Translations under genes and position numbers: made by a program
In this document: positions 1 to 64,000 of the stretch, one piece after another
How positions within the stretch are numbered: the stretch's first letter is position 1
Layout of the letters: every line of letters begins with the position of its first letter
From: Escherichia coli
GTDB taxonomy: Bacteria > Pseudomonadota > Gammaproteobacteria > Enterobacterales > Enterobacteriaceae
Length of the DNA stretch: 64,000 nt
Reading direction: 5' to 3' (one strand)
Assembly: GCF_003019035.1 (NCBI RefSeq)
Contig: NZ_CP027447.1
Notes under the pieces: generated by a model
What the model was told of the DNA's origin: nothing
Databases searched by the model: none
What the model saw: the letters and a program-made list of their open reading frames with translations, nothing else

Positions 1-285
1 TGCCGCAGGGCCAGTTATTGAGCGGTCAACGTGGCTCTCTGCTGCCAGGTGCATCACCGCGTCTGGCTGGTGCTGTGCGAAAATACGAGCCATCGCTTCG
101 GCATCGCAGATATCTGCATGCTCAAATGAATAACGTTCAGAATCAGAAATTTCAGCGAGTGATTCCAGGTTTCCGGCGTATGTTAATTTATCGACATTAA
201 CAACACTATCTTGCGTATTATTTATTATGTGACGAACAACAGCAGAACCAATAAATCCTGCGCCACCAGTAACAAGTATCTTCAC
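1..285 (-). CDS. rfbB: dTDP-glucose 4,6-dehydratase, N-terminal part (partial; gene continues beyond window start); GTG start at 285
   Basis: Reverse-complement translation gives [19 protein letters not shown]...[20 protein letters not shown], a Rossmann GxxGxxG N-terminus typical of RmlB; frame runs off the window edge. Confidence 0.85.
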
Positions 286-359
286 TTTTTTATTCCATAT
301 AGCCAGAGAGCATGCTGTGAAATAGACTGCTCCAGATTTGATTAATAGATGCATTAATG

Positions 360-399
360 CACGCTACCGCCCCTGGCTTAACAGCTACCAGAGCACTGC
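360..399 (-). promoter_or_regulatory. JUMPStart element with ops site (GGCGGTAGCGTG on minus strand) in the leader of the O-antigen operon
   Basis: Plus strand reads cacgctaccgcc at 360-371, the reverse complement of the ops 12-mer; it lies upstream of the rfbB start on the minus strand. Confidence 0.7.
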
Positions 400-576
400 G
401 TACATTTCCACGATGTGACGAGCGTAACCCACTCGTGCCAAATCCGAAAAATTCAAACGCTAATTGTCTTACCAAACAGCTGTAGAAACAAGGAAAATCC
501 TGGAAAAATTTGAACTATGATTGCAAGCTAACATGCTGTTTTTATTGTACTTATAAAAAAGACAACGGCAGTGAGA

Positions 577-631
577 TTCAATGAGCAAAACTTATGCTAT
601 GAATCTTCACTGCCGTTTTTAATTACTTACT
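577..631. terminator. Hairpin with flanking T/A runs downstream of galF; possible bidirectional terminator
   Basis: Inverted repeat cggcagtgagattca ... tgaatcttcactgccg followed by ttttt on plus strand and preceded by aaaaaa. Confidence 0.5.
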
Positions 632-657
632 GACCGACACTTCCAGTCAGGAATTTG

Positions 658-1551
658 TTACTCGCTTAACAGCTTCTCAATCCCTTTACGGAACTTCGCC
701 CCTTCTTTGAGGTTGCGTAGTCCATACTTCACAAATGCCTGCATATACCCCATTTTTTTACCGCAGTCGTAGCTGTCACCTGTCATCAGCATGGCATCAA
801 CGGACTGTTTTTTCGCCAGTTCAGCGATGGCATCAGTCAGCTGAATACGCCCCCATGCACCAGGCTGAGTGCGTTCAAGTTCCGGCCAAATATCTGCAGA
901 AAGCACATAGCGACCAACGGCCATGATGTCTGAGTCCAGCGTCTGCGGCTGATCCGGTTTTTCGATGAATTCAACAATGCGGCTGACTTTACCTTCGCGG
1001 TCCAGCGGCTCTTTGGTCTGGATGACAGAGTATTCAGAGAGGTCACCCGGCATACGTTTTGCCAGCACCTGGCTGCGGCCCGTTTCGTTGAAGCGCGCAA
1101 TCATGGCAGCAAGGTTGTAGCGCAGCGGGTCGGCGCTGGCGTCGTCGATCACAACGTCTGGCAGCACCACGACAAATGGATTGTCACCAATGGCAGGTCG
1201 TGCACATAAAATGGAGTGGCCCAAACCTAAAGGTTCGCCCTGACGCACGTTCATAATTGTCACGCCCGGCGGGCAAATGGACTGTACTTCCGCCAGCAGT
1301 TGACGCTTCACGCGCTGTTCAAGGAGAGATTCTAATTCATAAGAGGTGTCGAAGTGGTTTTCGACCGCGTTCTTGGAAGCGTGAGTTACCAGGAGGATTT
1401 CTTTGATCCCTGCAGCCACAATCTCGTCAACAATGTACTGAATCATTGGCTTGTCGACGATCGGTAGCATCTCTTTGGGAATCGCCTTAGTGGCAGGCAA
1501 CATATGCATCCCTAGACCCGCTACAGGAATAACTGCTTTTAAATTCGTCAT
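658..1551 (-). CDS. galF: UTP-glucose-1-phosphate uridylyltransferase regulatory paralogue GalF
   Basis: ORF-track protein [32 protein letters not shown]...; internal ATG at 1551 chosen over the 4-codon extension. Confidence 0.95.
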
Positions 1552-1725
1552 TATTTCATCCACCTGTAAAATGGTTGCTGAATTATAGCTTGTTCGATTT
1601 TTTTCGCCAGCATCAATTACCCTGAATTGATTACTGAATTACTTGTGATGTTACGCCGCTTCGTTGTGGATTGCAGTAGCATTGTTCCTAAGTATGACTC
1701 CATTTTTCCAGGAATGGTCGCAAAT

Positions 1726-3120
1726 CTACTCTCTCCGTTCCGGCAATCTAAAGTTAATCTTTTCCACATTAACAATATGGTGATTAATCCTGTCGATATC
1801 GACGGAGCTTTGTCCTTTTTCATTCACCGCATGAACATTTGCAAGAGACAGCAGTGTTTCTTTTTTCGCCATAAACACGCCGCGAACGTCTTTGCGCATG
1901 TCAAAGTTCATGCTCAATGCTGGTCCAACTGAGGATTCCTGCATCACCTTGATATTACGCATAAAAAGATGTTGCGGCTTGTTGTGTAACTCCAATGACG
2001 CACGCTTCATCTCAATGTTAGTCAGCGCCACAAAGGAGACAGCATTCCCGGCGGAGATTTGGATGCCGCGCAATTTATAAGCAAGGTGAGTGTTATCCAG
2101 TTGAATATTATTCACTCGGAAATTTTGCGGTATCGAGAGATATTTGCCTTTAATTACCCCATAGCCGATTAACATCCCGGCACTATTAATCATTTCAATA
2201 TTATCAATTACAAAGTTGTCACAACCATAAATAGCAACTGTGGCGTTATCAATACCTGCTTTCTTACTGAAATCTGGCGTGATATTACGAGCTTTGATAT
2301 TACGGATAACAAAATGTTTACCATTTTCAACATGGATCAGTTGCCGACAATCCGATCCCGTGATATTCGCCACAACAAAGTTTTTCACTGCCTGGTCTTC
2401 CGGGTAGTTGTTATCATAAGTGCTTCCCGCAAGACCTATGCCAATGCCCCAGTTGATTTTGCCGTTAGTACAGTTGATGCGCTCGATGACATGGTCAGAT
2501 ATCAAAATATCACGGTCGTTAATCGCCACGTTCCATTCAATAGCGTCGCCCTGTAAGTCACTGAACTTACAGTTGGTGATGTTGGCACCGATAATCTGAT
2601 TATGAAATCCCTGGCGTAAGATGGCGTAGTTAGCGTGGCTAACGGTGAGGTTATCGATGGTCAGGTTGCGCATGACCCGTTTGTTTTTGCCGCCGATATA
2701 GATCTGCGTCACCGGGCCAAAGCCGCTCATCACCAGCCCTTTGATGGTGCAGTCAGAACCACGCACATCCAGGGTGATGTTATGTATACTGCCGCCCTCC
2801 CCCCCTGTCACCTGGCTGCCGTCCTGTAAGACAAATCGCCCTCTGCCGTTGCCGCGCAGGCTTCCAAGGATGTGTAACGTTTTACCTGCAGGAATGAAGA
2901 TGCCGGTGTTGATATTGTCGCAAACCAATCCGGCGGGCACGACGACCGTTTGCCCTTCGCTGAAGGCTTGTTTAAATGAGGCGATCCAGTCGTGAGGGTT
3001 GTAGTCGTTAATGTTAACGCTTTGCCGGGCAGGAAGTGCACGGGCGAAAGGGGTATGGAGGAAGGCAAGCGCCGAGCTTGCCGTCAGGAAGGTGCGTCGG
3101 GAGAGTTTTTTAAATGGCAT
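1726..3120 (-). CDS. wcaM: Colanic acid biosynthesis protein WcaM (twin-arginine-like signal SRRTFL at N-terminus)
   Basis: 464-aa ORF; position as last gene of the wca operon before galF; N-terminal [20 protein letters not shown]. Confidence 0.9.
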
Positions 3121-3130
3121 GCGTTCTCCT

Positions 3131-4351
3131 CTATAAAGCCTGCAGCAAGCTGGCGAGTTCTCGATTAATCACCTGCTGGTTAAAATCGTGTTCGACTTTT
3201 TCGCGAGCACGTTTGACGACCGGAGCCAGTTCGTCGGTGTCCAGTTGGCTAAACGCCGCCAGTCGTTGCGCCAGTGCTCGAGCATCGTTCTCAGGCACCA
3301 GCCAGCCGGATTTGTCGGCCTCCACCAGTTCCGGTATTCCGCTATGCAGAGTAGAAACCACCGGAATGCCGACCGCCATTGCTTCCATCAGCGCCACCGG
3401 AATGCCTTCCATATCGCCGTCAGCACCCGTTACCGATGGCAACAGAAAGACATCCGCGTCGTCGAGCATCGCCTTCACTTCGTGGCTCGGTTTAAAGCCC
3501 GGCATCTCTACCACATCTTCCAGTTGATATTGTTCTATGAGGGTGCGCAGGCGTCGTTCCCACGGGCCAATGCCGAGGATGCGATAACGAAATGCCACGC
3601 CCTGCTCTTTCAACTGACGGCAGGCTTCGATCGCCACGTGCAGGCCTTTTTTCTCGGTTAAGCGTGCGACGGAAATGATTTCCAGCGGCGTTGCGGGCGC
3701 TTTCACCGGACGCGGGCTAAAACGCGTCATGTCCACGCCCATGCGCGATACGGCAATTTTTTCCCTCGGGCAGCCCATTTTTTGCAGCCTTCCGGCCCAC
3801 AGTTCGCTAATCGGTAACATCAAATCGCCACGACGAAACAGTTGTTGATATTCGGGAGTGTAATGGTTGAGCACTTCCCGACTGGAGATATCAATGCCGT
3901 GGAAGATAGTGGCAATTTTGCCGCGAATGACACCCAGTTCCCGTAGTTTTGCTGCGGTTACCCCCGCAGGGCCAAAATGTGCGATAAAGACATCGGCATA
4001 AAATGGTATTGCGACCTGACCACAAATGGCAGACAAAATCAGGTTCCGCGACTCTGCACCATAGCGTTTGAGGTTAAGCGCCTGCCAGGTATTTTTACGA
4101 TGAATACCGCGCAACGTCTGGCTGGCGCGGTGGCGCAGTTTCGCCACTTTGCCTTGTGGCTCGTCCTGTAACCAGCGGGTTCTGGCGGCAAGGTTATATT
4201 TTGTCCATGCCGCGTGGGTGTTTTGTGTGTCGCCTTTTTGCAGCGCGACAATCTCCACCTCAAAGCCCATATCAATAAACGCGGTAATTTGATTGAGGAC
4301 GAAGGTTTCCGACGACAGTGGAAATTTCAGTAAAAAGAAGCCGACCTTCAT
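3131..4351 (-). CDS. wcaL: Colanic acid glycosyltransferase WcaL (GT4 family)
   Basis: 406-aa ORF, glycosyltransferase-like sequence, conserved position in the cluster. Confidence 0.9.
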
Positions 4352-5628
4352 TTCGCCTCCCCGATGCGTTCAAGCACAGATTTCACCATCTGCATTCCCG
4401 TCTGACGTTCGCGGCTGACGGCTTCGTTAAGTCGCGTGTTCAGTGCCGGAAGCTGGCCTAAGGTATCCGCAACCATCGCTTGCAGGCTGCCGTCTAATAA
4501 ATGACGGATATCAATTGCCATCTCTGGTAGCCCCAGTTGTTGCATGATCCCGGCGGATTTATGTTCATAGTTGATGGCAATTGCCGGAGTGGCAAAGTTC
4601 ATCGAGATAATAGCCGAGTGCAGGCGCGTACCGACGGTGAGTTCACAGGCACCGAGAATTTTGCCCATTTCCAGATCGTTGAGTTCATCCATCACTACGT
4701 GATAACGGGCAGGATCGCTGATGTGCTGACGCAGGTTGAGCGCCACCATGCGGTCGTCTTTGTTATAGCTGTCGATGCCCGTACAGGTGGAGAGCGCAAT
4801 CACCTGATACCCTTCATCGAGAATGCGATTGACCACCCCGGCAAAGGCTTTTTCATACGCTTGTTGAGTGGTGCCGAGACGTTTGTCGAACGGTGCCAGT
4901 TCGCGCAGGGTAATTGCCACCGTTTTCTGTTGTGCGGCAACGTCCAGCCAGTGTTGAACGGCATAGCTGGCGGTGAAATCTTCTGTGTGGTGATCGACCA
5001 GCCATGCGGTATCGACCCCATGTTCGACTTTTGCGGTAGTGATATTGCTGTGTTTCATTAGTTCCAGGCTGACCGATTCGCGCAGGATCAGCGCGTCGCA
5101 GTGACCGAATACGTAGTTCGCCAGTTGGTTAAATTGCTCATCCTGGAACGGGCCGACGCTGTGACCAATCATAAACAGCGGCTTTTTCGCCATAAACGTG
5201 CAAAGCGCGTGTTCAAACTGCGGCACGCCGTAGAGATCAACAAAAAACGAACCGCCGACCTGGATAATGGCATCGTAACCTGAAAGCAGGCGCACAAAGT
5301 CAGTAAATCCCTGGGCAATGGCGATATTACGCAGCTTGCCAGTGTCGGTGACGCGTGAGAGCAATACCTGGTGCTGGTAGCGGCGACGGAGGACTTTTTT
5401 TACGCGCCCGACAACGCCCGCCGCGCTGTTGTGTTGTTTCATTTGCAGGAACAGCGGATCGCCCATTACCGGACGGTTGAGCAGCCAGGAAGAACTGACC
5501 GGATAGCGGCTCATTACGTCCACTTCGGCGTGTGGATTGAGGATGTTGATGGCATCAAGTAAGCCGCGCAAGATGGCGCTGTCGCCGCGATTGCCGCAAG
5601 TGTGGTTGCCCAGAATCAGTAATTTCAT
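4348..5628 (-). CDS. wcaK: Colanic acid pyruvyl transferase WcaK
   Basis: 426-aa ORF; 4-nt overlap with wcaL; cluster position. Confidence 0.9.
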   Translation of the reverse strand: MKLLILGNHTCGNRGDSAILRGLLDAINILNPHAEVDVMSRYPVSSSWLLNRPVMGDPLFLQMKQHNSAAGVVGRVKKVLRRRYQHQVLLSRVTDTGKLRNIAIAQGFTDFVRLLSGYDAIIQVGGSFFVDLYGVPQFEHALCTFMAKKPLFMIGHSVGPFQDEQFNQLANYVFGHCDALILRESVSLELMKHSNITTAKVEHGVDTAWLVDHHTEDFTASYAVQHWLDVAAQQKTVAITLRELAPFDKRLGTTQQAYEKAFAGVVNRILDEGYQVIALSTCTGIDSYNKDDRMVALNLRQHISDPARYHVVMDELNDLEMGKILGACELTVGTRLHSAIISMNFATPAIAINYEHKSAGIMQQLGLPEMAIDIRHLLDGSLQAMVADTLGQLPALNTRLNEAVSRERQTGMQMVKSVLERIGEAK

Positions 5629-5699
5629 TTTTTCCTCATAAATTTGATGCCAGGTGAGGTTATGTTGTTGTTTTTATTGCCGGTGCCTAAAACAACAAC

Positions 5700-7178
5700 T
5701 CACCCCGCCCGTAAAAGCATTTTCATTTTTTCGCTGCGACAAAACTGACGCTTCACTTCCACCACCAGCGGATGGCGCGACAACACAATCATCACCACAA
5801 ACGCCAGCACGCCTGCGGCTATTTGCACCGCCAGCAGCATCCCCAGCGCCAGTTGCCCTTTCAGCACAATGCCCAGCGCATAACTAACCACCAGCGTCGG
5901 CAGCGAGAGATAAAACGGCAGCCATAAACTCAGGATGTACTGGCGATAACTGGAACCGAGCACCGGTTTAATCATCACGAAATAGCTCAGAATGGTGTTG
6001 ATAATCTGCACCAGCAGGAAGCCGAGCGTGACGCCGATTGCGCCCGCCATCTGCCCACCAATAACAATCGCCGGAATAAACAGAAATGTTTTGAATACGT
6101 TGAATTTAAAGCTGATATCGACCCGCGCTTTCGCCATCAGCAGCGAACCAATCGGGTTCCCCACTGAGCGCAGCAGCCCCACCACACACAGCAATTGCAG
6201 CACCGGAATAATGCTGCTCCACTTCTCACCAAAGACCAGCGGTACAAAGTTATTCGACACCACCATCAGCCCCAGCAGCGCCGGAAAGTTGATAATCCCC
6301 ACCACCGACAGCAGCTTGTAGAAGTTGACGCGCAGCTTTTCGGTGTCGTCCTGAATTTTGGCAAACGCCGGAAACAACACGCGCGTGATGATTGGGTTCA
6401 GCTTCATCGGCGGCACAACGGCCACGTTGTACGCCAGGTTGTATCCCCCAGCTACGCCCGCGCCGAGAATACGCGCCAGCACCAGCGTTGAAAGGTTGGT
6501 ATTGAGATAGTTGATGATGCTGTCCGCCGTCAGCCAGGCACCAAAACGTAAGTTTGGTGCCACCGACGCCAGCGAGAAGTGCAGACCGGGGCGATAAATT
6601 TTGCGACCAAAGTAGCCAAACAGCAGCGTTCTTACCGCACTATTGACCAGATAACCGAGGATCGCGGTCATCGCCAGTGGCCAGAAATGGGCGCTAACCA
6701 CCGTAAAAGTGAAGCCCGCCAGCACCGCGCTGGTTTCGATCATGCCGATTTTGTTGAACTCCAGCTCTTTTTGCATCAACGCGCGGAACTGCTGCCCGTG
6801 GGGGATCACCACAAACGCCAGCGACAATGTTTTAATCAACGGTGCCAGGTCCGGATTATTCAGCATGTCGCCAATGGCATCACTCAACAAAAACACCGCC
6901 ACACACACCACAAGCCCCAGCCCAACGTTCAGCCAGTACAGCGTGGTGAGTTCAAGGTGGCTGATTTCTTTTCGCTGAATAATCGAGTTAGCGATACCGA
7001 AGTCAGAAAGCGTATCTGCCAGCGCGATGATCACCAGCGACACGGTAAGCAAACCGAACTGGTGGTTGTCGATAATCCGCGCCAGCACGGTCATCTGCAC
7101 CAGCCCGAGGCCGATGATGATCACCGTGGCAATCGCCGACCACTTCGCGCCGCTGATGGTTTTTTCACGTAAGCTCAT
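5700..7178 (-). CDS. wzxC: Colanic acid repeat-unit flippase WzxC (multi-pass membrane protein)
   Basis: 492-aa highly hydrophobic ORF; cluster position. Confidence 0.9.
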   Translation of the reverse strand: MSLREKTISGAKWSAIATVIIIGLGLVQMTVLARIIDNHQFGLLTVSLVIIALADTLSDFGIANSIIQRKEISHLELTTLYWLNVGLGLVVCVAVFLLSDAIGDMLNNPDLAPLIKTLSLAFVVIPHGQQFRALMQKELEFNKIGMIETSAVLAGFTFTVVSAHFWPLAMTAILGYLVNSAVRTLLFGYFGRKIYRPGLHFSLASVAPNLRFGAWLTADSIINYLNTNLSTLVLARILGAGVAGGYNLAYNVAVVPPMKLNPIITRVLFPAFAKIQDDTEKLRVNFYKLLSVVGIINFPALLGLMVVSNNFVPLVFGEKWSSIIPVLQLLCVVGLLRSVGNPIGSLLMAKARVDISFKFNVFKTFLFIPAIVIGGQMAGAIGVTLGFLLVQIINTILSYFVMIKPVLGSSYRQYILSLWLPFYLSLPTLVVSYALGIVLKGQLALGMLLAVQIAAGVLAFVVMIVLSRHPLVVEVKRQFCRSEKMKMLLRAG

Positions 7179-7179
7179 A

Positions 7180-8574
7180 TCAATATGCCGCTTTGTTAAC
7201 GAAGCCTTTGAATACCGTCAGGAAAACGATTTTGATATCGAACCAGACGCTCCATTCGCGGATGTACTCAAGGTCGAACTCGACGCGTTTTTCCATTTTC
7301 TCCAGCGTGTCGGTTTCGCCGCGCCAGCCGTTAATCTGCGCCCAGCCGGTAATGCCCGGTTTCACTTTATGGCGCAGCATGTAGCCTTCAATGAGCTGGC
7401 GATACTGTTCGTTATGCGCCACCGCATGCGGACGCGGACCGACAATCGACATCCCGCCAGTCAGCACATTGATAAACTGCGGCAATTCGTCCAGCGAGGT
7501 GCGGCGCAGAAAGTTCCCCACTTTGGTGACGCGCGGATCGTTCTGCGTCGCCTGAGTCACCACTTTGTCGTTCTCCATCACTTTCATCGAACGGAACTTC
7601 CACACTTTGATCGGCTTGCCATCCATGCCGTAGCGAGTCTGGCGAAAAATAACCGGCCCCGGTGAGCTCAGTTTCACCGCTAGCGCAATGCAGCACAGCA
7701 CCGGGGAGATCAGCAGCAGGATAAGCGTCGCCAGCACAATGTCTTCCGCACGTTTGAGCAGGCGGTTAACCCCGGAAAGCGGCGTGTCATACAGCGGCAC
7801 CACCGGTACGCCATTCATCTCTTCGAGGCGTGAATGGAGAATGTTGAAGGTAAAGACATCGGGGATCAGCAGCACCGAACAGGTGGTGTCCGCCAGTTGA
7901 TGGACCAGTTTTTTCACTCGCGCGCCGTCGCACATCTGCATCGCGATATAGACGTTATGAATCTTGCCCGCTTTCGCATCCTCGACCAGCTGTTGCAGAT
8001 TACCCGCCCAGTCGTTAGAAACGCCACCCGGTTTCGGGTCGTGGTAAACGCCCACCACTTCAAACCCTAACCACGGCTGATTACGGAAGCTCTCCATCAG
8101 CATTTGTCCGGCGGCTAAATCCCCCGCCACCGCGACCATGCGCTTGTTATAGCCATGATTACGCAGCCAGCCCGCCCCAATACGAATACATGAACGGCAA
8201 ACCACCAGTCCGATGCTGGTCAGCCCATACCACGCCAGCCAGATTTTCAGTTGCGTGTCGAAATCATTATTGAACGCCACCAGTCCGGCGCTGAAAATCA
8301 CGCTTAAGGTCCAGTTTTGTAGCAGCAGGGCAAATTCTGTCGCTGCCCGAACACCGCGCCATGAGCGATAAAAATCGGTGATGCCACCCAGCATCTGGAA
8401 CACCACCAGCGTAATCAGCGCCACCAACAGGTGCATGTAGAGGAATGACAGGCCGCTCACTTCGCAAACCAGCCATAGTCCGGCAAACATGATGGTGATA
8501 TCTGAAAAGCGTTGCACCATAGAGATTAACGATGCATTGGTTTTCGCTCGCTCGCGCTTTTTTAGATTTGTCAT
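7180..8574 (-). CDS. wcaJ: Undecaprenyl-phosphate glucose phosphotransferase WcaJ
   Basis: 464-aa ORF with N-terminal TM segments and C-terminal sugar-transferase domain (…PRPHAVAHNEQYRQLIEGYMLRHKVKPGITGWAQ…). Confidence 0.92.
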   Translation of the reverse strand: MTNLKKRERAKTNASLISMVQRFSDITIMFAGLWLVCEVSGLSFLYMHLLVALITLVVFQMLGGITDFYRSWRGVRAATEFALLLQNWTLSVIFSAGLVAFNNDFDTQLKIWLAWYGLTSIGLVVCRSCIRIGAGWLRNHGYNKRMVAVAGDLAAGQMLMESFRNQPWLGFEVVGVYHDPKPGGVSNDWAGNLQQLVEDAKAGKIHNVYIAMQMCDGARVKKLVHQLADTTCSVLLIPDVFTFNILHSRLEEMNGVPVVPLYDTPLSGVNRLLKRAEDIVLATLILLLISPVLCCIALAVKLSSPGPVIFRQTRYGMDGKPIKVWKFRSMKVMENDKVVTQATQNDPRVTKVGNFLRRTSLDELPQFINVLTGGMSIVGPRPHAVAHNEQYRQLIEGYMLRHKVKPGITGWAQINGWRGETDTLEKMEKRVEFDLEYIREWSVWFDIKIVFLTVFKGFVNKAAY

Positions 8575-8628
8575 CGTTGTTCCTGTTTTTAACCCCTTAC
8601 CCGCAGTGGGGTAAGGGAAGATCCGACA

Positions 8629-9999
8629 TTACTCGTTCAGCAACGTCAGCAGAGTTCGCGTTCGCGCTTCCATCAGCGGCACATCACCGCGCGATTCCAC
8701 ATTCAACCGCACCACCGGTTCGGTGTTGGAGGAGCGCAGGTTAAAGCGCCAGTCGGCAAAGGTCATGCTGATGCCATCGGTGCGATCCACCGCCAGCGCC
8801 TCACGGCTAAAATGCTGTTCCACGCGGTTAATCGCCTCAACGGGTTGCGCCAGTTTGCTGTTGATCTCACCGCTTGCCGGAAACGCTGCCATCCGGTCGC
8901 GCACCAGTTCGCCCAGCGTTTTTCCTTTCAGGCACACCAGTTCGGCGACCAGCAGCCACGGGATCATGCCGCTGTCGCAGTAAGCGAAATCACGGAAATA
9001 GTGGTGGGCGCTCATTTCGCCACCGTAGATGGCGTCTTCCTTGCGCATACGTTCTTTAATAAAGGCGTGTCCGGTTTTCGACATTACCGGGGTGCCGCCT
9101 GCGGCAGTCACCACATCAACGGTGTTCCAGGAGAGACGTGGATCGTGGATGATCTTCGCGCCGGGATTTTTTTCGAGGAACGCTTCTGCCAGCAGGCCGA
9201 CAATGTAGTAGCCCTCAATAAACTGCCCTTTTTCGTCAAACAGGAAACAGCGGTCAAAATCGCCATCAAAAGCAATGCCCATATCCGCGCCGTGTTTAAT
9301 GACCGCATTGCGGGTGTCGTCGCGACATTCCGGCAGCAACGGGTTAGGAATACCGTTGGGGAAATTGCCGTCCGGCGTGTTATGCACTTTGATTAACTCC
9401 ACCGGTGCGCCGAGGGCTTTAAAGCGGGCTTCGATGGCGTCCACCACCGGACCCGCTGCGCCGTTCCCGGAGTTGATCACCAGCTTGAGCGGCGTAAGGT
9501 TTTTGATATTGATATAACCGAACAGGTGATCAACGTATGCATCACGCAGGTTGATTTGCTGATAGCGACCGCGTTTGGTTTCATCAACGGGAGGAAAGTC
9601 GTTGGCTTCTGCCAGACGCTGGACGTCGCGCAGTCCGGTATCGCCGCTGATCGGGCGAGCCCCTTCGCGCACCAGCTTCATGCCGTTGTAATCCATCGGG
9701 TTATGGCTGGCGGTAACTTCGATGCCGCCATCCACGCCGAGATGGAACGTGGCGAAATAGATTTCTTCGGTGCCGGACATACCGATATCCAGCACATCGA
9801 CGCCCGCATCCTGTAAACCTTTCGCCAGCGCCAGTTTTAAGGTTTCGCTGGTGAGGCGGACATCACCGCCTAACACAATGGTTTTCGGTTTGAGAAATTC
9901 GCCATAGGCGCGACCAATGCGCCAGGCGATATCTTCATTCAGTTCTTCGCCTAATTTCCCGCGAATATCATAGGCTTTAAAGCAGGTTAATTTTTTCAT
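8629..9999 (-). CDS. cpsG: Phosphomannomutase
   Basis: Protein [19 protein letters not shown]… with phosphohexomutase active site TASHNP; start taken at internal ATG 9999 rather than ORF-track extension. Confidence 0.93.
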
Positions 10000-10099
10000 G
10001 TCGTTACCCTTTTTCAGGCAATAGTTGGCCCTGACCGAAACGGCCAATTTTGTTTTTTCGTTATTTACCGGAGAATTAATCCGGTTGATTATTCAACGG

Positions 10100-11536
10100 C
10101 TACACCCGTCCGTAGCGATCCGCGAAGCGCACCACATCATCCTCTTCGAGATAAGAGCCGGAGCGCACTTCAATTAAATCGAGCGGAATTTTCCCCGGGT
10201 TTTCCAGGCAGTGCGTCGCCCCCAGCGGAATATAAATGGACTCGTTTTCACCAAGCAGTTTGATATCACCGTCAATGGTGACTTTTGCCGTTCCCGCGAC
10301 CACTACCCAGTGTTCCGCGCGGTGATGGTGCATCTGTACCGACAAGCCCTCGCCCGGTTTCACGGTGATGCGTTTCACCTGGTAGCGATCGCCCGCGTCG
10401 ATAGAGTCATATTTGCCCCACGGGCGATACACTTCGCGATGCACCCGATGCTCATGGCGACCATCGGCTTTGATCTGCTCGACCACTTTTTTCACATCCT
10501 GAACCGCGTTACGGTCGGCAATCAGCACCGCATCTTTGGTCTGCACTACCACCAAATCTTTCACCCCGACGGTGGTGACCAGGCCAGATTCGGCATACAC
10601 ATAGCTGTTTTCGGTTTTGTGATTAATCACATCACCGTGGCAAACGTTGCCCTCGGCGGTGTGGGCGCTGATCTCCCATAAAGAGGACCAGGAGCCGACA
10701 TCGCTCCAGCCTGCATCCATCGGCACCACAACGGCATCTGCCGTTCGTTCCATGACCGCGTAATCCACCGACTCTTCCGGGCAGGCCAGAAACGCTTCTT
10801 CATCCACACGAATAAAATCGAGATCCGGATCGACGGCGCTCATCGCTTTTTCACAGGCGTCGAGAATATCCGGGCGATATTTTTTCAGTTCTTCGAGATA
10901 GCATCCGGCGCGGAACAGGAACATGCCGCTGTTCCAGTAATATTCGCCGCTTGCTACATAGGCCTGGGCGGTTTCCAGATTCGGTTTTTCGACAAACTGC
11001 GCCACTTCAAAGGCCACCGTATCCTGCTCACCCGCAGACACTTCACCGCGACGAATATAGCCATATCCGGTTTCAGGTAGATCCGGCACAATGCCGAAGG
11101 TCACCAGCTTGCCCGCTTCGGCATATGGCATGGCATTACGCACGGCGGCACGGAACGCGTCTTCATCGGCAATCACATGATCCGCCGCCAAGACCAGCAT
11201 TAACGGGTCGCTCTCCGGGCTATGACGTTTTGCCGCCAGCGCCGCCAGCGCAATGGCAGGTGCAGTGTTACGCCCTGCCGGTTCGAGAATAATGTTCTCG
11301 GTGAGTTTATTCAGTTGACGCAGCTGTTCCGCGACAATAAAGCGGTGCTGCTCATTGCAAATCACCACCGGGCTTTCGCACTCCACGCCGTTCAGGCGGC
11401 AGATGGTGGTTTGCAGCATGGTGAGATCGCCTTTCAGGCATAAAAACTGCTTGGGATAAAGTACGCGGGAAAGCGGCCATAAGCGGCTACCGGAGCCACC
11501 TGCCATCACAACTGGATAGAGTTTCGACTGCGCCAT
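10100..11536 (-). CDS. cpsB: Mannose-1-phosphate guanylyltransferase
   Basis: 478-aa [27 protein letters not shown]… (nucleotidyltransferase G-rich loop) with C-terminal cupin. Confidence 0.93.
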
Positions 11537-11538
11537 AA

Positions 11539-12762
11539 TTATCCCCGAATATCATTTATAAATTGACGTAACACGTTCTCTTTATCGAGCGTGCGTTCGG
11601 CATATTCACGTGCCACCGTGTTGTGTTTGGGCAGCAGGAGCGCCTGACGGATCCCCGCCACCAGCGCCTCGACCGATTCCGGTTCTACGCAAACCGCAAT
11701 GCCCGGAAAGGTTTCGCAAAGCTGTCCCAGTTCTGTGTGGGCTTCAGCAGTAATCACCGCGTTACCGCCTACCGCCAGAATATTGGTCAGTTTCGACGGC
11801 AATACGGCATCTGCCGCGCCGCGTTTTTGCACCACCAGATGGCAATCCCCCATCTTCAGCAGTGCGGGTAAAGCGTCATACGATTGCAGCGGGAAAAATT
11901 GCATGTTGCGCAGTCCACGCTGCTGCGCCATTTTTTCCAGCCGCGCTTTGCCGCCGCCCTGCCCGACAATGGCAAAAATCAGCGGTTCATCGCGCAGACG
12001 ATCGGCAGCTTCAATAACGTTTTCCAGCCCCTGCTTTTCACCAATATTGCCGGAGTAAAGAATGATTTTTTTGTTATCCGGCAGGTCAAGCTGGTTACGA
12101 AGGGCGTCAACATCGGCATCTGCAACATGCTGAAAACGGGCAATTTCCGACCAGTTGGGGAAGAAGATGACGTTTTCCGCCGCCACGCCTTTTTCGATGG
12201 CTTTATTCATCATCGAACGCGAAATCGTGGAGACGTTATCGACGTTATTCAGTCCGCTACGTTCGAACGCCGTTGCCAGCTGTGCCACTTTGCCGCCTTT
12301 GCCTTTTCCGGCAAGGCCCAGCCCCAGCATGGCGTCCACTTCGTAATCCTGAATATGTAGCACCGTGCGCGCACCAGACAGTTTCGCCAGCAGGCGCATT
12401 CCCGGCGTGCAAAACAGCGTTGGTACCACGCCGATAATGCGATCCGGCTTCCAGCGACGTTGCGCCATCAGCGGAAAGAAACTGCTGGCGGCAAAACTGC
12501 CGAGATGCAACAGGCGTTTCAGGGTGCTCGGCTGTTTTGGTACGTACAGCGGGCAGCGCCACACCGTGGCGGCCCCCTCTTCTCGTTTGTACCGCCAGGC
12601 GGAATAGTTCTCGCCCACCTGCCATTGCGGGTAGTAAGGCGGTGCGGTAATAACCCGCACCTCATGACCTTGTGCCGCCAGCCATTCCACCATCTCGCCG
12701 GTGTACTTGCCGATGCCGGTTAACTCCGGCGAGTAGTTAATGCCGTAGACCAGTATTTTCAT
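11539..12762 (-). CDS. wcaI: Colanic acid glycosyltransferase WcaI
   Basis: 407-aa GT-B like ORF; cluster position. Confidence 0.9.
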
Positions 12763-13241
12763 AATCCGGGTACTCCGGCACGCTTCTCAGCGAGAAAATA
12801 GGCGCGGCTGTTAGCGTGAACATTGTCACTGGCGAGCAACGCGTCCGGCGTCAGCCAGCGGTAATCGTCATGCTGCTCATCCGGCAGTAACAGCTCTTCT
12901 TCCGCTACTCTGATGCGAAAACCGAGCACCACATAGTGAGTGGTAAAATCCGAGCCGGAGAAGTTATCGTCATAAAAGTGCTGCCAGACACCGTAAAACT
13001 GGCCTGCTGTTATCGGCAGACGCAACCCCAGTTCCGCAAGCGTCAGCCGCTCAAATGCGGCTTCCAGCGTTTCGTCTTTCTGCACGCGCCCTCCCGGCAC
13101 AAACCAGTAACCCTGCGCCGGGCGGTTGGTTCTTTTGCCAAGCAGAAACTCGCCGCGACTGTTCTCGACAATAAAGTCGAGAGAGACAAGCGGTGTGGAG
13201 CGCACTACCGTGGCAAAGTCTTCCTGACGTAAAAACATCAT
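12759..13241 (-). CDS. gmm: GDP-mannose mannosyl hydrolase (Nudix); start may be the second Met at 13238
   Basis: 160-aa ORF with Nudix box ([23 protein letters not shown]). Confidence 0.9.
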
Positions 13242-14206
13242 TACCCCCGAAAGCGGTCTTGATTCTCAAGGAACCACTGGTAAGTGCTGGCAAGCCCCGC
13301 TTCCAGTGAGATTTCGTGATACCAGCCAAGCTGATGCAGGCGCGTCACATCCAGCAGTTTGCGCGGCGTACCATCCGGTTTACTGGCATCAAAAACCACC
13401 CGACCTTTGTAACCCACCACTTTGGCGATGGTTTGCGCCAGCTCGCGGATAGTGCAGTCAACGCCCGTGCCGACGTTAATGTGCGACAGCATCGGTTGGG
13501 TGTTCTCCAGCCAGACTTCGTGCGCCAGCTCCATCACATGAATGCTTGCCGCCGCCATATCATCGACATGCAGAAATTCACGCATCGGTGTACCGCTGCC
13601 CCATACCACCACGTCCGGCGCATTCTGTGCCGTCGCCTCGTGGAAGCGACGCAGCAATGCAGGGATCACATGCGAATTACTCGGGTGGAAGTTGTCATGC
13701 GGGCCATACAGGTTGGTCGGCATGACAGAGCGGTAATCGCGTCCGTACTGGCGGTTGTAAGATTCGCACAGTTTGATCCCGGCGATTTTGGCAATGGCGT
13801 ATGGCTCGTTGGTCGGCTCCAGCGTGCCCTGTAACAGCTCGCTTTCTGCCATCGGCTGTTTTGCCAGTTTTGGGTAGATACAGGACGATCCGAGAAACAG
13901 CAGTTTGTTGACGTCGTTCTGATGCGCGGCGTGAATGATGTTGCTCTCAATCATCATGTTCTGGTAGATGAAATCTGCCGGATATGTGTTGTTGGCAACA
14001 ATGCCGCCCACTTTCGCCGCCGCCAGATAGACCTGGTCAATGCGTTCGCTGGCAAAGAAATCATGCACGGCGCGGCTGTCCAGCAGGTTCAGCTCGTCGC
14101 GGGTACGTAATACCAGTTCCACATCACCGCGCTGTTCGAGCTGACGGGTGATAGCGGAACCGACCATCCCGCGATGACCAGCAATAAAAATGCGTTGTTT
14201 ACTCAT
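13241..14206 (-). CDS. fcl: GDP-L-fucose synthase
   Basis: 321-aa SDR-type [22 protein letters not shown]…. Confidence 0.93.
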
Positions 14207-14208
14207 GC

Positions 14209-15330
14209 TTATGACTCCAGCGCGATCGCCACGTCGTAGCCGTGAGATTTCAGCAGAGAGTGTTTTTTCGCCGCTTCGAGGTCATTAGCCACCATTTCAG
14301 ACACCATCTCTCTGAGGGTGATTTCCGGTTTCCAGCCCAGTTTTTCGTGCGCTTTGGTCGGGTCGCCGAGCAGCGTTTCAACTTCTGCCGGACGGAAGTA
14401 ACGCGGGTCAACGGCGATAATCACATCGCCCGGTTTAACGCCCGGCGCGTCATGCCCGGTGACGGAAACCACAATGCCCTTCTCTTCAACGCCCGTGCCT
14501 TCAAAGCGCAGTTTGATGCCCAGCTGTGCCGCCGCCATTTCCACGAACTGACGCACGGAGTACTGAACGCCGGTAGCGATAACAAAATCTTCCGGTTGTT
14601 CCTGTTGCAGCATCATCCACTGCATTTTTACGTAGTCTTTGGCGTGGCCCCAGTCACGCAGGGAATCCATATTGCCGAGATACAGGCACGACTCCAGCCC
14701 CTGGGCGATATTGGCGATTGCGCGGGTGATTTTGCGAGTGACGAAGGTTTCGCCACGGCGCGGGGATTCATGGTTGAAGAGAATACCGTTGCAGGCGTAC
14801 ATGCCGTAGGATTCGCGGTAGTTAACGGTGATCCAGTAGGCGTACAGTTTGGCGACCGCATACGGAGATCGCGGGTAGAATGGCGTGGTTTCTTTCTGCG
14901 GAATTTCCTGCACCAGACCGTACAGTTCAGAAGTGGAAGCCTGATAGAAACGGGTTTTCTTTTCCAGGCCGAGGAAGCGGATCGCCTCGAGCAGGCGCAG
15001 CGTACCCATCGCATCAACGTCTGCGGTATATTCCGGCGACTCAAAAGAAACCGCAACGTGGCTCATTGCCCCCAGGTTGTACACTTCATCCGGCTGTACT
15101 TCACGCAAAATGCGCGTCAGGTTGGAGGTATCACTCAGGTCGCCATAATGCAGATGGAATTTCGGGTTGCAGGTGTGCGGATCCTGATAAATGTGATCCA
15201 CGCGCTCGGTGTTGAATGACGATGCACGACGCTTAATACCATGCACCTCGTAACCTTTTTCCAGCAGAAACTCTGCCAGGTAAGAACCGTCTTGTCCGGT
15301 TACACCGGTGATGAGAGCGACTTTTGACAT
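14209..15330 (-). CDS. gmd: GDP-mannose 4,6-dehydratase
   Basis: 373-aa [35 protein letters not shown]…. Confidence 0.95.
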
Positions 15331-15356
15331 GTCTTATTCCTCTGTATTTTTTGAAT

Positions 15357-15905
15357 TTATTCAGTTTCAACGCGTTCGCGTATCACCACTGCGGGATTCC
15401 CCCGGCAAACCACATTTGCCGGAAGCGATTTAAAAACACTGCTTCGCGCACCCACGACGGTGCCGTTGCCGATCGTGACGCCAGGGGCAACAAAAACATC
15501 TGTCGCCAGCCAGCATTTCTCGCCAATCACAATAGGCGTGGCGTTAATGGTGAAATGTTGACTTGCATGGTCGTGGCTCCCGGTGCATAAATAACTTTTT
15601 TGCGATATCACCGAATGTGCGCCAATGGTTATTTCACCGAGGGTATATAAATTGACCTCATCACCGACCCACGCGTAATCACCTAAAGTTAATTTCCACG
15701 GATAGGTAATTTTTACTGACGGACGAATAACTACGTTTTTTCCTATTTTTGCCCCGAATAAACGTAATAAAAAAGCCCGCCAGCGATACAATACTTGTGG
15801 CGACCAGGAAAATAATGTTGCCTGTACTGCCCACCACAATTGCACTTTAATAGCGTTGCCGCCCCGGAACCCTTTCGGCACCGAGAAACCGCTTAAATCT
15901 TGCAT
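15357..15905 (-). CDS. wcaF: Colanic acid acetyltransferase WcaF (hexapeptide-repeat)
   Basis: Left-handed beta-helix hexapeptide repeats; start taken at second ATG (MQDLSGF…). Confidence 0.88.
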   Translation of the reverse strand: MQDLSGFSVPKGFRGGNAIKVQLWWAVQATLFSWSPQVLYRWRAFLLRLFGAKIGKNVVIRPSVKITYPWKLTLGDYAWVGDEVNLYTLGEITIGAHSVISQKSYLCTGSHDHASQHFTINATPIVIGEKCWLATDVFVAPGVTIGNGTVVGARSSVFKSLPANVVCRGNPAVVIRERVETE

Positions 15906-15920
15906 CATTTTCCCTTATAT

Positions 15921-16667
15921 TCAGCTTTTGTTATATAAGGCTTTCGTCTTTGAGGTAGTACGCTGGCGTAAATGCCAGGATAATTCTGCCCAGAAGCCAG
16001 GTACATGTAATATTTGCCGTTGGACTTTTTTCGCGTCAGCACACAATTCCATATTATTGGTGGTAGATACCCCACCCATGGAAAATTCAGACACCAGGCC
16101 ATTGAGTTTTCTAAATGCATAACCAGCTTTATACATTTTGGCTGCCAGCGCGTAATCGGAAGAAACTTTATATTCCAGGTCATAACGCCATTTTTTCAAG
16201 CCGGATACCGGAAAAAATATCGCCTGATGACTGGCGGGCAGGCTGTGATAAATATACCAGCCCGGTTTGGCGCTACGTTTAATTTTATGACCGTCGCCAA
16301 AATCCAGCAGCGCATCGCCGGTGATCATCACGTTATCTTTTTGCATTTTTAACTTACGGACAAAATTTGCGGCATCCTGATGAAAAATATCGCCCGAGTT
16401 GAGAAACAACGCGAACTTGCCTTGTGCCATCGCAATGCCTTTATTCATGGCATCGTAGATACCGTTATCTGGCTCGCTGACAAAGCGTAGGTTATAGATA
16501 CCATTGAGATTTTCCAGATACTCACGGGTACCGTCATTGGAACCGCCATCGACAACAATCCATTCGAAGCTGATATCGTCAGCCTGCGCCAGATGCGCCA
16601 ACGAGGCATGTGTTTTGACTATCCCTGCGAGGTTACGAAACGCGACAGTGATTATGCTAAGCAACAT
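15921..16667 (-). CDS. wcaE: Colanic acid glycosyltransferase WcaE (GT2)
   Basis: 248-aa ORF with GT2 signature ([10 protein letters not shown], DxD-like SGD). Confidence 0.9.
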
Positions 16668-16677
16668 GTTCTTATTC

Positions 16678-17895
16678 TTACCTCGTAATATTTAACGCTT
16701 TTCGCAAAATAAACGGACAGACGATTAAAAATGCATATTCCGGGCTAAATATCGAACCGGTAAAAAACAGCGATACCGGAGTAAAAAGATATAATTGCAC
16801 GCGAAAATTGCGGTTATCACCAAAAGCGTTGATCATCATTTTTATCACTTTCCCCATGTACCACAGTGATAAAAACACCGCGAACCAGGAAAAATAAATA
16901 ATCAGCAGATACAAACCATTGTCTATGGTTTTTCCGACATCCGCACCGTTAAATATTCCGAATGATGCGACATATTCATAAAGTGAGCCAAATCTGACTA
17001 CACCGTCAATATGGGTCAAAGAATAACCGACCATCACCAGCGGACCGACAATACGATAATATGATGACGATCCTTCTGTACCTAAATCGCCCAGACGGGT
17101 GGAAATATAAGGAAATGCAATTACCACACCAACCAGGAATACAGCCAGAGAAATCAATGCTAACGGTAACTTTTTCTTAATCGCCTCTTTATTCAGATAT
17201 TGAAATGCCCACTCCAGCAAATAAAACAGGATAAAGGTCATAACCCCTGAAAACGATCCGGATAATATTATCCCTGCGAGAATCATAGCATCGGTTTTAG
17301 GTGTTTTGATACCAAACTGTTTGATGCTGAGCCAAATTGAGATTAATGCCAGAGCGAAAAATGCCGGTTCGAAATAAAGTGCTGTCGTGCGCTTGCCGCC
17401 GAATTTGATGAAATTCAGCACATAGCTGTTGCTGTAAATCAGATATTTCGAAATCGACTCCATAATACTGCTGCCACCGGTGAGGATAATTTGCGCCATC
17501 TCCACTGCCGCCAGCGCCACCACCAGCCCGACCACCAGATAAAAGAAACGTAATATCTTGCGATGGTTGTGTGGCGAAATTGTTTTAAAACGAATACTCC
17601 ACACCATGCCAATAATGATCACAATATAGACAAACAGCATGGTTGAAGTGACGTATTTACTGGCATCCAACGACTGACCAAACAGGTAGTTAAACGCCGT
17701 GAGTCCCGCGCCAATCCCTAAGGCAATCATCAATTTTTTAATGCTGATGCGTTCTAAAAACAGCAGTAACAAGACAGGTAAAAAAGTGACGATGGTGATG
17801 GGGAAACTTTCGCCAAGCTGGGCGATTTTGACGTTAACCAACAGGTAAATCAGCGGCAGCAGCAGGTAGCTACAGATTCTGATAGAAGTTGACAT
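16678..17895 (-). CDS. wcaD: Colanic acid polymerase WcaD (Wzy-type)
   Basis: Polytopic membrane ORF; start taken at [12 protein letters not shown]… (ATG at 17895); AT-rich codon usage. Confidence 0.85.
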
Positions 17896-19087
17896 ACTCC
17901 TCCAGCATCTGTTGTCCACTGTAGGCGGCGCGGCTGCGTTGGCTGAACTCAGCCAGCGTGGTACTAAATATCGCCTGCGCGATTTCCGGTTTGCTTAACT
18001 GCACCAGTTTCAGCACCTCTTCTTCGCTGACGGTTTTACCGCCGGATTTTTGCAGCACTTCCCGCGCCGCATCGCTATGGGTGGCAATCACCGGCACGCC
18101 AATTGATAGCGCCTCACACAAAATCAGTGGGTAGTTATCGACGCGAGAACTGAATACCAGCGCATCCATCTGATTGAGCGCGCTCATCAACTTGCGCTTG
18201 TCAGTTTCAAAGCCGTGATTAACCACGTTGCCAGCGGTGAACGGCGAGAACTTACCAAAGGTATGCAGTTCAATTTTGTCGCCCAGCGCCATCATCTCAC
18301 GCACCAGTTGCTGGTTAGTTTTGCCGTCGTAACGCAGATCATGCGCCACCACCGCGATTTTCGGCTTGCCCTGGGTTTCGCGCACCGGAGGCAAGTCCGC
18401 CAGAATCGCTTCGGTTGCCATATCAATGCCATTATTGATAATCCGGCAACGCCCTGGACCGTACAGACTATTGAAAGCATCAGCCACATGCTGGCTGGGG
18501 GAAATAAACTGACAGCCCAGCGCCAGCATCTCACGGAATAACTGGCGTTTGCCCGCCACCAGCTGGTGTGCGCGATCAATCTTCACCGGCGGATAGTTAT
18601 TTAAGGTCGGGCATTTCTGGCAGCCCGTTTTCCAGCCTTCGCAACCGTCGGTAAAGGCGCAGCGCCCGGTAACGCTCCAGTGGTCGTGCAGCGTCCAGAC
18701 CAGAGTGACATCCGGTTTGTGGTTTTTCACCTTTTCGCAAAAGCGCACCACGCTCTTAAGATTTAGCCAGTAGCTGTGCAGCACATGAAAATGCAGGACC
18801 ACCGGACCCGGTGTGCGAGTAATGGTGCGATATAACTCATTGAAATTGCCAAACAGATCGCGATTAAACAGACGAAACAGGGCAATGTTCGCCATCGCGG
18901 TCATCCGCGGCGTATGTTTGATGACATGCGGATAGTTTTGATGGCTGACGCTCTCTTTGCCGCCTTTGCCGTAGCCGTAGACAAAATGTGACGCCAGCCC
19001 CTGTTGCAGCGCACGCTGGTGGAGATCTAACGCCACACCTGCTGCCCCGCCTTCCGCCAGTCGCACATTGAATTGCAGAATATTCAT
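17870..19087 (-). CDS. wcaC: Colanic acid glycosyltransferase WcaC
   Basis: 405-aa GT4-like ORF; overlaps wcaD start by 26 nt. Confidence 0.9.
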   Translation of the reverse strand: MNILQFNVRLAEGGAAGVALDLHQRALQQGLASHFVYGYGKGGKESVSHQNYPHVIKHTPRMTAMANIALFRLFNRDLFGNFNELYRTITRTPGPVVLHFHVLHSYWLNLKSVVRFCEKVKNHKPDVTLVWTLHDHWSVTGRCAFTDGCEGWKTGCQKCPTLNNYPPVKIDRAHQLVAGKRQLFREMLALGCQFISPSQHVADAFNSLYGPGRCRIINNGIDMATEAILADLPPVRETQGKPKIAVVAHDLRYDGKTNQQLVREMMALGDKIELHTFGKFSPFTAGNVVNHGFETDKRKLMSALNQMDALVFSSRVDNYPLILCEALSIGVPVIATHSDAAREVLQKSGGKTVSEEEVLKLVQLSKPEIAQAIFSTTLAEFSQRSRAAYSGQQMLEEYVNFYQNL

Positions 19088-19572
19088 TTAATTACCTTCA
19101 CTCGCGCTTTTTCTCCCACCACCAGCGCGTTGTCCGGGACAGAGTCGAGCACCACGCTGCCCGCGCCCACGGTGACGTTGTTACCAAGCGTGATATCACC
19201 AAGAATAATGACGTTGGCACCGAGTTCGACGCCGTTGCCAATGTGTGGACATGCCATGTTATCGGCACCACGATTGCCGATAGTGACGCCGTGACGAATG
19301 GTGAAATCATCCCCCGCGACCACGTTTTTATTGATCACCACGGCGTAACCGTGATGGATAGTAAAGCGTCGGCCTATGGTCGCGGCGGCCTGGATTTCAT
19401 AACCGAAAAAGCATTCGGTGATAATGCGATACAGCACCAGCAGCGGGGCCGCCCACAGATTGTTGAGGACGTTCTTTTTGCGCCACACCGAACAAAAATG
19501 AGCGACGCGATAGGCAAGAACCATGCAGCACGGACGTAAACTCCAGCTGTTGGCGCGCAGATCTTCCAGCAT
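19084..19572 (-). CDS. wcaB: Colanic acid acetyltransferase WcaB (serine acetyltransferase-like)
   Basis: 162-aa hexapeptide-repeat ORF. Confidence 0.9.
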   Translation of the reverse strand: MLEDLRANSWSLRPCCMVLAYRVAHFCSVWRKKNVLNNLWAAPLLVLYRIITECFFGYEIQAAATIGRRFTIHHGYAVVINKNVVAGDDFTIRHGVTIGNRGADNMACPHIGNGVELGANVIILGDITLGNNVTVGAGSVVLDSVPDNALVVGEKARVKVIK

Positions 19573-19574
19573 CT

Positions 19575-20414
19575 TTAGCGCCCCCGAATACCATCAGCCA
19601 GACGTTTGCCGTTACGCACCGACAGCAGCGTCAGCAAAGTGCGCCAGGTCATGCGTTTATTGCGGATCTGGTAGAGGGTAAACAGCTGATATTTTTTGCT
19701 GGCGCGGTCGAATTTGTCTTTGTGCTTGCGGTAAAAGTGGAAGTATCCGGAGAATTTTTTCGGTGACGAGGTGATCTGCATTTCACCATGATTGATATGC
19801 AGGATCTGCGTCGCCTCTTCCACTTTCCACGGTTCGCCGTACTCCACCACCATCCGCAGGAAGATGTCGTAATCCTGTGCCGCTTTCAGTTTGGTATCGA
19901 ACAAGCACTCTTTGAAACGCCACGCCCAGGTAAAGACCTGATTGCCAATGATATTGCGTTTGTAGAACAGGCGGCGTGAATACGGCGATTTGGGATACAG
20001 CGGCAAGCTTGCCGGTTGGGAATAGACTTCGCCCTGGCAAACGTAGTCGTTAGCGTACAAAAAGGCGTGAGTGACCAGTTGCTGTTTATGGGCGAGGAAG
20101 ACGCTCAGGCGGTTGGGTGTCCATTCATCATCATCATCGATCCCGGTGATGTATTCCCCTTGCGCCAGCATAATCGCCTGGTTACGTACCGCGCACGCCC
20201 CGCTGTTAATGTCGTTGTGAATGTAAGTGATACGCGGATCGTTGAGGGCGGTGACGTACTGTTGTAGTTGTTCCCAGGAGGTGGAGCAATCATCCACGAT
20301 GATCATCTCCCAGTTACTGTAGTCCTGGCGCAGGACCGATTTTATCGCCCGAATCGCCAGTTGTTGACGGTTCCAGGTCGGCATATAGATTGAAATCAGC
20401 GGATTGTCTTTCAT
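19575..20414 (-). CDS. wcaA: Colanic acid glycosyltransferase WcaA (GT2)
   Basis: 279-aa ORF MKDNPLISIYMPTWNRQQLAIRAIKSV… DDD motif. Confidence 0.9.
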   Translation of the reverse strand: MKDNPLISIYMPTWNRQQLAIRAIKSVLRQDYSNWEMIIVDDCSTSWEQLQQYVTALNDPRITYIHNDINSGACAVRNQAIMLAQGEYITGIDDDDEWTPNRLSVFLAHKQQLVTHAFLYANDYVCQGEVYSQPASLPLYPKSPYSRRLFYKRNIIGNQVFTWAWRFKECLFDTKLKAAQDYDIFLRMVVEYGEPWKVEEATQILHINHGEMQITSSPKKFSGYFHFYRKHKDKFDRASKKYQLFTLYQIRNKRMTWRTLLTLLSVRNGKRLADGIRGR

Positions 20415-20447
20415 AGGTTGTTCTCCCGGCTTATGAGCTGGTTTGCT

Positions 20448-20481
20448 TGCCGGATGCGGCGTGAACGCCTTATCCGGCCTA
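20448..20481. repeat. REP (repetitive extragenic palindromic) element
   Basis: gccggatgcggcgtgaacgccttatccggcctac, canonical E. coli REP consensus. Confidence 0.8.
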
Positions 20482-20506
20482 CGGGGCGGTGCGAATGCAG
20501 GCGTCG

Positions 20507-22669
20507 TTATTTCGCATCCGACTTATATTCGTATTCGTAATAGCCATAATCCTGATACGCGCTGGCGCGGCGGAAGATGGAGTTCAGAATCACCCCTTTC
20601 ACCGGAATACCGTTTTGCTCAAAGCGGCTCAGACTGGTTTCCACTTCTTTCAATGTGTTGACCGCATAACGCGCCACCATTAACGTGGTTCCGACATGAC
20701 GACCAACAATTGCCGCATCGGTCACTGCCAGAATCGGCGGCGTATCAATCAACACCAGGTCGTAGTTTTTACTCGCCCAGTTCACCAGTTCGGCAAAGCG
20801 TTCGCTCATCAACAGTTCAGAAGGATTTGGCGGCACCTGACCGCGCGGGATCAGGTCAAATTTGGCAATAGAGGTCGGTTTAGCAGCGGTAGTAATATCG
20901 CCCTGTCCAATCAGAATTTCCGACAGGCCATTAACGTTATTAGTGCCCAACAGCTCGTGGGTGTAGCCTTTGCGCATATCGCAGTCGATCAACAACACCC
21001 GTTTATTGGTCTGGCTAATCACCGCCGCCAGGTTGGCGCAGACAAAGGTTTTACCGATTGACGGGCTAACCCCGGTCATCATCAACACATTGTTCTGCGC
21101 CTGCATCATCGCGAAGTGCAGACTGGTACGCAGACTACGGATGGCTTCAATCGCCAGATCGGTTGGATTCCCCACCGCCAGTAGCTGGCTCTGTTTATAG
21201 CGTTTAATCCCTTTGATGGTTTTGACGCTATCGCGCGCTTTCTGCCATTCCGACAACGGGATGCTGGCATAGACACTGATACCGTGTTCTTCCAGCACCT
21301 GCGGGCTTTCGATGCCGCGATTAAACAACGAGCGCAGCAGCACACCCACGATAGAGAGCATCAGGCCAAGGATAATCGCGCCGAGGATAATCAGCCCTTT
21401 CTTCGGTTTTAGCACGCCAGGCTGGGTGATTGCCGGGTCAACAATGCGCACATCGCCGACGGTGCTGGCTTCGGTGATTTTCAGCTCCTGCTCTTTATTC
21501 AGCAGTTGCATATAGACCTGTTGACCAGACTCGACATCGCGGGTCAGACGGACAATTTCCTGCTGGGTTTTCGGCATCGCCGTTACGCGACCGTTAAGTT
21601 TGGCTTTTTCGTCTTCCAGCGCCTGCCGTTTCTCCAGCAGCGTGCGGTACGCCGGGTGAACTTTGGTGTACAGCTTGGAGATTTCCGCCTCTTTAAAGGT
21701 CAGTTCGTTCAACTGCGCGTCGATGTTCACCATTGAATCAAGCACCGCTTTCGCTTCCAGCGGCAGATCAACAGAATCTTTATCCTGACGGAAGGCATTC
21801 AGTTTGTTTTCGGCAACATCAAGGCGGCTACGTACTTCCGGTAACTGTTGCGCGAGGAAGGCGAGGCTTTTCGACGCTTCCGCCGATTTGCGCTCAATAT
21901 TTTGCTCCTGATAGTTACGGGCGATACTGTTAAGAATGTCGCGGATCTGTTCGCGATCTTCACCGGTATAAGTCAGGCTCAGTACGCCTGCGTCTTTGCC
22001 GTTCTCCGTTACCGTCAGGCTGTTTTGCAGTTGGTTGATCATCCCCAGCGTGGAGTATTTGGTGACGGTAAACTCACTGCCCGGGCTGGCGTGAATGGCT
22101 TCAACCATCAGCGTGACGCCTTCTTTTTTCAGCATCTGGCCCGCTTGCCCACGGGCGCTAAAGCCGCCATCGCTGCTCAGAGTGTAGTTTTTATCGTCCA
22201 GCACATTAAGCGTAAACACCTGATCCGCCATCTCTTTCGGGCGGTTAAAGATGGTCACTTTTACCGTCTCGTTCTGGCGTCCCATCAGGCGATCCCAGCC
22301 CGCACCGAAAATCGGGAACGTGTTTTTGCTCACTGCAATATCGAGGTCGAGATCGTCCACCGTTTTACCAAGCACCAGACGCGAACGAATCAACTGGATC
22401 TCGGCGTCCGATGCTGGCGGTTTGTTGGCTAATGCCGAACCAATGTCCTGCACTAACGAATTGCCGCTGTTTTGCTCGATTTGTACCAGTGCGTCGGCAC
22501 TATAAATCGGCGTGGCGAAGAAGGTGTAAACCACGGCACAGAGGGCAAATACGGCGGTGATGCCAATTACCCACCAGCGCGCTTCAATGACGGTGCCGAC
22601 CAGGCGACCAATATCGATTTCATCACTGCCCGTTACCGGAGCGGCATGTTGTTTTACTTTTTCTGTCAT
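20507..22669 (-). CDS. wzc: Tyrosine autokinase Wzc (BY-kinase) with C-terminal Tyr-rich tail
   Basis: 720-aa protein MTEKVKQHAAP…; Walker A GVSPSIGKT; C-terminal YQDYGYYEYEYKSDAK. Confidence 0.95.
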   Translation of the reverse strand: MTEKVKQHAAPVTGSDEIDIGRLVGTVIEARWWVIGITAVFALCAVVYTFFATPIYSADALVQIEQNSGNSLVQDIGSALANKPPASDAEIQLIRSRLVLGKTVDDLDLDIAVSKNTFPIFGAGWDRLMGRQNETVKVTIFNRPKEMADQVFTLNVLDDKNYTLSSDGGFSARGQAGQMLKKEGVTLMVEAIHASPGSEFTVTKYSTLGMINQLQNSLTVTENGKDAGVLSLTYTGEDREQIRDILNSIARNYQEQNIERKSAEASKSLAFLAQQLPEVRSRLDVAENKLNAFRQDKDSVDLPLEAKAVLDSMVNIDAQLNELTFKEAEISKLYTKVHPAYRTLLEKRQALEDEKAKLNGRVTAMPKTQQEIVRLTRDVESGQQVYMQLLNKEQELKITEASTVGDVRIVDPAITQPGVLKPKKGLIILGAIILGLMLSIVGVLLRSLFNRGIESPQVLEEHGISVYASIPLSEWQKARDSVKTIKGIKRYKQSQLLAVGNPTDLAIEAIRSLRTSLHFAMMQAQNNVLMMTGVSPSIGKTFVCANLAAVISQTNKRVLLIDCDMRKGYTHELLGTNNVNGLSEILIGQGDITTAAKPTSIAKFDLIPRGQVPPNPSELLMSERFAELVNWASKNYDLVLIDTPPILAVTDAAIVGRHVGTTLMVARYAVNTLKEVETSLSRFEQNGIPVKGVILNSIFRRASAYQDYGYYEYEYKSDAK

Positions 22670-22671
22670 TC

Positions 22672-23115
22672 TTATACCTGCTCTGCGTTCAATGCCTGCG
22701 CCCACTGGCGGGCAGACCGTTCAAGTAATGTGTACACCGCTGCAAACGTTTCCCGGCTTTTGCGATACGGATCGGGGATTTCACATTCGTTATCCCAGTG
22801 ACCAAACAGCATCACTTTGCCGCGCATCTCAGGTGCCATCTCGCATAAGCGTTCGATATGGCGCTTTTCCATGGTCAAAATCAGGTCGTAGTTGCGACAC
22901 AGGCGACGGCTGATTTGCCGTGCACAGTGACCTTCCAGAGACAGTTGATGTTCTGCGGCGACGCTGATAGCAGTAGGGTCAGCGCCCTTACCGACCAGCG
23001 CGCCGAGTCCAGCGGACTCCACTTTCAGCTCCGGGTGATAACGTTGCAGTAAGCGTTCCGCCGTCGGGGAACGGCAAATATTGCCGACACAGACAACTAA
23101 GATGTTGTTAAACAT
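22672..23115 (-). CDS. wzb: Low-molecular-weight protein-tyrosine phosphatase Wzb
   Basis: 147-aa ORF with CVGNICRSP P-loop. Confidence 0.95.
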   Translation of the reverse strand: MFNNILVVCVGNICRSPTAERLLQRYHPELKVESAGLGALVGKGADPTAISVAAEHQLSLEGHCARQISRRLCRNYDLILTMEKRHIERLCEMAPEMRGKVMLFGHWDNECEIPDPYRKSRETFAAVYTLLERSARQWAQALNAEQV

Positions 23116-23120
23116 GACGA

Positions 23121-24260
23121 TTACCAGTTATGAATGTCGCTGGCTGTATCCGTCATGTAACGGACACCGCTAATAGTTGGCAGCAACTGATTGATCAGAC
23201 GGTTCCAGCGGGATACCGGTGCGGTGGTGACATACACCACGTCATAAGGTTGCAGGCGGAATTCTGTCGCCATCACCAGCGACGTGGCATCGGACATATC
23301 CAGCTGGTAGATATTGGCAATCTTGCCGTTACGCCCGCCCTCGCCTTTCAACGGACGAATGACAAAGATGCCGCTGGCGTTGGAGGTGGTCATGTCGATG
23401 CCTTCAGCATTACCCAGGGCTTCAGTCAGGGTCATGCCGCTAAAGTCCATTTTCAGGGTGCTCTGTTTCTTCACTTCACCCATCACAAACACTTTCAGAT
23501 CATCATTACGCGGCACGTAGAGAATATCGCCGGGGTAAAGCAGTCGGTTCTGATTGAGGTCGCCGTTTTGCATCAGCGCCTGCAAAGAAATGCGCTCTTC
23601 ACGACCATTGTGTGTTAGCACCACGTTGCGCCAGTCAGCGGTGTCGGTCAGGCCACCTGCGGCGTTGATGGCGTCGAGAATGGTCAGTGGCACGTTGGTG
23701 ATCGCCTGTTGACCGGATTTATTCACCTGACCGGAGATATAGGCTTTTTGCGAGCGGAAGGCGGCGATATTAACGTCCACCTGCGGGTCAGCGATGTACG
23801 TCGCTAAGCGCCCGGTAATATCACTGCGGATTTCAGCGAGCGTTTTCCCCACCACGTGAACTTTGCCGATATACGGGTAGAACATGGTGCCGTCAGGCTG
23901 TACCCAGTTGCCGGTGTCGCTGGAGCTGCGGTACTGACCGGCTGGCGTGGTGAGTTCCGGGTGATCCCAGACGGTGACATTAAGAACGTCTCCCGGCCCG
24001 ACGCGATACTGATAATTCGCGATCTCACTTTCCAGCGTCATATTGGGGCGCGCTACATTCGGGCGTGGGCGTAATTGGTCAATCAGGCGCGGGGTCAGCG
24101 GATAAACATTCACCATTTTGTCGAGATCGAAATCAGCGTCCTGCTGTTTGATGACGTCTTTCCCCATCGTCGACATATTGCTGCCCGGAAGTACTGTGCA
24201 ACCGCTTATCAAGGTTACTGACACCAATAATGGCATCAATTTCATTTTGGATTTCATCAT
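23121..24260 (-). CDS. wza: Outer-membrane polysaccharide export lipoprotein Wza
   Basis: 379-aa ORF with lipoprotein signal (…[10 protein letters not shown]). Confidence 0.95.
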
Positions 24261-24438
24261 TGTTTATTTATCACTTTGGCAGAGTAATTATCCTGTGCAC
24301 TATTAATAGCAATGTCGCCATGCACATTTACCTTGCAGTTAATTGAATAAAAATTTAACTGGCATCAGTCCTAAAAAAATTGATTTCATCCGCAGGCTAT
24401 TGACAGAATAATTCAGACTGGTCTTTCAGGCATCCAGA

Positions 24439-24478
24439 CACGCTACCGCCCCTGGCTTTTTAGCTACCAATACACTGA
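24439..24478 (-). promoter_or_regulatory. JUMPStart/ops element in the wza (cps operon) leader
   Basis: Plus strand cacgctaccgcc at 24439-24450 is the reverse complement of ops GGCGGTAGCGTG; flanks nearly identical to the copy at 360-399. Confidence 0.75.
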
Positions 24479-24664
24479 TTTAGCTTAATTTTTAAAACCC
24501 TCTCAACATACAGTCGTTGATGAGAAAGGGTTATTGCGGAAATTAACTTCCGAATATAAGGTGACATTATGGTAATTGAATATTGGCTCTCCAATAATGC
24601 AGGAGGAAGTGTTACAGCTAACGGAATAGCAGGCAAGGTAACAATTCGGCAATTGGCTATTTTT

Positions 24665-24678
24665 AAGAATTATATTAA
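24665..24678 (-). promoter_or_regulatory. Candidate RcsAB-box-like sequence upstream of cps operon
   Basis: taagaattatatta resembles the TaAGaatatTCctA consensus recalled from memory; location far upstream of wza is plausible but unverified. Confidence 0.25.
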
Positions 24679-24918
24679 GTGTCATTCAATATGGTTTTTA
24701 GGAGTTTCTTTAGGTTGACAATATTTAATATAGTGTCTCCACATGCGATATTTCTTAAATAATGTTTTATTATTACCACTTTTAATTCAGGGATAATGTG
24801 AGGTTATAAACCTCAAATAATATGAGATAAATAGTGCTGCAACATTGCATTTTTGCCCCGATTTATCCATGATCGAATTGTGACATTTGTCATACAACGA
24901 ATAGGTTTTGTACTTACT

Positions 24919-26502
24919 ATGGAATGGATTGCCGATCCGTCTATCTGGGCCGGGTTAATCACGCTGATTGTGATCGAACTGGTCCTCGGCATTGATAACC
25001 TGGTCTTTATTGCCATCCTCGCCGAAAAACTACCGCCGAAGCAGCGCGACCGCGCACGGGTTACCGGGCTCCTGCTGGCGATGTTAATGCGCCTGTTACT
25101 GCTGGCGTCAATCTCCTGGCTGGTCACCCTGACTCAACCGCTGTTCAGCTTCCGCTCGTTTACCTTTAGCGCCCGCGACTTAATCATGCTGTTTGGTGGT
25201 TTCTTCCTGCTGTTCAAAGCCACGATGGAGCTGAACGAACGGCTGGAGGGGAAAGACAGCAATAACCCCACGCAACGCAAAGGTGCGAAGTTCTGGGGGG
25301 TGGTGACACAAATTGTGGTACTGGACGCCATCTTCTCACTCGACTCGGTGATTACCGCCGTCGGGATGGTCGACCATTTACTGGTCATGATGGCCGCCGT
25401 CGTTATCGCTATTAGCCTGATGTTGATGGCCAGCAAGCCCTTAACGCAATTTGTTAACAGTCACCCGACGATCGTTATTCTCTGCTTAAGCTTCCTGTTG
25501 ATGATTGGCTTTAGCCTGGTGGCAGAAGGTTTCGGCTTCGTCATACCGAAAGGCTACCTGTACGCTGCTATTGGTTTCTCGGTGATGATCGAGGCGCTCA
25601 ATCAGTTGGCTATCTTTAACCGGCGACGTTTTCTTTCCGCTAACCAGACACTGCGCCAGCGGACTACCGAAGCGGTAATGCGCCTGCTTAGCGGGCAAAA
25701 AGAAGATGCGGAACTGGACGCCGAAACCGCGTCCATGCTGGTGGATCATGGTAACCAGCAGATCTTTAATCCGCAGGAACGGCGGATGATTGAGCGGGTA
25801 CTTAATCTTAACCAGCGTACCGTCAGCAGCATTATGACGTCGCGCCACGATATTGAGCATATCGATCTCAACGCGCCGGAAGAAGAAATCCGCCAGTTGC
25901 TGGAGCGAAATCAGCATACGCGGCTGGTGGTTACCGACGGTGATGACGCAGAAGATTTGCTCGGTGTTGTTCACGTTATCGACCTGCTACAACAGTCTCT
26001 GCGCGGCGAACCGCTCAACCTGCGGGTGTTGATTCGCCAGCCGCTGGTGTTCCCGGAAACCTTGCCGTTGTTACCTGCCCTGGAGCAGTTCCGTAATGCC
26101 CGCACGCACTTTGCTTTTGTAGTGGATGAGTTTGGCTCGGTGGAAGGGATTGTGACATTAAGTGACGTCACTGAAACCATTGCCGGTAACTTGCCGAACG
26201 AAGTGGAAGAGATCGACGCCCGCCATGATATTCAGAAAAATGCGGACGGTTCCTGGACGGCGAATGGTCATATGCCGCTGGAAGATCTGGTGCAATATGT
26301 GCCGCTGCCGCTGGATGAAAAACGTGAATATCACACCATTGCCGGGCTATTGATGGAATATTTGCAGCGTATTCCAAAACCTGGCGAAGAAGTTCAGGTG
26401 GGGGATTATTTGCTTAAAACGTTGCAGGTGGAAAGCCATCGCGTGCAGAAGGTGCAAATTATTCCGCTACGTAAGGATGGCGAGATGGAGTACGAGGTGT
26501 GA
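24919..26502 (+). CDS. yegH: Inner-membrane protein YegH (TerC-like N-terminal domain, CBS pair and CorC/transporter-associated C-terminus)
   Basis: Start at [13 protein letters not shown]…; 527 aa; ORF-track 22-codon upstream extension rejected. Confidence 0.9.
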
Positions 26503-26576
26503 TAAAACATCAAATGCGCAGGTTCAAACTGCGCATTTGATTTATACAAAATTTAGTATAATCTAAGGATGGAGTA

Positions 26577-26915
26577 ATGAGAAAAAAGCTGGCTTTTCTT
26601 GATACCAGTCTTGACGATTTACGCGCATTTCCAGAATCGTCTCGACAGGAAATTGGCTATCAACTCGACAGGTTCCAACAAGGGTTAAACCCATACGACT
26701 GGAAACCTTTTTCAACTATCGGCCCTGGTGTGCGAGAGATTCGTACTCGCGATGCTGATGGGATCTATCGCGTCATGTATATCGCAAAATTTGAAGAAGC
26801 GGTTTACGTATTGCATTGTTTTCAAAAGAAAACACAGACTACCAGTCAATCGGATGTTGATTTAGCCAAACGACGCTATAAAGAACTTGTTCAGGAGCGG
26901 AAAAATGAAAATTGA
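26577..26915 (+). CDS. Type II toxin, RelE/ParE-fold, HigB-2/Gp49-like ('addiction module killer protein' family)
   Basis: 112-aa ORF with RBS aaggatgga; sequence pattern …IRTRDADGIYRVMYIAKFEEAVYVLHCFQKKTQ… typical of Gp49/HigB-like toxins; followed by an overlapping XRE antitoxin gene. Confidence 0.7.
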   Translation: MRKKLAFLDTSLDDLRAFPESSRQEIGYQLDRFQQGLNPYDWKPFSTIGPGVREIRTRDADGIYRVMYIAKFEEAVYVLHCFQKKTQTTSQSDVDLAKRRYKELVQERKNEN

Positions 26916-27195
26916 AACCTTTGATAGTGTGTGGGATGCGGTGAGTGACACCCCTGAACAAGCGGAAAATATGCGGATCCGTGCCGAACTTGTAACGATC
27001 ATTAATAACTGGATTGAACAACAAGGGTTTAGCCAGGCCCAGGCAGCGTCTGCTTTAGGGGTCACTCAACCTCGCATATCTGAACTTGCCAGAGGTAAGA
27101 TCCAGATCTTTAGTATCGATAAATTGATCACCATGATGGCTCATGCAGGATTGCATATTCAACGTATTGAAATTCAATATCCACATGCTGCTTAG
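26905..27195 (+). CDS. Type II antitoxin, XRE-family HTH ('addiction module antidote protein')
   Basis: 96-aa ORF MKIETFDSVWDAV… with HTH LGVTQPRISELARGK; RBS aggagcgg; overlaps toxin gene by 11 nt. Confidence 0.7.
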   Translation: MKIETFDSVWDAVSDTPEQAENMRIRAELVTIINNWIEQQGFSQAQAASALGVTQPRISELARGKIQIFSIDKLITMMAHAGLHIQRIEIQYPHAA

Positions 27196-27206
27196 TGCTA
27201 TAAATA

Positions 27207-27235
27207 CAGATGGCGACAAATTGACGCCGCCATCT
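27207..27235. terminator. 9-bp perfect inverted repeat between the TA operon and the convergent asmA; possible bidirectional terminator
   Basis: cagatggcg (12-nt loop) cgccatctg; no strong U-tract. Confidence 0.35.
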
Positions 27236-27247
27236 GCATAACTTGTC

Positions 27248-29101
27248 TTACATCTTCTCCAGCAACTTCTTCACATCTTTGCCATTGCGGGAATCTTTAT
27301 TCCGCTCGGCCCAGTCATTCAGGCGACGTTTCGCTTCGTCCTGTAGATGTTTGCGCAGTAACTGATCCACTTGCAGGCTGTAATTGAGTTGCTGCCAGTT
27401 GCCATAAACCCGCAGCGGTACTGGCGTTTCTTTGAGGAAATCAATCAGTTTGCTTTCTCCGTTCCAGCCACCAATCACACGAATGTCAAACTGGGTGTCG
27501 CAGGTTTGATCTGCCAGATTCAACATGCCTTCCCCTGTCAGCGCCAGCACTGGCGATTGACCTTGCATGTCGTTTAACGTCACGACGCCATCCTTCAACG
27601 TCAAATCGGTGGTAAAGCGGTCAAGACGCGTTACGTTATCGAAGTTTTCAGCGGCCTTCACATCACCACCATTACGTTCTACCGCTTGCTGAATCATCTG
27701 CTGGAAGTTCATCCCTTCCATGCGTGTGTCGGTCATTTCGACATGTGCCTGTCCTTGCCAGTTGTGGCGGAATGCGTCGGCATCTATGTCAGCACCGGAG
27801 AAATCACCAGCCAGTGACATCTTTCCAGTCAACGAAATCGGATAGTTAAACGCCTTCAGAATGGTGCCAATCTCAACGTTTTCCAGCCGTGGCTGGAAGT
27901 TTATCCGCGGATTTATTGATGTCGCGTCCAGCGTGCCCGGCAGCGAAACCTGTCCACCGTTAAGCTTGCCCTGCAGTTGAGTAATTTCCAGCAAACCCGA
28001 CTTGTTGGTCATTTGCGTGGAAACATCTGTAAAATTCATTCCGCGCCAGCGCACGTTACTGGCCTGCAACAAAATATCAGCCGTAAAGCCTTGCAATCCC
28101 TGATAGGCCGGTTCATCAATACGCGAAGAAATGACCGGGCGCGGCAACGTGGATTGGCTCTGCCCTTGCTGCGCGGCACCGTTTTCACCGTTCGCTGTTT
28201 CTTTAAGCGGGATGAGGTTGTCAAGATTCAGTTGCGGGAATTGCAGTCTCAGCTGCCATTCCGGTTTCTCTGTCAGCGTGACCTGTGCTTGCCCGCTCAG
28301 CGTACTGTCATTGGCGGTCAAACTAATTTGGTTAAATGAAAGGCGTTTATGTGACTCCTGCCACTGGGCCTGGAAACTCCCCTGCCCCTGAATACCTTGT
28401 TTTGGTAAATCTGCACCCTGCAACTGCCAGTTAATTTGTTCAATAGCCGCCGTTAAATCATGCGGATAATCAGAAGCATCTACCGTACCGTTAAGGGATA
28501 TCGTGAGGTCGCGCTGATCGCGATTAACCCGCCCGGAGAACTCAAATGAGCCACGATGTTGGGGATCTTGTTCCATTTGCAGGCGGATATTGCGGATTGT
28601 CACCTGCTCGTCATCTTCATGCTGGAACACCAGCACGCTGTCCGCCATCTTAAGACTGGATATATCAAACGACCATCCGCGATCGTCTGACAGATCCGGC
28701 AAGGTATTGTCGCGCGGTGCAACCGGAGCGTCTTCACTGCGCACCGCTTCCGTCTGCGGCGTCAGTTGGATCACTGCCCCTTTTAGCATCACCTGCTTAA
28801 CGCTCAGTTGATGACTCAGTAGTGGTAAAAGCGCCACGTCCAGACGCATGTTGTCGGCGCGAACCAGTGGCTGGCTCGCGCCCTGGGCGGTGAGAGACAT
28901 TCGCCCGGAGAGGATACTAAGCTGCGGCCAGACGTGCCAACGCAGTGGCCCGTCGAGCTGCAATTGATAACCGCTACGTGCAGCAACTTGCTTGACCATA
29001 TAGTCGCGGAAATCATTCGGATTCACCAGCAACACTAACGCAGATAACCCGGCCACCAGCACGACCAGGAGTATCATCAGCGTCGTCAGAAATCGTCTCA
29101 T
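27248..29101 (-). CDS. asmA: Outer-membrane assembly protein AsmA
   Basis: 617-aa ORF with N-terminal TM anchor MRRFLTTLMILLVVLVAGLSALVLLV. Confidence 0.95.
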   Translation of the reverse strand: MRRFLTTLMILLVVLVAGLSALVLLVNPNDFRDYMVKQVAARSGYQLQLDGPLRWHVWPQLSILSGRMSLTAQGASQPLVRADNMRLDVALLPLLSHQLSVKQVMLKGAVIQLTPQTEAVRSEDAPVAPRDNTLPDLSDDRGWSFDISSLKMADSVLVFQHEDDEQVTIRNIRLQMEQDPQHRGSFEFSGRVNRDQRDLTISLNGTVDASDYPHDLTAAIEQINWQLQGADLPKQGIQGQGSFQAQWQESHKRLSFNQISLTANDSTLSGQAQVTLTEKPEWQLRLQFPQLNLDNLIPLKETANGENGAAQQGQSQSTLPRPVISSRIDEPAYQGLQGFTADILLQASNVRWRGMNFTDVSTQMTNKSGLLEITQLQGKLNGGQVSLPGTLDATSINPRINFQPRLENVEIGTILKAFNYPISLTGKMSLAGDFSGADIDADAFRHNWQGQAHVEMTDTRMEGMNFQQMIQQAVERNGGDVKAAENFDNVTRLDRFTTDLTLKDGVVTLNDMQGQSPVLALTGEGMLNLADQTCDTQFDIRVIGGWNGESKLIDFLKETPVPLRVYGNWQQLNYSLQVDQLLRKHLQDEAKRRLNDWAERNKDSRNGKDVKKLLEKM

Positions 29102-29122
29102 GGTATCCTCAATGGGCCTGAA

Positions 29123-29704
29123 TTAGTCTTTATCGATTCGGCTGGCTACCGCGCCCTGCTGGTTGCGATATTTCGCATCTTCACGGCGGTTGTAAGGTCG
29201 CGCCGCCGGGCCGGAAAGCGGCTCAAAGCTCAGCGCACCAATTAACATGCCCGGACGCAGCGCCAGCGGCAGCTTACCGGAGTTGTAGAACTCCAGCACA
29301 ATGCAGCCAGACCAGCCCGGATCGATACGGTGCGCGGTGACGTGCACCATCAGCCCCAGACGCGCCAGTGAAGAACGCCCGTCCAGCCAGCCCACCAGAT
29401 CGGCTGGCAGCGTCACCGACTCCAGCGTCACCGCCAGCGCCAGCTCTCCTGGGTGAAGATAGAACGCCTCGCTTTCATCGAGAACGATCTCATCGCTCAT
29501 CACGCGGTCAAGCGCGGCGCTCACTTCATCTTTGGGACCGCTCAGATCGATAAACGCTGCCGTGTGACCACGGAAGGTACGAAATTTATTGCCCAGGCGC
29601 ACATCCACCGTCGCGCCGTTAATACGCTCCACTGGCGGACGTGGGTTGATCGACAAACGGCCTTCATCAAGCCAGGCTTCAATATCTCGGTCACACAGAC
29701 GCAT
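29123..29704 (-). CDS. dcd: dCTP deaminase
   Basis: 193-aa [26 protein letters not shown]…. Confidence 0.95.
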
Positions 29705-29795
29705 GGCATTTTCTCCTTTCGCGCATCACTCCCTTAACGCCAATTACGTCAAGGGCATACCAGGTTATCACTGAACGGTACACAATTTATCAAGC

Positions 29796-30437
29796 TTATT
29801 CAAAGAACTGACTTATTTTCGCTTTCAATATATCGATGGCGATGCGGTTTTTCCCGCCGCGCGGCACGATAATGTCCGCATATTGTTTAGAAGGCTCAAT
29901 GAATTGCAGGAACATCGGACGCACGGTTTTTTGATATTGCGCCATCACTGAATCCATTGAACGCCCACGCTCGTTAACGTCACGCTTAATGCGGCGCATC
30001 AGGCAGATATCCAGCGGGGTATCAACGAAAATGGAGAAGTTAAGTTCGTCACGCAAACGCGCATCTGTCAGCAACAAAATGCCTTCGAGAATGATGACCT
30101 TCTTCGGCTCAACCGTCACCGTTTCTTTCATACGCGTATGTTCAACATAGCTGTAAACCGGCAGGTCAATTGCCGAGCCGCGTTTCAACGCTTGTAAATG
30201 CTCAAGCAGCAGGCTGTGATCCATCGCGCTGGGATGGTCGTAGTTGGTCTTAACGCGTTCTTCCATCGACAGATGGCTTTGATCTTTGTAATAGCAGTCT
30301 TCGGGAATTACGCCGATGTGTTCATCACCGACTTGCTCACGTAATTCACGATAAAGGGTACTGGCAATAAGACTCTTGCCGGAAGCCGATGCGCCAGCGA
30401 TACCGATAATGACGCACTGATGAGACTGATCAGTCAT
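29796..30437 (-). CDS. udk: Uridine/cytidine kinase
   Basis: Start at [22 protein letters not shown] (P-loop); ORF-track N-terminal extension rejected. Confidence 0.95.
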
Positions 30438-30754
30438 ATATTTAGCGACCTGATTAACCTGGATGTTAGGAAGGGGGCGACGAAGCGCCAAACGCGGCAA
30501 TTATAGGGATTTCATCCGCCTGATACCAGTCGAATAGCGTTGCCGCGCGCTCAGAGTTAATTGTTGACGAAGAATTCCCGGTGGCAAATTACGTTGATCA
30601 GTTTTATACAAGGTAAAAATTGTTATACGCAGTTGCGCAAATTATCCGCCTTTACGTCACTTTATGAGCAATTCGCATATAAAATGTAAAACTTTTGTAC
30701 TAGCATAAACACAGAAACGAATACTGGCGACCTGGCCTTGCGGATAAAGCGGTA

Positions 30755-33700
30755 ATGAGCAAACAATCACAGCATGTATTAATTGCCCTGCCCCACCCGC
30801 TGCTTCACCTGGTCAGTTTAGGTTTAGTCTCGTTTATCTTCACCCTTTTCTCACTTGAGCTTTCGCAGTTTGGCACCCAACTCGCCCCACTGTGGTTCCC
30901 GACGTCCATCATGATGGTGGCGTTTTATCGCCATGCCGGGCGCATGTGGCCGGGGATTGCGCTGAGCTGCTCGCTGGGAAATATCGCCGCATCCATCCTG
31001 CTTTTTTCCACCAGCTCGCTGAACATGACCTGGACGACCATCAATATTGTTGAAGCCGTGGTCGGGGCAGTGCTACTGCGTAAATTGCTGCCGTGGTATA
31101 ACCCATTGCAAAATCTGGCTGACTGGCTGCGTCTGGCACTCGGCAGCGCCATTGTTCCACCTCTGTTAGGGGGTGTTCTGGTTATCCTGCTGACGCCCGG
31201 AGACGATCCTCTCAGGGCATTTTTGATATGGGTACTGTCAGAATCCATCGGCGCACTGGCACTGGTGCCGCTGGGATTGTTATTTAAACCACACTATCTG
31301 CTGCGCCATCGCAACCCACGGTTGCTTTTTGAGTCGCTGCTCACGTTAGCCATCACACTGACGTTAAGCTGGCTTTCGATGCTGTATCTGCCGTGGCCTT
31401 TTACTTTCATTATTGTGCTGTTGATGTGGAGCGCCGTGCGCCTGCCACGAATGGAAGCCTTTTTGATCTTCCTTACCACGGTGATGATGGTGTCACTGAT
31501 GATGGCCGCGGATCCCTCCCTGCTTGCTACGCCGCGTACATACCTGATGAGCCATATGCCGTGGCTACCGTTTTTGCTGATCCTGCTGCCCGCCAACATC
31601 ATGACCATGGTGATGTATGCCTTTCGTGCGGAACGCAAACACATTTCCGAAAGCGAAACCCGTTTTCGTAACGCCATGGAATATTCCGCCATCGGCATGG
31701 CATTAGTGGGCACCGAGGGGCAATGGCTGCAATCCAACAAAGCACTCTGCCAGTTTCTCGGTTACAGTCAGGAAGAGCTGCGCGGACTCACCTTTCAGCA
31801 ACTGACCTGGCCGGAGGATCTCAATAAAGATCTGCAACAGGTTGAAAAGCTGATCAGCGGTGAAATAAACACCTATTCAATGGAAAAACGCTACTACAAC
31901 CGCAATGGCGATGTTGTCTGGGCGTTGCTTGCCGTCTCACTGGTGCGCCACACCGATGGTACGCCGCTCTATTTTATCGCTCAGATTGAAGACATTAACG
32001 AGCTAAAACGCACCGAACAGGTGAATCAGCAACTGATGGAGCGCATCACGCTGGCTAACGAAGCGGGCGGGATTGGCATCTGGGAGTGGGAGCTAAAGCC
32101 GAATATTTTTAGCTGGGATAAGCGGATGTTCGAGCTGTATGAAATTCCTCCGCATATCAAACCGAACTGGCAGGTGTGGTACGAGTGCGTGCTGCCGGAA
32201 GATCGCCAGCACGCCGAAAAAGTGATTCGCGATTCATTGCAATCACGCTCGCCCTTTAAGCTGGAATTTCGCATTGCCGTGAAAGATGGCATCCGCCATA
32301 TCCGCGCCCTCGCCAACCGGGTACTGAATAAAGAAGGCGAAGTCGAACGTCTGCTCGGCATTAATATGGATATGACCGAGGTTAAACAGCTTAACGAGGC
32401 ATTGTTTCAGGAAAAAGAGCGCCTGCACATTACGCTTGATTCCATCGGTGAAGCCGTGGTCTGTATTGATATGGCGATGAAAATTACCTTTATGAATCCG
32501 GTGGCGGAGAAGATGAGCGGCTGGACGCAGGAAGAAGCGTTAGGTGTTCCGCTCCTGACGGTGTTGCATATTACTTTTGGCGACAACGGACCATTAATGG
32601 AGAACATTTACAGTGCCGACACCTCACGTTCCGCGATTGAACAAGATGTGGTGTTGCACTGCCGAAGCGGCGGCAGCTACGACGTGCATTACAGTATTAC
32701 GCCGTTAAGTACTCTGGACGGCAGCAATATTGGTTCGGTTCTGGTGATTCAGGACGTCACCGAATCGCGCAAAATGCTGCGCCAGCTGAGCTACAGCGCC
32801 TCCCATGATGCACTGACGCATCTCGCCAATCGCGCCAGTTTTGAGAAGCAACTACGCATCCTGCTGCAAACGGTAAACAGTACACATCAGCGACATGCAC
32901 TGGTGTTTATCGATCTTGATCGCTTTAAAGCGGTGAATGACAGCGCCGGGCACGCCGCTGGCGACGCTTTACTGCGCGAACTGGCGTCATTGATGCTGAG
33001 TATGCTGCGCTCCAGCGACGTGCTGGCGCGACTCGGTGGCGATGAATTTGGTCTGCTGCTGCCAGATTGTAATGTCGAAAGTGCGCGTTTTATCGCTACA
33101 CGCATTATCAGCGCCGTGAATGACTATCACTTTATCTGGGAAGGACGAGTACATCGGGTAGGTGCCAGTGCCGGGATTACCTTGATTGATGACAACAATC
33201 ATCAGGCGGCTGAAGTGATGTCGCAGGCCGATATCGCCTGTTATGCCTCCAAAAATGGTGGACGGGGCCGGGTGACGGTTTACGAACCGCAGCAAGCTGC
33301 CACAAATAGCGAACGGGCGGTGATGTCGCTTGATGAACAGTGGCGGATGATTAAAGAGAATCAGTTGATGATGATCGCCCACGGTGTCGCTTCGCCGCGG
33401 ATCCCGCAAGCGCGTAATTTGTGGCTGATTTCACTTAAGCTCTGGAGTTGCGAAGGCGAGATTATTGATGAACAAACATTTCGTCGTAGCTTCAGCGATC
33501 CGGCACTTAGCCATGCTCTTGACCGACGGGTATTCCACGATTTTTTCCAGCAGACCGCAAAAGCGATTGCCAGTAAAGGCTTAAGCATCGCCCTCCCCCT
33601 TTCCGTTGCCGGTTTGAGTAGCACCACGCTGGTGAATGAACTAATTGAGCAGCTGGAAAATAGCCCTCTACCACCACGGTTATTACATCTGATTATTCCG

Positions 33701-34072
33701 GCAGACGCGATTTTCGATCACGCAGAAAGCGTGCAAAAACTGCGGCTGGCGGGATGTCGGATCGTATTCAGTCAGGTGGGCCGCGATCTGCAAATCTTCA
33801 ACTCGCTGAAAGCAAATATGGCAGATTACCTGCTACTTGATGGTGAGTTATGCGCCAACGTGCAGGGAAATTTGATGGATGAGATGCTGATTACGATCAT
33901 TCAGGGGCACGCTCAGCGGCTCGGGATGAAGACCATCGCCGGGCCAGTAGTTTTACCCCTGGTGATGGATACGCTTTCTGGCATCGGCGTCGATCTGATT
34001 TATGGCGATGTGATTGCCGATGCCCAACCGCTGGATTTGCTGGTGAATAGCAGTTATTTCGCGATTAACTGA
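30755..34072 (+). CDS. dgcE: Diguanylate cyclase DgcE (YegE): MASE1 membrane domain, PAS repeats, GGDEF (RLGGDEFGLL) and degenerate EAL
   Basis: 1105-aa ORF; GGDEF motif visible in translation. Confidence 0.93.
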   Translation: MSKQSQHVLIALPHPLLHLVSLGLVSFIFTLFSLELSQFGTQLAPLWFPTSIMMVAFYRHAGRMWPGIALSCSLGNIAASILLFSTSSLNMTWTTINIVEAVVGAVLLRKLLPWYNPLQNLADWLRLALGSAIVPPLLGGVLVILLTPGDDPLRAFLIWVLSESIGALALVPLGLLFKPHYLLRHRNPRLLFESLLTLAITLTLSWLSMLYLPWPFTFIIVLLMWSAVRLPRMEAFLIFLTTVMMVSLMMAADPSLLATPRTYLMSHMPWLPFLLILLPANIMTMVMYAFRAERKHISESETRFRNAMEYSAIGMALVGTEGQWLQSNKALCQFLGYSQEELRGLTFQQLTWPEDLNKDLQQVEKLISGEINTYSMEKRYYNRNGDVVWALLAVSLVRHTDGTPLYFIAQIEDINELKRTEQVNQQLMERITLANEAGGIGIWEWELKPNIFSWDKRMFELYEIPPHIKPNWQVWYECVLPEDRQHAEKVIRDSLQSRSPFKLEFRIAVKDGIRHIRALANRVLNKEGEVERLLGINMDMTEVKQLNEALFQEKERLHITLDSIGEAVVCIDMAMKITFMNPVAEKMSGWTQEEALGVPLLTVLHITFGDNGPLMENIYSADTSRSAIEQDVVLHCRSGGSYDVHYSITPLSTLDGSNIGSVLVIQDVTESRKMLRQLSYSASHDALTHLANRASFEKQLRILLQTVNSTHQRHALVFIDLDRFKAVNDSAGHAAGDALLRELASLMLSMLRSSDVLARLGGDEFGLLLPDCNVESARFIATRIISAVNDYHFIWEGRVHRVGASAGITLIDDNNHQAAEVMSQADIACYASKNGGRGRVTVYEPQQAATNSERAVMSLDEQWRMIKENQLMMIAHGVASPRIPQARNLWLISLKLWSCEGEIIDEQTFRRSFSDPALSHALDRRVFHDFFQQTAKAIASKGLSIALPLSVAGLSSTTLVNELIEQLENSPLPPRLLHLIIPADAIFDHAESVQKLRLAGCRIVFSQVGRDLQIFNSLKANMADYLLLDGELCANVQGNLMDEMLITIIQGHAQRLGMKTIAGPVVLPLVMDTLSGIGVDLIYGDVIADAQPLDLLVNSSYFAIN

Positions 34073-34103
34073 GGCGTGCTTCCCCATCGCCTGATGCGAC
34101 GTA

Positions 34104-34967
34104 TCAGGCCTCCAATTCGTCCGTTCCGTCTGGTTGCCAGCCTTCCGTATACCAGATATGCAACAGCGCATAAGAACACCAGGGCTTCCAGCGTTCGGCA
34201 TAACGGCGGATTTGTGCCGGTGTCATTCCCGGAAATCGCTGTTTAATCAGATAATCATCCGGCAGGAAAACATCTTTCGCCTGCCAGCCACGTAAGGCGA
34301 AATAATTCGCCGTCCAGCGCCCGATACCCGGAAAAGTTTGCAGCGTTTTCATCGCTTGTTCTACGTCGCCCGGTATTGTCATTGGTAAGGTGCCCTCCAG
34401 CGCCGCATTTGCCAGATGAATCAGTGCCTCTGCCCGTTTCAACGGCATACCTAACGCTTTTAATGCCTGCGGGTCGGCTGCAGCCAGCCGCTGAGGCGTG
34501 GGGAAGCAGACATAATCCGGAAAATCATCCAGCCGTTCGCCATAAAGCTGTGCCACTCTGGCGGTCAATTTTGCCGCCATCGCCACGCTCACCAGTTGGC
34601 CTAAAATCGCCCGCACGCCCTGCTCAAAAGCATCAACACTGCCGGGTAAACGCAATCCGGGCCGCGCCGCGCCTAACTTGCCCAACGCACCGTTAACAAT
34701 CTGCGGGTTACATTGCAGATCAAACAGGCGGCTCATTTTCGCCAGACACTCTGCGGCAACAGGTTCTAAACCTGCACTTAAATTTATGTGCAGAGTATGG
34801 CGGGCTATATCCGGAATAGCAGTCACCACGCCGCGATATTCGCCCATCGCCAGACTACGGGCATAATAATCGTCAGCGACCGTTTCCACACCGTTCACCG
34901 CACGGGCGGCGAGAAATCCCAACATCCACGACCAGTCATACGGCGGCTGCCAGTTCAGGGTATACAT
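34104..34967 (-). CDS. alkA: 3-methyladenine DNA glycosylase II
   Basis: 287-aa ORF MYTLNWQPPYDWSWMLGFLAARAV…; C-terminus (…WQPDGTDELEA) is a few residues longer than the K-12 protein as I remember it. Confidence 0.9.
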   Translation of the reverse strand: MYTLNWQPPYDWSWMLGFLAARAVNGVETVADDYYARSLAMGEYRGVVTAIPDIARHTLHINLSAGLEPVAAECLAKMSRLFDLQCNPQIVNGALGKLGAARPGLRLPGSVDAFEQGVRAILGQLVSVAMAAKLTARVAQLYGERLDDFPDYVCFPTPQRLAAADPQALKALGMPLKRAEALIHLANAALEGTLPMTIPGDVEQAMKTLQTFPGIGRWTANYFALRGWQAKDVFLPDDYLIKQRFPGMTPAQIRRYAERWKPWCSYALLHIWYTEGWQPDGTDELEA

Positions 34968-35100
34968 CGCATCTCCTTGTTAATCCGCTTTCAGCATAAA
35001 CGTTATTCAGACGCTACGCTTTGCTTTCATATTCCGGTTGTCGCGACGGCAACATTTCGCTAAAGTCACGCCCCTTCTTCACCGGCATGGGGATTATTTC

Positions 35101-36453
35101 GTGTTTATTGGTTTTGATTACGGTACAGCAAACTGTTCAGTGGCGGTCATGCGTGACGGTAAACCGCATTTGCTAAAAATGGAAAACGACAGCACGCTGC
35201 TGCCTTCAATGCTTTGCGCGCCAACGCGTGAAGCGGTAAGCGAATGGCTGTACCGCCATCATGATGTTCCGGCAGACGACAATGAAACGCAGGCGCTGTT
35301 ACGTCGGGCGATTCGTTATAACCGCGAAGAAGATATCGATGTCACGGCGAAAAGCGTGCAGTTCGGTCTTTCTTCACTGGCACAATACATTGATGATCCG
35401 GAAGAAGTGTGGTTTGTGAAATCACCAAAATCGTTCCTCGGTGCCAGCGGCTTAAAACCGCAGCAGGTAGCGCTGTTTGAGGATCTGGTCTGCGCAATGA
35501 TGCTGCACATTCGCCAACAGGCGCAGGCGCAGCTGCCGGATGCGATTACTCAGGCGGTGATTGGTCGTCCGATCAACTTCCAGGGGCTGGGTGGCGATGA
35601 AGCAAACACCCAGGCGCAAGGGATTCTGGAACGCGCGGCAAAGCGTGCCGGGTTTAAGGACGTGGTATTCCAGTACGAGCCGGTCGCGGCTGGGCTGGAT
35701 TACGAAGCCACCTTGCAGGAAGAAAAACGGGTGCTGGTGGTGGATATCGGCGGTGGTACGACTGACTGCTCATTGCTGCTGATGGGGCCGCAGTGGCGTT
35801 CGCGTCTCGATCGTGAAGCCAGCCTGCTGGGTCATAGTGGTTGCCGTATTGGTGGTAACGATCTGGATATCGCGCTGGCGTTTAAAAACCTGATGCCGTT
35901 ACTGGGCATGGGGGGCGAAACCGAAAAAGGCATCGCCCTGCCGATTCTGCCGTGGTGGAATGCGGTTGCCATCAACGACGTACCTGCGCAAAGTGATTTC
36001 TACAGTAGTGCCAACGGTCGTCTGCTTAACGATCTGGTACGCGATGCCCGCGAACCGGAAAAAGTGGCCCTGTTACAGAAAGTCTGGCGTCAGCGTTTAA
36101 GCTATCGCCTGGTACGTAGCGCAGAAGAGAGCAAAATTGCGCTTTCAAGCGTAGCAGAAACCCGCGCCTCACTGCCGTTTATCAGCGATGAACTGGCTAC
36201 GCTGATTAGCCAGCAAGGGCTGGAAAGCGCCCTCAACCAGCCACTGGCGCGGATTCTGGAACAGGTGCAACTGGCGCTGGATAACGCCCAGGAAAAACCG
36301 GATGTCATCTATCTGACTGGTGGTAGCGCCCGATCGCCGCTGATTAAAAAAGCGCTGGCAGAACAGTTGCCGGGCATTCCGATTGCAGGCGGCGATGACT
36401 TTGGCTCCGTCACCGCCGGGCTGGCACGCTGGGCGGAAGTGGTGTTTCGTTAA
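35101..36453 (+). CDS. yegD: Hsp70-family (actin-like ATPase) protein YegD; GTG start
   Basis: VFIGFDYGTANCSVAV… DnaK-like phosphate-1 motif; GTG at 35101 gives the 450-aa product. Confidence 0.88.
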   Translation: MFIGFDYGTANCSVAVMRDGKPHLLKMENDSTLLPSMLCAPTREAVSEWLYRHHDVPADDNETQALLRRAIRYNREEDIDVTAKSVQFGLSSLAQYIDDPEEVWFVKSPKSFLGASGLKPQQVALFEDLVCAMMLHIRQQAQAQLPDAITQAVIGRPINFQGLGGDEANTQAQGILERAAKRAGFKDVVFQYEPVAAGLDYEATLQEEKRVLVVDIGGGTTDCSLLLMGPQWRSRLDREASLLGHSGCRIGGNDLDIALAFKNLMPLLGMGGETEKGIALPILPWWNAVAINDVPAQSDFYSSANGRLLNDLVRDAREPEKVALLQKVWRQRLSYRLVRSAEESKIALSSVAETRASLPFISDELATLISQQGLESALNQPLARILEQVQLALDNAQEKPDVIYLTGGSARSPLIKKALAEQLPGIPIAGGDDFGSVTAGLARWAEVVFR

Positions 36454-36465
36454 TTGAAAAATGGC

Positions 36466-38412
36466 TCAGCAGCGGCTTAAATCAGCCTGCGCCTGAGCCA
36501 GTTTTTCTGCCGCCTGACGTAGCGGCTCCATCAACGGCATGGTCCGTGCTGGAGCATGAAGGCGGAATCGCTGCAACTCTGTCGCACCGACAGTCAACGC
36601 CGATTCCAGCCGATGTCGTTTGGCGGCCATTTTAGTCAGTACCGCTTGTCTGTCTGCTGGCGTTACCGCTTCATTCGGCCTGAACACAAAACGGCGTTCG
36701 CAACTCGCTTTCCAGTCGATAACCGCCTGTGTCAGATGATCACCAAACCCTTTCACTTGCTTAACGCCACGACGGGTAACATCTGCGGCGGTTTCAATAC
36801 CAAAAGACCGTAACGCCGCTTTACGCGCTGGGCCTACGCCGGGAATAGAGGCAGCATCGATAAAAAATCCCTCCAGAAACTTCTGCTTCTGCCGTTCCCT
36901 TGCGTTGTCCTGAAGTGCTGCCAGAGCGCGTTTCTCCTCTTCCGGTAACCCAAGAATTTCGTCCTTCATTTTTTCGAGCATCGTCCGTTTGGCTATAAAA
37001 CCTTCCTGCCCGCCCAACTGTTGGATCTGGCTGACTAAATGGTCATAGTCCATTTTCGCGCGATTAAACGCCTCACGGCGTTGCTGGATTTCTGCTTTGT
37101 ACGCTTTGCTTGTCAGGCTGCCAATAATCCAGATAGCCGACAGCACAGGAACCAAAATAATATAACGTGGTTCTGTCTGAAGGCCGCAAAGCAACAGCGA
37201 TAACGCTGACAGTGCGATCTCAATCAGAATGATGTATTCACGCCGTAACAGGCCTAAAGGAAGCGGCCTGCCAGTCGGTTGGAAATGATCGGGTAATGGC
37301 AGTTGCAATGCTGGCGGTGCTACTGACGCCATCACCATCGCCCAGACTTTCGCCAGCACAAAATCACCGCTGGTGGTAATGACCTCTTCGCCGAGATCAA
37401 TAAAATAGATAACGCCTTGATTATCCAGAGCACACCACGGGCAGTCAGCCAAATGACCGGGATAAACATGCATTGCCGAAACGGTACATTTCTTTAACTG
37501 TTGGCGTAGTAAATCAAGTGCCGCTACCCACGCTTTTGCCGTCGGACGCCCGGTTGCCACGCCACTTTCCGTGAATGCCTGCTGAAACATGGCTTCAACA
37601 TCGCCCGGTAACATCGACAGCGGAATAGATCGTGGCGGCGGTTTTAAACCACGTCGCTGATTATCTGACGCGTAGGCATAACGGAAATGGGCAATATCCG
37701 TCTCCAGTGCATTACCCGCATCAGAGACAAGCGGTACACCGGAATAAGGATGCCGCCCACCAAACAAGACGTGAAAAATCAGCAACGCAAGGCCAAAATT
37801 ATCGTGATTCGCGGTGCGTTCAAAGCCAACAAATGACGACAAGGTTTGCAGCTCTGGCGACGTAAAATGCGACACGCCCACTTCGCATAAATGCAGCGTT
37901 CCATTGGCGTTAATCTGAAAGGAGTCGCTATCAATCAACACCACTTTGCTGTCACGGCCTACCATAAAGCTGTTCTGGTTTACGTCACCCACGACGTGCC
38001 CGTGCTCGTGAACCGTAGCAAAAGATGAAGCAATATTGCGCGCAACATAGAGGAGAAAATCCCACGCACAATGAGGGTAACTCTGACGACGATGTGCCGG
38101 GCTATAGATCATATGAATCGGTTCTTTACCTGAAACCTTCGGCATCATAAAACCGATAACCTTTCCGCCTCGTCCACCGTGAAGCGTTGCCTGCGGCCAG
38201 GCGACATAATTCAACAACTGCGCGTCAGCTGTCGCAGCCATAAAGGCAAGTTTGTCCTGTTTTAAGGCGGGTGGCGGCGTGTGATAAATCTTGGCGACGC
38301 TATCGGCAAACTCCTCGATATCATAAACCGCACCTTCACCGCCTTTGCCCAGTTCACGGCCGAGAGTGGTCAATTCACCTGTCGATGTAAATACTTTTAT
38401 ATTTGTCTTCAT
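36466..38412 (-). CDS. yegI: Atypical Ser/Thr protein kinase YegI (N-terminal kinase-like domain, central TM segments, C-terminal helix-hairpin-helix-like region)
   Basis: 648-aa ORF; Gly-rich loop GKGGEGAVY, catalytic-loop-like HVVGDVNQNS, TM stretch …ILIEIALSALSLLLCGL…, C-terminal …IPGVGPARKAALRSFGIETAADV…. Confidence 0.88.
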   Translation of the reverse strand: MKTNIKVFTSTGELTTLGRELGKGGEGAVYDIEEFADSVAKIYHTPPPALKQDKLAFMAATADAQLLNYVAWPQATLHGGRGGKVIGFMMPKVSGKEPIHMIYSPAHRRQSYPHCAWDFLLYVARNIASSFATVHEHGHVVGDVNQNSFMVGRDSKVVLIDSDSFQINANGTLHLCEVGVSHFTSPELQTLSSFVGFERTANHDNFGLALLIFHVLFGGRHPYSGVPLVSDAGNALETDIAHFRYAYASDNQRRGLKPPPRSIPLSMLPGDVEAMFQQAFTESGVATGRPTAKAWVAALDLLRQQLKKCTVSAMHVYPGHLADCPWCALDNQGVIYFIDLGEEVITTSGDFVLAKVWAMVMASVAPPALQLPLPDHFQPTGRPLPLGLLRREYIILIEIALSALSLLLCGLQTEPRYIILVPVLSAIWIIGSLTSKAYKAEIQQRREAFNRAKMDYDHLVSQIQQLGGQEGFIAKRTMLEKMKDEILGLPEEEKRALAALQDNARERQKQKFLEGFFIDAASIPGVGPARKAALRSFGIETAADVTRRGVKQVKGFGDHLTQAVIDWKASCERRFVFRPNEAVTPADRQAVLTKMAAKRHRLESALTVGATELQRFRLHAPARTMPLMEPLRQAAEKLAQAQADLSRC

Positions 38413-38612
38413 AATGTTTCAAGGGCAGTCATATTATATTTCAATGAATAATAACACTTCCCATTATAATTATTTCTATATTGGAAGAGTCCAACTCAAG
38501 AATAAAAATGATAATGCAATTTCATCAGGATACAATTCAATTCCAACCTGATAATGATTCACTTCCACAGGTTTTTTGCTAACTTTTACTACACAGGGAT
38601 TCTGGAGAAAAA

Positions 38613-39074
38613 ATGAAAAAGATATTACTTATGTTGAGTCTGCTATTTTTTACTACCGCAAGCTATTGTGAGATTTCGGATACGTTAGTGACAGGAGGTT
38701 ATGATAAAAAGGCGATGTCTGACGCGATTAAACATGCGCGGAAAGAAACCGATCAATTCATCGAAGTTATGAATAAAAAAGATGCTGATACTTTCGCGGT
38801 CAAAGCCCCGATAACCGATCGCGGAGAAACCGAGCATTTCTGGCTCACGGATGTCACTTATTCTAACGGCATGTTTATTGGTATAATAAGCAATGACCCT
38901 GGTATTGTTACAAACGTAGAATATGGCCAGGAGTGGAAAATCAAGAAAGAAGATATTTCAGACTGGATGTATACGCGCGGGGATAAAATTTACGGTGGTT
39001 ATACCATTGATCCTTTATTGGTCACCTATCCAAAAGAAGAAGCCGACGAGCTAAGAGCAAAATTAGTTCGCTAG
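38613..39074 (+). CDS. yegJ: Small secreted protein YegJ (signal peptide)
   Basis: 153-aa ORF MKKILLMLSLLFFTTASYC…; RBS ggag 7 nt upstream; AT-rich. Confidence 0.85.
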   Translation: MKKILLMLSLLFFTTASYCEISDTLVTGGYDKKAMSDAIKHARKETDQFIEVMNKKDADTFAVKAPITDRGETEHFWLTDVTYSNGMFIGIISNDPGIVTNVEYGQEWKIKKEDISDWMYTRGDKIYGGYTIDPLLVTYPKEEADELRAKLVR

Positions 39075-39138
39075 CCAGCCATTATATTGATTGCTTAAAC
39101 TGGCGGTTGAACCGTTGTATTCAACCGCCATGCGATGT

Positions 39139-39900
39139 TCATTCTGTCCACATAGCCAGTGCTAACGTTTTATCATCATCGGTACGCTCGTTTACCGCTG
39201 GGCTGGACAAAAACTGCTTTAACAATTCAGGTAATAAATCGAGTTGTTCCTGCGTTGCTGACGCCAGTCCATTGAAAAACGGGGTAAAGAAAGGCACATG
39301 CGGAGAATTATCCAGCATATTTAACGCCAGTCTCTGAATACCATCCGTAAATGCTGCAACTCTATGCGCACGCTCAGTGCTGGTGAAAGTTTCCAGTCTG
39401 AAAACGGCATCTTCATCGGTAATGAAATGCGTCATGTTGGCATATTCACCCACCATCGGCGTGAGAGGCAATTGCAGACCGTGACCCAAATCTACCACCA
39501 CGCCGCCATCGCCAATCTGCATAATCAAGGTGCCGTCAGGCGATGAAATCAGTCCCAGAAATGTGCAGGCAAAATCGCGAACCGCTAATTCTTTGGCTTC
39601 CGCCTCGGCAAAAAGTCGCTGACGAACGGTCAGCACAATATCCGTTGCGAGGACATCATTAAGCCCCAATTCCCCGCCCTGCACTTTTTGCATCATATAA
39701 GCCATCGCTTCATTGACGGCAAGCGTCGCACCTTCGCCACCCTGCGAAACGCTGCCTGCGCCATCAGCGACAAATACCGTCAATAATGGCTGCTGGTCTT
39801 CTAGCCAGGCAACCTGCATCTGGCAGGCATCCTGGCAAGGCAAGTCCGCGCTGATGTGCGACGTTCCAACGGTTGATGCATAGACCAGACGCCAGCTCAC
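39139..39900 (-). CDS. yegK: PP2C-family Ser/Thr protein phosphatase YegK (PphC)
   Basis: 253-aa ORF with PP2C-like DGAGS motif; overlaps yegL by 4 nt. Confidence 0.88.
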
Positions 39901-40556
39901 ACTGACGTCCAGCCTTTTGGCGCTTCCAGCACAACTTCCGTTCCCGGCGTGGAGCGGGAAACCGAACGCAGCGAACTGGATAACCAGCTAAATAGTTCGC
40001 GGAATTGTAATCCTTGAAGAGGCAAAGGCTGACGAACGCTGATTTGGGCCAGCGTCTTCATATCCGCCCCCTGAACACCGATGGAAAAGAAGGCAAACTT
40101 CTTATCTTCTTCCCCCTGAAACACCTTGTTGGCAGCAGCCTGCCACTCATCGGTTGGTGCGCCATCGGTAATCAGGAAAATCCACGGACGATAATAGGAA
40201 ATACCATTGGCGCGATACTCACGTTTGCGCTCCTCAACCATATTCAGGGCTTTGGTAATGGCGGCGCCCATTGGTGTATCCCCATGGGCAAACAGGATGG
40301 GCGGGAAAAAATTAGCGGCGCTGGTAAAGGGTTGTTCCACATGCACTGGGCCGAACGTCACAATACCGAGTTCCACTCTTTTTAAGGCCAGCGGGTCGGC
40401 AAGCAGCTCATCGCGAAAGGTAACCAATCCGGCGTTAAGTTCATTAATGGGTCTACCGTTCATAGAACCAGAAACATCCAGCAGCAAAATGCAGGGGCAA
40501 CGTGGTTCCGGGTTACTGGCAAAATCGCTGGTGGCAAACGTGATTTGTTCGCTCAT
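39897..40556 (-). CDS. yegL: von Willebrand factor A (vWA) domain protein YegL
   Basis: 219-aa ORF; MIDAS motif [11 protein letters not shown]. Confidence 0.88.
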
Positions 40557-40736
40557 AAGAAATCCTTTCTTAGAGAATTATTGAGGTCCGGTATCATACC
40601 GATTGCAATAATGAAATAAGAGCAAACGAAGAAACTTTCAGAATTAGGCCCGGCGGCGCAGAAAATTTTGCTATTCGCCTCGCAAGAACGGAGAGCCGTC
40701 GATTGACACTAAGGGCGGAGTGACATAATTTCAGGA

Positions 40737-40886
40737 GTGAGGGTTAGGGAGAGGTTTCCCCCTCCCCCTGGTGTTCTTAGTAAGCCTGGAAGCTAATCAC
40801 TAAGAGTATCACCAGTATGATGACGTGCTTCATCATAACCCTTTCCTTATTAAAAGCCCTCTTCTCCGGGAGAGGGTTTCCCGTTT
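40737..40886 (+). ncRNA. sibA: Sib antisense sRNA (type I antitoxin), copy 1; ends approximate
   Basis: -35 ttgaca (40703-40708), 17-bp spacer, -10 taattt (40726-40731); intrinsic terminator gccctcttctccgggagagggtttcccgtttc ending ~40886; fully antisense to ibs ORF. Confidence 0.6.
40777..40836 (-). CDS. ibsA: Type I toxin IbsA-like, 19 aa (MMKHVIILVILLVISFQAY)
   Basis: Reverse-complement translation; SD aaggaaag upstream; differs from remembered K-12 IbsA by one residue (P17Q). Confidence 0.8.
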   Translation of the reverse strand: MMKHVIILVILLVISFQAY

Positions 40887-41071
40887 CAGCGTCCCGCTGA
40901 AATCGTCGGCTTACCTCCTTTCGCCCTGAATGCAGTCTATCGCTAACGCGTGAACAAAATAGTTTCCTCTGTGATTATTCCGTAACGACTCGCAAAGAAT
41001 ATTTGCTGGCAGGATCGCAGACTACAAAGCCTGCGGATTGACAATCTTATCGTGAAGGCATAATTTCAGGA

Positions 41072-41214
41072 GTGAGGGTAGAGCGGGGTTTCCCCCGCCC
41101 TGGTAGTCTTAGTAAGCGGGGAAGCTTATGACTAAGAGCACCACGATGATGAGTATCTTCATCATGACCCTTTCCTTATTTATGGCCCCTTCCTCGGGAG
41201 GGGCTTTCCCGTTT
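41072..41214 (+). ncRNA. sibB: Sib antisense sRNA, copy 2; ends approximate
   Basis: -35 ttgaca 41038-41043, -10 taattt 41061-41066; terminator hairpin ggcccctcctcgggaggggc + ttcccgtttc (41184-41214). Confidence 0.6.
41109..41165 (-). CDS. ibsB: Type I toxin IbsB-like, 18 aa (MMKILIIVVLLVISFPAY)
   Basis: Reverse-complement translation with SD; hydrophobic Ibs-family peptide. Confidence 0.8.
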   Translation of the reverse strand: MMKILIIVVLLVISFPAY

Positions 41215-41399
41215 CAGCGTCCCGCTGAAATCGTCGGCTTACCTCCTTCTGTCCTGTATGCAGTCTATCGCTGACTTGCGGATAAAATAGTTTCCAATGT
41301 GATTATTGCGTAACGTCTCGCAAAGAATATTTGCTGGCAGGATCGCAGACTGCAAAGCCTGCAGATTGACAATATTATCGTGAAGGCATACTTTCAGGA

Positions 41400-41543
41400 G
41401 TGAGGGTAGAGCGGGGTTTCCCCCGCCCTGGTAGTCTTAGTAAGCCGGGAAGCTTATGACTAAGAGCACCACGATGATGATCCACTTCATCATGACCCTT
41501 TCCTTATTTAAGGCCCCTTCCTCGGGAGGGGCTTTCCCGTTTC
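41400..41543 (+). ncRNA. Sib antisense sRNA, copy 3; ends approximate
   Basis: -35 ttgaca 41366-41371, -10 tacttt 41389-41394; terminator hairpin 41512-41543. Confidence 0.55.
41437..41493 (-). CDS. Type I toxin Ibs-family, third copy, 18 aa (MMKWIIIVVLLVISFPAY)
   Basis: Reverse-complement translation; same frame/SD as copy 2 but with Trp at position 4. Confidence 0.7.
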   Translation of the reverse strand: MMKWIIIVVLLVISFPAY

Positions 41544-41700
41544 AGCGTCCCGCTGAAATCGTCGGCCTACCTCCTTTTGCCCTGAATGCAGTCTATCGCT
41601 AACGCGTAGATAAAATAGTTTCCTGTGTTATTACTGGATGCGTGCTCGCAAATGTGCCCGCCATTCAGACGATTCCCGATAGTGTTTCATAATTCCTCCA

Positions 41701-41719
41701 TTTTTCTCCCTGATTGGCT
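41701..41719 (+). promoter_or_regulatory. BaeR-binding box upstream of mdtA
   Basis: tttttctccctgattggct closely matches the BaeR consensus TTTTTCTCCATDATTGGCT (from memory); about 50 bp upstream of the mdtA start. Confidence 0.65.
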
Positions 41720-41771
41720 GGCTACACTAGTATCATTCCGCGAAACGTTTCAGGAAGAGAAACTCTTAACG

Positions 41772-43019
41772 ATGAAAGGCAGTTATAAATCCCGTTGGGT
41801 AATCGTAATCGTGGTGGTTATCGCCGCCATCGCCGCATTCTGGTTCTGGCAAGGCCGCAATGACTCCCGGAGTGCAGCCCCAGGGGCGACGAAACAAGCG
41901 CAGCAATCGCCAGCGGGTGGTCGCCGTGGTATGCGTTCCGGCCCATTAGCCCCGGTTCAGGCGGCGACCGCCGTAGAACAGGCTGTTCCGCGTTACCTCA
42001 CCGGGCTTGGCACCATTACCGCCGCTAATACTGTTACGGTGCGCAGCCGCGTGGACGGTCAACTGATGGCGTTGCATTTCCAGGAAGGCCAGCAGGTCAA
42101 AGCTGGCGATTTATTGGCAGAAATTGACCCCAGCCAGTTCAAAGTTGCATTAGCACAAGCCCAGGGCCAACTGGCAAAAGATAAAGCCACGCTTGCCAAC
42201 GCCCGCCGTGACCTGGCGCGTTATCAACAACTGGCAAAAACCAATCTCGTATCTCGTCAGGAACTGGATGCCCAACAAGCGCTGGTCAGTGAAACCGAAG
42301 GCACCATTAAGGCTGATGAAGCAAGCGTCGCCAGCGCACAGCTGCAACTCGACTGGAGCCGCATCACCGCACCAGTCGATGGTCGCGTTGGTCTCAAGCA
42401 GGTTGATGTTGGTAACCAAATCTCCAGTGGTGATACCACCGGGATTGTGGTGATCACCCAGACGCATCCTATCGATTTGCTCTTTACCCTGCCGGAAAGC
42501 GATATCGCTACCGTTGTGCAGGCGCAAAAAGCCGGAAAACCGCTGGTTGTTGAAGCCTGGGATCGCACCAACTCGAAGAAATTAAGTGAAGGCACGCTGT
42601 TAAGTCTCGATAACCAAATCGATGCCACTACCGGTACGATTAAAGTGAAAGCACGCTTTAATAATCAGGATGATGCACTGTTTCCCAATCAGTTTGTTAA
42701 CGCGCGTATGTTAGTCGACACCGAACAAAACGCCGTGGTGATCCCCACCGCCGCCCTGCAAATGGGCAATGAAGGCCATTTTGTCTGGGTGCTGAATAGC
42801 GAAAACAAGGTCAGCAAACATCTGGTGACGCCGGGCATTCAGGACAGTCAGAAAGTGGTGATCCGCGCAGGTATTTCTGCAGGCGACCGCGTAGTGACGG
42901 ATGGCATTGATCGTCTGACCGAAGGGGCGAAAGTGGAAGTGGTTGAAGCTCAAAGCGCCACCACTTCGGAAGAGAAAGCCACCAGCCGCGAATACGCGAA
43001 AAAAGGAGCGCGCTCCTGA
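41772..43019 (+). CDS. mdtA: Multidrug efflux RND membrane-fusion protein MdtA
   Basis: Start at [21 protein letters not shown] (415 aa); ORF-track upstream extension rejected. Confidence 0.93.
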
Positions 43020-46000
43020 TGCAGGTGTTACCCCCGAGCAGCACAGGCGGCCCGTCGCGCCTGTTTATTATGCGTCCGGTGGCCACCACGCTGCTGATGG
43101 TGGCGATCTTACTCGCCGGGATTATCGGTTATCGCGCCCTGCCCGTTTCGGCGCTGCCGGAAGTGGACTATCCAACCATTCAGGTGGTCACCCTCTACCC
43201 AGGTGCGAGCCCGGATGTCATGACCTCTGCCGTTACCGCGCCGCTTGAACGCCAGTTTGGGCAGATGTCTGGCCTGAAACAGATGTCGTCGCAAAGTTCC
43301 GGCGGTGCGTCAGTTATCACTTTGCAGTTCCAGCTAACATTACCGCTCGATGTCGCCGAGCAGGAAGTGCAGGCCGCGATTAACGCTGCGACCAACTTGT
43401 TGCCGAGCGATCTGCCTAACCCGCCGGTTTACAGCAAAGTGAACCCGGCAGATCCGCCGATCATGACGCTCGCTGTCACCTCAACCGCCATGCCGATGAC
43501 GCAAGTGGAAGATATGGTGGAAACCCGCGTCGCGCAAAAAATCTCGCAGATTTCCGGCGTCGGCCTGGTGACGCTTTCCGGCGGCCAGCGTCCGGCTGTT
43601 CGCGTCAAACTTAACGCCCAGGCGATTGCCGCCCTCGGCCTGACCAGCGAAACCGTGCGCACCGCTATTACCGGCGCTAACGTTAACTCGGCAAAAGGTA
43701 GCCTCGACGGCCCTTCCCGTGCGGTTACGCTTTCCGCTAACGATCAGATGCAATCCGCCGAAGAGTATCGCCAGCTAATCATCGCCTACCAGAACGGCGC
43801 GCCGATTCGTCTGGGCGATGTCGCAACTGTAGAGCAAGGTGCAGAAAACAGTTGGCTCGGCGCATGGGCGAACAAAGAACAGGCCATTGTGATGAATGTT
43901 CAGCGCCAGCCCGGTGCTAACATTATCTCCACCGCCGACAGCATCCGGCAGATGCTGCCACAGCTCACCGAGAGTCTGCCGAAATCGGTGAAGGTGACGG
44001 TGCTTTCTGACCGCACCACCAACATCCGCGCATCGGTCGACGATACCCAGTTTGAATTAATGATGGCTATCGCGCTGGTAGTCATGATTATCTACCTGTT
44101 TTTGCGCAATATTCCGGCGACCATTATTCCTGGCGTCGCAGTGCCGCTGTCGTTAATCGGCACCTTCGCAGTCATGGTGTTTCTCGATTTTTCGATCAAT
44201 AACCTGACGCTGATGGCGTTAACTATCGCCACCGGATTCGTGGTCGATGACGCCATCGTGGTGATCGAGAACATTTCGCGCTATATCGAAAAAGGCGAAA
44301 AACCGCTGGCGGCGGCGCTCAAAGGCGCGGGTGAAATCGGCTTTACCATTATCTCGCTGACCTTCTCACTGATTGCAGTGTTGATCCCACTGTTATTTAT
44401 GGGCGATATCGTCGGGCGACTGTTCCGCGAATTTGCCATTACTCTGGCAGTCGCGATTTTGATCTCAGCCGTGGTGTCGCTGACCCTGACGCCGATGATG
44501 TGCGCACGGATGCTCAGCCAGGAGTCACTGCGTAAACAGAACAGCTTCTCCCGTGCCTCGGAGAAAATGTTCGACAGGATAATCGCCGCCTATGGTCGTG
44601 GACTGGCGAAAGTGCTGAATCATCCGTGGCTGACTTTAAGCGTGGCACTCAGCACTCTGCTGCTTAGTGTTCTCTTGTGGGTGTTCATTCCGAAAGGTTT
44701 CTTCCCAGTACAGGACAACGGCATTATTCAGGGCACTTTGCAGGCACCGCAATCCAGCTCCTTTGCCAATATGGCCCAGCGGCAACGCCAGGTCGCGGAT
44801 GTGATTTTGCAGGATCCGGCAGTGCAAAGCCTGACCTCGTTTGTTGGCGTTGATGGCACTAACCCGTCGCTGAACAGTGCGCGTTTGCAGATCAACCTCA
44901 AACCGTTGGATGAACGTGATGATCGGGTGCAAAAAGTCATCGCCCGTCTGCAAACGGCGGTAGATAAAGTGCCGGGCGTCGATCTCTTCCTGCAACCAAC
45001 GCAGGACCTGACTATTGATACTCAGGTCAGCCGCACCCAGTACCAGTTTACCTTGCAGGCCACGTCACTGGATGCGCTCAGTACCTGGGTGCCACAGTTG
45101 ATGGAAAAACTCCAGCAGCTGCCACAGCTTTCTGATGTCTCCAGCGACTGGCAGGACAAAGGGCTGGTGGCGTATGTCAATGTTGATCGCGACAGCGCCA
45201 GCCGTCTGGGGATCAGCATGGCGGACGTCGATAACGCCCTTTACAACGCGTTTGGTCAGCGACTGATTTCCACTATTTATACTCAGGCCAACCAGTATCG
45301 CGTGGTGCTGGAGCACAACACCGAAAATACTCCTGGGCTTGCGGCGCTGGATACTATTCGCCTGACCAGCAGCGACGGCGGCGTGGTGCCGCTAAGCTCA
45401 ATTGCCAAAATTGAGCAGCGTTTTGCGCCGCTTTCCATCAACCATCTGGATCAGTTCCCGGTAACGACCATCTCCTTTAACGTGCCGGATAACTATTCGC
45501 TGGGCGATGCGGTGCAAGCGATTATGGACACCGAAAAGACGCTGAATCTGCCGGTGGATATCACCACGCAGTTCCAGGGCAGCACCCTCGCCTTCCAGTC
45601 GGCGCTGGGCAGCACGGTCTGGCTGATTGTCGCGGCGGTGGTGGCGATGTATATCGTGCTCGGCATTCTGTACGAGAGCTTTATTCACCCGATCACCATT
45701 CTCTCGACGCTACCCACCGCAGGGGTCGGCGCGCTGCTGGCGTTAATGATTGCCGGTAGCGAACTGGATGTGATTGCCATTATCGGCATTATTTTGCTGA
45801 TCGGTATCGTGAAGAAGAACGCCATCATGATGATCGACTTCGCGCTGGCTGCCGAGCGCGAGCAAGGCATGTCGCCGCGCGATGCAATCTACCAGGCTTG
45901 TCTGTTGCGTTTTCGTCCGATCCTGATGACCACCCTGGCGGCTCTGCTCGGCGCGCTACCGCTGATGTTGAGTACCGGGGTCGGCGCGGAACTGCGTCGT

Positions 46001-46141
46001 CCGTTAGGTATCGGCATGGTCGGCGGTCTGATTGTCAGCCAGGTGCTGACGCTGTTTACCACGCCGGTGATTTATCTGCTATTCGACCGCCTGGCATTGT
46101 GGACCAAAAAACGCTTTGCTCGTCATGAAGAGGAGGCGTAA
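43019..46141 (+). CDS. mdtB: Multidrug efflux RND transporter subunit MdtB
   Basis: 1040-aa 12-TM RND ORF; start overlaps mdtA stop (tgATG). Confidence 0.95.
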
Positions 46142-49100
46142 GTGAAGTTTTTTGCCCTCTTCATTTACCGCCCGGTGGCGACGATTTTACTGTCGGTCGC
46201 CATTACCCTGTGCGGCATACTGGGTTTCCGTATGCTGCCAGTCGCCCCGCTGCCACAGGTCGATTTTCCGGTGATCATGGTCAGCGCCTCGCTGCCCGGT
46301 GCGTCACCAGAAACAATGGCGTCTTCCGTTGCCACGCCGCTGGAGCGCTCACTTGGGCGCATTGCCGGAGTCAGCGAAATGACCTCCAGCAGTTCGCTCG
46401 GCAGCACGCGCATTATTTTGCAGTTTGATTTTGACCGGGATATCAACGGCGCAGCGCGCGATGTGCAGGCGGCGATCAACGCCGCGCAAAGTCTGCTACC
46501 CAGCGGGATGCCCAGCCGTCCGACCTATCGCAAAGCGAACCCGTCGGATGCGCCAATTATGATCCTGACGCTAACCTCCGATACTTATTCGCAAGGTGAA
46601 CTGTACGATTTCGCCTCAACACAGCTGGCTCCGACGATTTCGCAAATCGACGGTGTCGGTGATGTCGATGTTGGCGGCAGCTCGCTGCCCGCCGTACGCG
46701 TCGGGCTGAATCCGCAGGCGCTGTTTAATCAGGGCGTCTCGCTGGACGACGTACGCACTGCCATCAGCAATGCCAACGTGCGTAAACCGCAGGGCGCGCT
46801 GGAAGATGGCACTCACCGCTGGCAGATCCAGACCAACGATGAACTGAAAACAGCCGCTGAATATCAGCCGTTGATTATTCATTACAACAACGGCGGCGCG
46901 GTTCGTCTGGGCGATGTGGCGACGGTGACCGACTCAGTACAGGATGTGCGCAACGCCGGGATGACCAACGCCAAACCGGCTATTTTGCTGATGATCCGCA
47001 AGCTGCCGGAAGCCAATATTATCCAGACGGTTGACAGCATCCGCGCCCGTCTGCCGGAATTACAATCCACCATCCCGGCAGCAATTGATCTGCAAATTGC
47101 CCAGGATCGCTCCCCTACTATCCGCGCGTCGCTGGAAGAGGTTGAGCAGACGCTGATTATCTCGGTGGCGCTGGTGATTCTGGTGGTGTTTTTATTCCTG
47201 CGCTCGGGTCGCGCCACTATTATTCCCGCCGTTGCGGTGCCGGTTTCGCTGATTGGTACGTTTGCGGCGATGTACCTGTGCGGATTCAGTCTCAATAACC
47301 TTTCGTTAATGGCACTCACCATCGCTACTGGTTTCGTGGTGGATGACGCCATCGTGGTGCTGGAAAACATTGCCCGTCACCTGGAAGCGGGGATGAAACC
47401 ACTACAGGCCGCACTGCAAGGTACTCGCGAAGTCGGTTTTACGGTGCTGTCGATGAGTCTGTCACTGGTGGCGGTGTTCCTGCCGCTGCTGTTGATGGGC
47501 GGATTGCCGGGTCGCCTGTTACGCGAGTTTGCCGTGACGCTTTCTGTCGCCATTGGTATTTCGTTGCTGGTTTCCCTGACGTTAACGCCGATGATGTGCG
47601 GCTGGATGCTGAAAGCCAGCAAGCCGCGCGAGCAAAAGCGACTGCGTGGTTTTGGTCGCATGTTGGTAGCCCTGCAACAAGGCTATGGCAAGTCGCTGAA
47701 ATGGGTGCTCAATCATACCCGTCTGGTGGGCGTGGTGCTGCTTGGCACCATTGCGCTGAATATCTGGCTGTATATCTCGATCCCGAAAACCTTCTTCCCG
47801 GAGCAGGACACCGGCGTGTTGATGGGCGGGATACAGGCGGATCAGAGTATTTCGTTTCAGGCGATGCGCAGTAAGTTGCAGGATTTTATGAAAATTATCC
47901 GTGACGATCCGGCGGTGGATAATGTCACCGGCTTTACCGGCGGTTCGCGGGTGAACAGTGGGATGATGTTTATCACCCTCAAGCCACGCGACGAACGCAG
48001 CGAAACGGCGCAGCAAATTATCGACCGTCTGCGCGTAAAACTGGCGAAAGAACCGGGGGCGAATCTGTTCCTGATGGCGGTACAGGATATTCGCGTTGGC
48101 GGACGTCAGGCTAACGCCAGCTACCAGTACACATTATTGTCCGACGATCTGGCGGCACTGCGCGAATGGGAGCCGAAAATCCGCAAAAAACTGGCGACGT
48201 TGCCGGAACTGGCGGACGTGAACTCCGATCAGCAGGATAACGGCGCGGAAATGAATCTGGTTTACGACCGCGACACCATGGCACGGCTGGGAATCGACGT
48301 GCAGGCCGCCAACAGCCTGTTAAATAACGCCTTCGGTCAGCGGCAAATCTCGACCATTTACCAGCCGATGAACCAGTATAAAGTGGTGATGGAAGTGGAT
48401 CCGCGCTATACCCAGGACATCAGTGCGCTGGAAAAAATGTTCGTTATCAATAACGAAGGAAAAGCGATCCCGCTGTCGTATTTCGCTAAATGGCAACCGG
48501 CGAATGCCCCACTATCGGTGAATCATCAGGGATTATCGGCGGCCTCGACCATCTCGTTCAACCTGCCGACCGGGAAATCGCTCTCGGACGCCAGTGCGGC
48601 GATCGATCGCGCAATGACCCAGCTTGGTGTGCCTTCGACGGTGCGCGGTAGTTTTGCCGGCACGGCGCAGGTGTTCCAGGAGACGATGAACTCGCAGGTG
48701 ATCCTGATTATCGCCGCCATCGCCACGGTGTATATCGTGCTGGGTATCCTTTACGAGAGTTACGTACATCCGCTGACGATTCTCTCCACCCTGCCCTCGG
48801 CGGGCGTTGGAGCGCTGTTGGCGCTGGAGCTGTTCAATGCCCCGTTCAGCCTAATCGCCCTGATAGGGATCATGCTATTAATCGGCATCGTGAAGAAAAA
48901 CGCCATTATGATGGTCGATTTTGCGCTCGAAGCCCAACGGCACGGTAACCTGACGCCGCAGGAAGCTATTTTCCAGGCCTGTCTGCTGCGTTTTCGCCCG
49001 ATTATGATGACTACCCTGGCGGCGCTGTTTGGCGCGCTGCCGCTGGTGTTGTCGGGCGGTGACGGCTCGGAGCTGCGGCAACCCCTGGGGATCACCATTG

Positions 49101-49219
49101 TCGGCGGTCTGGTAATGAGCCAGCTTCTGACGCTGTATACCACGCCGGTGGTGTATCTCTTTTTCGACCGTCTGCGGCTGCGTTTTTCGCGTAAACCTAA
49201 ACAAACGGTAACCGAGTAA
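46142..49219 (+). CDS. mdtC: Multidrug efflux RND transporter subunit MdtC (GTG start)
   Basis: 1025-aa [29 protein letters not shown]…. Confidence 0.95.
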
Positions 49220-50635
49220 ATGACAGATCTTCCCGACAGCACCCGCTGGCAATTGTGGATTGTGGCTTTCGGCTTCTTTATGCAGTCGCTGGACACCACC
49301 ATCGTAAACACTGCCCTTCCCTCAATGGCGCAAAGCCTCGGGGAAAGTCCGTTGCATATGCACATGGTCATTGTCTCTTATGTGCTGACCGTGGCGGTGA
49401 TGCTGCCCGCCAGCGGCTGGCTGGCGGACAAAGTCGGCGTGCGCAATATTTTCTTTACCGCCATCGTGCTGTTTACTCTCGGTTCACTGTTTTGCGCGCT
49501 TTCCGGCACGCTGAACGAACTGTTGCTGGCACGCGCGTTACAGGGCGTTGGCGGTGCGATGATGGTGCCGGTCGGCAGGTTGACGGTGATGAAAATCGTA
49601 CCGCGCGAGCAATATATGGCGGCGATGACCTTTGTCACGTTACCCGGTCAGGTCGGGCCGCTGCTCGGTCCGGCGCTCGGCGGCCTGCTGGTGGAGTACG
49701 CCTCCTGGCACTGGATCTTTTTGATCAACATTCCGGTGGGGATTATCGGTGCGATCGCCACACTGATGTTAATGCCGAACTACACCATGCAGACGCGGCG
49801 CTTTGATCTCTCCGGCTTTTTATTGCTGGCGGTTGGCATGGCGGTATTAACGCTGGCACTGGATGGCAGTAAAGGTACAGGACTGTCGCCGCTAATCATC
49901 ACTGTGCTGGTGGCTGTGGGCGTGCTAGCCATTGCGCTTTATCTGCTGCATGCCAGAAACAATCATCGCGCCCTGTTCAGCCTGAAACTGTTTCGCACCC
50001 GCACCTTTTCGCTGGGCCTGGCGGGGAGCTTTGCCGGACGTATCGGCAGTGGCATGTTGCCCTTTATGACGCCGGTTTTCCTGCAAATTGGCCTCGGTTT
50101 CTCGCCGTTTCATGCCGGGTTGATGATGATCCCGATGGTGCTCGGCAGCATGGGGATGAAGCGAATTGTGGTACAGGTAGTGAATCGCTTTGGTTACCGT
50201 CGGGTACTGGTGTCGACCACGCTGGGCCTGTCGCTGGTCACCCTGCTGTTTATGACTACCGCTCTGCTGGGCTGGTACTACGTTTTGCCGTTCGTCCTGT
50301 TTTTACAAGGGATGGTCAACTCGACGCGTTTCTCCTCAATGAACACCCTGACGCTGAAAGATCTACCAGACAATCTGGCGAGCAGCGGCAACAGCCTGCT
50401 GTCGATGATTATGCAATTGTCGATGAGTATCGGCGTCACTATCGCCGGGCTGTTGCTGGGACTTTTTGGTTCACAGCATGTCAGCGTCGACAGCGGCACC
50501 ACACAAACCGTCTTTATGTACACCTGGCTTAGCATGGCGTTTATCATCGCCCTTCCGGCGTTCATCTTTGCCAGAGTGCCGAACGATACGCATCAAAATG
50601 TAGCTATTTCGCGGCGAAAAAGGAGCGCGCAATGA
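49220..50635 (+). CDS. mdtD: MFS transporter MdtD
   Basis: 471-aa 14-TM MFS ORF immediately after mdtC stop. Confidence 0.93.
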
Positions 50636-52035
50636 AGTTCTGGCGACCCGGTATTACCGGCAAACTGTTTCTGGCGATTTTCGCCACCTGCATTGTCTTA
50701 TTGATCACGATGCACTGGGCGGTACGTATCAGTTTTGAGCGCGGCTTTATCGATTACATCAAGCATGGTAATGAACAACGGCTGCAAATGCTCGGCGATG
50801 CGCTTGGTGAGCAGTACGCCCAGCACGGGAACTGGCGCTTCCTGCGTAATAACGATCGCTTTGTATTTCAGATCCTACGTTCGCTGGAGCATGATAACAA
50901 CGAAGATAAGCCCGGCCCCGGTATGCCGCCACACGGTTGGCGCACGCAATTCTGGGTGGTTGATCAAAACAACAAAGTGCTGGTTGGCCCGCGAGCACCG
51001 ATTCCACCCGACGGCACACGGCGGCCCATTATGGTCAATGGGGCGGAAGTGGGTGCGGTGATCGCCTCCCCTGTTGAACGACTGACCCGTAATACTGATA
51101 TCAATTTTGACAGACAACAGAGGCAAACCAGTTGGCTGATTGTCGCTTTATCTACCTTGTTAGCGGCGCTGGCGACATTCCCACTGGCGCGCGGTTTGCT
51201 GGCTCCGGTCAAACGACTGGTGGACGGTACACACAAACTGGCAGCGGGCGATTTCACTACTCGCGTGACGCCCACCAGTGAAGATGAATTGGGCAAACTG
51301 GCGCAAGACTTCAACCAGCTTGCCAGCACGCTGGAGAAAAACCAGCAAATGCGGCGCGATTTTATGGCCGATATTTCTCACGAACTGCGTACGCCATTAG
51401 CGGTGCTGCGCGGTGAACTGGAAGCCATTCAGGATGGCGTGCGCAAATTCACGCCGGAGACGGTGGCGTCTTTACAGGCGGAGGTCGGTACACTGACCAA
51501 ACTGGTTGACGATCTCCATCAGTTGTCGATGTCTGATGAAGGCGCTCTCGCCTATCAAAAAGCACCGGTAGATTTGATCCCACTGCTGGAAGTAGCGGGC
51601 GGCGCATTTCGCGAACGATTTGCCAGCCGTGGCCTGAAACTGCAATTTTCCCTGCCAGACAGTATTACCGTATTTGGCGATCGCGATCGTTTAATGCAGT
51701 TGTTCAATAACTTACTGGAAAACAGCCTGCGCTACACTGACAGCGGCGGCAGCCTGAAAATCTCTGCCGAGCAGCACGACAAAACGGTGCGCCTGACCTT
51801 TGCCGACAGTGCGCCGGGTGTCAGTGACGATCAGCTACAAAAATTGTTTGAACGTTTTTATCGCACCGAAGGTTCCCGCAACCGCGCCAGCGGTGGTTCC
51901 GGGCTGGGGCTGGCGATTTGCCTGAACATTGTTGAAGCACATAACGGCCGCATTATTGCCGCCCATTCGCCTTTTGGCGGGCTTAGCATTACAGTAGAGT
52001 TACCGCTGGAACGGGATTTACAGAGAGAAGTATGA
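50632..52035 (+). CDS. baeS: Envelope-stress sensor histidine kinase BaeS
   Basis: 467-aa ORF with HAMP, H-box ([12 protein letters not shown]) and ATPase G-boxes; 4-nt overlap with mdtD. Confidence 0.95.
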
Positions 52036-52754
52036 CCGAGTTACCAATCGACGAAAACACACCGCGTATTTTGATCGTGGAAGATGAACCGAAGCTGGGG
52101 CAGTTGCTCATTGATTATCTGCGTGCTGCTAGCTATGCGCCAACGTTGATTAGCCACGGCGATCAGGTACTGCCATATGTGCGCCAGACACCACCGGATC
52201 TGATCCTGTTGGATCTGATGCTCCCTGGCACCGATGGCCTGACGCTGTGCCGGGAAATTCGTCGTTTTTCTGACATTCCGATCGTGATGGTGACGGCAAA
52301 AATCGAAGAGATCGACCGCCTGCTGGGGTTGGAGATTGGCGCAGATGACTATATCTGCAAGCCGTACAGCCCACGGGAAGTGGTAGCGCGCGTCAAAACC
52401 ATTTTGCGCCGTTGCAAACCGCAGCGTGAGTTGCAGCAACAGGATGCTGAAAGCCCGTTGATTATCGACGAAGGTCGTTTTCAGGCTTCATGGCGCGGTA
52501 AAATGCTTGACCTGACGCCTGCGGAATTTCGTCTGCTGAAAACGCTCTCTCATGAACCAGGAAAAGTGTTCTCCCGCGAGCAATTGCTCAATCATCTTTA
52601 TGACGACTACCGCGTAGTAACCGACCGCACCATCGACAGCCACATTAAAAACCTGCGCCGCAAGCTGGAATCTCTCGACGCCGAACAGTCATTTATCCGC
52701 GCCGTTTACGGCGTCGGTTACCGCTGGGAAGCCGACGCCTGCCGCATCGTTTAA
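52032..52754 (+). CDS. baeR: OmpR-family response regulator BaeR
   Basis: 240-aa ORF; receiver domain ([14 protein letters not shown]…DLMLPGTDG) and winged-helix output. Confidence 0.95.
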
Positions 52755-52765
52755 TATTTTTACCT

Positions 52766-52795
52766 GCCGGAGAAGGCATTCACGCCGCATCCGGC
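52766..52795. repeat. REP element (single unit)
   Basis: gccggagaaggcattcacgccgcatccggc. Confidence 0.6.
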
Positions 52796-52933
52796 AACAT
52801 TATCCCATGCATTGTCGGCTATCTGACATTATCTCTCCGCCCTGGCAAGCACCTGAAAATCGCTCATACTTTAATCGGCAAACAGTCCTTTTAGATGCTG
52901 TTTTCGATACGCAATTTCAATCAAGGAGTCATT

Positions 52934-53266
52934 ATGGCTGGTTGGTTTGAACTCAGTAAGAGCAGTGATAATCAGTTCCGGTTTGTGCTAAAAGCGGGCA
53001 ATGGTGAGACTATCCTCACCAGCGAGCTGTATACCTCAAAAGCCTCTGCGGAAAAGGGCATCGCGTCGGTACGTAGCAACAGCCCGCAAGAAGAACGCTA
53101 TGAGAAAAAAACGGCAAGCAACGGCAAATTCTATTTCAATCTGAAAGCCGCCAATCATCAAATTATCGGCTCCAGCCAGATGTACGCCACCGCGCAATCT
53201 CGTGAAACCGGAATTGCCTCCGTTAAAGCCAATGGCACAAGCCAGACGGTAAAAGACAATACGTAA
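52934..53266 (+). CDS. yegP: YegP (UPF0339/DUF1508 tandem-repeat protein)
   Basis: 110-aa product MAGWFELSKSSDNQFRF… with internal duplication; RBS aaggag 6 nt upstream. Confidence 0.9.
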   Translation: MAGWFELSKSSDNQFRFVLKAGNGETILTSELYTSKASAEKGIASVRSNSPQEERYEKKTASNGKFYFNLKAANHQIIGSSQMYATAQSRETGIASVKANGTSQTVKDNT

Positions 53267-53273
53267 TTACGAT

Positions 53274-53305
53274 GCCGGGCGTGGGTTGTTGGCGTCCGGC
53301 TTTAT
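53274..53305 (+). terminator. Rho-independent terminator of yegP
   Basis: GC-rich hairpin gccgggcgtgggttgttggcgtccggc followed by tttat. Confidence 0.55.
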
Positions 53306-53519
53306 ATCAAAACAACTCTTAGTTATTGATAATTAAGATTAACCTCCGCCATTAAAATAGTGGGCACTGACGAGCACTCGTTGTGCTTTCTTTGTTTACC
53401 ATCCCATACTTATCTTCCTGAACATGTTCATATGCCAAAATATCTTCTAATACTTTCGTGACGCTATCCGGTTTATGAAATACACTGATGTAAGATTTTT
53501 ACTTACAGGCGGGTGTAAA

Positions 53520-53771
53520 ATGGCCAGAACGATGACGGTTGATCTCGGCGATGAGTTGCGTGAATTTATCGAGTCCTTAATTGAATCCGGCGACTATCGC
53601 ACCCAAAGCGAAGTGATCCGTGAGTCGCTGCGCTTACTTCGAGAAAAGCAAGCAGAGTCTCGCCTGCAAGCGTTACGTGACATGCTCGCTGAAGGGTTGA
53701 GTAGTGGTGAAGCTCAGCCGTGGGAAAAGGACGCGTTTTTACGGAAGGTGAAAGCAGGGATAAGGAAATAA
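53520..53771 (+). CDS. parD: Type II antitoxin ParD (ribbon-helix-helix)
   Basis: 83-aa product MARTMTVDLGDELREFIESLIESGDYRTQSEVIRESLRLLREK… characteristic ParD N-terminus; stop overlaps downstream toxin start region. Confidence 0.8.
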   Translation: MARTMTVDLGDELREFIESLIESGDYRTQSEVIRESLRLLREKQAESRLQALRDMLAEGLSSGEAQPWEKDAFLRKVKAGIRK

Positions 53772-53772
53772 T

Positions 53773-54069
53773 GTGCGTACTATAAAACTCATGCCAAAAG
53801 CCAATGAGGATTTAGAAGGCATCTGGTATTACAGCTATCACCATTTCGGCGAACCACAAGCCGACAGATATGTGGAACATCTTTCAGACGTTCTCCAGAT
53901 TCTGAGTAACAATAATATAGGTACGCCCAGACCTGAATTAGGCGAAGGTATTTTTGTTCTTCCTTTTGAACGCCACGTAATTTATTTCCTGCAATCACCA
54001 GAGGAAATTATCGTCATTCGTATCCTTAACCAAAACCAGTACGCCTCCAGACATTTACACTGGAGCTAA
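53773..54069 (+). CDS. parE: Type II toxin ParE (RelE/ParE superfamily); GTG start
   Basis: 98-aa ORF …ANEDLEGIWYYSYHHFGEPQADRYVEHL…HVIYFLQSPEEIIVIRILNQNQ…; starts 2 nt after parD stop. Confidence 0.8.
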   Translation: MRTIKLMPKANEDLEGIWYYSYHHFGEPQADRYVEHLSDVLQILSNNNIGTPRPELGEGIFVLPFERHVIYFLQSPEEIIVIRILNQNQYASRHLHWS

Positions 54070-54171
54070 ACCCGCCGATTGCGCTACAATGCCCGCCCTT
54101 AAAGTGGGGGCACTCCCCTAACCGCTTCATCAGGTGAAGCGGATCTGACCTGTCATCAGAACGAGAGAATT

Positions 54172-55533
54172 ATGTTTAAACCGGAACTCCTTTCCCCGGC
54201 GGGAACGCTGAAAAATATGCGTTACGCTTTCGCTTATGGCGCAGATGCTGTTTATGCGGGCCAGCCGCGTTACTCCCTGCGTGTGCGCAACAACGAATTC
54301 AACCACGAAAATCTCCAGCTCGGCATCAATGAAGCCCACGCGCTGGGGAAAAAGTTTTATGTCGTGGTCAACATTGCACCGCACAACGCCAAGCTGAAAA
54401 CCTTTATCCGTGACCTGAAACCGGTGGTGGAGATGGGGCCGGATGCGCTGATTATGTCCGATCCAGGGCTGATTATGCTGGTGCGCGAGCACTTCCCTGA
54501 AATGCCGATCCACCTCTCGGTGCAGGCTAACGCCGTGAACTGGGCGACGGTGAAATTCTGGCAGCAAATGGGACTGACCCGCGTGATCCTCTCTCGCGAG
54601 CTGTCGCTGGAAGAGATTGAAGAGATCCGTAATCAGGTGCCGGGTATGGAGATCGAGATCTTCGTTCACGGTGCGCTGTGCATGGCCTACTCCGGTCGCT
54701 GCCTGCTCTCTGGCTATATCAACAAGCGCGACCCGAACCAGGGCACCTGCACCAACGCCTGCCGCTGGGAGTACAACGTCCAGGAAGGGAAAGAAGATGA
54801 CGTTGGCAACATCGTGCACAAGTACGAGCCGATTCCGGTGCAAAATGTTGAGCCGACGCTGGGCATCGGCGCGCCAACCGACAAAGTGTTTATGATCGAA
54901 GAAGCTCAGCGTCCGGGCGAGTATATGACTGCGTTTGAAGATGAGCACGGCACTTACATCATGAACTCGAAAGATCTGCGCGCTATCGCCCACGTTGAAC
55001 GCCTGACCAAAATGGGCGTGCATTCGCTGAAAATCGAAGGTCGTACAAAATCTTTCTACTATTGCGCACGCACCGCGCAGGTTTACCGTAAAGCTATCGA
55101 TGACGCAGCTGCGGGAAAACCATTCGATACCAGCCTGCTGGAAACTCTGGAAGGTCTGGCGCATCGTGGCTATACCGAAGGTTTCCTGCGTCGTCATACT
55201 CACGACGATTATCAGAACTACGAATACGGTTATTCAGTTTCTGACCGCCAGCAGTTTGTTGGTGAGTTTACCGGTGAGCGCAAGGGCGACCTCGCGGCGG
55301 TAGCGGTGAAAAATAAATTCTCCGTTGGCGACAGCCTTGAGCTGATGACGCCGCAAGGGAACATTAACTTTACCCTTGAGCATATGGAAAACGCCAAAGG
55401 TGAAGCTATGCCGGTCGCACCAGGCGATGGTTATACTGTGTGGATCCCGGTGCCGCAGGATCTTGAGCTAAATTACGCGCTGCTGATGCGTAATTTCTCC
55501 GGGGAAACCACGCGTAACCCCCACGGTAAGTGA
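54172..55533 (+). CDS. yegQ: Peptidase-U32-family protein YegQ (TrhP, implicated in tRNA ho5U synthesis)
   Basis: 453-aa ORF MFKPELLSPAGTLKNMRYAFAYGADAVYAG…. Confidence 0.92.
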   Translation: MFKPELLSPAGTLKNMRYAFAYGADAVYAGQPRYSLRVRNNEFNHENLQLGINEAHALGKKFYVVVNIAPHNAKLKTFIRDLKPVVEMGPDALIMSDPGLIMLVREHFPEMPIHLSVQANAVNWATVKFWQQMGLTRVILSRELSLEEIEEIRNQVPGMEIEIFVHGALCMAYSGRCLLSGYINKRDPNQGTCTNACRWEYNVQEGKEDDVGNIVHKYEPIPVQNVEPTLGIGAPTDKVFMIEEAQRPGEYMTAFEDEHGTYIMNSKDLRAIAHVERLTKMGVHSLKIEGRTKSFYYCARTAQVYRKAIDDAAAGKPFDTSLLETLEGLAHRGYTEGFLRRHTHDDYQNYEYGYSVSDRQQFVGEFTGERKGDLAAVAVKNKFSVGDSLELMTPQGNINFTLEHMENAKGEAMPVAPGDGYTVWIPVPQDLELNYALLMRNFSGETTRNPHGK

Positions 55534-55861
55534 TTCATTTCGATTATTTTTCCCGGATGGAAAATTCTTAGAAACCGATCACATACAGCTGCATTTATTA
55601 AGGTTATCATCCGTTTCGCTGAAAAACATAACCCATAAAATGCTAGCTGTACCAGGAACCACCTCCTTAGCCTGTGTAATCTCCCTTACACGGGCTTATT
55701 TTTTATACATAAGCCGTATCCTGGTAACCGTCTTCCATTGACCACATCGATAGAATCTCCCCTCATAGCACGATGCCTTTCACTTATTGGCATCGTGCTC
55801 GCACAGGTTCCGGTTACGCACAGCCAGAACGCGCATGTTTGACGCTTACCAAAAAATATTC

Positions 55862-56179
55862 TCACTCTCCACATTTGAATGTCAGACGAGCGACGCCATG
55901 TAATCCTGCACCTTCTGTCTTCAGGTCAACTATCTGCATTTTTTTTCCCTGAGTAACACAGAAATGAACTGCATCATTTTTTACTATATTTTCTGCACCA
56001 GATATTCTACCCCTGGCTAAAGAAGCTTCGGCTTCGGTGTAGTATTGGTTATCGAGTTTACGCTGGATATTACTTTTATAGGCAAGACCGAATTTACCGA
56101 TACTTGTCTCATCATTATGCACAGCACAACCAGACATAAGAAAAACACTAATTAATGATATAGCAGCTATCTTTTTCAT
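55862..56179 (-). CDS. yegR: Lipoprotein YegR
   Basis: Start at MKKIAAISLISVFLMSGC (lipobox); ORF-track 20-codon extension rejected. Confidence 0.85.
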   Translation of the reverse strand: MKKIAAISLISVFLMSGCAVHNDETSIGKFGLAYKSNIQRKLDNQYYTEAEASLARGRISGAENIVKNDAVHFCVTQGKKMQIVDLKTEGAGLHGVARLTFKCGE

Positions 56180-56593
56180 CTTACCTTCCCCCATTAAATA
56201 CCAACGACACGCTCTGGTGTTTAAATATAATAATGGCATGATTATTATATTTGAATAGGATTATAATAAATGTTCTGTACAACATTTCCTACATAAGTAG
56301 GAATTACATACACGGATGCCCTTCCGGGTAACCCCATGGGGGGGTTAATATATTTTTAATAGTATATTGAAGATGCCACTGTTTAGTTGAATATTAGGTA
56401 TATGCTCTTTTTTGAAATTTATCGGTGGCTGCCGTTAGTATTCGCTGTCCCCATTGCAAGCTCCTGGTGGTAACCACTGAATCTTCCATACTTGAACTGA
56501 CTTTTTATCCTCCGACTTTCATCCTGTTCTGACTCTACCTTTTCTTTTCTGCTCTACACTATCTACAGACCAATCATAAAGGCACATACGATC

Positions 56594-57493
56594 ATGGCAG
56601 AATTTCCCGCCAGCTTACTGATTCTTAATGGCAAAAGTACTGACAATCTACCCCTGCGCGAAGCAATTATGCTGTTGCGTGAGGAAGGAATGACGATCCA
56701 TGTGCGGGTCACCTGGGAGAAAGGCGATGCCGCACGATATGTAGAGGAGGCCCGGAAGTTGGGCGTCGCAACGGTGATTGCCGGTGGTGGCGATGGCACC
56801 ATTAATGAAGTTTCTACGGCGTTGATTCAGTGTGAGGGGGATGACATACCCGCGCTGGGAATTTTGCCATTAGGAACCGCCAATGATTTTGCCACCAGTG
56901 TAGGGATTCCTGAGGCACTGGATAAGGCGCTGAAACTGGCAATTGCCGGTAACGCCATTGCGATAGATATAGCGCAGGTCAACAAACAAACCTGTTTTAT
57001 TAATATGGCGACAGGCGGATTTGGGACGCGTATTACCACAGAAACGCCGGAAAAATTAAAAGCCGCGCTGGGTGGCGTCTCTTACATCATTCATGGCTTA
57101 ATGCGCATGGATACTCTGCAACCGGACCGTTGTGAAATCCGCGGTGAAAACTTTCACTGGCAAGGTGACGCCCTGGTCATTGGTATTGGTAACGGGCGTC
57201 AGGCTGGTGGCGGTCAGCAATTGTGCCCGAACGCGTTAATTAACGATGGCTTGCTGCAACTGCGCATTTTTACCGGCGATGAAATTCTTCCGGCTCTCGT
57301 ATCAACCTTAAAATCTGACGAAGATAACCCGAATATTATCGAAGGCGCTTCGTCGTGGTTTGATATACAAGCCCCACACGAAATCACTTTTAATCTTGAT
57401 GGCGAACCGTTGAGTGGGCAAAACTTCCATATTGAAATACTTCCGGCGGCGTTGCGTTGTCGATTACCACCAGATTGTCCATTATTGCGTTAA
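56594..57493 (+). CDS. yegS: Lipid kinase YegS (DAGK-like catalytic domain)
   Basis: 299-aa [21 protein letters not shown]…[13 protein letters not shown]. Confidence 0.93.
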
Positions 57494-57531
57494 TCAAACT
57501 ATTCTCTGTTGAACCAGGGAGAATCCGTAAT

Positions 57532-57565
57532 GCCGGATGCGGTGTAAACACCTTATCCGGCATAC
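57532..57565. repeat. REP element between convergent yegS and gatR
   Basis: gccggatgcggtgtaaacaccttatccggcatac. Confidence 0.8.
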
Positions 57566-57574
57566 AGAACAATA

Positions 57575-58354
57575 CTACACCGTAATTAATTTTACCCGTG
57601 TCTTCTGCAATGCCAGTTTATCCACCTCAGACACAGCATCATCGGTAATAATAATGTCAATTTTTTCGATTGGCAGTACCTGATTAAAACCGCGACGATT
57701 AAATTTCGATGAATCGAGAACGGCAATCACTTTATTTGCGGCTGTGACCATCGCCCCGCTAATCGAATAGCCTTCATTAAAGGTCGTAATACCATTAACC
57801 GCATCAATACCATCAGCACCGACAAACATTAAATCGGCATTAATATCCTGCAATGAACGCTCAGCAATGGAGCCATGCATCGAGCGCGTTTTATGGCGGA
57901 CCGTGCCACCGCAGACGACCAGAGTAATGTCTTTATTTTCGGAAAGGGCAAATGCTGCCGGGAGACTGTTGGTAATCACCGTGATATTTTTGGCGGTCAT
58001 TAATCCTTCGGCGATAAGCATTGTCGTACTTCCGCTGTCGAGAATAACGGTCATCCCTTCGTGGATCATTTTGACTGCCGCCTGCGCTATTCTGTTTTTT
58101 GGCGCGCTGGCGAGCTGAAATCGCTCTTTAAACCCGACTTCCTGGGTCTCGGTTTCACTATTACCGGACATTATTTTCGCCGCACCGCCATGAAAGCGCG
58201 TAACCACGCCTTTTTGTTCGAGAAAGCGCAAATCGGCACGGATTGTCGCTTCCGAGGCAGCAAATACTCCCGCCAGATCCTGAACAAGCACGGTTCCCTG
58301 TTCATTCACTAATTGGATGATCTTATTCCTTCGCTCGAATGAATTCATCGTCAT
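57575..58354 (-). CDS. gatR: DeoR-family repressor of the galactitol operon, GatR (uninterrupted); start may be the Met at 58348
   Basis: 259-aa continuous ORF with N-terminal HTH (…NKIIQLVNEQGTVLVQDLAGVFAASEATIRADL…) and DeoR C-terminal sugar-binding domain. Confidence 0.9.
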   Translation of the reverse strand: MTMNSFERRNKIIQLVNEQGTVLVQDLAGVFAASEATIRADLRFLEQKGVVTRFHGGAAKIMSGNSETETQEVGFKERFQLASAPKNRIAQAAVKMIHEGMTVILDSGSTTMLIAEGLMTAKNITVITNSLPAAFALSENKDITLVVCGGTVRHKTRSMHGSIAERSLQDINADLMFVGADGIDAVNGITTFNEGYSISGAMVTAANKVIAVLDSSKFNRRGFNQVLPIEKIDIIITDDAVSEVDKLALQKTRVKLITV

Positions 58355-58453
58355 TTACCCATATTCAATTGTGGCTAGTGTAAACGAAGGGGGACCATTG
58401 GTGAATGATCTGTTTTGCACAATACCGGGCCAGCATCACGCTGGCCCGCGGTT

Positions 58454-59494
58454 TCAGGGAATGAGCAACACTTTGCCCGGCATAGCATTACGAGCGATGT
58501 CACGCACCGCCTGGGCGAAGCTTTCAAAGCTTCCACGGTGAGCGATTAATGGCTCCAGGCTTAACTTACGTTCTGTCAGCAACCGGCTCGCCGTTTCCCA
58601 CTCCTGCCCCGGCCAAGGGCTGGAGTAGTTCATCCAACTGCCAATCACCGTCAGCTCTTTACGCAATATTTTGCCAAACGTTGCCGATGTTAAATGCAGA
58701 TCCTGATGCAACGTGCCCACCAGCGCCAGTTGGGCATGAGGACCGGCAATCTCTACCGCCAGTTCGACGGTTTGCGGGACGCCAGCCGTCTCGAGGATAA
58801 GCTGATTAAAGCGCAGCTCGCGTAAAACGCCCTGTATTTGCGGCGCGCTCATTTCACGGCTGTTAAATGTTTGCATCGCACCGAAAGATTTTGCCAGTGC
58901 CAGTTTTTCTGAGCTAATGTCGATAGCCGTCACACTCTTTGCTCCCAGCGCGACAGCGCACTGAATTGCCAGCAGGCCAATGGTTCCGGCACCAATAATA
59001 ATAACGTTTTTATTCTCACATCCTTGCGCTAAATGGAACGCATGCAGGCCAACGGTAATCGGTTCAATAAAAGCGCCATCCTCAATAGGCATATCCGCAG
59101 GTAGTGCAAAGACATTGTTTCGCTTAACGACAATATATTCGGCAAATCCACCATCACGCCGTGAGCCAATAAAATCATATTTTGCGCACTGGGAATAAAA
59201 CCCTTTCAGACACTCTGGACAAGTAAAACAGGGTAATAACGGCACACAGGCAACCGCATCGCCGGGATGTAAATCATCAATACCGGATCCCACCGCATCA
59301 ATATAGCCGCTAAATTCATGGCCTAACGTTATTGGATAATAATGTGCACCATTTTTAAATATCCTGGGTAAATCGGAACCACATAAGCCCGAGCTGGCAA
59401 TTTTTACCCGCACCTCATCCTGATGTTTAATTTCAGGAATGACGCTTTCTGCTACGCGCACGATACCATCAGTATCATTCACCACTGATTTCAT
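58454..59494 (-). CDS. gatD: Galactitol-1-phosphate 5-dehydrogenase (Zn-dependent MDR family)
   Basis: 346-aa ORF with Zn-ADH motifs (GHEFSG, CxxCxxC). Confidence 0.95.
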   Translation of the reverse strand: MKSVVNDTDGIVRVAESVIPEIKHQDEVRVKIASSGLCGSDLPRIFKNGAHYYPITLGHEFSGYIDAVGSGIDDLHPGDAVACVPLLPCFTCPECLKGFYSQCAKYDFIGSRRDGGFAEYIVVKRNNVFALPADMPIEDGAFIEPITVGLHAFHLAQGCENKNVIIIGAGTIGLLAIQCAVALGAKSVTAIDISSEKLALAKSFGAMQTFNSREMSAPQIQGVLRELRFNQLILETAGVPQTVELAVEIAGPHAQLALVGTLHQDLHLTSATFGKILRKELTVIGSWMNYSSPWPGQEWETASRLLTERKLSLEPLIAHRGSFESFAQAVRDIARNAMPGKVLLIP

Positions 59495-59540
59495 AAAAAC
59501 TCCTGATTGTTAAGGGGATAACCTCCCCCTCAGGTAAAAA

Positions 59541-60896
59541 TTATTCTGCGAGAACGGCTTTCTCTTGTTTAATAAAACCACGCGCTCTACGCCAGGTCAT
59601 GAAAATACCGGTCAGATAAATTGCGCCGATAATAATGAAACCGGGAATATTTTGCGGGGAGAAAACCTGAATCAGTAACCAGGTAATGGGAGAACCGCCC
59701 TGATCCATTGAAGCCACCATACCCCCGGCTTTTAACGCGCCCGCATTAGCCGCCAGTTGGGTGTGCAAACCAATAGTTTGCGTCGCGATCCACAGGGTGA
59801 TGCTCATAATGATGACACCCGAGATTAAGGTGCGGAACAGATTTCCACGATGCACCGCGACCGCCATCGCCACAAAGAAGCCGATGGTGGCAAGGTCGCC
59901 AAACGGCAGCACCTGATTACCCGGCACACAAACAGCAATTAAAATGGTGAGCGGGATAAAAATCAGGCTTGCCGATACCACCGCCGTATGCCCCAGCAGT
60001 AATGCGGGATCCAGGCCAATCAGGAACTCCTGACCGCCGAACTTCGCCTGTAAACGACTACGGGCCTGCTTAGCGATGGGCGTTAAACCATCCATGATGG
60101 GTTTAATCACCCGTGGCATCAGCAGCATAACCGCCGCCGTTTTTACCGCCAGCTGCAATACACCTTTGACATCGTAACCCGCGAGGATGCCGATAATCAG
60201 CCCCATCACAAAACCCACGGTGACAGGCTCGCCAAACGGACCAAATTTGCGCTGAATATCGTCGGCACTAAATTTAATTCGGTTAACGCCTGGGATTTTC
60301 TCGATGATAGCATCCACCAGCACCGCAATTGGCCCCATATACGCCGACGTACCGTGCGGGATGGCAATGCCTTCCAGCTCAAAGAAATTTCGGGTATCGC
60401 GGGCAAACCAGTCGCCGAGCTTATAAACAAACGCCGCGTGAATTACCACACCCGCCATCCCTATCATCCATGAACCGGTTGCCAGATGCAGCAACGCGCC
60501 GGTGAAGGTCATATGCCAGATATTCCAGATATCAACATTTACCACCCGCGTCATACGGGTCAGTAACATCGCCACGTTAACCAGAATCGCAATCGGAATC
60601 GCCACCAGCGCAATTTGCGACGCCCAGGTCATGGGTGAAGAGCCCGGCCAGCCGACATCGACCACATGCAGATTCAGGTCGAAATTTTCCGCCATCGCTT
60701 TCGCCGCCGGACCAATGGAATCCAGCATTAAGCCAATCACAAGGCCAATGCCAACAAAGCCAATCCCGATATGCAGACCCGCTTTAAAGCAATCGCCTGC
60801 CTTCATGCCTAATATTTTAGAAAAAATAATGATGACAATCGGCAGCATCACCGTAGGGCCGAGGTCGAGAATATAACGCATGACTTCTGAAAACAT
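59541..60896 (-). CDS. gatC: PTS galactitol-specific EIIC
   Basis: 451-aa polytopic membrane ORF. Confidence 0.95.
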   Translation of the reverse strand: MFSEVMRYILDLGPTVMLPIVIIIFSKILGMKAGDCFKAGLHIGIGFVGIGLVIGLMLDSIGPAAKAMAENFDLNLHVVDVGWPGSSPMTWASQIALVAIPIAILVNVAMLLTRMTRVVNVDIWNIWHMTFTGALLHLATGSWMIGMAGVVIHAAFVYKLGDWFARDTRNFFELEGIAIPHGTSAYMGPIAVLVDAIIEKIPGVNRIKFSADDIQRKFGPFGEPVTVGFVMGLIIGILAGYDVKGVLQLAVKTAAVMLLMPRVIKPIMDGLTPIAKQARSRLQAKFGGQEFLIGLDPALLLGHTAVVSASLIFIPLTILIAVCVPGNQVLPFGDLATIGFFVAMAVAVHRGNLFRTLISGVIIMSITLWIATQTIGLHTQLAANAGALKAGGMVASMDQGGSPITWLLIQVFSPQNIPGFIIIGAIYLTGIFMTWRRARGFIKQEKAVLAE

Positions 60897-60899
60897 AGG

Positions 60900-61184
60900 T
60901 CACCCCTGTAAGATAGTCAGAATTTTATTTTGTAATGCTTCGATACCGACACCAGAAACAAAAGGCATGCCGTGAACTAACGGAATATCGCCAAAACTAC
61001 GATCCACCCTGGCCGTGGTGCATATCAAATGCACGCCATCCATATAGGTTTCTATTTCATTAACCCGACACTGGATTAATTCAACAGGAATATTATGACT
61101 CTGACACAACTCTTTAATTTCTTCCGCCGCCATCGTGGAGGTCGCAACCGCGCCTCCGCAAGCGACAATAATCTTGCGTTTCAT
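60900..61184 (-). CDS. gatB: PTS galactitol-specific EIIB
   Basis: 94-aa [26 protein letters not shown]… (active Cys). Confidence 0.95.
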
Positions 61185-61214
61185 AAACAGTCCTTTTTAT
61201 TGTTACAGAGGGAT

Positions 61215-61667
61215 TTATTCGTCTGAATCTAAAACATACTTTGTGAAGTATTCCTTTAACTGAGTTTCAGGAAGAGTAATTAGTGTCTCGACGATATCGG
61301 GCTGTTGTAACTTGCCAAATAAACAGCGTAAAAGTTTCAATTGCTGCTGCGGATTTTCCACAATCAACGCAATAACCAACGATACCGCCACGTCGTTATC
61401 ATCATCCGCTTGCTGAAAATGAACTTTATTTGTTGGCCTTAACAGATAAATGGCTGACGACTTAGCATGAATCGCCTCACAATGCGGTATTGCAATGGCG
61501 TGCTGCTCAAGCATTATCCCGGTAGGGAATTCTGCTTCTCTGGCAATTAATGCCTGTGGCCAGGTATCATGAACCACACCTTTCGCGAGCATCTCATTAC
61601 CGATATGGGCTAAAACTTCGCTACGATCGACAAAAGAAATTCCGCTACGAACAAACAGGTTAGTCAT
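61215..61667 (-). CDS. gatA: PTS galactitol-specific EIIA
   Basis: 150-aa ORF with EIIA His region (…AIPHCEAIH…). Confidence 0.95.
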   Translation of the reverse strand: MTNLFVRSGISFVDRSEVLAHIGNEMLAKGVVHDTWPQALIAREAEFPTGIMLEQHAIAIPHCEAIHAKSSAIYLLRPTNKVHFQQADDDNDVAVSLVIALIVENPQQQLKLLRCLFGKLQQPDIVETLITLPETQLKEYFTKYVLDSDE

Positions 61668-61676
61668 ATACCGTCC

Positions 61677-63876
<2,200 letters not shown>

Positions 63877-63936
63877 TCAAATGTCGAGATAACGATCACA
63901 AAAACGACAATGTGAAAATTAATCAGAATTACAGGC

Positions 63937-63966
63937 AAAAAAAACGGCCTCCCGTTAGGGAAGCCG
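63937..63966 (-). terminator. Rho-independent terminator for a minus-strand gene lying beyond the window end (fbaB in K-12 order)
   Basis: On the minus strand a hairpin (cggcttccc…gggaggccg, one G·U pair) is followed by T8. Confidence 0.5.
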
Positions 63967-64000
63967 TAGCAAAGTGCGCGTGTTTTTATGCCGGATGCAA

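Follow-up and report, generated by a model that had tools for sequence, protein, structure and literature searches.

Introduction

The rfaH gene is a core gene of Escherichia coli. Operons controlled by RfaH all carry the 12-nt ops (operon polarity suppressor) element in their leader, where RNA polymerase pauses at C9 and U11 (Zuber et al., PMC5995543). RfaH binds a hairpin formed by the non-template strand of ops, with T6 flipped into a pocket of the protein, and substitutions at G4, G5, A7 or G8 abolish its recruitment (PMC5995543). ChIP-seq in strain CFT073 found RfaH together with polymerase at the wzx locus, labelled 'colanic acid and O-antigen synthesis', and all RfaH targets in those data had ops in the 5′ leader and an H-NS coat (Hustmyer et al., PMC9765446). 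RfaH inhibits backtracking, recruits the ribosome and displaces NusG so that Rho cannot terminate transcription (PMC9765446).

The form of ops that is typical of polysaccharide clusters is embedded in a longer, 39-nt element, JUMPstart, with a hairpin upstream of ops. The 39-bp element was reportedly introduced by Hobbs and Reeves in 1994. Marolda and Valvano are said to have mapped the transcript of the O7 O-antigen cluster of E. coli in 1998 and to have found a leader of 173 nt. A conserved stem-loop among JUMPstart elements was already described by Weinberg et al. (PMC2864571).

Here we compare with these systems a leader found at the left end of a 64 kb stretch of E. coli DNA (the window, numbered from its first base). 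A preliminary description had recognized an O-antigen operon leader with an ops site at this end and had concluded that the window starts inside the rfb cluster. We put at about 0.93 the probability that this region serves an E. coli O-antigen (rfb/wb*) operon as its untranslated leader and works by the established RfaH/ops mechanism. A JUMPstart/ops leader of an O-antigen operon is textbook knowledge, and the analysis below sets out how this one is built, how conserved it is and what may be read from it.

Results

An exact ops site ends a full-length JUMPstart

JUMPstart, ops, rfbB and galF all lie on the minus strand of the window. The ops consensus GGCGGTAGnnTG was matched on the non-template strand by GGCGGTAGCGTG at 371..360, an exact match (12/12) on the sense strand of rfbB. 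This site lies within a 39-nt JUMPstart at 398..360, a full-length match to Rfam family RF01707 that covers model positions 1-38 of 38 and scores 61.1 bits, against a gathering score of 35 (E = 1.3e-11 for the whole window). JUMPstart begins with a 7-nt 5′ tail, continues with a hairpin and ends with a G followed by ops as its last 12 nt; it also contains a direct repeat of GGTAGC, at 389..384 and 368..363. The preliminary description had marked 360-399 as an operon leader with an ops site. A perfect ops does lie there, but the range takes in all 39 bp of JUMPstart and one further base. The U11 position of ops, where RNA polymerase is expected to pause, corresponds to window position 361.

The element is intergenic, located after the galF terminator and 74 nt before rfbB. 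RF01707, as described by Weinberg et al. in 2010, has the same 5-bp stem and unpaired ops tail; the window element has one extra nucleotide in the loop and otherwise no difference of substance from the consensus. The 'ops12' oligonucleotide used in structural work on the RfaH:ops complex is identical to the GGCGGTAGCGTG of the window (PMC5995543). The ops sites of the RfaH-dependent waaQ/rfaQ, hly, kps and tra operons share the same 12-nt core, and their location in the 5′ leader is that of all RfaH targets (PMC9765446). Two further Rfam matches in positions 1-700, PYLIS_6 (E = 0.75) and Afu_304 (E = 0.91), fell far under their cut-offs and were dismissed as chance.

JUMPstart is the conservation peak of divergent E. 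coli leaders

We compared the spacer between galF and the first gene of the cluster in the window and in 10 further E. coli genomes, picked across the whole range of similarity (11 divergent spacers). The first genes of the sampled loci were rfbB, pseB, wzx (O83), a tviB-like gene (O121), a glycosyltransferase gene and the group-1 capsule gene wzi. Identity to the window was 94-95% in the three 13-nt bins at 397..359, versus 23-88% in every other bin, and JUMPstart was the conservation peak of the spacer. The weakest BLAST matches retained query positions 260-299 alone, which is JUMPstart. Within ops, two variants were found among the 11 leaders, C for G at base 360 in TUM2805 and A for G at base 362 in EC596; all other ops bases were invariant.

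Some RefSeq records call a coding sequence across JUMPstart. In TUM2805 this is a 40-aa 'hypothetical protein' on the strand opposite JUMPstart (L007 2492-2614), and in AH19E004 a glycosyltransferase whose start is set upstream of the element (L009 2710-3624). Both calls are probably annotation artefacts.

The JUMPstart hairpin covaries across genera

In the pairing of the Rfam model, the hairpin joins CUGGU (391..387) to GCCAG (377..373) by 5 bp around a 9-nt loop. The pairing was tested on elements from other species. One genome per species (∼300 Gb) was scanned for AGC-N12-GGCGGTAGCGTG, giving 120 loci. Most of them lay in unrelated phyla and were chance matches, the outcome expected when 15 bases are specified in a search of this size. 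We retained only loci with JUMPstart features that are independent of the stem, namely AG at positions 2-3, AGCT in the loop and G before ops. The final alignment of 25 elements comprised 22 scan loci, the two JUMPstarts of the window and the E. coli O83 leader, and included E. albertii, Superficieibacter, Pluralibacter, Citrobacter, Pantoea, Rahnella and Arsenophonus. Among the sequences kept, L109 probably remains a chance match. Because the scan pattern prescribed AGC(T) in the loop, conservation of these bases among the scan loci is uninformative.

Standard pairs occupied 96% of the stem cells of this alignment, which spans several genera, and all five stem pairs varied on both sides. Pair 9-25 was UA in 13 elements, AU in 7 and GU in 3, and pair 10-24 occurred as GC, GU and UA variants. 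When the 3′ partner was slid by 1-3 columns, pairing dropped to 18-61%, compared with 96% in register. Such covariation of a 5-bp stem across genera indicates selection on pairing, beyond conservation of sequence alone. We conclude that the JUMPstart hairpin is real.

A real hairpin raises the question of whether JUMPstart is mainly a structured RNA of the mRNA leader, with a hairpin for stability, processing or protein binding, or whether its upstream half adds an RNA role to RfaH loading. Apart from the covariation across genera, this would agree with the classification of JUMPstart by Rfam as a cis-regulatory RNA, with the conserved stem-loop reported by Weinberg et al. (PMC2864571), and with the fold of a leader taken as 173 nt long, which is somewhat better than that of shuffles (z = -2.1). 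The same pairing could, however, form in single-stranded non-template DNA. Some other ops sites, such as those of hly and tra, function without the upstream half of JUMPstart. Moreover, the most invariant part of the element is not the stem but the unpaired ops, an experimentally established DNA signal (PMC5995543). We consider such an RNA role unlikely, while noting that it is compatible with the DNA signal of ops, the two not being mutually exclusive.

galF, a terminator and a probable promoter precede JUMPstart

The gene upstream of the leader, at 1551..658, is galF (UTP-glucose-1-phosphate uridylyltransferase GalF). It was identified by NCBIfam model TIGR01105 (689 bits, above the cut-off of 659) and by the RefSeq annotation of identical sequence. 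This conserved gene borders the O-antigen locus on its 5′ side. Its TAA stop codon is at 660..658, and a short hairpin comes next on the minus strand. An intrinsic-terminator-like hairpin was found at 617..555, in which a stem (617..564) is followed by GUC and, at 560..555, by UUUUUU. Folding of the 118 nt around it (657..540) gave -40.2 kcal/mol, compared with -18.9 +/- 3.2 in shuffles (z = -6.8), and none of 200 shuffles folded as well. This hairpin probably separates transcription of galF from that of the O-antigen operon.

The terminator is followed by a spacer of ∼160 nt up to JUMPstart, which contains a second conserved block at 501..450 (minus strand; identity of 0.83, 0.65, 0.88 and 0.81 in successive bins). 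We take this block to be the probable promoter of the operon, placing it by conservation because a scan of positions 1-1000 for the sigma-70 consensus left the minus strand of the leader without a promoter call. The totals of that scan did not exceed those of shuffles (2 found, 1.6 expected), and its sole plus-strand match, at 378-406, was rejected, as it overlaps JUMPstart on the wrong strand. Candidate promoter elements within the block would be TTGTTT (-35, 491..486) and GACAAT (-10, 468..463), separated by a 17-nt spacer. If the 173-nt length reported for the O7 leader applies here, transcription would start at ∼458. The leader of the E. coli O7 O-antigen cluster has the same order of elements, i.e., galF, terminator, promoter region, JUMPstart with two GGTAGC repeats, and rfbB.

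The first gene of the operon is rfbB

Downstream of the leader lies the 5′ fragment of rfbB/rmlB (dTDP-glucose 4,6-dehydratase), codons 1-95, which occupies 285..1 on the minus strand and runs off the window edge. The GTG start codon proposed at 285 was confirmed: it occupies 285..283, and in genomes with 100% identical sequence RefSeq places the start of rfbB at the same base. Between the last base of ops (360) and the G of this GTG (285) there are 74 bases, in agreement with the 'about 75 bp' estimated earlier. Translation of 285..1 gave 95 codons with no stop and, at residues 7-13, the Rossmann motif GGAGFIG (GxxGxxG type). Comparison of this translation with RmlB/RfbB had been set beforehand as the refutation test of the preliminary description, which withstood it. 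The best NCBIfam match was PRK10084, the model of dTDP-glucose 4,6-dehydratase (E = 2.2e-55, 188 bits, profile positions 1-95 of 361), followed by matches to the paralogous model PRK10217 (6e-45, 154 bits) and to TIGR01181 (2.1e-37, aligned from profile position 1). The scores are under the full-length cut-offs because just 95 of ∼361 residues are present. Pfam assigned the fragment to Epimerase and GDP_Man_Dehyd, which are NAD-dependent epimerase/dehydratase families. The catalytic residues of RmlB (Thr, Asp-Glu and Tyr-x-x-x-Lys) and its substrate-binding C-terminal domain lie past residue 95, outside the window; by implication, the gene annotated at full length in the identical public sequence would contain them.

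The 74-nt distal leader (359..286, minus strand), between ops and the start of rfbB, is kept among leaders with rfbB as first gene and replaced where the first gene differs. It contains a weak Shine-Dalgarno-like GGAA at 296..293, 7 nt before the GTG. A two-codon mini-frame, AUG-GAA-UAA (298..290, minus strand), overlaps this GGAA, stops 4 nt before the GTG and is conserved in leaders with rfbB first. Two longer open reading frames of this region, a 61-aa frame starting with TTG at 290-475 (minus strand) and a 42-aa frame at 357-485 (plus strand), were considered spurious; RefSeq leaves both unannotated in identical sequence.

The order galF, JUMPstart/ops, rfbB canonically marks the 5′ boundary of O-antigen clusters in E. 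coli, which bears out the placement of the window start inside the rfb cluster. When window 660..1 was compared with complete E. coli genomes by megablast, many 100% matches were returned, all annotated as galF followed by rfbB. Leader and rfbB fragment could in principle derive from a different polysaccharide locus, such as a group 1 capsule locus or that of the enterobacterial common antigen paralogue rffG. E. coli does have a second dTDP-glucose dehydratase, with PRK10217 matching the fragment at 6e-45, and in TUM2805 the galF-proximal JUMPstart precedes a wzi/polysaccharide-export locus of capsule type. PRK10084, however, beats PRK10217 by 188 to 154 bits. Furthermore, the fragment is 100% identical to annotated rfbB genes located between galF and rfbD-rfbA-rfbC-wzx-wzy clusters, and the near-identical genome of strain SCU-301 has an O36-family Wzx/Wzy cluster at this place. 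An origin outside the O-antigen locus is therefore very improbable.

The operon continues beyond the window in a near-identical genome

Over the first 25 kb of the window, E. coli SCU-301 (NZ_CP051751.1) was the sole record with 100.0% identity; the second-best record had 98.7%. SCU-301 showed 0 mismatches to the window over the 14.66 kb nearest JUMPstart, and 1 substitution and 3 one-base indels in the other 50 kb. These four differences are at 48977, 49017, 49087 and 59518, three of them inside mdtC (46142-49219, plus strand). This gene is an intact ORF of 1025 codons in the window and 'frameshifted' in the SCU-301 record, probably as a result of an assembly or polishing error in either sequence.

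The body of the operon lies outside the window and was read in this near-identical public genome only. Past the window edge, ∼15 same-strand genes continue from rfbB in SCU-301, in agreement with the earlier view of rfbB as the first gene of a long operon that extends past the window. Their order is rfbB, rfbD, rfbA, rfbC, an O36-family wzx, glycosyltransferase genes, an O36-family wzy, gmd, fcl, gmm, manC, a further glycosyltransferase gene and manB. GC content is 29-45% in this operon versus ∼55% in the adjoining colanic acid cluster. Also as described previously, the serotype-determining genes are not visible, since wzx, wzy and glycosyltransferase genes are absent from the window. The preliminary description had named no strand and had proposed to extend the sequence 'upstream'. 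The operon is on the minus strand and exits the left edge of the window, so the extension meant would lie below coordinate 1, on the downstream side for the operon.

The O36-family wzy of SCU-301 (L003 20639-21892) is annotated as a pseudogene with a frameshift and an internal stop, which could be a sequencing error. If the pseudogene is real, the LPS core of the strain would receive no more than one O unit.

The leader does not predict the serotype

The 660 bp at the window start (galF end, spacer and rfbB 5′ end) are 100% identical in several genomes with O7 clusters, one of them labelled O7:H15, and among the 100% matches there are clusters of O7 as well as of the O36 family. SCU-301, the closest genome, differs from the O7 cluster in having a variable part of the O36 family. 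A strain labelled O25b:H4-ST131 and BL21 both share 99.7% identity with the window over the 372-bp spacer. At least 99% identity to the 660 bp was found in 308 records, whereas the leader occurred together with an O7 wzx in only 95 genomes. Inference of the serotype from the leader was therefore rejected: the same 660 bp stand before O7 and O36-family clusters, which makes the leader unusable for this purpose.

A second JUMPstart precedes the colanic acid operon

Pattern GGCGGTAGNNTG matched twice in the 64 kb window, compared with 0.10 matches expected from shuffles, and 0 of 100 shuffles of the window had at least two matches. The second match, at 24450..24439, lies upstream of wza within another complete JUMPstart (24477..24439, minus strand; RF01707, 57.3 bits), whose ops is identical and whose stem is the same. 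The loop and 5′ tail of this colanic acid (wza-wca) element are unlike those of the rfb JUMPstart, and the two leaders have no obvious similarity outside the 39 nt. The distance from JUMPstart to the first gene also differs, ∼178 nt for wza versus 74 nt for rfbB. Although 12-mers can arise by chance, a functionless chance occurrence of ops is effectively refuted by the location of both matches in polysaccharide operon leaders where 0.10 were expected, by the Rfam E-value of 1e-11 and by the peak of conservation at JUMPstart across divergent spacers.

Several other features of the window were recorded. In the colanic acid operon, the ∼100-nt spacer between cpsB and cpsG (phosphomannomutase) holds a match to the 'algC RNA' motif, RF02929, at 10004-10053 (minus strand; 78.2 bits, cut-off 33.8). 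Three tandem Sib antitoxin RNAs were found at 40703-41508 (plus strand; 149.5, 142.6 and 141 bits); a near-identical genome has three Ibs type I toxin genes opposite them, between mdtA and yegL. K-12 has two copies (sibA/sibB) at this locus, so the three of the window would be a copy-number variant. The small RNA CyaR/RyeE is at 55616-55701 (plus strand; 100.7 bits). By the SCU-301 annotation there are also two small type II toxin-antitoxin pairs of RelE/ParE type, probably strain-variable insertions. One is a ParE/ParD-like pair between yegQ and yegP (∼53475-54069; L005 9932-10526), and the other a RelE-like protein with an HTH protein between asmA and yegH (∼26577-27195; L005 36806-37424).

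Discussion

Nothing in the data contradicts the assignment of this region to the O-antigen leader, with RfaH and ops as its mode of action. The operon is probably RfaH-dependent, as suggested by the sequence signal together with the literature, and from the same literature the following course of events can be proposed. The rfaH gene itself is not among the genes of the window. Transcription would most likely start at ∼500-460, just past the galF terminator, so that JUMPstart would be transcribed ∼60-100 nt into the leader. In the non-template strand of the transcription bubble, ops would pause polymerase at U11 (window 361) and its DNA would fold as a small hairpin, offering G5 and T6 to RfaH. 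Once bound, RfaH is predicted to stay with polymerase, to keep NusG off and to suppress both pausing and termination by Rho. After refolding, the KOW domain of RfaH could bind ribosomal protein S10 and so aid translation of genes with poor ribosome-binding sites. The expected outcome is a full-length transcript of a long, AT-rich, H-NS-prone operon, from rfbB at 285 past coordinate 1. The GTG start of rfbB, its weak GGAA and the AT-rich body of the operon all fit this picture of RfaH action.

The covarying hairpin may have a part in this process. Its end lies 12 nt upstream of U11; the distances to G10 and C9 are 11 and 10 nt. The hairpin of the his class-I pause has nearly the same spacing to its pause. 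The JUMPstart hairpin, formed in the nascent RNA, might thus prolong the ops pause or cap backtracking. We offer this as a speculation that is more probably wrong than right by a wide measure; its basis is the spacing and the covariation, and no paper linking the JUMPstart hairpin to ops pausing was found in the literature searched. If true, the hairpin would widen the loading window for scarce RfaH, specifically at polysaccharide operons.

For the annotation of this DNA, the leader anchors the window's left edge to the O-antigen locus, at its 5′ boundary and with the minus strand as sense strand, and it tells the annotator that the serotype-determining genes are just outside. It also calls for caution, as the 660-bp leader and rfbB start are no guide to serotype. 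As to the biology of E. coli, the leader of the window is one more instance of the well-understood anti-termination by RfaH and ops.

What the first reader, a model, noticed from the sequence alone, without database searches (positions are those of the whole stretch)
17870..17919. wcaD/wcaC overlap and start-site ambiguity
The longest wcaD ORF would overlap wcaC by 50 nt. Choosing the internal ATG at 17895 (MSTSIR…) still leaves a 26-nt overlap, larger than the 1-4-nt overlaps elsewhere in the operon. The true wcaD start or translational coupling here is uncertain.
Basis: seen in the sequence. Interest (0 to 1): 0.15.

Follow-up and report, generated by a model that had tools for sequence, protein, structure and literature searches.

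The report
wcaC/wcaD 26-base gene overlap
The colanic acid polymerase gene wcaD really does start 26 bases inside the preceding gene wcaC, at the ATG already used in standard annotation, so this is an ordinary, conserved and probably translationally coupled gene junction.

Summary
On the minus strand of this E. coli window, wcaC is 17870..19087. The longest wcaD ORF starts at GTG 17919 (50-nt overlap) and an in-frame ATG lies at 17895 (26-nt overlap).

The ambiguity resolves in favour of ATG 17895:
- In the window plus 80 other Enterobacteriaceae species, the ATG, the wcaC TAG stop and the 26-nt overlap are present in 81/81.
- The GTG is present in only 50/81. It is the wobble position of a wcaC Ser codon and has no Shine-Dalgarno sequence.
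- No downstream start is conserved.
- Sequence variation resumes with wcaD-frame periodicity directly after the wcaC stop.
- RefSeq and the NCBIfam WcaD model use this ATG.

A strong SD (GGAGGA, 17898..17903) lies inside wcaC codons. It belongs to a 16-nt block that is invariant even at wcaC synonymous sites; elsewhere in wcaC only 1 of 382 such sites is invariant.

A predicted hairpin (17872..17912) pairs the SD with the region around the wcaC stop. Published in-vitro data (INRI-seq) show no independent initiation on the isolated wcaD leader. Both points fit translational coupling, which is inferred, not shown.

A divergent Klebsiella pair keeps an overlap of 14 nt.

Verdict: already known, low interest.

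The parts
17870..19087 (-). wcaC, colanic acid glycosyltransferase, 405 aa, stop TAG at 17870..17872
   Evidence: ORF, translation. Full-length match to TIGR04015 (1-405 of 405, 895 bits). RefSeq annotation.
16678..17895 (-). wcaD, colanic acid polymerase (Wzy-type), 405 aa, from ATG 17895
   Evidence: TIGR04010 profile positions 1-404 align to residues 9-412 of the 413-aa long ORF. RefSeq uses this start. Database homologues are 405-407 aa. The ATG is present in 81/81 species.
17870..17895 (-). 26-nt dual-coding overlap: wcaC codons Y397-L405 plus stop, and wcaD codons 1-9
   Evidence: Same length and same TAG stop in 81/81 species. The overlap is nearly invariant. Variation resumes at +26 with period 3 in the wcaD frame.
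17898..17903 (-). Shine-Dalgarno sequence GGAGGA for wcaD, inside wcaC codons Leu-Glu-Glu; the GGAGG core ends 3 nt before the AUG
   Evidence: Duplex with the 16S 3' tail is -9.3 kcal/mol, against +1.1 for the GTG. Invariant in 81/81 species, including wcaC third positions.
17898..17913 (-). 16-nt invariant block (-18..-3) upstream of the wcaD ATG, conserved at wcaC synonymous sites
   Evidence: Third positions of wcaC codons Q392, L394 and E395 are invariant. Only 1 of 382 degenerate third positions elsewhere in wcaC is invariant. It contains the longest invariant run in wcaC, 14 columns in the 73-species set against 8 for the next longest. Other junctions of the operon in the same genomes show no such block.
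17872..17912 (-). Predicted RNA hairpin (-17..+23): SD in the 5' arm, AUG in the loop, 3' arm reaching the first base of the wcaC stop codon
   Evidence: -16.7 kcal/mol, z = -3.0 in the window. The same outer stems are predicted in all 43 distinct species sequences, with z from +0.2 to -3.6. 98.7% of cells are paired, but there are no compensatory changes because the columns are invariant. Predicted only.
17917..17919 (-). GTG that opens the longest ORF; not the start
   Evidence: GTG in 50/81 species and GCG in 31/81, because its middle base is the wobble of wcaC Ser AGT/AGC. No SD. The next codon down is hypervariable in the wcaD frame.

Best explanation
wcaD is translated from the ATG at 17895, 26 nt inside wcaC and in the other reading phase from ATGA-type overlaps. 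Its ribosome-binding site (GGAGGA, 17898..17903) is written into the wcaC codons Leu-Glu-Glu. The overlap persists because both protein ends are needed. The WcaC C-terminal tail is conserved down to a 47%-identical Klebsiella homologue, and WcaD needs its short charged N-terminus before the first hydrophobic segment. Inferred step: wcaD initiation depends on ribosomes translating wcaC. The SD and its flank can pair with the sequence around the wcaC stop. A ribosome reading through or terminating at TAG 17870..17872 would open that structure. Either a new 30S subunit, or the terminating ribosome after moving back about 20 nt, could then start at the SD-marked AUG.
For: Shown:
- The ATG, the 26-nt overlap and the TAG stop are present in 81/81 species.
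- The GTG is present in 50/81 species and has no SD.
- Variation with wcaD-frame periodicity begins immediately after the wcaC stop, so the start must lie within or above the overlap, and the ATG is the only start codon there.
- Position 1 of the TIGR04010 profile aligns to this Met.
- RefSeq annotates this start, and homologues are 405-407 aa.
- A 51%-identical homologue, P0141, begins MSNTIKLSSY and is called with a 26-nt overlap.

Support for coupling:
- The block -18..-3 is invariant at wcaC synonymous sites, against a background of 1/382, and no other junction of the operon shows this.
- The hairpin is predicted at -16.7 kcal/mol with z = -3.0.
- The wcaD leader has the second-highest predicted opening energy in the operon, 13.1 kcal/mol.
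- In INRI-seq (PMC9825163, Tables S2-S4) the isolated wcaD leader (-30..+150) gave 0 footprints in 5/5 replicates, although the transcript was present at 96.7 CPM, and no alternative start was reported.
- All four genes of the operon whose start lies inside the upstream gene were undetected, against 4 of 16 others (Fisher p = 0.014).
- The mechanistic models come from the review PMC12548453.
Against: - There is no direct in-vivo evidence for the start. Ribo-RET signal is 0 because the operon is silent in standard culture, and the N-terminomics supplement does not list wcaD.
- About 26% of all annotated starts are undetected in INRI-seq, so silence is weak evidence.
- The hairpin has no covariation support. 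Its z-score is near zero in several species and -0.43 for Salmonella in a 65-nt context. The divergent Klebsiella-type junctions show no significant structure.
- The GGAGG-to-AUG spacer of 3 nt is short, which alone could explain weak independent initiation.
Confidence: 0.9

Rival explanations
1. wcaD starts at the GTG at 17919, giving a 413-aa protein and a 50-nt overlap, either exclusively or as a second, longer isoform.
For: It opens the longest ORF. GTG is present in E. coli and in 50/81 species. The wcaD-frame peptide NRCWRS just downstream looks conserved. One database fragment, P0168, is called from it.
Against: It is GCG in 31/81 species. It has no SD, with a best duplex of +1.1 kcal/mol. 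The codon after it is hypervariable and changes the amino acid in the wcaD frame (H = 1.8 and 1.0 at -20 and -19). The NRCWRS conservation is explained by the SD and structure block, since no start codon exists between -18 and -3. The curated profile starts at the ATG.
Confidence: 0.03
2. The true start lies downstream of the wcaC stop (for example TTG at 17841), so there is no real overlap.
For: This would give the common non-overlapping arrangement. A TTG exists at +54 in this window.
Against: That codon is CTG in K-12-like E. coli, and is CTG in 58, GTG in 19 and TTG in 4 of 81 species. It has no SD. Codons 9-18 of wcaD already show third-position-only variation directly after the wcaC stop. 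Such a start would remove most of the first hydrophobic segment. INRI-seq reports no alternative start within +150.
Confidence: 0.02
3. wcaD starts at ATG 17895 but is initiated independently of wcaC. The invariant block is simply a strong ribosome-binding site and the hairpin is a by-product of dual coding.
For: The SD is strong. Hairpin z-scores are modest in most species. There is no covariation. The divergent Klebsiella-type junctions lack structure. One in four starts is missed by INRI-seq anyway.
Against: An SD alone does not explain the invariance at the wcaC synonymous site -14, the near-invariance at -17 (76/81 species) and the invariant first base of the Leu codon at -10; all three lie in predicted base pairs. 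The isolated leader is silent in vitro despite its strong SD. All overlap-start genes of the operon behave the same way.
Confidence: 0.35
4. A programmed +1 frameshift at the junction makes a WcaC-WcaD fusion protein. The SD-like GGAGGAG, followed by UAU, resembles the prfB frameshift stimulator.
For: wcaD lies in the +1 frame relative to wcaC, and a conserved SD-like sequence sits just upstream of the frame junction.
Against: There is no shift-prone codon and no stop or rare codon in the A site; the codons are GUC-AAC or GUC-UCG. A conserved AUG with correct N-terminal homology is present. Full-length database proteins are separate and 405-407 aa. The longer entries are assembly artefacts or chimeras (P0001, P0002) or, for P0112 (602 aa), an entry that also carries a glycosyltransferase-2 domain and was not examined further.
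Confidence: 0.01

Closest known systems
Annotated E. coli K-12 wcaC (b2057) / wcaD (b2056) junction
   Same: Same genes, same ATG start, same 26-nt overlap. A K-12-like strain is identical from -40 to +32 around the start.
   Different: Nothing of substance. The window strain differs from K-12 by a few synonymous changes further into wcaD.
Long-overlap translational coupling in RNA phages (MS2 coat-lysis at -50 nt, fr coat-lysis at -38 nt), as summarised in PMC12548453
   Same: The downstream start lies tens of nucleotides upstream of the upstream gene's stop. The start region is predicted to be base-paired. Termination of the upstream gene would activate it by unfolding the RNA or by back-scanning.
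   Different: Here the downstream gene has a strong SD, the overlap is shorter (26 nt), and neither the structure nor the dependence on upstream translation has been tested.
ATGA / TGATG (-4 / -1 nt) coupled gene pairs, the common kind of overlap
   Same: Co-directional genes in one operon with the start inside the upstream ORF. Three such pairs occur in this same operon, and like wcaD they are silent as isolated leaders in INRI-seq.
   Different: The overlap is 26 nt, in the other phase, and imposes dual coding on nine codons of each gene. According to PMC3887535, 4-nt overlaps make up about 45% of all overlaps, and long overlaps are mostly of this other phase.
Divergent wcaC-wcaD pair in Klebsiella pneumoniae capsule loci (L086)
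   Same: Homologous proteins (47% and 44% identity). The wcaD start again lies inside the conserved WcaC tail, at a Tyr codon followed by G.
   Different: The overlap is 14 nt rather than 26, because the start uses the second Tyr of the tail and the N-terminus is 4 residues shorter. The DNA is low in GC, the SD is weak, and no significant hairpin is predicted.

Membership tests
WcaD, colanic acid polymerase (NCBIfam TIGR04010, equivalog) | Full-length profile match above the curated cut-off | tested here: met
   873.2 bits against a cut-off of 589.65. Profile positions 1-404 of 404 align to residues 9-412 of the 413-aa long ORF, so the profile begins at the ATG 17895 Met.
WcaD, colanic acid polymerase (NCBIfam TIGR04010, equivalog) | Position in the wca cluster between wcaC and wcaE | tested here: met
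   Gene order wza-wzb-wzc-wcaA-B-C-D-E-F-gmd-fcl-gmm-wcaI... in the identical RefSeq stretch.
WcaD, colanic acid polymerase (NCBIfam TIGR04010, equivalog) | Polymerase activity on the colanic acid repeat unit | not testable with these tools
   This is a biochemical or genetic property.
WcaC glycosyltransferase (NCBIfam TIGR04015, equivalog) | Full-length profile match that includes the C-terminal tail lying in the overlap | tested here: met
   895.3 bits against a cut-off of 784.85, covering 1-405 of 405. The tail motif is conserved in a 47%-identical homologue.
Translationally coupled overlapping gene pair (RNA-unfolding / reinitiation type) | Co-directional genes with the downstream start inside the upstream ORF | tested here: met
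   26-nt overlap, conserved in 81/81 species.
Translationally coupled overlapping gene pair (RNA-unfolding / reinitiation type) | Downstream ribosome-binding site sequestered in structure that upstream ribosomes traverse | tested here: inconclusive
   The predicted hairpin has z = -3.0 in the window, but z ranges from +0.2 to -3.6 across species. 98.7% of cells are paired and there is no covariation. Synonymous-site invariance is consistent with structure.
Translationally coupled overlapping gene pair (RNA-unfolding / reinitiation type) | Little or no independent initiation on the isolated downstream leader | tested here: inconclusive
   Published INRI-seq gives 0 footprints in 5/5 replicates at 96.7 CPM of transcript. 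However, 26% of all starts are undetected in that assay.
Translationally coupled overlapping gene pair (RNA-unfolding / reinitiation type) | Downstream expression falls when upstream translation is blocked | not testable with these tools
   This needs reporter fusions with premature stop codons in wcaC.
Programmed +1 ribosomal frameshift (prfB-like) | Shift-prone P-site codon followed by a stop or a slowly decoded A-site codon | tested here: not met
   The codons at the junction are UAU GUC AAC (or UCG). There is no re-pairing option and no stop.

The most novel reading that the evidence does not exclude
The invariant 16-nt block and the hairpin (17872..17912) form a dedicated coupling device conserved across colanic-acid-producing Enterobacteriaceae. 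In this reading wcaD can only be translated by, or just after, a ribosome that has finished wcaC, in the manner of MS2 coat-lysis. This would hold the membrane polymerase at a fixed low ratio to the glycosyltransferase. E. coli would have tightened the device with three substitutions (+5 to +7), of which those at +6 and +7 add two base pairs.
Probability: 0.35. Interest if true: 0.3.

Novelty: already known. Interest (0 to 1): 0.12.

Why it matters
It matters little beyond annotation hygiene. The analysis confirms that the database start of wcaD is right and that the unusual 26-nt overlap is a real, selected feature and not an ORF-calling artefact. Anyone refactoring or codon-optimising the colanic acid operon should know that the last nine codons of wcaC also encode the wcaD N-terminus, and that the six codons before them carry its ribosome-binding site. 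If the coupling hairpin is real, it would be a tidy chromosomal example of long-overlap coupling, of a kind known mainly from RNA phages.

Tried and rejected
- GTG 17919 as start: rejected on conservation and lack of SD.
- Downstream starts: rejected.
- Covariation test of the hairpin: uninformative, because 10 of 14 pairs never vary and none changes on both sides.
- Search for intermediate-divergence homologues to obtain covariation: the family is tight. All 120 listed hits are at least 83% identical. The 50%-cluster search gave mostly fragments, and L087 and L088 turned out to be ordinary Enterobacteriaceae junctions in degraded genes. The truly divergent junctions, L086 and L089, use a different start and have no alignable hairpin. 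P0141 has no DNA available.
- Direct evidence for the start: Ribo-RET supplements are not held, its values as quoted in INRI-seq Table S2 are 0, and the TRAINSPOTTER N-terminomics supplement has no wcaD entry.
- Literature search for wcaC/wcaD overlap: nothing specific found.
- Known RNA family: only a sub-threshold RsmY hit inside wcaC (16 bits against a gathering score of 57), taken as chance.
- Internal promoter or terminator at the junction: none found.
- +1 frameshift fusion: no slippery site. The two longer entries examined (P0001, P0002) are assembly chimeras or duplications.
- The 1-nt length difference at the junction in strain UTME-10 belongs to a genome that annotates both genes as frameshifted pseudogenes, probably assembly noise.

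Full report
**What is there.** The window is E. coli chromosome, 100% identical to strain SCU-301 over window positions 1..27400. The finding lies in the colanic acid (wca/cps) operon on the minus strand. The ORF listing gives wcaC as 17870..19087 (405 aa) and the longest wcaD ORF as 16678..17919 (413 aa, GTG start), sharing 50 nt. The long form reads [23 protein letters not shown].... NCBIfam equivalog models identify both proteins at full length. The other overlaps in the operon are three 4-nt ATGA junctions (wcaB/C, gmm/wcaI, wcaK/L), and all remaining junctions are gaps.

**Which start.** RefSeq annotates wcaD from the ATG with a 26-nt overlap, both in the identical genome and in a K-12-like strain. 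The TIGR04010 profile begins exactly at that Met: profile 1-404 aligns to residues 9-412 of the long ORF. Homologues in the protein databases are 405-407 aa.

I fetched the junction from one genome each of 80 other Enterobacteriaceae species, with WcaD 82-94% identical. Positions below are relative to the A of the ATG.
- The ATG is present in 81/81, the wcaC stop is TAG in 81/81, and the overlap is 26 nt in 81/81.
- The GTG at -24 is present in only 50/81 and is GCG in the rest. Its middle base is the wobble of a wcaC Ser codon (AGT/AGC), and the following wcaD-frame codon is hypervariable.
- The position of the first upstream in-frame stop wanders from -42 to -231, so nothing upstream of the ATG is held open as wcaD coding sequence.
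- The ATG is preceded by GGAGGA at -8..-3 (duplex with the 16S tail -9.3 kcal/mol). The GTG has no SD (+1.1 kcal/mol).

**No downstream start.** Immediately after the wcaC stop, at +26, variation resumes at every third base in the wcaD frame (+26, +29, +32, +35, +38, +44...). This region is therefore already translated as WcaD, and the start must lie within or above the overlap. ATG 17895 is the only start codon there. The first canonical downstream candidate, TTG at +54, is CTG in K-12-like E. coli and is a start codon in only 23/81 species.

**More divergent relatives.**
- P0141 (51% identical) begins MSNTIKLSSY and is called with a 26-nt overlap, though no DNA was available.
- A Klebsiella pneumoniae capsule-locus pair (47% and 44% identical to WcaC and WcaD) and a related metagenomic contig also place the wcaD start inside the conserved WcaC tail, but 12 nt further down (14-nt overlap). 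Their start uses the second Tyr codon of the tail, and in-frame stops 9-21 nt upstream fix it.
- The overlapped arrangement is therefore old, and the first four residues of E. coli WcaD are not universal.

**Extra constraint at the junction.** Columns -18..-3 are invariant in 81 species apart from five changes at -17. This includes the third positions of wcaC codons Q392, L394 and E395. In the 73 species that align without indels, only 1 of 382 degenerate third positions in the rest of wcaC is invariant, and the median entropy is 1.21 bits. The block contains the longest invariant run in wcaC, 14 columns against 8 for the next longest. The wcaB-to-wcaC junction in the same genomes shows only a short SD-sized dip, with freely varying third positions up to the start. 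The SD accounts for -8..-3. The remaining sites (-17, -14, -10) need another explanation.

**Candidate structure.** RNAfold predicts a hairpin from -17 to +23 (window 17912..17872). The SD is fully paired in the 5' arm, the AUG lies in the loop, and the 3' arm reaches the first base of the wcaC stop. Its energy is -16.7 kcal/mol with z = -3.0 (2 of 200 shuffles fold as well). The three unexplained sites all fall in predicted pairs. The same outer stems are predicted in all 43 distinct species sequences (-10 to -18 kcal/mol, 4-6 of 6 SD bases paired), but z ranges from +0.2 to -3.6. In a 65-nt context the Salmonella version is not significant (z = -0.43). Counting pairs gives 98.7% paired cells. 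Two pairs change on one side in a compatible way (U-A/U-G at -12:+18, A-U/G-U at -17:+23). There are no compensatory changes, because 10 of 14 pairs never vary. The divergent Klebsiella-type junctions have no significant fold. The hairpin is therefore plausible but unproven.

**Published experiment.** INRI-seq (PMC9825163) translated, in a purified system with retapamulin, one synthetic transcript per E. coli K-12 gene, made of 30 nt of leader plus 150 nt of coding sequence. The K-12-like strain examined (9A) is identical to the window from -40 to +32.
- For wcaD (b2056) the start-codon peak is 0 in all five replicates and the gene is scored 'not identified'. The in-vivo Ribo-RET value quoted alongside is also 0.
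- The transcript was present at 96.7 CPM, similar to detected neighbours.
- Table S3 lists no alternative start for b2056.
- Across the operon, all four genes whose start lies inside the upstream gene (wcaC, wcaD, wcaI, wcaL) are undetected, against 4 of 16 others (Fisher p = 0.014). For wcaC the transcript was scarce (4 CPM).
- My opening-energy calculation on the same -30..+150 constructs ranks wcaB (13.6), wcaD (13.1) and wcaL (12.0 kcal/mol) highest. All three have strong SDs and are silent.

Caveats apply. 1091 of 4150 annotated starts are undetected in that assay; the authors link non-detection to stronger structure. The window strain is not K-12.

**Mechanism.** Shown: the start codon, the SD, the conserved overlap and the extra-coding constraint. 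Inferred: wcaD initiation is coupled to wcaC translation. Coupling could work by ribosomes melting the SD-containing structure (RNA-unfolding model), by the terminating ribosome moving back about 20 nt to the SD-marked AUG (scanning model), or by both. Both models, and long-overlap precedents (MS2 coat-lysis -50 nt, fr -38 nt), are described in PMC12548453. A ribosome stopped at the TAG would cover much of the 3' arm and leave the SD and AUG single-stranded; this is geometric reasoning from general knowledge of ribosome footprints, not a result. The GGAGG core ends only 3 nt before the AUG. From my own knowledge this is at the short end of functional spacings, and it could also weaken independent initiation.

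**Comparison with what is known.** In surveys of prokaryotic overlaps, about 45% are 4 nt long, and long overlaps are mostly in the phase seen here (PMC3887535). More than 80% are under 30 bp (PMC12548453). A 26-nt overlap is thus uncommon but unremarkable. The start is the one already in RefSeq and NCBIfam. I found no paper that discusses this junction specifically.

**Rejected alternatives.**
- An internal promoter or terminator: none found.
- A known RNA family: only a sub-threshold chance hit.
- A prfB-like +1 frameshift: no shift-prone codon, and the two longer database entries examined are assembly artefacts.

**Verdict.** The overlap is real and conserved. Coupling is likely but untested. 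This is already known biology of low interest; the only mildly new element is the synonymous-site-invariant block and its candidate SD-sequestering hairpin.

Noticed in passing
L086:2770-5203 (Klebsiella pneumoniae capsule locus) and L089:608-1334: A divergent, low-GC wcaC-wcaD pair (47% and 44% aa identity) keeps the start-inside-upstream-gene arrangement, but with a 14-nt overlap. The start uses the second conserved Tyr codon of the WcaC tail, and the gene order differs from the E. coli operon.
   Followed up: partly
window 19572 (wcaB start) and 4351 (wcaL start), minus strand: Like wcaD, wcaB and wcaL combine a strong SD with the highest predicted leader opening energies in the operon (13.6 and 12.0 kcal/mol). 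They give no peak as isolated leaders in published INRI-seq, which suggests that several coupled steps exist in the operon.
   Followed up: partly
window about 26577-27195, + strand: A RelE/ParE-family toxin gene and an HTH gene, overlapping by 11 nt, sit between asmA and yegH in the identical RefSeq stretch. This is the next-largest co-directional overlap seen in the annotated region.
   Followed up: no
window about 24569-24718: RefSeq annotates a 49-aa hypothetical protein in the long leader between yegH and wza, upstream of the colanic acid operon.
   Followed up: no
window 26798-64000: The window is base-for-base identical to E. coli SCU-301 over 1..27400. An ungapped comparison of the remainder gives 3318 mismatches, probably from an indel or a strain difference beyond asmA. 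In SCU-301 that region carries a frameshifted mdtC, which I did not check in the window.
   Followed up: no
window 17966-18076, minus strand (inside wcaC): A weak Rfam hit to RsmY (16.3 bits against a gathering score of 57, E = 0.13), taken as chance.
   Followed up: no
window 17888-17890 (wcaD +5..+7): E. coli differs from nearly all other genera by three adjacent substitutions (TCTCG to TCAAC). They change WcaD R3 to T and WcaC S399 to N, and add two base pairs to the top of the predicted hairpin (-16.7 against about -12.4 kcal/mol).
   Followed up: partly

Follow-up and report, generated by a model that had tools for sequence, protein, structure and literature searches.

Two JUMPStart/ops elements in the leaders of the colanic-acid and O-antigen operons of Escherichia coli

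The stretch of DNA analysed here (hereafter, the window; 64,000 nucleotides) is part of an Escherichia coli chromosome and, judging from its list of open reading frames (ORFs), carries on its minus strand the gene order yegH, wza-wzb-wzc-wcaA…wcaM-galF and rmlB. On the ORF map the minus-strand series is continuous from wza (24260) to wcaM (1726) and is then followed by galF (1563-658). The colanic-acid operon wza-wzb-wzc-wcaA…wcaM (1726-24260, minus strand; about 22.5 kb) is the transcription unit served by the ops sequence found at 24439. In the RefSeq annotation of an identical genome wza, wzb and wzc are named, with a divergent yegH on the other side, and homologues of Wza, Wzb, Wzc and WcaM are present in syntenic loci among the matches listed in the interspecies scan described below. 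The start of rmlB, the gene that opens the O-antigen cluster, was recognized by translation at positions 1-285 (minus strand, GTG at 285), from where the gene runs off the window; it is 81-91% identical to ORFs found downstream of JUMPStart in other genera among the matches listed. RfaH, the regulator that acts on leaders of this kind, was originally defined in E. coli; its gene, rfaH, is absent from the 64-kb window. The 601 bases around the cps site show 100% identity to E. coli ATCC 11775 and to many other strains; of 5426 complete E. coli genomes, 4816 have this 601-bp leader with an identity of 95% or higher. Within the species, the galF-rmlB leader (286-657, minus strand) is much more variable than the yegH-wza leader (24200-24800, minus strand): 2046 E. 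coli genomes carry the former at 80-90% identity, nearly all carry the latter at 95% or more, and in some genomes the JUMPStart segment of the galF-rmlB leader is the only part that matches.

Some additional features of the window were also noticed. Two small overlapping ORFs between yegH and asmA (26577-27195, plus strand) correspond, in the RefSeq annotation of the identical genome, to a RelE/ParE-family toxin and an HTH protein, a toxin-antitoxin pair that is not known from that spot in K-12. Three tandem Sib antitoxin RNAs (RF00113, 141-150 bits) are found at 40703-40851, 41038-41180, and 41366-41508 (plus strand), with a spacing of about 330 nt. Since K-12 presumably has two copies at the corresponding locus (sibA and sibB), the third one here may represent an additional Sib/Ibs toxin-antitoxin module of this strain. 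The gene of the small RNA CyaR (RyeE) is located at 55616-55701 (plus strand; RF00112, 100.7 bits).

The initial annotation of this DNA reported a minus-strand GGCGGTAGCGTG in the leaders of both polysaccharide operons. This 12-mer indeed occurs exactly at 24439-24450 and at 360-371, in both cases on the minus strand, and nowhere else in the window, where 0.01 occurrences are expected and where two or more were obtained in none of 100 shuffles. Both copies match exactly the 12-nt ops consensus GGCGGTAGnnTG, and a 31-nt pattern with 28 specified bases, whose expected number is 0.00, is also found twice. The flanking strings that had been quoted for the two copies are plus-strand readings of AAGCCAGGGG and TGGTAGCT, each of which is present in both copies. 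Both leaders contain a complete 39-nt JUMPStart element, read from 24477 to 24439 and from 398 to 360, and ops makes up its last 12 nt. The cps element, CAGTGTATTGGTAGCTAAAAAGCCAGGGGCGGTAGCGTG (24439-24477, minus strand), scores 57.3 bits against the Rfam family RF01707 and the rfb (O-antigen) element, CAGTGCTCTGGTAGCTGTTAAGCCAGGGGCGGTAGCGTG (360-398, minus strand, downstream of galF; ops at 360-371), scores 61.1 bits; both cover positions 1-38 of the 38 of the model, the gathering score of the family is 35, and the E-values for the whole window range from 1e-10 to 1e-11. The spans originally assigned to the elements (24439-24478 and 360-399) were therefore correct in location and one base too long at the 5′ end, the elements measuring 39 and not 40 nt. 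Both elements are intergenic and stand ahead of the first genes of long surface-polysaccharide operons, colanic acid in one case and O-antigen in the other. The cps ops, the site of RfaH recruitment and pausing (24439-24450, minus strand, in agreement with wza), ends 178 nt before the ATG of wza, and from the end of the rfb ops to the GTG of rmlB the distance is 74 nt; both lie on the coding (non-template) strand of the operon that follows them (wza…wcaM and rmlB, respectively). Among the matches listed, E. coli E69 and a Citrobacter MAG each have a 39-mer identical to the cps element ahead of wza. These results confirm that both sequences are genuine copies of the known JUMPStart/ops signal, an ordinary and already described feature.

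The 8-nt core of ops, GGCGGTAG, is present seven times in the window against 1.24 expected, a number reached in none of 100 shuffles. Copies are located at 11769-11776 (minus strand), 25030-25037 (minus strand), 44956-44963 (plus strand), 55296-55303 (plus strand), and 58753-58760 (minus strand), and one of the copies lies inside wcaI on the sense strand, directly followed by GGCGGTAAC. In published ChIP data, ops sites within coding regions give no RfaH signal.

The anatomy of the cps leader was examined by aligning yegH-wza leaders from 11 genera. Starting from yegH, two conserved blocks, TTGTCAACCTAAAGAAACTCCTAAA (24722-24697) and TTAATATAATTCTTAAAAA (24678-24660; both on the minus strand, together 24660-24722), may correspond to RcsAB activator sites. 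The published RcsAB consensus TAAGAATATTCCTA had no match in the cps leader with up to three mismatches, for which reason the blocks are treated as candidate sites. They are followed by a conserved block (24646-24605) that contains the candidate cps promoter TTGCCT-N16-TAACAC (24608-24636, minus strand); transcription driven from this sequence would begin around position 24600, with about 120 nt between the start and JUMPStart downstream. A simple sigma-70 scan had proposed another site at 24593-24566, which lies in a segment that is unconserved between genera; the conserved TTGCCT-N16-TAACAC is favored for this reason, both sites being candidates. A non-conserved stretch (24600-24480) separates the promoter-like block, about 130 nt upstream of JUMPStart, from the element itself, which emerges in the 11 genera as an island of conservation after the variable segment. 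The conserved promoter-like block, together with the literature, would place JUMPStart in the transcribed leader. RefSeq annotates a 49-aa hypothetical CDS (about 24569-24718, plus strand) antisense across the conserved promoter and activator region, which is probably a spurious call.

Downstream of JUMPStart, conservation resumes in three blocks (24413-24398, 24377-24352, and 24298-24250), so that the wza 5′ UTR (24250-24413, minus strand) keeps ATTATTCTGTCAATAG, TTTTTAGGACTGATGCCAGTTA, and GCACAGGATAATTACTCTGCCAAAGTGATAAATAA-CAATG in the 11 genera. RNAalifold proposed an 11-bp helix between 24413-24403 and 24296-24286, which was rejected: no compensatory change was observed in 28 distinct leaders, and two Enterobacter leaders drop the 5′ arm and keep the 3′ arm. 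The same program also proposed a 6-bp hairpin (24361-24356 with 24341-24336). The conservation of the blocks of the wza 5′ UTR is one of sequence. No recognizable Shine-Dalgarno sequence is found before wza (24261-24290, minus strand) or before rmlB (286-315, minus strand); GGAG- or GAGG-like sites precede many of the genes inside the cps operon. RfaH has been reported to recruit ribosomes to mRNAs that lack a Shine-Dalgarno sequence (PMC6391919), a role that fits the situation of both wza and rmlB.

The distribution of the element was explored by scanning one genome per species with the pattern CAGYG-N20-22-GGGCGGTAGCGTG, in which the stem-loop was left unconstrained. The scan gave at least 120 loci. 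About one third of the 120 matches listed belong to unrelated phyla and have neither a stem nor a polysaccharide context; as the pattern is loose and a rough estimate predicts tens of chance matches, they were taken as such and excluded. Polysaccharide-operon contexts account for 83 of the matches listed, which fall into two main syntenic classes and a smaller mixed group. The first class, with the element between yegH and wza-wzb-wzc, is represented among the matches listed by Escherichia, Citrobacter, Salmonella, Enterobacter, Lelliottia, Trabulsiella, Siccibacter, Phytobacter, and Pluralibacter. Where wza comes directly next, its distance from the element is, among these matches, nearly constant, the Wza alignment starting at about +215, and extra genes are intercalated within this class in Erwinia, Pantoea, Serratia, and Brenneria. 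In the second class the listed matches lie between galF and rmlB or other O-antigen genes. The mixed group of the list comprises elements located before waaQ-type heptosyltransferases, wzx flippases, wzz, wzi, a CDP-sugar reductase, or ABC-2 exporters. Several of the genomes in the list hold both main classes 10-27 kb apart, as the window does. Three records with unexpected taxonomic labels also carry Enterobacteriaceae-type JUMPStart elements: a 4155-bp contig of coverage 2 labeled Arthrobacter sp. GMC3 (L072), where the element stands beside a galF 100% identical to that of E. coli; an Erysipelotrichia MAG (L074), where it precedes a glycosyltransferase-like ORF and a manC-like ORF; and a Wohlfahrtiimonas MAG (L077), where it is found beside galF and rmlB. 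These three cases are probably due to contamination or mis-binning.

Upstream of ops, the family has a 5-bp stem that ends one base before it, and in the RF01707 model both window copies are able to form all five pairs. In the cps copy, the stem-loop of the Rfam structure line occupies 24452-24470 (minus strand), with the arms UUGGU at 24470-24466 and GCCAG at 24456-24452; in the rfb copy the arms are at 391-387 and 377-373 (minus strand). The outer pair is U·G in the former and C-G in the latter. In an alignment of 56 distinct context-verified elements among the matches listed, 96.4% of the stem cells are paired and four of the five pairs are changed on both sides. The variants in this alignment are C-G, U·G, and U-A for the outer pair, U-A, A-U, G-C, and G·U for the second pair, and U·G, C-G, G-C, and U-A for the inner pair. 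The observed values were reached in none of 500 column shuffles, and sliding the 3′ arm by one to three columns left 19-60% of the cells paired; the sequences had been picked by their flanks and gene context, not by the stem, and are mutually related, so the shuffle count is not to be read as a probability. Covariation is also seen among the listed stems of the cps class taken alone, with U·G, U-A, C-G, and G-C variants. The isolated 39-nt RNAs fold with energies no better than those of shuffles (z ≈ 0), and the minimum-energy fold of the cps copy is a different one that does not use the family stem; support for the stem thus comes from comparison and not from thermodynamics. Only the sense strand tolerates G·U pairs, which points to a single-stranded structure of that strand, in the simplest case the nascent RNA. 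The stem has its 3′ base 12 nt upstream of the presumed pause position, a U within ops, and this spacing resembles the geometry of pause hairpins. The conserved stem-loop, which takes up the 5′ two-thirds of the element, may have a role as a nascent-RNA structure or otherwise.

Between the two transcription units, a hairpin followed by a U-run was found after galF (564-617, minus strand; -30.8 kcal/mol, z = -6.1, none of 200 shuffles as stable); the sequence that follows the fold is UCUUUUUUAU. According to this fold, it is probably the terminator that separates the cps/galF transcript from the rfb unit. It was found by folding, a simple terminator scan having missed it because of its long loop. 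Inside the operon, the gap between wzc and wcaA (20415-20506) contains a REP-type palindrome, GCCGGAT…ATCCGGC (20449-20478, minus strand; recognized by sequence and fold), which is a candidate for an internal attenuator read through by RfaH-modified polymerase. A stable palindrome just after wzc is present in 12 of 13 other loci examined, and the sequence families involved are unrelated: they are REP-like in E. coli, Citrobacter, and Salmonella and of the CCCTCTCCCC/GGGGAGAGGG type in Enterobacter. At the corresponding loci (L015, L018, L023, L045, L053, L080, L083, L103, and L111), the position of the palindrome is conserved and its sequence has turned over. A literature search joining RfaH, wzc, and stem-loop found nothing. 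Farther along the same operon, the gap between cpsB/manC and cpsG/manB (10004-10053, minus strand) matches the 'algC RNA' of Rfam (RF02929, 78 bits for a gathering score of 33.8), a curated cis-regulatory family that here lies within the colanic-acid operon.

The JUMPStart sequence was reportedly described by Hobbs and Reeves in 1994, and the ops/RfaH connection is said to go back to Bailey, Hughes and Koronakis in 1997. The 1996 paper of Stout on the cps promoter region is credited with the element upstream of wza, and a study by Wang et al. from 1998 is said to have had the RfaH regulation of O-antigen via JUMPstart as its subject. The wca operon has been described with a JUMPStart-RfaH mechanism on the authority of Stout (1996) and Hobbs and Reeves (1994) (PMC9976346), and a passage of another paper cites Wang et al. 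(1998) for the expression of O-antigen through JUMPstart (PMC12791035). The mechanism of ops, which constitutes a class II consensus pause, has been reviewed (PMC6391919). In the strain CFT073, RfaH was detected by ChIP at eight leader ops sites including wza, with signals that were lost in a ΔrfaH mutant, and also at the O-antigen operon, named wzx in that paper (PMC9765446; Hustmyer et al., 2022). The signal at wza was visible only in a Δhns ΔstpA background, and wza-wcaM was listed among the 'previously uncharacterized' and 'likely cryptic' RfaH loci (PMC9765446). Elsewhere RfaH is stated to be required for the genes downstream of wzc, one wording for cps being 'presumably' (PMC3673037). 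The RfaH-dependent antitermination of both operons proposed in the initial annotation is thus supported by the coding-strand sites in the leaders, by the RF01707 matches, and by the literature. The description as well established applies less to the colanic-acid half than to the rfb half, the former being the one that the 2022 ChIP study counted among the likely cryptic loci and saw only in Δhns ΔstpA cells.

Very probably, then, both sequences are functional JUMPStart/ops elements which load RfaH in the transcribed leaders of two adjacent operons, that of colanic acid (from wza to wcaM) and that of O-antigen (from rmlB onward). In this statement, sequence, strand, position, family, synteny, and covariation come from the present analysis, and the binding and effects of RfaH come from the literature; no sequence evidence contradicting the explanation was found. 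According to the proposed mechanism, polymerase would transcribe the leader until the 12-nt ops is exposed on the non-template strand, where it would pause; the exposed strand would form a small hairpin to be read by RfaH. RfaH would then open, its N-terminal domain locking on the polymerase and its C-terminal domain refolding to contact the ribosomal protein S10. Over the 20 kb of the operon, the polymerase so modified would be resistant to pausing, to Rho-dependent termination, and to roadblocks formed by H-NS. The gene next to the leader has no Shine-Dalgarno sequence, and its translation would be coupled to this polymerase. RfaH would be loaded once per transcript and lost at termination, which would account for the presence of one copy per operon, and the galF terminator would split the two units; a protein loaded once, together with a terminator after galF, would explain why rfb needs an ops of its own.

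The likeness of the two copies also calls for an explanation. Aligned with each other, the cps and rfb elements are identical at 33 of 39 positions (85%), including the 20 nt of the 3′ end; the similarity claimed at the outset is therefore real and its degree, 'near-identical', was mildly overstated. The pairwise alignment that had been suggested as a check shows that the similarity is not confined to the ops core: it extends 27 nt further upstream and ends at the limit of the 39-nt element, the 60-nt flanks on either side being 32% and 25% identical in register, as in random sequences. When the two leaders are compared, their best local match without gaps scores 22, compared with 9.3 ± 1.1 (maximum 16) in 300 shuffles. 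The six mismatches form two 3-nt clusters (element positions 6-8 and 17-19) located where the RF01707 model is free, namely at bases 6-8 and in the loop, and one of them alters the outer pair of the stem. Coincidence can be dismissed as the source of the two matches, given that the 12-mer and the 28-base pattern were each found twice against the practically null expectations given above and that the Rfam E-values are as low as indicated. Recent duplication or gene conversion between the neighboring leaders would account for two copies 24 kb apart on the same strand with an identical 20-nt 3′ end, but that end is invariant across the whole family in the alignment of 56 distinct elements among the matches listed, and the flanks are devoid of homology. 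Moreover, among these same elements the rfb copy has one to three differences from the galF-rmlB copies of Enterobacter, Citrobacter, and Lelliottia and the cps copy has one to three from the yegH-wza copies of E. coli, Citrobacter, and Enterobacter, compared with six between the two copies of the window. This comparison with counterparts in other genera led us to reject a recent exchange, which is extremely improbable, and argues that family constraint explains the resemblance. The likeness would then reflect a family consensus under selection at two old, independently maintained sites, with no special mutual relationship between them.

As regards function, the cps copy might instead be a non-working relic of the consensus, colanic acid being controlled by RcsAB and H-NS at initiation only. 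In wild-type CFT073 grown in rich medium no RfaH signal is seen at wza (PMC9765446), and the need of RfaH for cps has been worded as 'presumably' (PMC3673037). However, the missing signal can be attributed to the silencing of the promoter by H-NS, as RfaH is recruited at wza once the promoter fires (PMC9765446). A relic would hardly have kept its place, about 180 nt ahead of wza, in many genera in which the adjoining leader has diverged, nor would its stem be expected to covary within the cps class; we consider this explanation very unlikely. More room must be given to the idea, unlikely but less so, that the half of JUMPStart upstream of ops acts mainly as RNA, either as a hairpin that tunes the pause or as a leader RNA that binds RfaH. 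The covariation of the stem, in which G·U pairing is tolerated in the sense strand alone, and the spacing of 12 nt between its 3′ base and the pause, similar to that of pause hairpins, speak for such a role. Against it, ops is classed as a pause of the backtrack type (class II), the stem is short and its stability does not exceed that of shuffled sequences, and recruitment needs the conserved 12-nt ops DNA, which RfaH binds on the non-template strand when elongation complexes are static (PMC6391919). In any case, a role at the RNA level adds to the loading of RfaH at ops and does not replace it. A precedent is RirA, a leader RNA of waaQ with JUMPstart and ops that binds RfaH (PMC5736990). RirA is a 73-nt RfaH-binding RNA species; no RirA-like RNA is known from the cps or rfb leaders. 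It is conceivable, and we regard it as doubtful, that the stem is a nascent-RNA hairpin which lengthens the ops pause or gives RfaH a second contact and that, in addition, cps leader transcripts with JUMPStart and ops, made once Rcs turns on the strong cps promoter, compete for scarce RfaH as RirA does. If this were true, such competition would couple the induction of colanic acid to a lower expression of O-antigen and core.

With RfaH loading at ops retained as the explanation, the two elements can be compared with the systems already described. Their likeness to the JUMPStart/ops family (RF01707) covers the length of 39 nt, the CAGYG start, the GGTAGC-containing stem-loop, the invariant GGCGGTAGCGTG 3′ end, the sense-strand orientation, and the location within a polysaccharide-operon leader, the full model being matched by both copies. 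From this family the cps copy departs in a U·G for a C-G outer pair and in an A-rich loop, AAA for GUU, and otherwise in nothing substantial. The locus and the gene order are the same as in the cps/wca promoter region of E. coli K-12 and in wza-wcaM of CFT073. At element position 6, which is unconstrained in the family, the cps copy of the window has T where E. coli SCPM-O-B-8794 (L037) has C. The group 1 capsule (K30-type) and Klebsiella cps clusters likewise have JUMPStart ahead of a wza-wzb-wzc export block, but there the element is found after galF and before wzi (PMC6128206), whereas the cps copy of the window follows yegH and has no wzi. In the window, galF and the second JUMPStart precede O-antigen genes, another point of contrast with that arrangement (PMC6128206). 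Among the matches listed, Pluralibacter has a JUMPStart with a gene for Wzi behind it, and the waaQ-type copies recovered carry the compensated stem CAGG…CCUG.

The two sequences are a textbook cis-element at two textbook positions and, as such, they were already known; the evidence for the colanic-acid half is newer and more conditional than that for the O-antigen half. The occupancy of wza-wcaM by RfaH was published in 2022, and the value of the two elements as a discovery is small. Their value lies in annotation, as they show where two RfaH-dependent transcription units have their 5′ ends, and they explain how the distal genes of 20-kb, AT-rich, and H-NS-prone operons are expressed. In the engineering of these clusters, for example for the overproduction of colanic acid, both leaders are to be kept intact.

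Follow-up and report, generated by a model that had tools for sequence, protein, structure and literature searches.

The CRP-like sequence that precedes yegH in the 64,000-nucleotide stretch of Escherichia coli DNA analyzed in this study (hereafter, the window) is a real protein-binding site, conserved and already in the literature, which is placed here on the transcription start site (TSS) of yegH. We put about even weight on the view that positions 24879-24894 are a conserved operator on the yegH start, at which bound CRP or PhoB sterically down-regulates a constitutive promoter; the site is likelier to repress than to activate. The binding of CRP in vitro and of PhoB in vivo at the yegH start was already known, and the placement of the site relative to the TSS is added here, being absent from the study in which the CRP site was published (Wang et al. 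2026). The stakes are small, i.e., a transporter to which no substrate has been assigned. A conserved CRP/PhoB-binding operator on the start site is a testable hint that starvation for carbon or phosphate lowers yegH expression, and it offers one concrete case for the question of why many transcription-factor sites found genome-wide lack a measurable regulatory effect.

The divergent intergenic region between wza and yegH occupies positions 24261-24918 (658 bp), and its GC content of 34% agrees with the AT-rich surroundings described in the original prediction. The colanic-acid cps operon begins with wza (minus strand, 23121-24260), and the ATG of yegH (24919) corresponds to position 2137902 of MG1655. 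The wza-yegH region is present in 4,831 of 5,426 complete E. coli genomes, and strain 2012C-4502 is 100% identical to the window. YegH is an inner-membrane transporter of the TerC/CBS/CorC family. The Mg2+-stress protein MgpA of Salmonella is a paralog of YegH, and deletion of yegH in that organism was without phenotype. A PmrA site has been predicted upstream of Salmonella yegH and was stated to be unconserved in E. coli (PMC1525208). The elements of the yegH transcription unit are the following.

24919..26502, plus strand: yegH coding sequence (CDS), 527 aa, with a TerC domain, a CBS pair, and a CorC_HlyC domain
24845..24850, plus strand: -35 hexamer TTGCAT, from the alignment of 72 species; fits the mapped TSS
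24868..24873, plus strand: -10 hexamer CATGAT, from the alignment of 72 species (mean identity 1.00); 7 nt upstream of the TSS
24880..24880, plus strand: yegH TSS (+1 = G), from two independent TSS maps
24904..24909, plus strand: Shine-Dalgarno region (A)GGT(A/T)TT of yegH, conserved (mean identity 0.90)

The yegH promoter is TTGCAT/17 bp/CATGAT, a constitutive promoter of the sigma70 type. It was identified through conservation and TSS data; the consensus promoter scan missed it because TTGCAT matches TTGACA in only three of six positions, which is below the threshold of the scan. The alignment (A1) comprises 72 distinct Enterobacteriaceae promoters drawn from 80 loci. Across these species, the -35 hexamer is TTGCA(T/A), with TTG invariant and CA nearly so, and the spacer between the hexamers is variable in sequence over much of its length, whereas its length is fixed at 17 bp. 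CATGATC at 24868-24874 is invariant and lies within a near-invariant block, TTTATCCATGATC, which spans -18 to -6. In the map of Kim et al. 2012 (supplementary file 2), the yegH TSS is at 2135887 of NC_000913.2 (14 reads, 39-nt 5' UTR), and the upstream sequence given for it ends in CATGATCGAATTG, which corresponds to position 24880 of the window. SMRT-Cappable-seq places the TSS of b2063 at 2137862 on the forward strand, i.e., at 24879 or 24880 of the window, depending on the index base. The only 5' end reported within the yegH CDS is that of Mendoza-Vargas 2009 at +26 from the ATG (approximately 24944); it has no predicted promoter, and we treat it as a processing product or a spurious start.

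The CRP-like sequence at the TSS is as follows.

24879..24894, no strand assigned: CRP-binding core TGTGA-CATTTG-TCATA (TGTGACATTTGTCATA), from sequence, a position weight matrix (PWM), and published Footprint-seq; centered at +7.5

The original prediction had located this sequence at exactly these coordinates and counted 9 of the 10 positions of TGTGA-N6-TCACA as matched, both of which are correct. It had also put the sequence about 30 bp upstream of the yegH start codon; the distances to the ATG are 32.5 nt from the center of the site and 24 nt from its 3' end. Cores with at most one mismatch occur twice in the window, against an expectation of 1.74. A scan with a CRP PWM, which had been suggested as a check, was made with a matrix built from the 39 other high-affinity sites, all experimentally defined, that Table 1 of Wang et al. 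2026 contains. With 12.7 bits, the site is within the training range (9.9-22.5, median 17.2) and ranks third in the window, but this score is not above chance, random 64-kb sequences containing 1.27 sites of equal or better score. The significance of the CRP-like site rests on conservation and published experiments, not on the match itself.

The published experiment on CRP is the Footprint-seq study of Wang, Stringer & Wade (2026 preprint, PMC12871828), in which tgTATGAcaaatgTCACAatt is a novel CRP site, assigned to wza/yegH in Table 1, with an inferred in vitro Kd of 7.0 nM. This sequence is the reverse complement of positions 24877-24897, i.e., a footprinted motif of 21 nt that is identical in the window, and the CRP-like sequence thus binds CRP in vitro. 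The site lies more than 500 bp from any CRP site described before, and the intergenic sites found by Footprint-seq were called 'likely regulatory' by the same authors. That study gives the in vitro affinity only, with no TSS placement. Since the TSS is at 24880 and the center of the site at 24886.5, the site is centered at +7.5 and overlaps +1, which is the geometry of a repressor or a roadblock; a site so centered cannot be a class I or class II activator site. In Footprint-seq, CRP protects approximately 19-20 bp on either side of the site center (PMC12871828), so that the footprint at yegH would extend from roughly -13 to +27, over DNA that RNA polymerase must occupy. An upstream, activator-style placement therefore does not hold, because the TSS is inside the left edge of the site. 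Relative to the two sequences that had been singled out, the TSS falls downstream of the palindrome discussed below and on the upstream border of the CRP-like site. Neither strand yielded another promoter spaced suitably for activation by CRP; a divergent promoter reading the minus strand under CRP activation was considered and rejected, as no suitably spaced -10 was seen by eye and the promoter scan gave none. The literature searched contains no report of in vivo CRP occupancy of the site and no report of a crp- or cAMP-dependent change in yegH expression.

The same DNA has been known as a PhoB target since 2012, which the original prediction had overlooked. Two motifs have been assigned to PhoB.

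24868..24885, minus strand: Pho-box-like sequence TGTCACA-ATTC-GATCATG (TGTCACAATTCGATCATG), from the motif of Fitzgerald et al. 2023 and a Pho PWM; covers -12 to +6
24880..24897, minus strand: alternative PhoB motif TTGTATGACAAATGTCAC, from Yang et al. 2012; at -30.5 from the ATG

Common to the motif calls of 2012 and 2023, and the basis of both, is the heptamer TGTCAC(A), the complement of the left half of the CRP site. Yang et al. 2012 (PMC3465305) identified the PhoB target at yegH by ChIP-chip, EMSA, and a lux reporter; the reporter indicated activation, and the microarray gave a log2 change of -0.92 with PhoB present. Fitzgerald et al. 2023 (PMC10294691, Table 1) found a PhoB ChIP-seq peak at 2137862 (approximately position 24879 of the window) with a score of 5. 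In the same study the yegH region was H-NS-bound, RNA-seq of yegH gave no significant change (2,257 versus 2,498), and many PhoB sites were described in the title and abstract as transcriptionally inert. RegulonDB also includes yegH among the PhoB targets. The published data on PhoB-dependent expression of yegH are thus conflicting or nonsignificant. A Pho PWM built from the 58 other ChIP-seq sites of Fitzgerald et al. 2023 scores 24868-24885 at 14.8 bits (training median 15.4), which ranks first in the window, with 0.66 such sites expected by chance; the 2012 motif scores 9.5 bits. Only the first heptamer, TGTCACA, is good, and its partner GATCATG matches in four of seven positions and coincides with the -10. 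In a canonical Pho box, two good heptamers (TGTCAYA) are repeated directly with a period of 11 bp and take the place of the -35 of the activated promoter. The box at yegH has one strong heptamer; it is on the opposite strand at -12 to +6, and the activating geometry is absent.

Activation by CRP requires a site near -41.5, -61.5, etc., and activation by PhoB requires a box that replaces the -35. Because both regulators are outside these positions at yegH, a steric mechanism is the most likely one, and both geometries (CRP centered at +7.5, Pho box at -12 to +6) predict competition with RNA polymerase. cAMP-CRP binds the site tightly in vitro (Kd of about 7 nM), and its protection would cover about -13 to +27, within the territory of RNA polymerase. 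The left half of the site, TGTGACA, reads TGTCACA on the other strand and is at the same time the strong heptamer of the Pho-box-like sequence, which PhoB occupies in vivo when phosphate is limiting. In the mechanism that we favor, with neither protein at an activating position, the bound regulator would act sterically, either competing with RNA polymerase for the -10/+1 region or blocking promoter escape, and yegH expression would be modestly lowered when carbon (through cAMP-CRP), phosphate (through PhoB~P), or both are limiting. One parallel is the class of CRP-repressed promoters such as cyaA P2, where CRP likewise binds over the start site and inside the footprint of RNA polymerase, not upstream, so that its occupancy is expected to hinder initiation. 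At yegH, the right half-site is imperfect (TCATA), and repression by CRP is a prediction. The direction of the microarray change of Yang et al. 2012 fits repression; the contradictory outcomes for PhoB, the H-NS-bound state of the region, the chance-level CRP match, and the loss of the site in some genera stand against it.

The start-site element is conserved. The 39 bp that span the -10 and the CRP site are identical in 4711 of 4824 E. coli genomes (97.7%), including K-12. Across genera, the mean identity of the half-sites is 0.79 for TGTGA and 0.86 for TCATA, and the variation within them is concentrated at the outer positions, which are the least important for CRP (Wang et al., PMC12871828). 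Variation in the N6 spacer is confined to +7 to +9 (variants include CATTTG, CAATTG, CAAATG, CATTCG, CATTGG, and CATTAG); C(+5), A(+6), and G(+10) show conservation equal to that of the half-sites. The CRP PWM score reaches at least 9.9 bits in the same register in 37 of the 72 species, the genera that keep it being Escherichia, Citrobacter, Salmonella, Enterobacter, Lelliottia, Leclercia, and, in part, Kosakonia; the Pho PWM score reaches at least 6.8 bits in 52 of the 72. In Klebsiella, Raoultella, and Kluyvera, the CRP site is lost and the promoter is kept. The left half is deleted in Kluyvera, and in Klebsiella and Raoultella its position is taken by ATGGCAC (TGCCAT on the other strand). 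The right half TCATA never improves to TCACA in the 72 species, i.e., T(+14) is never the CRP-optimal C, and the three conserved spacer bases exceed what CRP needs. The fixed TCATA and the overconserved spacer bases indicate that other constraints also act on this DNA. Some lineages (L022 and L041) move toward a more perfect palindrome while the CRP score falls.

At seven loci (L058, L060, L075, L076, L078, L079, and L081) from Klebsiella, Raoultella, and isolates labeled Enterobacter, another conserved motif, ATGGCAC(T/G)CT, stands in place of the CRP/Pho palindrome, some 35 nt before the yegH ATG. The TGCCAT on its other strand sits in the register of the Pho-like heptamer, and the -35 and -10 are unchanged. 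The TGGCAC in Klebsiella and Raoultella also resembles a sigma54 element, which we take to be a weak match.

The second sequence singled out in the original prediction lies farther upstream.

24799..24815, no strand assigned: perfect 7-bp inverted repeat TGAGGTT-ATA-AACCTCA (TGAGGTTATAAACCTCA) with a 3-nt spacer

The repeat is perfect, as had been described, but it is one base to the right of the position given then (24798-24814), and it covers -81 to -65 from the yegH TSS. It is a chance, strain-specific feature with no role. Six perfect inverted repeats with 7-bp arms and a 3-nt spacer occur in the window, against 4.6 +/- 1.9 in Markov-1 random sequence, and in the intergenic region one perfect 7-bp repeat with a spacer of 0-10 nt is observed for 0.93 expected. 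Only 380 of 4769 E. coli genomes (approximately 8%) share the same 39 bp around the palindrome, and 3,397 genomes differ from the window by at least two bases there; the K-12 allele is TGAGGTTATTACCCTCA. Other Escherichia species have unrelated sequence at this position, and the same is true of 76 non-Escherichia Enterobacteriaceae loci, in which no counterpart was found. Cross-species conservation upstream of yegH starts only at about 24825, i.e., downstream of the palindrome. The suggestion that both sequences are regulator sites accordingly survives for the CRP-like sequence, which is bound by CRP in vitro and PhoB in vivo, and fails for the palindrome, a minority allele within E. coli that occurs at chance frequency and is unconserved elsewhere. 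Both the 9-of-10 CRP match and the 7-bp palindrome are at chance frequency in 64 kb, and the real site and the accidental one are told apart only by conservation and published binding data.

The main rival to steric down-regulation is binding without consequence, in which CRP and PhoB would bind to no effect, the core promoter and the initial transcribed region would be what is conserved, and the likeness to the motifs would be incidental. We regard it as somewhat unlikely. It accommodates the PhoB ChIP-seq site without significant expression change, the want of in vivo CRP evidence in the literature searched, the statistically near-chance CRP and Pho matches, and the conservation of C(+5), A(+6), and G(+10) beyond the CRP requirement. 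However, the confirmed RegulonDB sites that were assayed in PMC12871828 have Kd values in a range that includes 7 nM. The pattern of half-site, partly variable spacer, and half-site across genera is also unusual for sigma70 initial transcribed sequences, and occupation of -13 to +27 is hard to square with unperturbed initiation. The reading in which both sequences are upstream regulator sites, in line with the original prediction, and CRP is taken as a class I or class II activator of yegH is largely refuted already by the TSS maps, and we consider it extremely improbable. CRP does bind the site in vitro, and -81 to -65 is a possible position for activators, but class II activation would need a TSS at about 24928, inside the CDS, and the sole 5' end within the CDS (+26), besides having no predicted promoter, would place CRP near -58, off the helical phase of class I. 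In addition, no promoter-like site was found nearby on the opposite strand, and the palindrome is at chance level and unconserved. Two further explanations concern the symmetry of the start-site element, one at the level of RNA and the other at that of DNA. The RNA feature is as follows.

24880..24893, plus strand: predicted 5' hairpin GUGAC-AUUU-GUCAU, in the MFE and centroid structures; +1 to +14 of the yegH mRNA

Hairpins at the 5' end protect ompA mRNA from 5'-end-dependent decay, and a 5'-terminal stem-loop selected for the same protection of yegH mRNA would make protein-DNA binding secondary. The first nucleotide of the predicted hairpin is the mapped +1, both structures contain the hairpin, its arms are conserved while three of the four loop nucleotides vary, and a standard pair is found in 85% of the alignment cells. 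We nonetheless judge selection on this hairpin unlikely, given that covariation is 0.097 versus 0.115 in shuffles (485 of 500 shuffles being at least equal), both sides change in only 2 cells, and the fold of the whole UTR has a z-score of only -1.3. Kluyvera has lost the hairpin by deletion, and Klebsiella and Raoultella have other sequence in its place, with the promoter intact in all three. The hairpin also matches no Rfam family; an Rfam scan of 24200-25100 gave no match on the yegH side, only the JUMPstart element and a chance match to mir-320. At the level of DNA, the element might be the operator of a dedicated dimeric factor, e.g., one of the OmpR/PhoB family with a CusR/HprR-like box, with CRP and PhoB cross-recognizing (T)ATGACAATTGTCAT(A), a near-perfect palindrome found in most genera. 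Most species have the core TGACAATTGTCA, a perfect 12-bp palindrome. In L022, the palindrome is perfect over 16 bp (TATGACAATTGTCATA) and the CRP score is down to 8.2 bits, in L041 both outer positions are changed with symmetry kept (CATGAC...GTCATG), and the T at +14 is never the CRP-optimal C. The CusR-box site AAATGACAAAATTGTCAT of Yang 2012 (PMC3465305) has the same half-sites and is cross-bound by PhoB. On the other hand, no such factor is described in the literature searched, in which CusR or HprR binding at yegH is likewise unreported, and the conserved A(+6) has a variable symmetric partner at +9, so that the symmetry is imperfect. The CusR/HprR box AAAATGACAANNTTGTCATTTT, the consensus of Yamamoto and Ishihama, has inverted TGACAA/TTGTCA half-sites that are shared by the start-site palindrome of yegH; the halves at yegH abut and would be 2 bp closer than in that box. 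That the consensus TGTGACAATTGTCATA is primarily the operator of a dedicated regulator sensing the cation substrate of YegH, with CRP and PhoB recognizing a look-alike, is in our estimation very doubtful.

Several other features were observed around the yegH promoter. A GATC (Dam) sequence at 24871-24874 overlaps the -10. A near-invariant TTTATC lies directly upstream of the -10 (block 24862-24874), with T(-14) and C(-13) conserved, which is a sigmaS-like signature; the sigmaS-like and sigma32-like readings of the promoter are weak matches, as is the resemblance of TTATCCATG to a DnaA box (7/9). A block of GA(G/T)AAATC at about -55 to -44 (24825-24836) was seen by eye in many genera and may be an UP element or the site of another factor. 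In C. amalonaticus S646, RIT714, Buttiauxella, and Intestinirhabdus (L009, L029, L082, and L073), the conserved promoter upstream of yegH is set apart or replaced by an insert that is GC-rich and REP-like or of another kind; in Intestinirhabdus, the promoter and the start-site palindrome are moved about 70 bp farther upstream.

The other user of the intergenic region is the divergent cps/wza operon, the 5' leader of which contains the following element.

24439..24477, minus strand: JUMPstart element containing ops (GGCGGTAG), Rfam RF01707, 57.3 bits, E = 2.3e-12

A promoter-like site is present on the cps side at 24593-24566 of the minus strand, and an RcsAB-box-like sequence, TAAGAATTATATTA, lies near 24665-24678, about 100 bp upstream of it. 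Taken together with JUMPstart/ops, these indicate that the cps control region ends approximately 200 bp from the yegH TSS. The map of Kim 2012 contains no TSS for wza. In the RefSeq annotation of the closest genome, a 49-aa 'hypothetical protein' (WP_162829205.1, 24569-24718, plus strand) is placed in the cps promoter region; K-12 has no matching annotation, and the entry probably reflects an ORF called spuriously in AT-rich sequence.

Between yegH and asmA, a two-gene module at 26577-27195 is missing from K-12. Its first gene encodes a Gp49/HigB-like toxin (112 aa, annotated as RelE/ParE family) and its second an antitoxin-like protein of the HTH_37/HTH_3 type (96 aa); the module is a strain-specific insertion of a type II toxin-antitoxin system. 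Farther downstream, at 40703-41508, three Sib antitoxin RNAs (Rfam RF00113, 141-150 bits) are arranged in tandem with a period of approximately 328 bp. An identical 7-bp inverted repeat, TTCAGCGTCCCGCTGAA, follows each of them (at 40885, 41213, and 41541), and these repeats are likely the terminators of the Sib RNAs. K-12 carries two copies (sibA and sibB) at the corresponding locus, and with three Sib RNAs against two, the strain of the window appears to carry an extra Ibs/Sib unit.

Follow-up and report, generated by a model that had tools for sequence, protein, structure and literature searches.

A probable Gp49/HTH_37-type toxin-antitoxin module in an accessory yegH-asmA islet of Escherichia coli

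Introduction

Toxin-antitoxin modules of the Tad-Ata family, in which a Gp49-type toxin is combined with a helix-turn-helix (HTH) antitoxin, have been described since 2007-2009, and the original description of Tad-Ata is reportedly that of Dziewit in 2007. Representatives are found on plasmid pAMI2 of Paracoccus aminophilus, in the gp49-gp48 pair of phage N15 and in SXT; their toxins are those of the COG4679/DUF891/Gp49 class, with HTH proteins as antitoxins. Pairs of Gp49 and HTH_37 proteins are recognized toxin-antitoxin modules (PMC7157771, PMC2701414, PMC11980606), antitoxins of the class COG5606 pair with COG4679 toxins (PMC2701414), and in all Gp49-domain modules studied so far the toxin gene comes first (PMC5906591). 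The same two Pfam families occur, again toxin-first, in modules of Tn3-family transposons (Tn4662a, TnPosp1 and others), where they adjoin a resolvase gene and res sites (PMC7157771).

Several related systems have been studied experimentally. The plasmid-encoded HigBA2 system of Acinetobacter baumannii is a toxin-first operon of a Gp49-domain protein and an HTH antitoxin. Its two proteins were shown to form a complex, with RNase activity of the system, repression of the operon by its own antitoxin and a co-repressor role of the toxin also demonstrated; the HigB2 toxin degraded naked RNA in vitro (PMC5906591). HigB1 of Mycobacterium tuberculosis (Rv1955), the ribosome-dependent mRNase of the three-gene TAC system, is listed under PF05973 (PMC11980606); its toxicity is abolished by the K95A substitution and inhibited by R68A and R77A, and K58, N73 and K99 are likewise required (PMC9098466). 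In the HigB-2/HigA-2 pair of Vibrio cholerae, a toxin of RelE-type fold is encoded ahead of an HTH antitoxin. A classification from 2025 assigns the name HigB2, with reference to the V. cholerae work, to RelE (PF06296), and gp49, Tad, HigB1 and HigB3 to PF05973 (PMC11980606).

Here we describe a two-gene module of this kind between yegH and asmA in a window of 64,000 nucleotides (the whole stretch of DNA analyzed, from E. coli contig NZ_CP027447.1). Literature searches with its gene names, protein accessions, Sakai locus tags or guessed EDL933 locus tags returned no report on the module and no experiment.

Results

An Accessory Islet Makes Up the Entire yegH-asmA Spacer

In the window, yegH ends at position 26502 and the convergent asmA gene ends at 27248 on the - strand, leaving a gap of about 745 bp between them:

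26504-27247, no strand: accessory islet that occupies the whole intergenic spacer of yegH and asmA, 744 bp, 42.3% GC

The GC content of the islet (0.423) contrasts with that of the flanking genes (0.53 and 0.52). When aligned with K-12 and ST131, the window diverges directly past the yegH stop codon and the match resumes at the asmA stop; the boundaries of the islet are the stop codons of both flanking genes. The occupant of this site in K-12 and ST131 is an unrelated, REP-containing spacer of 273 or 451 bp, and the annotation of K-12 MG1655 holds zero genes in the interval, as the initial annotation had stated. Local similarity of the islet to the K-12 and ST131 spacers was not significant; the idea that these spacers are decayed remnants of the islet was rejected with a local alignment score of 21 versus a shuffled mean of 19-20. 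Searches for direct or inverted repeats that pair the islet ends found none, and no insertion scars were seen. Since neither terminal repeats nor a target-site duplication are present at the ends, insertion of a transposon, IS or integrative element was rejected, and a recombinase gene is likewise missing. The islet is a replacement of the whole spacer and not a simple insertion. Of its initial description as an inserted islet, the accessory nature of the DNA, absent from K-12, holds true, whereas the notion of an insertion does not fit a spacer that differs in its entirety and has no flanking repeats.

The neighbors of the islet are housekeeping genes, and a defence island is absent. No Rfam family reached its gathering score in the islet. 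The RefSeq annotation of strain SCU-301, which is nearly identical, contains both coding sequences that we discuss below. A 9-nt repeat (GATGGAGTA) is probably due to chance; its two copies, at 26484 and 26568, are both at the left of the islet.

The Two Genes and Their Products

The islet carries two overlapping open reading frames, each of which is preceded by a ribosome-binding site of its own:

26565-26569, + strand: Shine-Dalgarno sequence of the toxin gene, AAGGA, 7 nt 5' of the ATG (read from the sequence)
26577-26915, + strand: toxin gene, Gp49/Tad family (PF05973) with a RelE-type fold, 112 aa (Pfam, PHROG, AlphaFold2, Foldseek)
26893-26897, + strand: Shine-Dalgarno sequence of the antitoxin gene, AGGAG, within the toxin 3' end, 7 nt 5' of the ATG (likewise read)
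26905-27195, + strand: antitoxin gene, HTH_37 (PF13744) XRE-type DNA-binding protein, 96 aa (Pfam, PDB, AlphaFold2)

The best start of the antitoxin gene is the ATG at 26905, which gives an overlap of 11 nt with the toxin gene upstream. This toxin-then-antitoxin arrangement, the two ribosome-binding sites and the HTH string LGVTQPRISELARGK in the antitoxin had all been noted in the initial annotation and were confirmed.

The toxin matches Gp49 (PF05973) with E=3.6e-29, its residues 13-102 covering model positions 1-90 of 90, and a Pfam scan down to E=10 returned only one further match, which is spurious. The protein also matches phrog_2523 (E=9.8e-36) and gp49 of phage N15 (32% identity, E=2e-16), and RefSeq names it a type II RelE/ParE family toxin. 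Its AlphaFold2 model (pLDDT 94.4, pTM 0.86) retrieved with Foldseek first the HigB toxin of Streptococcus pneumoniae (6af3/6af4; rank 1) and M. tuberculosis HigB1 in its free and ribosome-bound forms (7awk, 7nbu), besides V. cholerae HigB2 and RelE proteins, with a probability of 1.0 and TM values of 0.5-0.69 for the best set. The full-length profile, the RelE-type fold and the toxin-first order place the protein in the Gp49/Tad family (PF05973; COG4679). The designation as HigB-2-like that it had been given at first is imprecise: PF06296 is absent from the Pfam scan down to E=10, the fold search places the V. cholerae HigB2 structures (5jaa, 8a0x) no higher than 11th-12th, and membership in the V. 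cholerae HigB-2 family is not supported.

Among toxins of solved structure, S. pneumoniae HigB is the best match in both sequence (E=0.019 with a single sequence, 3.6e-5 with a profile) and structure, and S. pneumoniae HigA is among the fold matches of the antitoxin; however, toxin identity is only about 20%, and the antitoxin match is weak (E=0.24). HigB1 aligns with TM values of 0.67-0.69 to the toxin, at about 20-22% identity. In a profile alignment, E54, R56, R65, F82, K84 and Q87 of the toxin correspond to HigB1 E66, R68, R77, F93, K95 and Q98, with the HigB1 chain numbering inferred from the title of the K95A entry and the remark of the paper on six invisible first residues. In the same alignment, HigB1 K58, N73 and K99 are not kept and correspond to S46, D61 and T88. 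R65 is invariant among 69 toxin homologues, and E54, Y68, H80, F82 and K84 are nearly so. The position equivalent to K99 is T or A in 65 and K or R in 76 of 161 family sequences, and T or A is also found there in plasmid-borne homologues from maintenance regions.

The antitoxin matches HTH_37 (PF13744; E=4.9e-22) and the PDB entry 2a6c (E=3e-14, 41% identity). Its AlphaFold2 model (pLDDT 84.7, with a low-confidence N-terminus) has 2a6c and 2o38 as its best fold matches, followed by HipB and HigA antitoxins. The protein has both the HTH_37/COG5606 (Ata/HigA-type) profile and an XRE-type helix-turn-helix fold. It carries an N-terminal motif, FDSVWDA, that is found in 83 of 102 antitoxin homologues, and a C-terminal Ala-Ala, in which 66 of the 102 end, compared with 1.7% expected from composition. 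Such a C-terminal Ala-Ala resembles ClpX C-terminal recognition signals.

The homology searches thus put both proteins into toxin-antitoxin families, as had been proposed for a RelE-fold Gp49 toxin with an XRE antitoxin. Their scores stay below the cut-offs of the curated NCBIfam toxin-antitoxin equivalogs (TIGR02683 upstrm_HI1419, 23.6 bits versus 62.85; TIGR02607 HigA, 16.3 versus 47.7; TIGR03070 Y4mF, 20.4 versus 71.65), and PADLOC-DB gave weak partial matches only (NsnC, E=0.0024; PDC-M64C, E=6.9e-5, for the antitoxin). Membership in a curated NCBIfam equivalog or in a PADLOC defence system was rejected with all scores below threshold.

A Candidate Operator Upstream and Hairpins on Either Side of the Genes

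Three further features lie in the parts of the islet that flank the two genes:

26509-26541, + strand: yegH 3' hairpin, 7 nt past the yegH stop codon, with 16-nt arms that are 94% complementary
26543-26562, + strand: candidate operator and -10 box, with TATAC at 26543-26547, 8 nt, and GTATA at 26556-26560
27204-27239, no strand: convergent-gene hairpin between the antitoxin gene and asmA, with 12-nt arms at 27204-27215 and 27228-27239

The first hairpin folds as RNA with -22.2 kcal/mol (z = -8.1); on the + strand it is followed by a weak U-tract (TTTAT), and only on the - strand did the consensus scan give it a score. It probably is the yegH terminator, situated on islet-specific DNA.

The right half of the palindrome (TTATACAAAA/TTTAGTATAA) overlaps a perfect TATAAT box at 26557-26562. 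In six homologous loci (from E. coli, two Salmonella, Erwinia, Pantoea and Serratia) the TATAC and GTA positions upstream of the genes are invariant in flanks that are otherwise unalignable, whereas Erwinia and Serratia deviate at the two final bases of the right half-site. The TATAC-N8-GTATA repeat is the likely operator of the module. The -35 region of the toxin operon is poor (TTGATT at 26537-26542, at a short spacing of 14 nt). Since a consensus sigma-70 promoter scan of the + strand called no promoter for the operon, we base the promoter assignment on the TATAAT box and its conservation.

Downstream of the genes, the perfect 9-bp inverted repeat that had been reported initially was recovered within the 12-nt arms (CAGATGGCG at 27207-27215 and CGCCATCTG at 27228-27236). 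The structure folds with -15.5 kcal/mol (z = -3.8) on the + strand and with -24.8 kcal/mol (z = -6.7) on the - strand; its U-tracts are weak, and the terminator scan did not call it. It is likely to act as a bidirectional terminator of the antitoxin gene and asmA, stronger on the asmA strand.

Relatives of the Module

The nearest relatives outside the yegH-asmA site share about 70-79% identity and are located in plasmid maintenance or leading regions, where they adjoin IncFII repA, parG, parB, psiA or tra genes. Phage-borne relatives exist on phages and prophages, none of them closer than 56% identity. Every homologous locus that we inspected has the toxin gene followed by the HTH gene.

With Tad-Ata, the window module shares the PF05973 toxin family and the toxin-first order; however, it is chromosomal, between housekeeping genes, and its antitoxin has no detectable BLASTP similarity to N15 gp48 and for this reason belongs to another HTH subfamily (HTH_37). 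Unlike the modules of Tn3-family transposons, it stands without transposon genes or terminal repeats. In contrast to TAC, with its third gene for a SecB-like chaperone, the 744-bp spacer fits two genes only, with yegH and asmA as neighbors, and the antitoxins of the two systems are unrelated in detail. By description, the module is like the A. baumannii HigBA2 system in its Gp49 domain, toxin-first operon and HTH antitoxin.

Distribution and Decay in E. coli

Of 5,426 complete E. coli genomes, about 910 (about 17%) have the islet or traces of it between yegH and asmA. Carriers include O157:H7 (Sakai ECs_2869/ECs_2870) and O55:H7 lineages, strain KO11FL and also Shigella dysenteriae. The genes are therefore neither conserved in this interval throughout E. 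coli, being absent from K-12, nor strain-specific, as had been assumed at first.

Full-length genes were found for the antitoxin in 908 and for the toxin in 790 of the 909 E. coli genomes with any trace, an asymmetry that is one of genome counts and not of independent events. About 60 further records are in the band that corresponds to a 23-nt deletion allele; of those that we inspected, one is annotated as frameshifted, and two more have an equally shortened span. The main deletion extends in from the toxin side. Strain ChlosBP-23-1 is a natural example of a deleted toxin gene. Other broken toxin alleles comprise an IS1 insertion and a truncated toxin of 82 aa, and about 20% of the carrier genomes have a visibly broken toxin gene. 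Decayed alleles are thus usually without the toxin and have kept the antitoxin. In metagenomic data, a few truncated antitoxin sequences were seen.

Between the window and Sakai, the antitoxin genes have six synonymous and one non-synonymous codon differences. The toxin genes have three non-synonymous and zero synonymous ones, which, in this tiny sample, gives no sign of purifying selection. Plasmid-borne E. coli copies were considered and rejected: in the "plasmid" record H33 the islet adjoins asmA and dcd, and near-identical E. coli plasmid matches consequently look like mislabelled chromosomal pieces.

Discussion

We consider it highly probable that the two genes form an intact type II toxin-antitoxin module, composed of a Gp49/Tad toxin (PF05973, COG4679) and an HTH_37 antitoxin (PF13744, COG5606). 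To judge from the family and the layout of the locus, it would operate in the following way. Both genes would be transcribed from a single promoter whose -10 box lies within the TATAC-N8-GTATA palindrome. The antitoxin, a dimeric XRE-type helix-turn-helix protein, would bind the palindrome and repress the operon, probably with the toxin as a co-repressor, after the example of A. baumannii HigBA2. The conserved N-terminal segment of the antitoxin is expected to bind and neutralize the toxin, and its C-terminal Ala-Ala may mark it as a protease substrate, a lability that would require continual resynthesis. Free toxin would be an endoribonuclease of the RelE fold. In all likelihood it would, as does HigB1, enter the A site of the ribosome and cleave mRNA there, with arrest of translation and growth as the consequence. 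Since A. baumannii HigB2 cuts naked RNA, ribosome dependence is uncertain for the window toxin. The module probably arrived once at the yegH-asmA site, from a plasmid-type maintenance module, and would since have been inherited, exchanged by homologous recombination via the flanking genes, and lost, usually beginning with the toxin.

A Gp49-family protein need not be toxic: M. tuberculosis HigB2 and HigB3 are members of this family and were non-toxic (PMC9098466, PMC5906591). The window pair might accordingly be attenuated or domesticated, its toxin no longer arresting growth. The pair would then persist either neutrally, as a passenger, or in the role of a small autoregulated transcription factor that has a partner protein. 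The replacement of three residues required for HigB1 toxicity (by S46, D61 and T88) is consistent with such attenuation, as are the dispensability of the toxin, judged from its broken genes, and its exclusively non-synonymous differences from Sakai. However, the main catalytic positions R56, R65 and K84, along with E54 and Q87, are preserved and vary little across the family, the plasmid-borne homologues of maintenance regions likewise have T or A where HigB1 has K99, and an active toxin accounts better than a neutral pair for the sparing of the antitoxin in 908 of 909 genomes. We regard attenuation as unlikely.

Phage defence by abortive infection would leave the mechanism unchanged and concern its selected role: infection would deplete the labile antitoxin, and the RNase would then stop translation. 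Modules of the RelE/ParE superfamily are discussed as defence toxins (PMC11980606), the module has relatives on phages and prophages, and the antitoxin weakly matches the PADLOC candidate PDC-M64C. Yet neither protein convincingly matches any PADLOC model, the surroundings are housekeeping genes and not a defence island, and the closest relatives reside in plasmid maintenance regions; we judge a defence role to be quite unlikely.

A broader reading, which we hold to be improbable, sees in the yegH-asmA interval a polymorphic site exchanged by recombination, with two unrelated occupants, either the toxin-antitoxin module or a spacer with REP and a TwoAYGGAY-like RNA, and with hybrid alleles recording the displacement of one by the other. 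The module might then be active in addiction or abortive infection, and in large recombination events it might travel along with the neighboring colanic-acid and O-antigen region or bias how that region is inherited.

A ParE-like gyrase poison shares the RelE/ParE superfamily with the toxin, and the RefSeq product name fits either activity, but it is a most improbable identity for this protein, given that a ParE structure ranks 16th (TM 0.39, versus 0.6-0.69 for HigB and RelE RNases), Pfam gives Gp49 and not ParE (PF05016), residues of the RNase pocket are kept in part (E54, R56, R65, F82, K84 and Q87), and the family is listed as mRNA-degrading (PMC11980606).

The module is real but ordinary: it belongs to a known family and is already annotated publicly. 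RefSeq labels the toxin in hundreds of E. coli genomes, and Sakai ECs_2869 is named "toxin RelE". Its importance beyond good annotation is little. The downstream gene can be given the name of cognate antitoxin in place of "helix-turn-helix protein" or "transcriptional regulator", and the HTH_37 antitoxin subfamily gains TATAC-N8-GTATA as an operator candidate and the C-terminal Ala-Ala as a possible degron. The locus also offers a natural series of decay alleles, in which mostly the toxin is lost first, that lends itself to the question of whether a toxin-antitoxin module on the chromosome of pathogenic E. coli is still active.

As a minor observation on the comparison with SCU-301, the window differs from this strain at 82 positions in 50 kb, and mdtC, which is frameshifted according to the SCU-301 annotation, is an intact open reading frame of 1,025 aa in the window.

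A two-gene islet replaces the spacer between yegH and asmA

The window is a piece of the E. coli chromosome in which the colanic-acid cluster and wza are followed by yegH, two small genes, asmA, dcd, udk, dgcE and, further on, mdtABCD. The initial annotation described the two small genes as overlapping frames, each with its own ribosome-binding site and followed by a perfect 9-bp inverted repeat, and this observation is confirmed in full: the frames overlap by 11 nt, and the repeat lies at 27207-27215 and 27228-27236 within 12-nt arms. Both coding sequences are likewise annotated in RefSeq for the E. coli strain SCU-301, in which the two-gene stretch matches at 100%.

Features of the yegH-asmA interval
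26502: end of yegH
26504-27247: islet, 744 bp, 42.3% GC against 52-53% in the flanking genes
26509-26541: hairpin carried by the islet, 7 nt 3' of the yegH stop, -22.2 kcal/mol
26543-26560: palindrome TATAC-N8-GTATA, just 5' of the toxin gene
26557-26562: perfect TATAAT, overlapped by the palindrome
26565-26569: toxin Shine-Dalgarno sequence AAGGA, 7 nt 5' of the ATG
26577-26915, + strand: toxin gene, 112 aa
26893-26897: antitoxin Shine-Dalgarno sequence AGGAG, 7 nt 5' of the ATG
26905 (ATG) to 27195, + strand: antitoxin gene, 96 aa
27204-27239: hairpin between the antitoxin gene and asmA, stronger on the asmA strand
27248, - strand: end of asmA, convergent with yegH

The module had been viewed as an insertion absent from K-12. 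K-12 indeed carries an unrelated spacer here; the islet is, however, a replaced spacer and not a simple insertion, as the 273-bp K-12 and 451-bp ST131 spacers are both unrelated to it. Neither terminal repeats nor a recombinase gene were found at the islet. The last codons of yegH, TAAGGATGGCGAGATGGAGTA (26472-26492), resemble the ribosome-binding region of the toxin gene, TAAGGATGGAGTAATG (26564-26579), and share with it the perfect 9-nt repeat GATGGAGTA; the two copies sit to one side of the islet, and the resemblance is probably due to chance.

The K-12 spacer (L001:1004-1276) and the ST131-type spacer (L002:1004-1454) possess a REP-like element at their right end that scores about 32-33 bits, below threshold, against the naRNA4 model. 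The longer ST131 form also resembles the TwoAYGGAY RNA motif below threshold (31.5 bits; gathering score 43), and by eye it appears to contain two hairpins with ATGGAC/ATGGAT loops.

The proteins belong to the Gp49 and HTH_37 families

By profile, fold and gene order, the first protein belongs to the Gp49/Tad toxins. It covers the whole Pfam Gp49 model (PF05973; E=3.6e-29), matches phrog_2523 (E=9.8e-36) and is 32% identical to gp49 of phage N15, the namesake of the family. Its AlphaFold2 model, computed with 69 homologues as input, has a pLDDT of 94.4. Among solved structures it most resembles S. pneumoniae HigB, M. tuberculosis HigB1 (both alone and on the ribosome with cspA mRNA), V. cholerae HigB2 and a number of RelE proteins; ParE ranked far lower. 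The Gp49-like toxin with a RelE/ParE fold proposed initially is borne out, but the "HigB-2" label has to be dropped: the toxin lies outside PF06296, the family that bears the name HigB2.

In the profile-to-PDB alignment, toxin residues E54, R56, R65, F82, K84, and Q87 correspond to E66, R68, R77, F93, K95, and Q98 of HigB1, whose toxicity is lost in the K95A variant and inhibited by R68A and R77A (PMC9098466). R65 is invariant in the family alignment, and E54, Y68, H80, F82, and K84 are nearly so. Three other residues required for HigB1 toxicity, K58, N73, and K99, correspond to S46, D61, and T88 of the toxin; T or A is common across the family at the K99-equivalent position.

The second protein is, by the same three measures, a member of the HTH_37/COG5606 antitoxin family. 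It matches HTH_37 (PF13744; E=4.9e-22), shares 41% identity with 2a6c, a structural-genomics protein, and is modeled as an XRE-type helical domain, in agreement with the helix-turn-helix assigned to it before. A nearly invariant FDSVWDA...AEN motif lies within its first ~20 residues and is modeled with low confidence, as expected for a region whose folding depends on contact with its partner. The protein terminates in HAA (window 27187-27195). Among the homologues compared (P0270-P0389), an Ala-Ala C-terminus is present in 66 of 102 full-length proteins, compared to 1.7% expected from composition, and is preceded by variable residues; from these sequences, it may be a ClpXP-type C-terminal degron in the HTH_37 subfamily.

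The initial interpretation was right in substance: this is a real toxin-antitoxin family pair. The pair is nonetheless ordinary: it is already catalogued, its toxin-antitoxin family is known, and the accessory spacer on which it sits is common. Both proteins remained under the cut-offs of the NCBIfam equivalogs, the cut-offs of the PADLOC systems were not reached, and, since there is no chaperone gene, the locus falls outside the TAC criteria. Unlike the toxin, the antitoxin has no sequence-level relationship to its N15 counterpart, gp48, which illustrates the known partner swapping of the Gp49 toxin family (PMC2701414). What we add is small: a candidate operator, the C-terminal Ala-Ala, the finding that the spacer has been replaced, and a series of decay alleles in which the toxin goes first.

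A conventional autorepressed module is the best-supported model

The TATAC and GTA positions of the palindrome are invariant upstream of homologues on Salmonella, Erwinia, Pantoea, and Serratia plasmids, whose upstream DNA is otherwise unalignable; in Erwinia and Serratia the right half-site departs from the window sequence at its final two bases. This conservation makes TATAC-N8-GTATA the best candidate for the antitoxin operator. Since the -35 region is poor and a consensus scan called no + strand promoter, the TATAAT promoter is a putative one.

The evidence best supports an autorepressed type II module of the conventional kind, and we are largely confident that the locus is a genuine module of the Gp49/HTH_37 family. 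A single operon would be transcribed from the TATAAT promoter, and an HTH_37 dimer would bind the palindrome with the toxin as co-repressor, by analogy with the Gp49-type HigBA2 of A. baumannii, for which such repression has been shown (PMC5906591). The antitoxin N-terminal segment would neutralize the toxin, and the antitoxin would be turned over, perhaps via the C-terminal Ala-Ala. Free toxin would cut mRNA and, like HigB1, most likely act at the ribosome (PMC9098466); the gp49 family is listed under ribosome-dependent mRNA degradation, with toxin-first order (PMC11980606). Against this, A. baumannii HigB2 cut naked RNA (PMC5906591).

Activity of the toxin in this strain is a somewhat better than even prospect. 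Also against the model, M. tuberculosis HigB2 and HigB3, of the same family, are non-toxic (PMC9098466), and our literature search found no publications on this locus. The antitoxin gene is full-length in 908 of the 909 genomes with any trace and the toxin gene in only 790. Such toxin-first decay would be predicted if the toxin is, or was until recently, active. However, the count is of genomes and not of independent events, the main deletion comes in from the toxin side, and a few truncated antitoxins do occur in metagenomic data.

In the 5'-deleted class (L010:511-1070), an ST131-type spacer is joined at about codon 57 of the toxin gene, so that terminator, promoter, and toxin 5' half are gone and an identical antitoxin is kept. 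A 23-nt deletion allele has about 60 more records within its identity band; the frameshift is annotated in the sole record inspected, and two others have the same shortened span. An 82-aa truncated toxin is widespread, and one genome carries IS1 within the toxin gene. In strain WB61 (L011:950-1304) the islet is reduced to its final 104 bp, fused to the spacer, and the yegH 3' end is missing as well. A record labelled E. fergusonii (L015:2953-3842) has an antitoxin-only form lengthened to 113 aa. From these three hybrid alleles (L010, L011, and L015), it follows that two unrelated spacers displace each other at this site. The protein P0324 (91 aa), a natural in-frame fusion of the toxin N-terminal ~38 residues to the antitoxin HTH domain, is a further deletion-type decay product of the module.

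Distribution and origin of the islet

Among 5,426 complete E. coli genomes, 910 have the islet in whole or in part and 792 have 80% or more of it; it is essentially always chromosomal, single-copy, and located between yegH and asmA. Among the carriers are O157:H7 (Sakai ECs_2869, "toxin RelE", and ECs_2870, "transcriptional regulator"), O55:H7, and strain KO11FL, and Shigella dysenteriae has it at the same site. The single inspected record of an E. coli "plasmid" copy proved to be a chromosomal piece. The family overall is very large. The nearest relatives outside Escherichia (~70-79% identity for both proteins) are found in plasmid maintenance or leading regions, adjoining IncFII repA, parG, parB, psiA, or tra genes; those on phages are more remote, at 56% identity or less. 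In the simplest history, the islet was acquired once, from a plasmid-type module, and has since been inherited vertically, exchanged by homologous recombination via the flanking genes, and lost.

Salmonella plasmid or conjugative contigs with the closest homologue carry a second, different Gp49 + HTH pair within ~3 kb:
L004:4001-4625 and 5913-6504
L008:4001-4623 and 7190-7841

Other RNA elements in the window

The yegL-mdtA interval holds three SIB RNA genes in tandem (40703-40851, 41038-41180, and 41366-41508; Rfam, 141-150 bits), and the corresponding stretch of SCU-301 has three annotated Ibs type I toxin genes opposite them. K-12 has two copies at this locus, sibA/ibsA and sibB/ibsB, so that the window strain seems to possess one more. 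Ordinary known RNA elements are located at 360-398, 24439-24477, 10004-10053, and 55616-55701 (two JUMPstart elements, an algC RNA motif, and CyaR); one JUMPstart is 5' of wza and adjoins a 49-aa open reading frame (24569-24718) annotated as hypothetical in RefSeq.

Follow-up and report, generated by a model that had tools for sequence, protein, structure and literature searches.

Gilson, Bachellier and Hofnung reportedly found that REPs and BIMEs are polymorphic between Escherichia coli strains.

A BIME consists of two REPs in inverse orientation and a linker (PMC3479197, PMC3333891), and a full REP folds into an imperfect hairpin that has an upper stem and is interrupted by a mismatch or bulge (PMC3479197). 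Binding and cleavage by RAYT require the GTAG bases and the stem bulge (Messing et al., PMC3479197). REPs are by definition usually extragenic (PMC12306157), and E. coli strains differ in the BIME content of a given locus (Ton-Hoang et al. 2012, PMC3333891). According to Liang, Rudd and Deutscher (2015), as relayed in PMC12306157, ribosomes stall at REPs that lie no more than 15 nt from a stop codon, and translation is reduced.

Here we analyse the junction between dgcE and alkA in a stretch of 64,000 nucleotides from E. coli (contig NZ_CP027447.1; hereafter, the window). Strain polymorphism of BIMEs is already known (PMC3333891), as are AlkA proteins of 285 and 287 residues in RefSeq. What is specific to this locus is that a BIME deletion runs into a gene and that REP-derived bases encode the last residues of AlkA, a DNA-repair enzyme, in approximately 43% of genomes.

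The alkA gene of the window and its product

Both genes were taken from the list of open reading frames, with support for dgcE from the RefSeq annotation of the identical locus in strain SCU-301:

30755..34072, plus strand: dgcE coding sequence (diguanylate cyclase)
34070-34072, plus strand: dgcE stop codon, TGA
34104..34967, minus strand: alkA coding sequence (DNA-3-methyladenine glycosylase 2), 287 aa, tail WQPDGTDELEA

The two genes are convergent and separated by a gap of 31 nt. The alkA frame comprises 287 codons, closing with ...HIWYTEGWQPDGTDELEA*, and RefSeq labels the identical gene of SCU-301 as alkA (WP_089583109.1). The deduced product is 96% identical to PDB AlkA over residues 1-280 (phmmer against 1diz_A, E = 6e-188, over the same residues), and it belongs to the AlkA/HhH-GPD family by full-length homology as well as by its catalytic and pocket residues: the catalytic D238, together with W218, Y222, W272 and Y273, occupies invariant alignment columns, which the window protein shares with K-12 AlkA.

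The end of the protein differs from that of the K-12 enzyme. AlkA from K-12 MG1655 (b2068) is 282 aa long and ends in ...WQPDEA*, as do the PDB chains, also of 282 aa (1diz, 1mpg and others, eleven or more entries), whose match to the window protein stops at D280. Relative to these chains (1MPG, 1DIZ), the window protein has GT instead of EA at positions 281-282, followed by the additional residues DELEA; it also carries R264C, at a nearly invariant Arg. The first-pass annotation, made from the sequence of the window, had read this same WQPDGTDELEA tail, given WQPDEA as the K-12 end and placed the site between convergent dgcE and alkA; all of this holds, and the K-12 protein does not have the C-terminus of the window protein.

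The palindrome at the end of alkA is a truncated REP

The 3′ end of alkA overlaps the palindrome GCCTGAT-GCGACGT-ATCAGGC at 34089-34109, whose arms (34089-34098 and 34100-34109) are 90% complementary. The stop codon, TGA, is the complement of 34104-34106 and the last Ala codon is that of 34107-34109, so that both lie inside the right arm, and codons 281-285 adjoin the palindrome; the extra codons and stop are therefore within or beside it, as had been proposed. Inverted repeat, fold energies and alignment define the following elements:

34089..34113, plus strand: remnant of a z-type REP1, with a stem of 7-9 bp at 34089-34109
34110-34113, plus strand: degenerate REP1 tail, CTCC (CTAC in intact REPs); alkA codons 286-287 and the stop lie within the remnant

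The left arm matches the REP motif GCCKGATGCGRCG at 13 of 13 positions. This motif occurs six times in the window, where 0.69 occurrences would be expected by chance; two of these occurrences seem fortuitous. Full-length y-type REPs are found at 20449, 52783 and 57532. The remnant matches the arms of the z-type consensus, GCCTGATGCGACG ... TATCAGGC, and its right arm, TATCAGGC, does not differ from that of the complete REP1 found in genomes with a K-12-type alkA end (the long form). Against this full z-type REP1, GCCTGATGCGACGCTAACGCGTCTTATCAGGCCTAC, it aligns base for base in K-12, O157:H7, E. albertii, E. whittamii and others, with the sole exception of an 11-nt gap. The remnant thus belongs to a multi-copy family and is positionally orthologous to a z-type REP, while the truncated form itself is single-copy (median of one place per genome). 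The first-pass annotation had called the palindrome a degenerate REP: its REP identity is confirmed, but it has not diverged, being instead a z-type REP truncated by the loss of the 11-nt hairpin tip.

In other respects the element departs from a REP. With 21 nt (25 nt including the tail), it is shorter than the full imperfect hairpin of approximately 35-40 nt. The window has CTCC (GGAG) at 34110-34113, where the 285-aa alleles keep CTAC (GTAG). It is not extragenic, because the alkA stop and codons 286-287 occupy its right arm and tail (34104-34112). Nor does the window contain the two inverted REPs and linker that define a BIME, which are present in the K-12-type allele; it retains one truncated REP and the linker, REP2 being absent. 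The element is therefore a REP/BIME remnant, and neither a BIME nor a functional REP. Without GTAG, bulge and upper stem, we infer that it would no longer be a RAYT substrate, and it presumably has no activity as a mobile or recombinogenic REP.

Folding of the plus-strand remnant gave a hairpin of -13.6 kcal/mol (z = -3.9 versus shuffled sequences). In the sense of the alkA mRNA, folding gave a weak hairpin of -8.7 to -10.4 kcal/mol (a 7-bp stem at -8.7), not significant against shuffles (z = -1.2). For comparison, values were about -20 kcal/mol for full REPs and -41 to -49 kcal/mol for the entire K-12 spacer, an approximately five-fold gap in hairpin strength between alleles. Two other identities for the hairpin were rejected: an intrinsic terminator, since it is not followed by a T-run and the scan returned no terminator-like site, and a known RNA family, for which Rfam gave no match. 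The K-12 record contains no REP features at alkA-dgcE, nor at around 5565-5669, where one would be expected, so that their absence is uninformative.

Two deletions and a lost stop codon separate the window from K-12

A 401-nt query across the junction matched 5,407 of 5,426 complete E. coli genomes, in which it spanned 401, 402, 455, 461, 463/464 or 472 nt depending on the genome; the dgcE-alkA spacer thus exists in at least seven length variants. We aligned 3′-end representatives of every length class, in alkA sense, comparing long with short alleles.

In the long form (K-12, O157:H7, strain B-like and others), alkA ends in CCA GAC GAA GCA TGA (P D E A stop). This is followed by an 8-nt spacer, CGTTGGTC, by REP2, GCCGGATGCGGTGCGAGCGCCTTATCCGGCCTGG, by the linker GGAATGAGCGATTT and by REP1 in reverse, GTAGGCCTGATAAGACGCGTTAGCGTCGCATCAGGC, with a further 16 nt or so before the dgcE stop. 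The linker between REP1 and REP2 measures 14 nt in the K-12-type BIME. The window allele is 62 nt shorter, and the alignment accounts for the difference as follows:

34127..34128: junction of a 51-nt deletion, from the alignment; a 35-mer across the junction occurs in 2,274 of 5,426 genomes
34101..34102: junction of an 11-nt deletion, from the alignment of short and long forms; the REP1 hairpin tip, CTAACGCGTCT (plus strand), is gone
34113..34127, minus strand: alkA codons 281-285 (G T D E L), from the BIME linker, aligned to the long-form linker GGAATGAGCGATTTG
34112: stop-loss substitution, A to C on the plus strand, changing alkA codon 286 from TAG to GAG (Glu)

In alkA sense, the 51 nt lost comprise GAAGCATGA (E281, A282 and stop), the spacer CGTTGGTC and REP2, GCCGGATGCGGTGCGAGCGCCTTATCCGGCCTGG. 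The 11 nt lost, CTAACGCGTCT, formed the upper stem and loop of REP1, as well as part of its bulge. Because the alkA stop disappeared within the 51-nt deletion, alkA reads on into the former linker: in the short form, CCA GAC (P279, D280) is fused directly to GGA ACG GAC GAA TTG TAG GCC TGA TAC G... Codons 281-285 also align to the linker variants of two divergent Escherichia, L057 and E69. Most short alleles encode WQPDGTDEL* (285 aa), stopping at a TAG formed by the final three bases of GTAG, the tetranucleotide at the REP1 foot.

The window allele goes one step further. Read against the 285-aa alleles (L003, L071, L072 and L076-L080), its codon 286 is GAG and not TAG, and translation therefore continues through GCC (Ala) to the TGA within the REP1 stem, GCC-TGA-T, to give 287 aa. 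By this comparison, the final E and A of the tail reflect a separate point mutation, beyond the deletion. Alignment of alkA 3′ ends across strains, the check that the first-pass annotation had proposed, thus bears out its suggestion that indel variation at a REP site altered the protein tail: long and short BIME alleles differ by indels, here of 51 and 11 nt. Its description of the tail as a few residues longer than that of K-12 is correct in length but not as a plain addition, since seven new codons replace the last two of alkA.

Frequency and diversity of alkA 3′ ends

We counted alleles in the 5,426 complete E. coli genomes with diagnostic 35- to 40-mers, designed so that every 28-nt megablast seed spans the variant base or junction. 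Such probes miss alleles with nearby SNPs and left approximately 290 genomes unclassified, within which limits about 2,771 genomes (51%) have the K-12-type end and about 2,274 (43%; junction-only 35-mer) the short junction encoding GT. A further 68-69 genomes have the EADEL junction. The TAG version was found in 1,669 genomes with a stop-centred 40-mer, a probe that undercounts the short class because SNP variants, such as L078 (GTDKL) and L080 (loop T to C), escape the 28-nt seed.

The GAG read-through was present in only nine of the 5,426 genomes: two assemblies of ABU 83972, SCU-301, EcPF14, ChlosBP-23-1, CU39ES-1, GF131, ECAMP047 and AR_0077. The exact GAG 40-mer occurs in eight independent complete genomes, and the ninth, AR_0077 (L073), carries a second GAG read-through on a different flank haplotype. 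It is thus the GAG step that makes the window form rare, with nine genomes as compared with about 2,274 for the short junction. RefSeq annotates alkA genes of 864 nt in SCU-301, ABU 83972, ChlosBP-23-1, GF131 and AR_0077.

Other tails include WQPDGTDKL* (L078), WQPDEADEL* (L075) and WQPDEAEL* (L074). Among further length changes, O157:H7 has a 9-nt deletion in the REP2 arm, ABW_A33 a 9-nt tandem duplication of GATTTGTAG and DFK.1 a 3-nt loop deletion; the dgcE-alkA spacer is an indel hot spot. By strain name, the short allele occurs in APEC IMT5155, O103:H2 and O89m:H9, and the long form in K-12, O157:H7 and O111:H8. For each form, these serotypes apparently span several phylogroups.

The short allele is derived

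One scan of GTDB species representatives yielded 61 alkA loci. In E. albertii, E. whittamii, Escherichia sp. E1V33, E69 and SCPM-O-B-8794, the last two being divergent genomes labelled E. coli, alkA stops at codon 283; beyond it lie REP2, either intact or with a part deleted, then the linker and a complete REP1. The presence of the long form in all five of these other lineages indicates that it predates E. coli and that the short form is derived; in the same direction, a tip-less REP must descend from a full REP. Partial losses of REP2 have arisen independently in O157:H7 (9 nt), E69 (18 nt) and SCPM-O-B-8794 (about 13 nt), which indicates a deletion-prone site.

In short alleles the linker, GGAACGGACGAATTG, differs from that of all long-form E. 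coli examined, GGAATGAGCGATTTG, at 4 of 15 positions, so that a simple, recent deletion from the K-12-type sequence does not account for the short allele. A short-type linker beside an intact REP1 had no match in the 5,426 E. coli genomes, and related linker variants occur in SCPM-O-B-8794 (ACGGACGAATGG) and E69 (GCGAATTG). Judging from these sequences, the short allele probably descends from an old or imported linker variant with an unsampled two-REP precursor. Each of the left-flank haplotypes GGCGTGCTTCCCCATC and GGGAGCGTTTGCCCATT is associated with both short and long forms, a four-gamete pattern that implies either recombination very close to REP1 or recurrent deletion.

The junction sequences, with weak microhomology, suggest that the deletions may have arisen by replication slippage or by hairpin-stimulated deletion at the palindromes. 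The EADEL and GTDEL alleles differ solely in the pentamer kept, GAAGC of the former alkA end in one and GGAAC of the linker in the other. This agrees with a deletion between imperfect direct repeats, GAAGCATGACG and GGAAC-GGACG, that was resolved in alternative ways. RAYT-mediated excision received no support, as the deletion ends do not fall on the cleavage sites between C and T described in PMC3333891.

History of the GAG allele

Across 20 kb, SCU-301 matches the window at every position (100% identity), and other genomes reach no more than about 98.8%. Position-by-position comparison revealed a tract common to other GAG strains:

33980..34751: shared tract of approximately 770 bp, carrying GAG and identical in ABU 83972 and ChlosBP-23-1 except at 34178

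On both sides of this tract, divergence is 1.5-3.5%. The location of GAG on a shared tract suggests that the allele spread by descent or recombination, and not by repeated mutation, although the haplotype of AR_0077 may represent a second, independent origin.

Predicted effects on the protein and on expression

Among 57 Enterobacteriaceae AlkA sequences, conservation is near-absolute from S265 to P279, W272 and Y273 included, and collapses immediately after P279; protein lengths range from 279 to 290 aa. An AlphaFold model of the window AlkA, built with a 46-sequence alignment, had a mean pLDDT of 92.5 and a pTM of 0.90, with pLDDT below 50 at residues 283-287. The extension is therefore most likely a disordered, tolerated appendage in the modelled protein. 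Since the tail past P279 is unconstrained and predicted to be disordered, its change is probably neutral for the enzyme, with a nil or small effect.

As for expression, REP2 of K-12 starts 8 nt past the alkA stop, within the 15 nt reported for ribosome stalling. In the TAG alleles this distance is 0 nt, because the stop abuts the remnant, and the stop of the window is itself part of the stem, so that a terminating ribosome would necessarily melt the weak hairpin that contains it. By analogy with the reported cases, the exchange of a strong REP 8 nt after the stop for a weak, stop-containing hairpin could possibly affect expression. Neither alkA, dgcE nor yegE is mentioned in the supplements of PMC12306157, and a literature search for REPs together with alkA found nothing relevant. 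Extending the analogy, the split between a strong two-REP form (about 51% of genomes) and a weak remnant (about 43%) might set different basal or induced levels of AlkA, through REP-dependent ribosome stalling or mRNA 3′-end stability; we regard this as rather unlikely. If true, it would mean that strains inherit different tolerances of alkylation damage, or different mutagenic costs from an excess of AlkA. Under the same reading, the rare R264C substitution of the SCU-301/GF131 lineage, at a near-invariant Arg, might further impair the enzyme.

Alternative explanations

Palindromes are prone to local assembly errors, and a single base separates 285 from 287 aa, so the longer tail could in principle be a sequencing or assembly error, or a mis-called end of the open reading frame. 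The recurrence of the GAG 40-mer in eight independent genomes and in a ninth on another haplotype, the 2,274 genomes with the short junction and the RefSeq annotation of the 864-nt gene in five GAG genomes effectively refute such an artefact, to which we give almost no credence. The opposite polarity, with an ancestral short form and a K-12-type long form created by insertion or amplification of REP2 together with a new alkA end, would fit the divergent linker of the short form and the absence of a long-form precursor carrying it from the 5,426 genomes. A possible route would be, for example, RAYT-mediated diversification of BIMEs, as TnpA-REP reportedly cuts and recombines BIMEs, making them variable (PMC3333891); moreover, AlkA tails are often longer outside Escherichia (289-290 aa). 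Nevertheless, the five divergent or non-E. coli Escherichia stop at codon 283 before an intact or decayed REP2, the REP1 of short alleles is in a derived state, being 11 nt short of the family consensus, and 17 nt of non-REP sequence conserved in other species, GAAGCATGACGTTGGTC, would need to have been part of the insert. In other genera, the long tails consist of antisense dgcE sequence and are not homologous to GTDEL. An ancestral short form is consequently very improbable.

Somewhat less remote, but still unlikely in our judgement, is that the remodelled 3′ end is functional and was selected, either because the acidic tail (GTDEL or GTDELEA) alters the stability or interactions of AlkA, or because the loss of REP2 modifies expression through REP-mediated ribosome stalling or mRNA 3′-end protection. 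The short allele is frequent, at about 43% of genomes, and occurs on several backgrounds, apparently of several phylogroups going by serotype names. The 8-nt position of the K-12 REP, within the stalling range as relayed in PMC12306157, and the approximately five-fold difference in hairpin strength would also agree with an effect on expression. Conversely, tails differ among short alleles (GTDEL, GTDKL, EADEL, EAEL and GTDELEA) within a region that is unconserved across the family and modelled as disordered, and a high frequency is equally expected of an old neutral allele shuffled by recombination.

A probable decayed BIME in the 3′ end of alkA

Altogether, we consider it very likely that the feature is a decayed BIME that was partly absorbed into the 3′ end of alkA. 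The ancestral layout, as reconstructed from the alignments, can be followed there together with the two deletions, the stop-loss and the shared tract. By this comparison, the ancestor of Escherichia had alkA with 282 codons and TGA, the 8-nt spacer, REP2, the 14-nt linker, an inverted full REP1 and about 16 nt up to the dgcE stop. A common E. coli allele lacks 51 nt (the last two alkA codons, stop, spacer and REP2) as well as the 11-nt REP1 tip, and its alkA runs from D280 directly into the old linker (G-T-D-E-L) and, in most carriers, ends at the TAG of the REP1 GTAG (285 aa). In the lineage of the window (SCU-301, ABU 83972 and a few others), this TAG mutated to GAG, extending translation through GCC to the TGA of the stem (287 aa).

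The AlkA forms of 282, 284, 285 and 287 aa present in RefSeq are accordingly true alleles with a common cause, and not errors. The locus provides a documented case of the decay of a repeat cluster rewriting the C-terminus of a protein, with the GTAG of a REP serving as stop codon in about 40% of E. coli genomes and, as a second step, with even this stop removed in the window lineage. The allele series, comprising a REP 8 nt past the stop, a hairpin abutting the stop and a stop within the stem, could be used on the rule of 15 nt or less. The practical value is modest.

Comparison with known systems

The locus resembles the BIME polymorphism described between strains in having two inverted REPs and a variable linker in an intergenic 3′ region, with a content that varies between strains. 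It is likewise affected by small indels in arms, loop and linker, which here amount to seven length classes, a 9-nt duplication and deletions of 3, 9, 11 and 51 nt. Unlike in the usual polymorphism, a deletion crosses the gene boundary and removes the alkA stop, bases of the linker and REP become coding, and the GTAG of the REP itself supplies the new stop. The remnant also differs from REPs that regulate translation in that its hairpin on the alkA mRNA is weak (-8.7 kcal/mol).

As in other Enterobacteriaceae, alkA and dgcE are convergent and the AlkA tail after P279 is dictated by the downstream DNA. The other genera do not have a REP at this position; there, the 3′ ends of the two genes overlap by 4-36 nt (33 nt in Citrobacter; 36 nt in Enterobacter and Lelliottia; 8 nt in Phytobacter, Kosakonia and Yokenella) and their AlkA tail is the antisense of the dgcE end, whereas Escherichia has a BIME of 79-110 nt and the window a gap of 31 nt. 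From these comparisons, the extreme C-terminus of AlkA is a segment repeatedly redefined by whatever DNA lies downstream. The variation at dgcE-alkA is an ordinary strain polymorphism, probably harmless, and nothing in it suggests a new kind of element or mechanism.

Lineage of the region and a tract shared with other strains

Over window positions 26000–46000, the sequence matches E. coli SCU-301 (NZ_CP051751.1), which came from a rectal swab of a healthy student, at 100% identity. After SCU-301, the closest complete genomes reach only ~97–98.8% identity over this segment, indicating that it belongs to an uncommon lineage for the region. A shorter tract within it is shared with ABU 83972 and ChlosBP-23-1, from which both of its flanks diverge by 1.5–3.5%.

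33980–34751, ~770 bp: shared tract, identical in ABU 83972 and ChlosBP-23-1 except at 34178
34176–34178: AlkA R264C codon, with the SNP at 34178

From these alignments, the tract looks like a product of recombination that bears the stop-loss allele (the TAG to GAG change that lengthens the AlkA tail by two residues).

The R264C substitution in AlkA

Residue 264 of AlkA opens the C-terminal helix (264–273), on which the pocket residues W272 and Y273 sit. Of 57 enterobacterial AlkA sequences, 55 have Arg at this position, and so does ABU 83972. Among 5,426 E. coli genomes, Cys264 occurred only in SCU-301 and GF131. The substitution might harm the enzyme more than the altered tail does.

Other REPs in the window and further changes at the locus

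Three full-length y-type REPs elsewhere in the window have fold energies of -17 to -21 kcal/mol.

20449–20482, plus strand: full-length y-type REP, GCCGGATGCGGCGTGAACGCCTTATCCGGCCTAC-like
52762–52795, minus strand: full-length y-type REP, GCCGGATGCGGCGTGAACGCCTTATCCGGCCTAC-like
57532–57565, plus strand: full-length y-type REP, GCCGGATGCGGCGTGAACGCCTTATCCGGCCTAC-like

In Escherichia sp. MOD1-EC7003 (locus L067, ~1501–1890), alkA is cut off after approximately residue 121 by a deletion ending within REP1, one of the two inverted REPs of the alkA–dgcE BIME (...GVRAICRPDKTR* and then GCGTCGCATCAGGC); this truncation is a further REP-associated deletion at the alkA locus. The junction query matched the bovine E. 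coli strain E89 (match H40, NZ_CP121157.1) on the dgcE side only (query positions 1–152), and the alkA side appears to have been lost or replaced there. The dgcE stop codon is TGA or TAA depending on the strain. In O157:H7 NE92, ABW_A33, AR435, DETEC-P351 and 96_1414B (loci L005, L006, L071, L077 and L080), RefSeq treats dgcE as a pseudogene, owing to a frameshift, an internal stop or a partial gene.

The alkA–dgcE junction in Escherichia and other genera

Loci L068 and L038 lie in sequences labelled Terrisporobacter mayombei and Chryseobacterium sp. 18061. The Terrisporobacter assembly contains a 449-bp contig, at 0.87x coverage, that shares 99% identity with alkA of E. coli and probably reflects contamination. 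On the Chryseobacterium contig, the alkA is of enterobacterial type (70% identity), suggesting that this assembly is mislabelled or mixed.

The comparison of alkA 3' ends across genera drew on outgroup loci L014–L069. No REP lies at this junction in Citrobacter, Enterobacter, Lelliottia, Phytobacter, Kosakonia and Yokenella, where the 3' ends of alkA and dgcE overlap by 4–36 nt; Escherichia species have a 79–110-nt BIME between the two genes.
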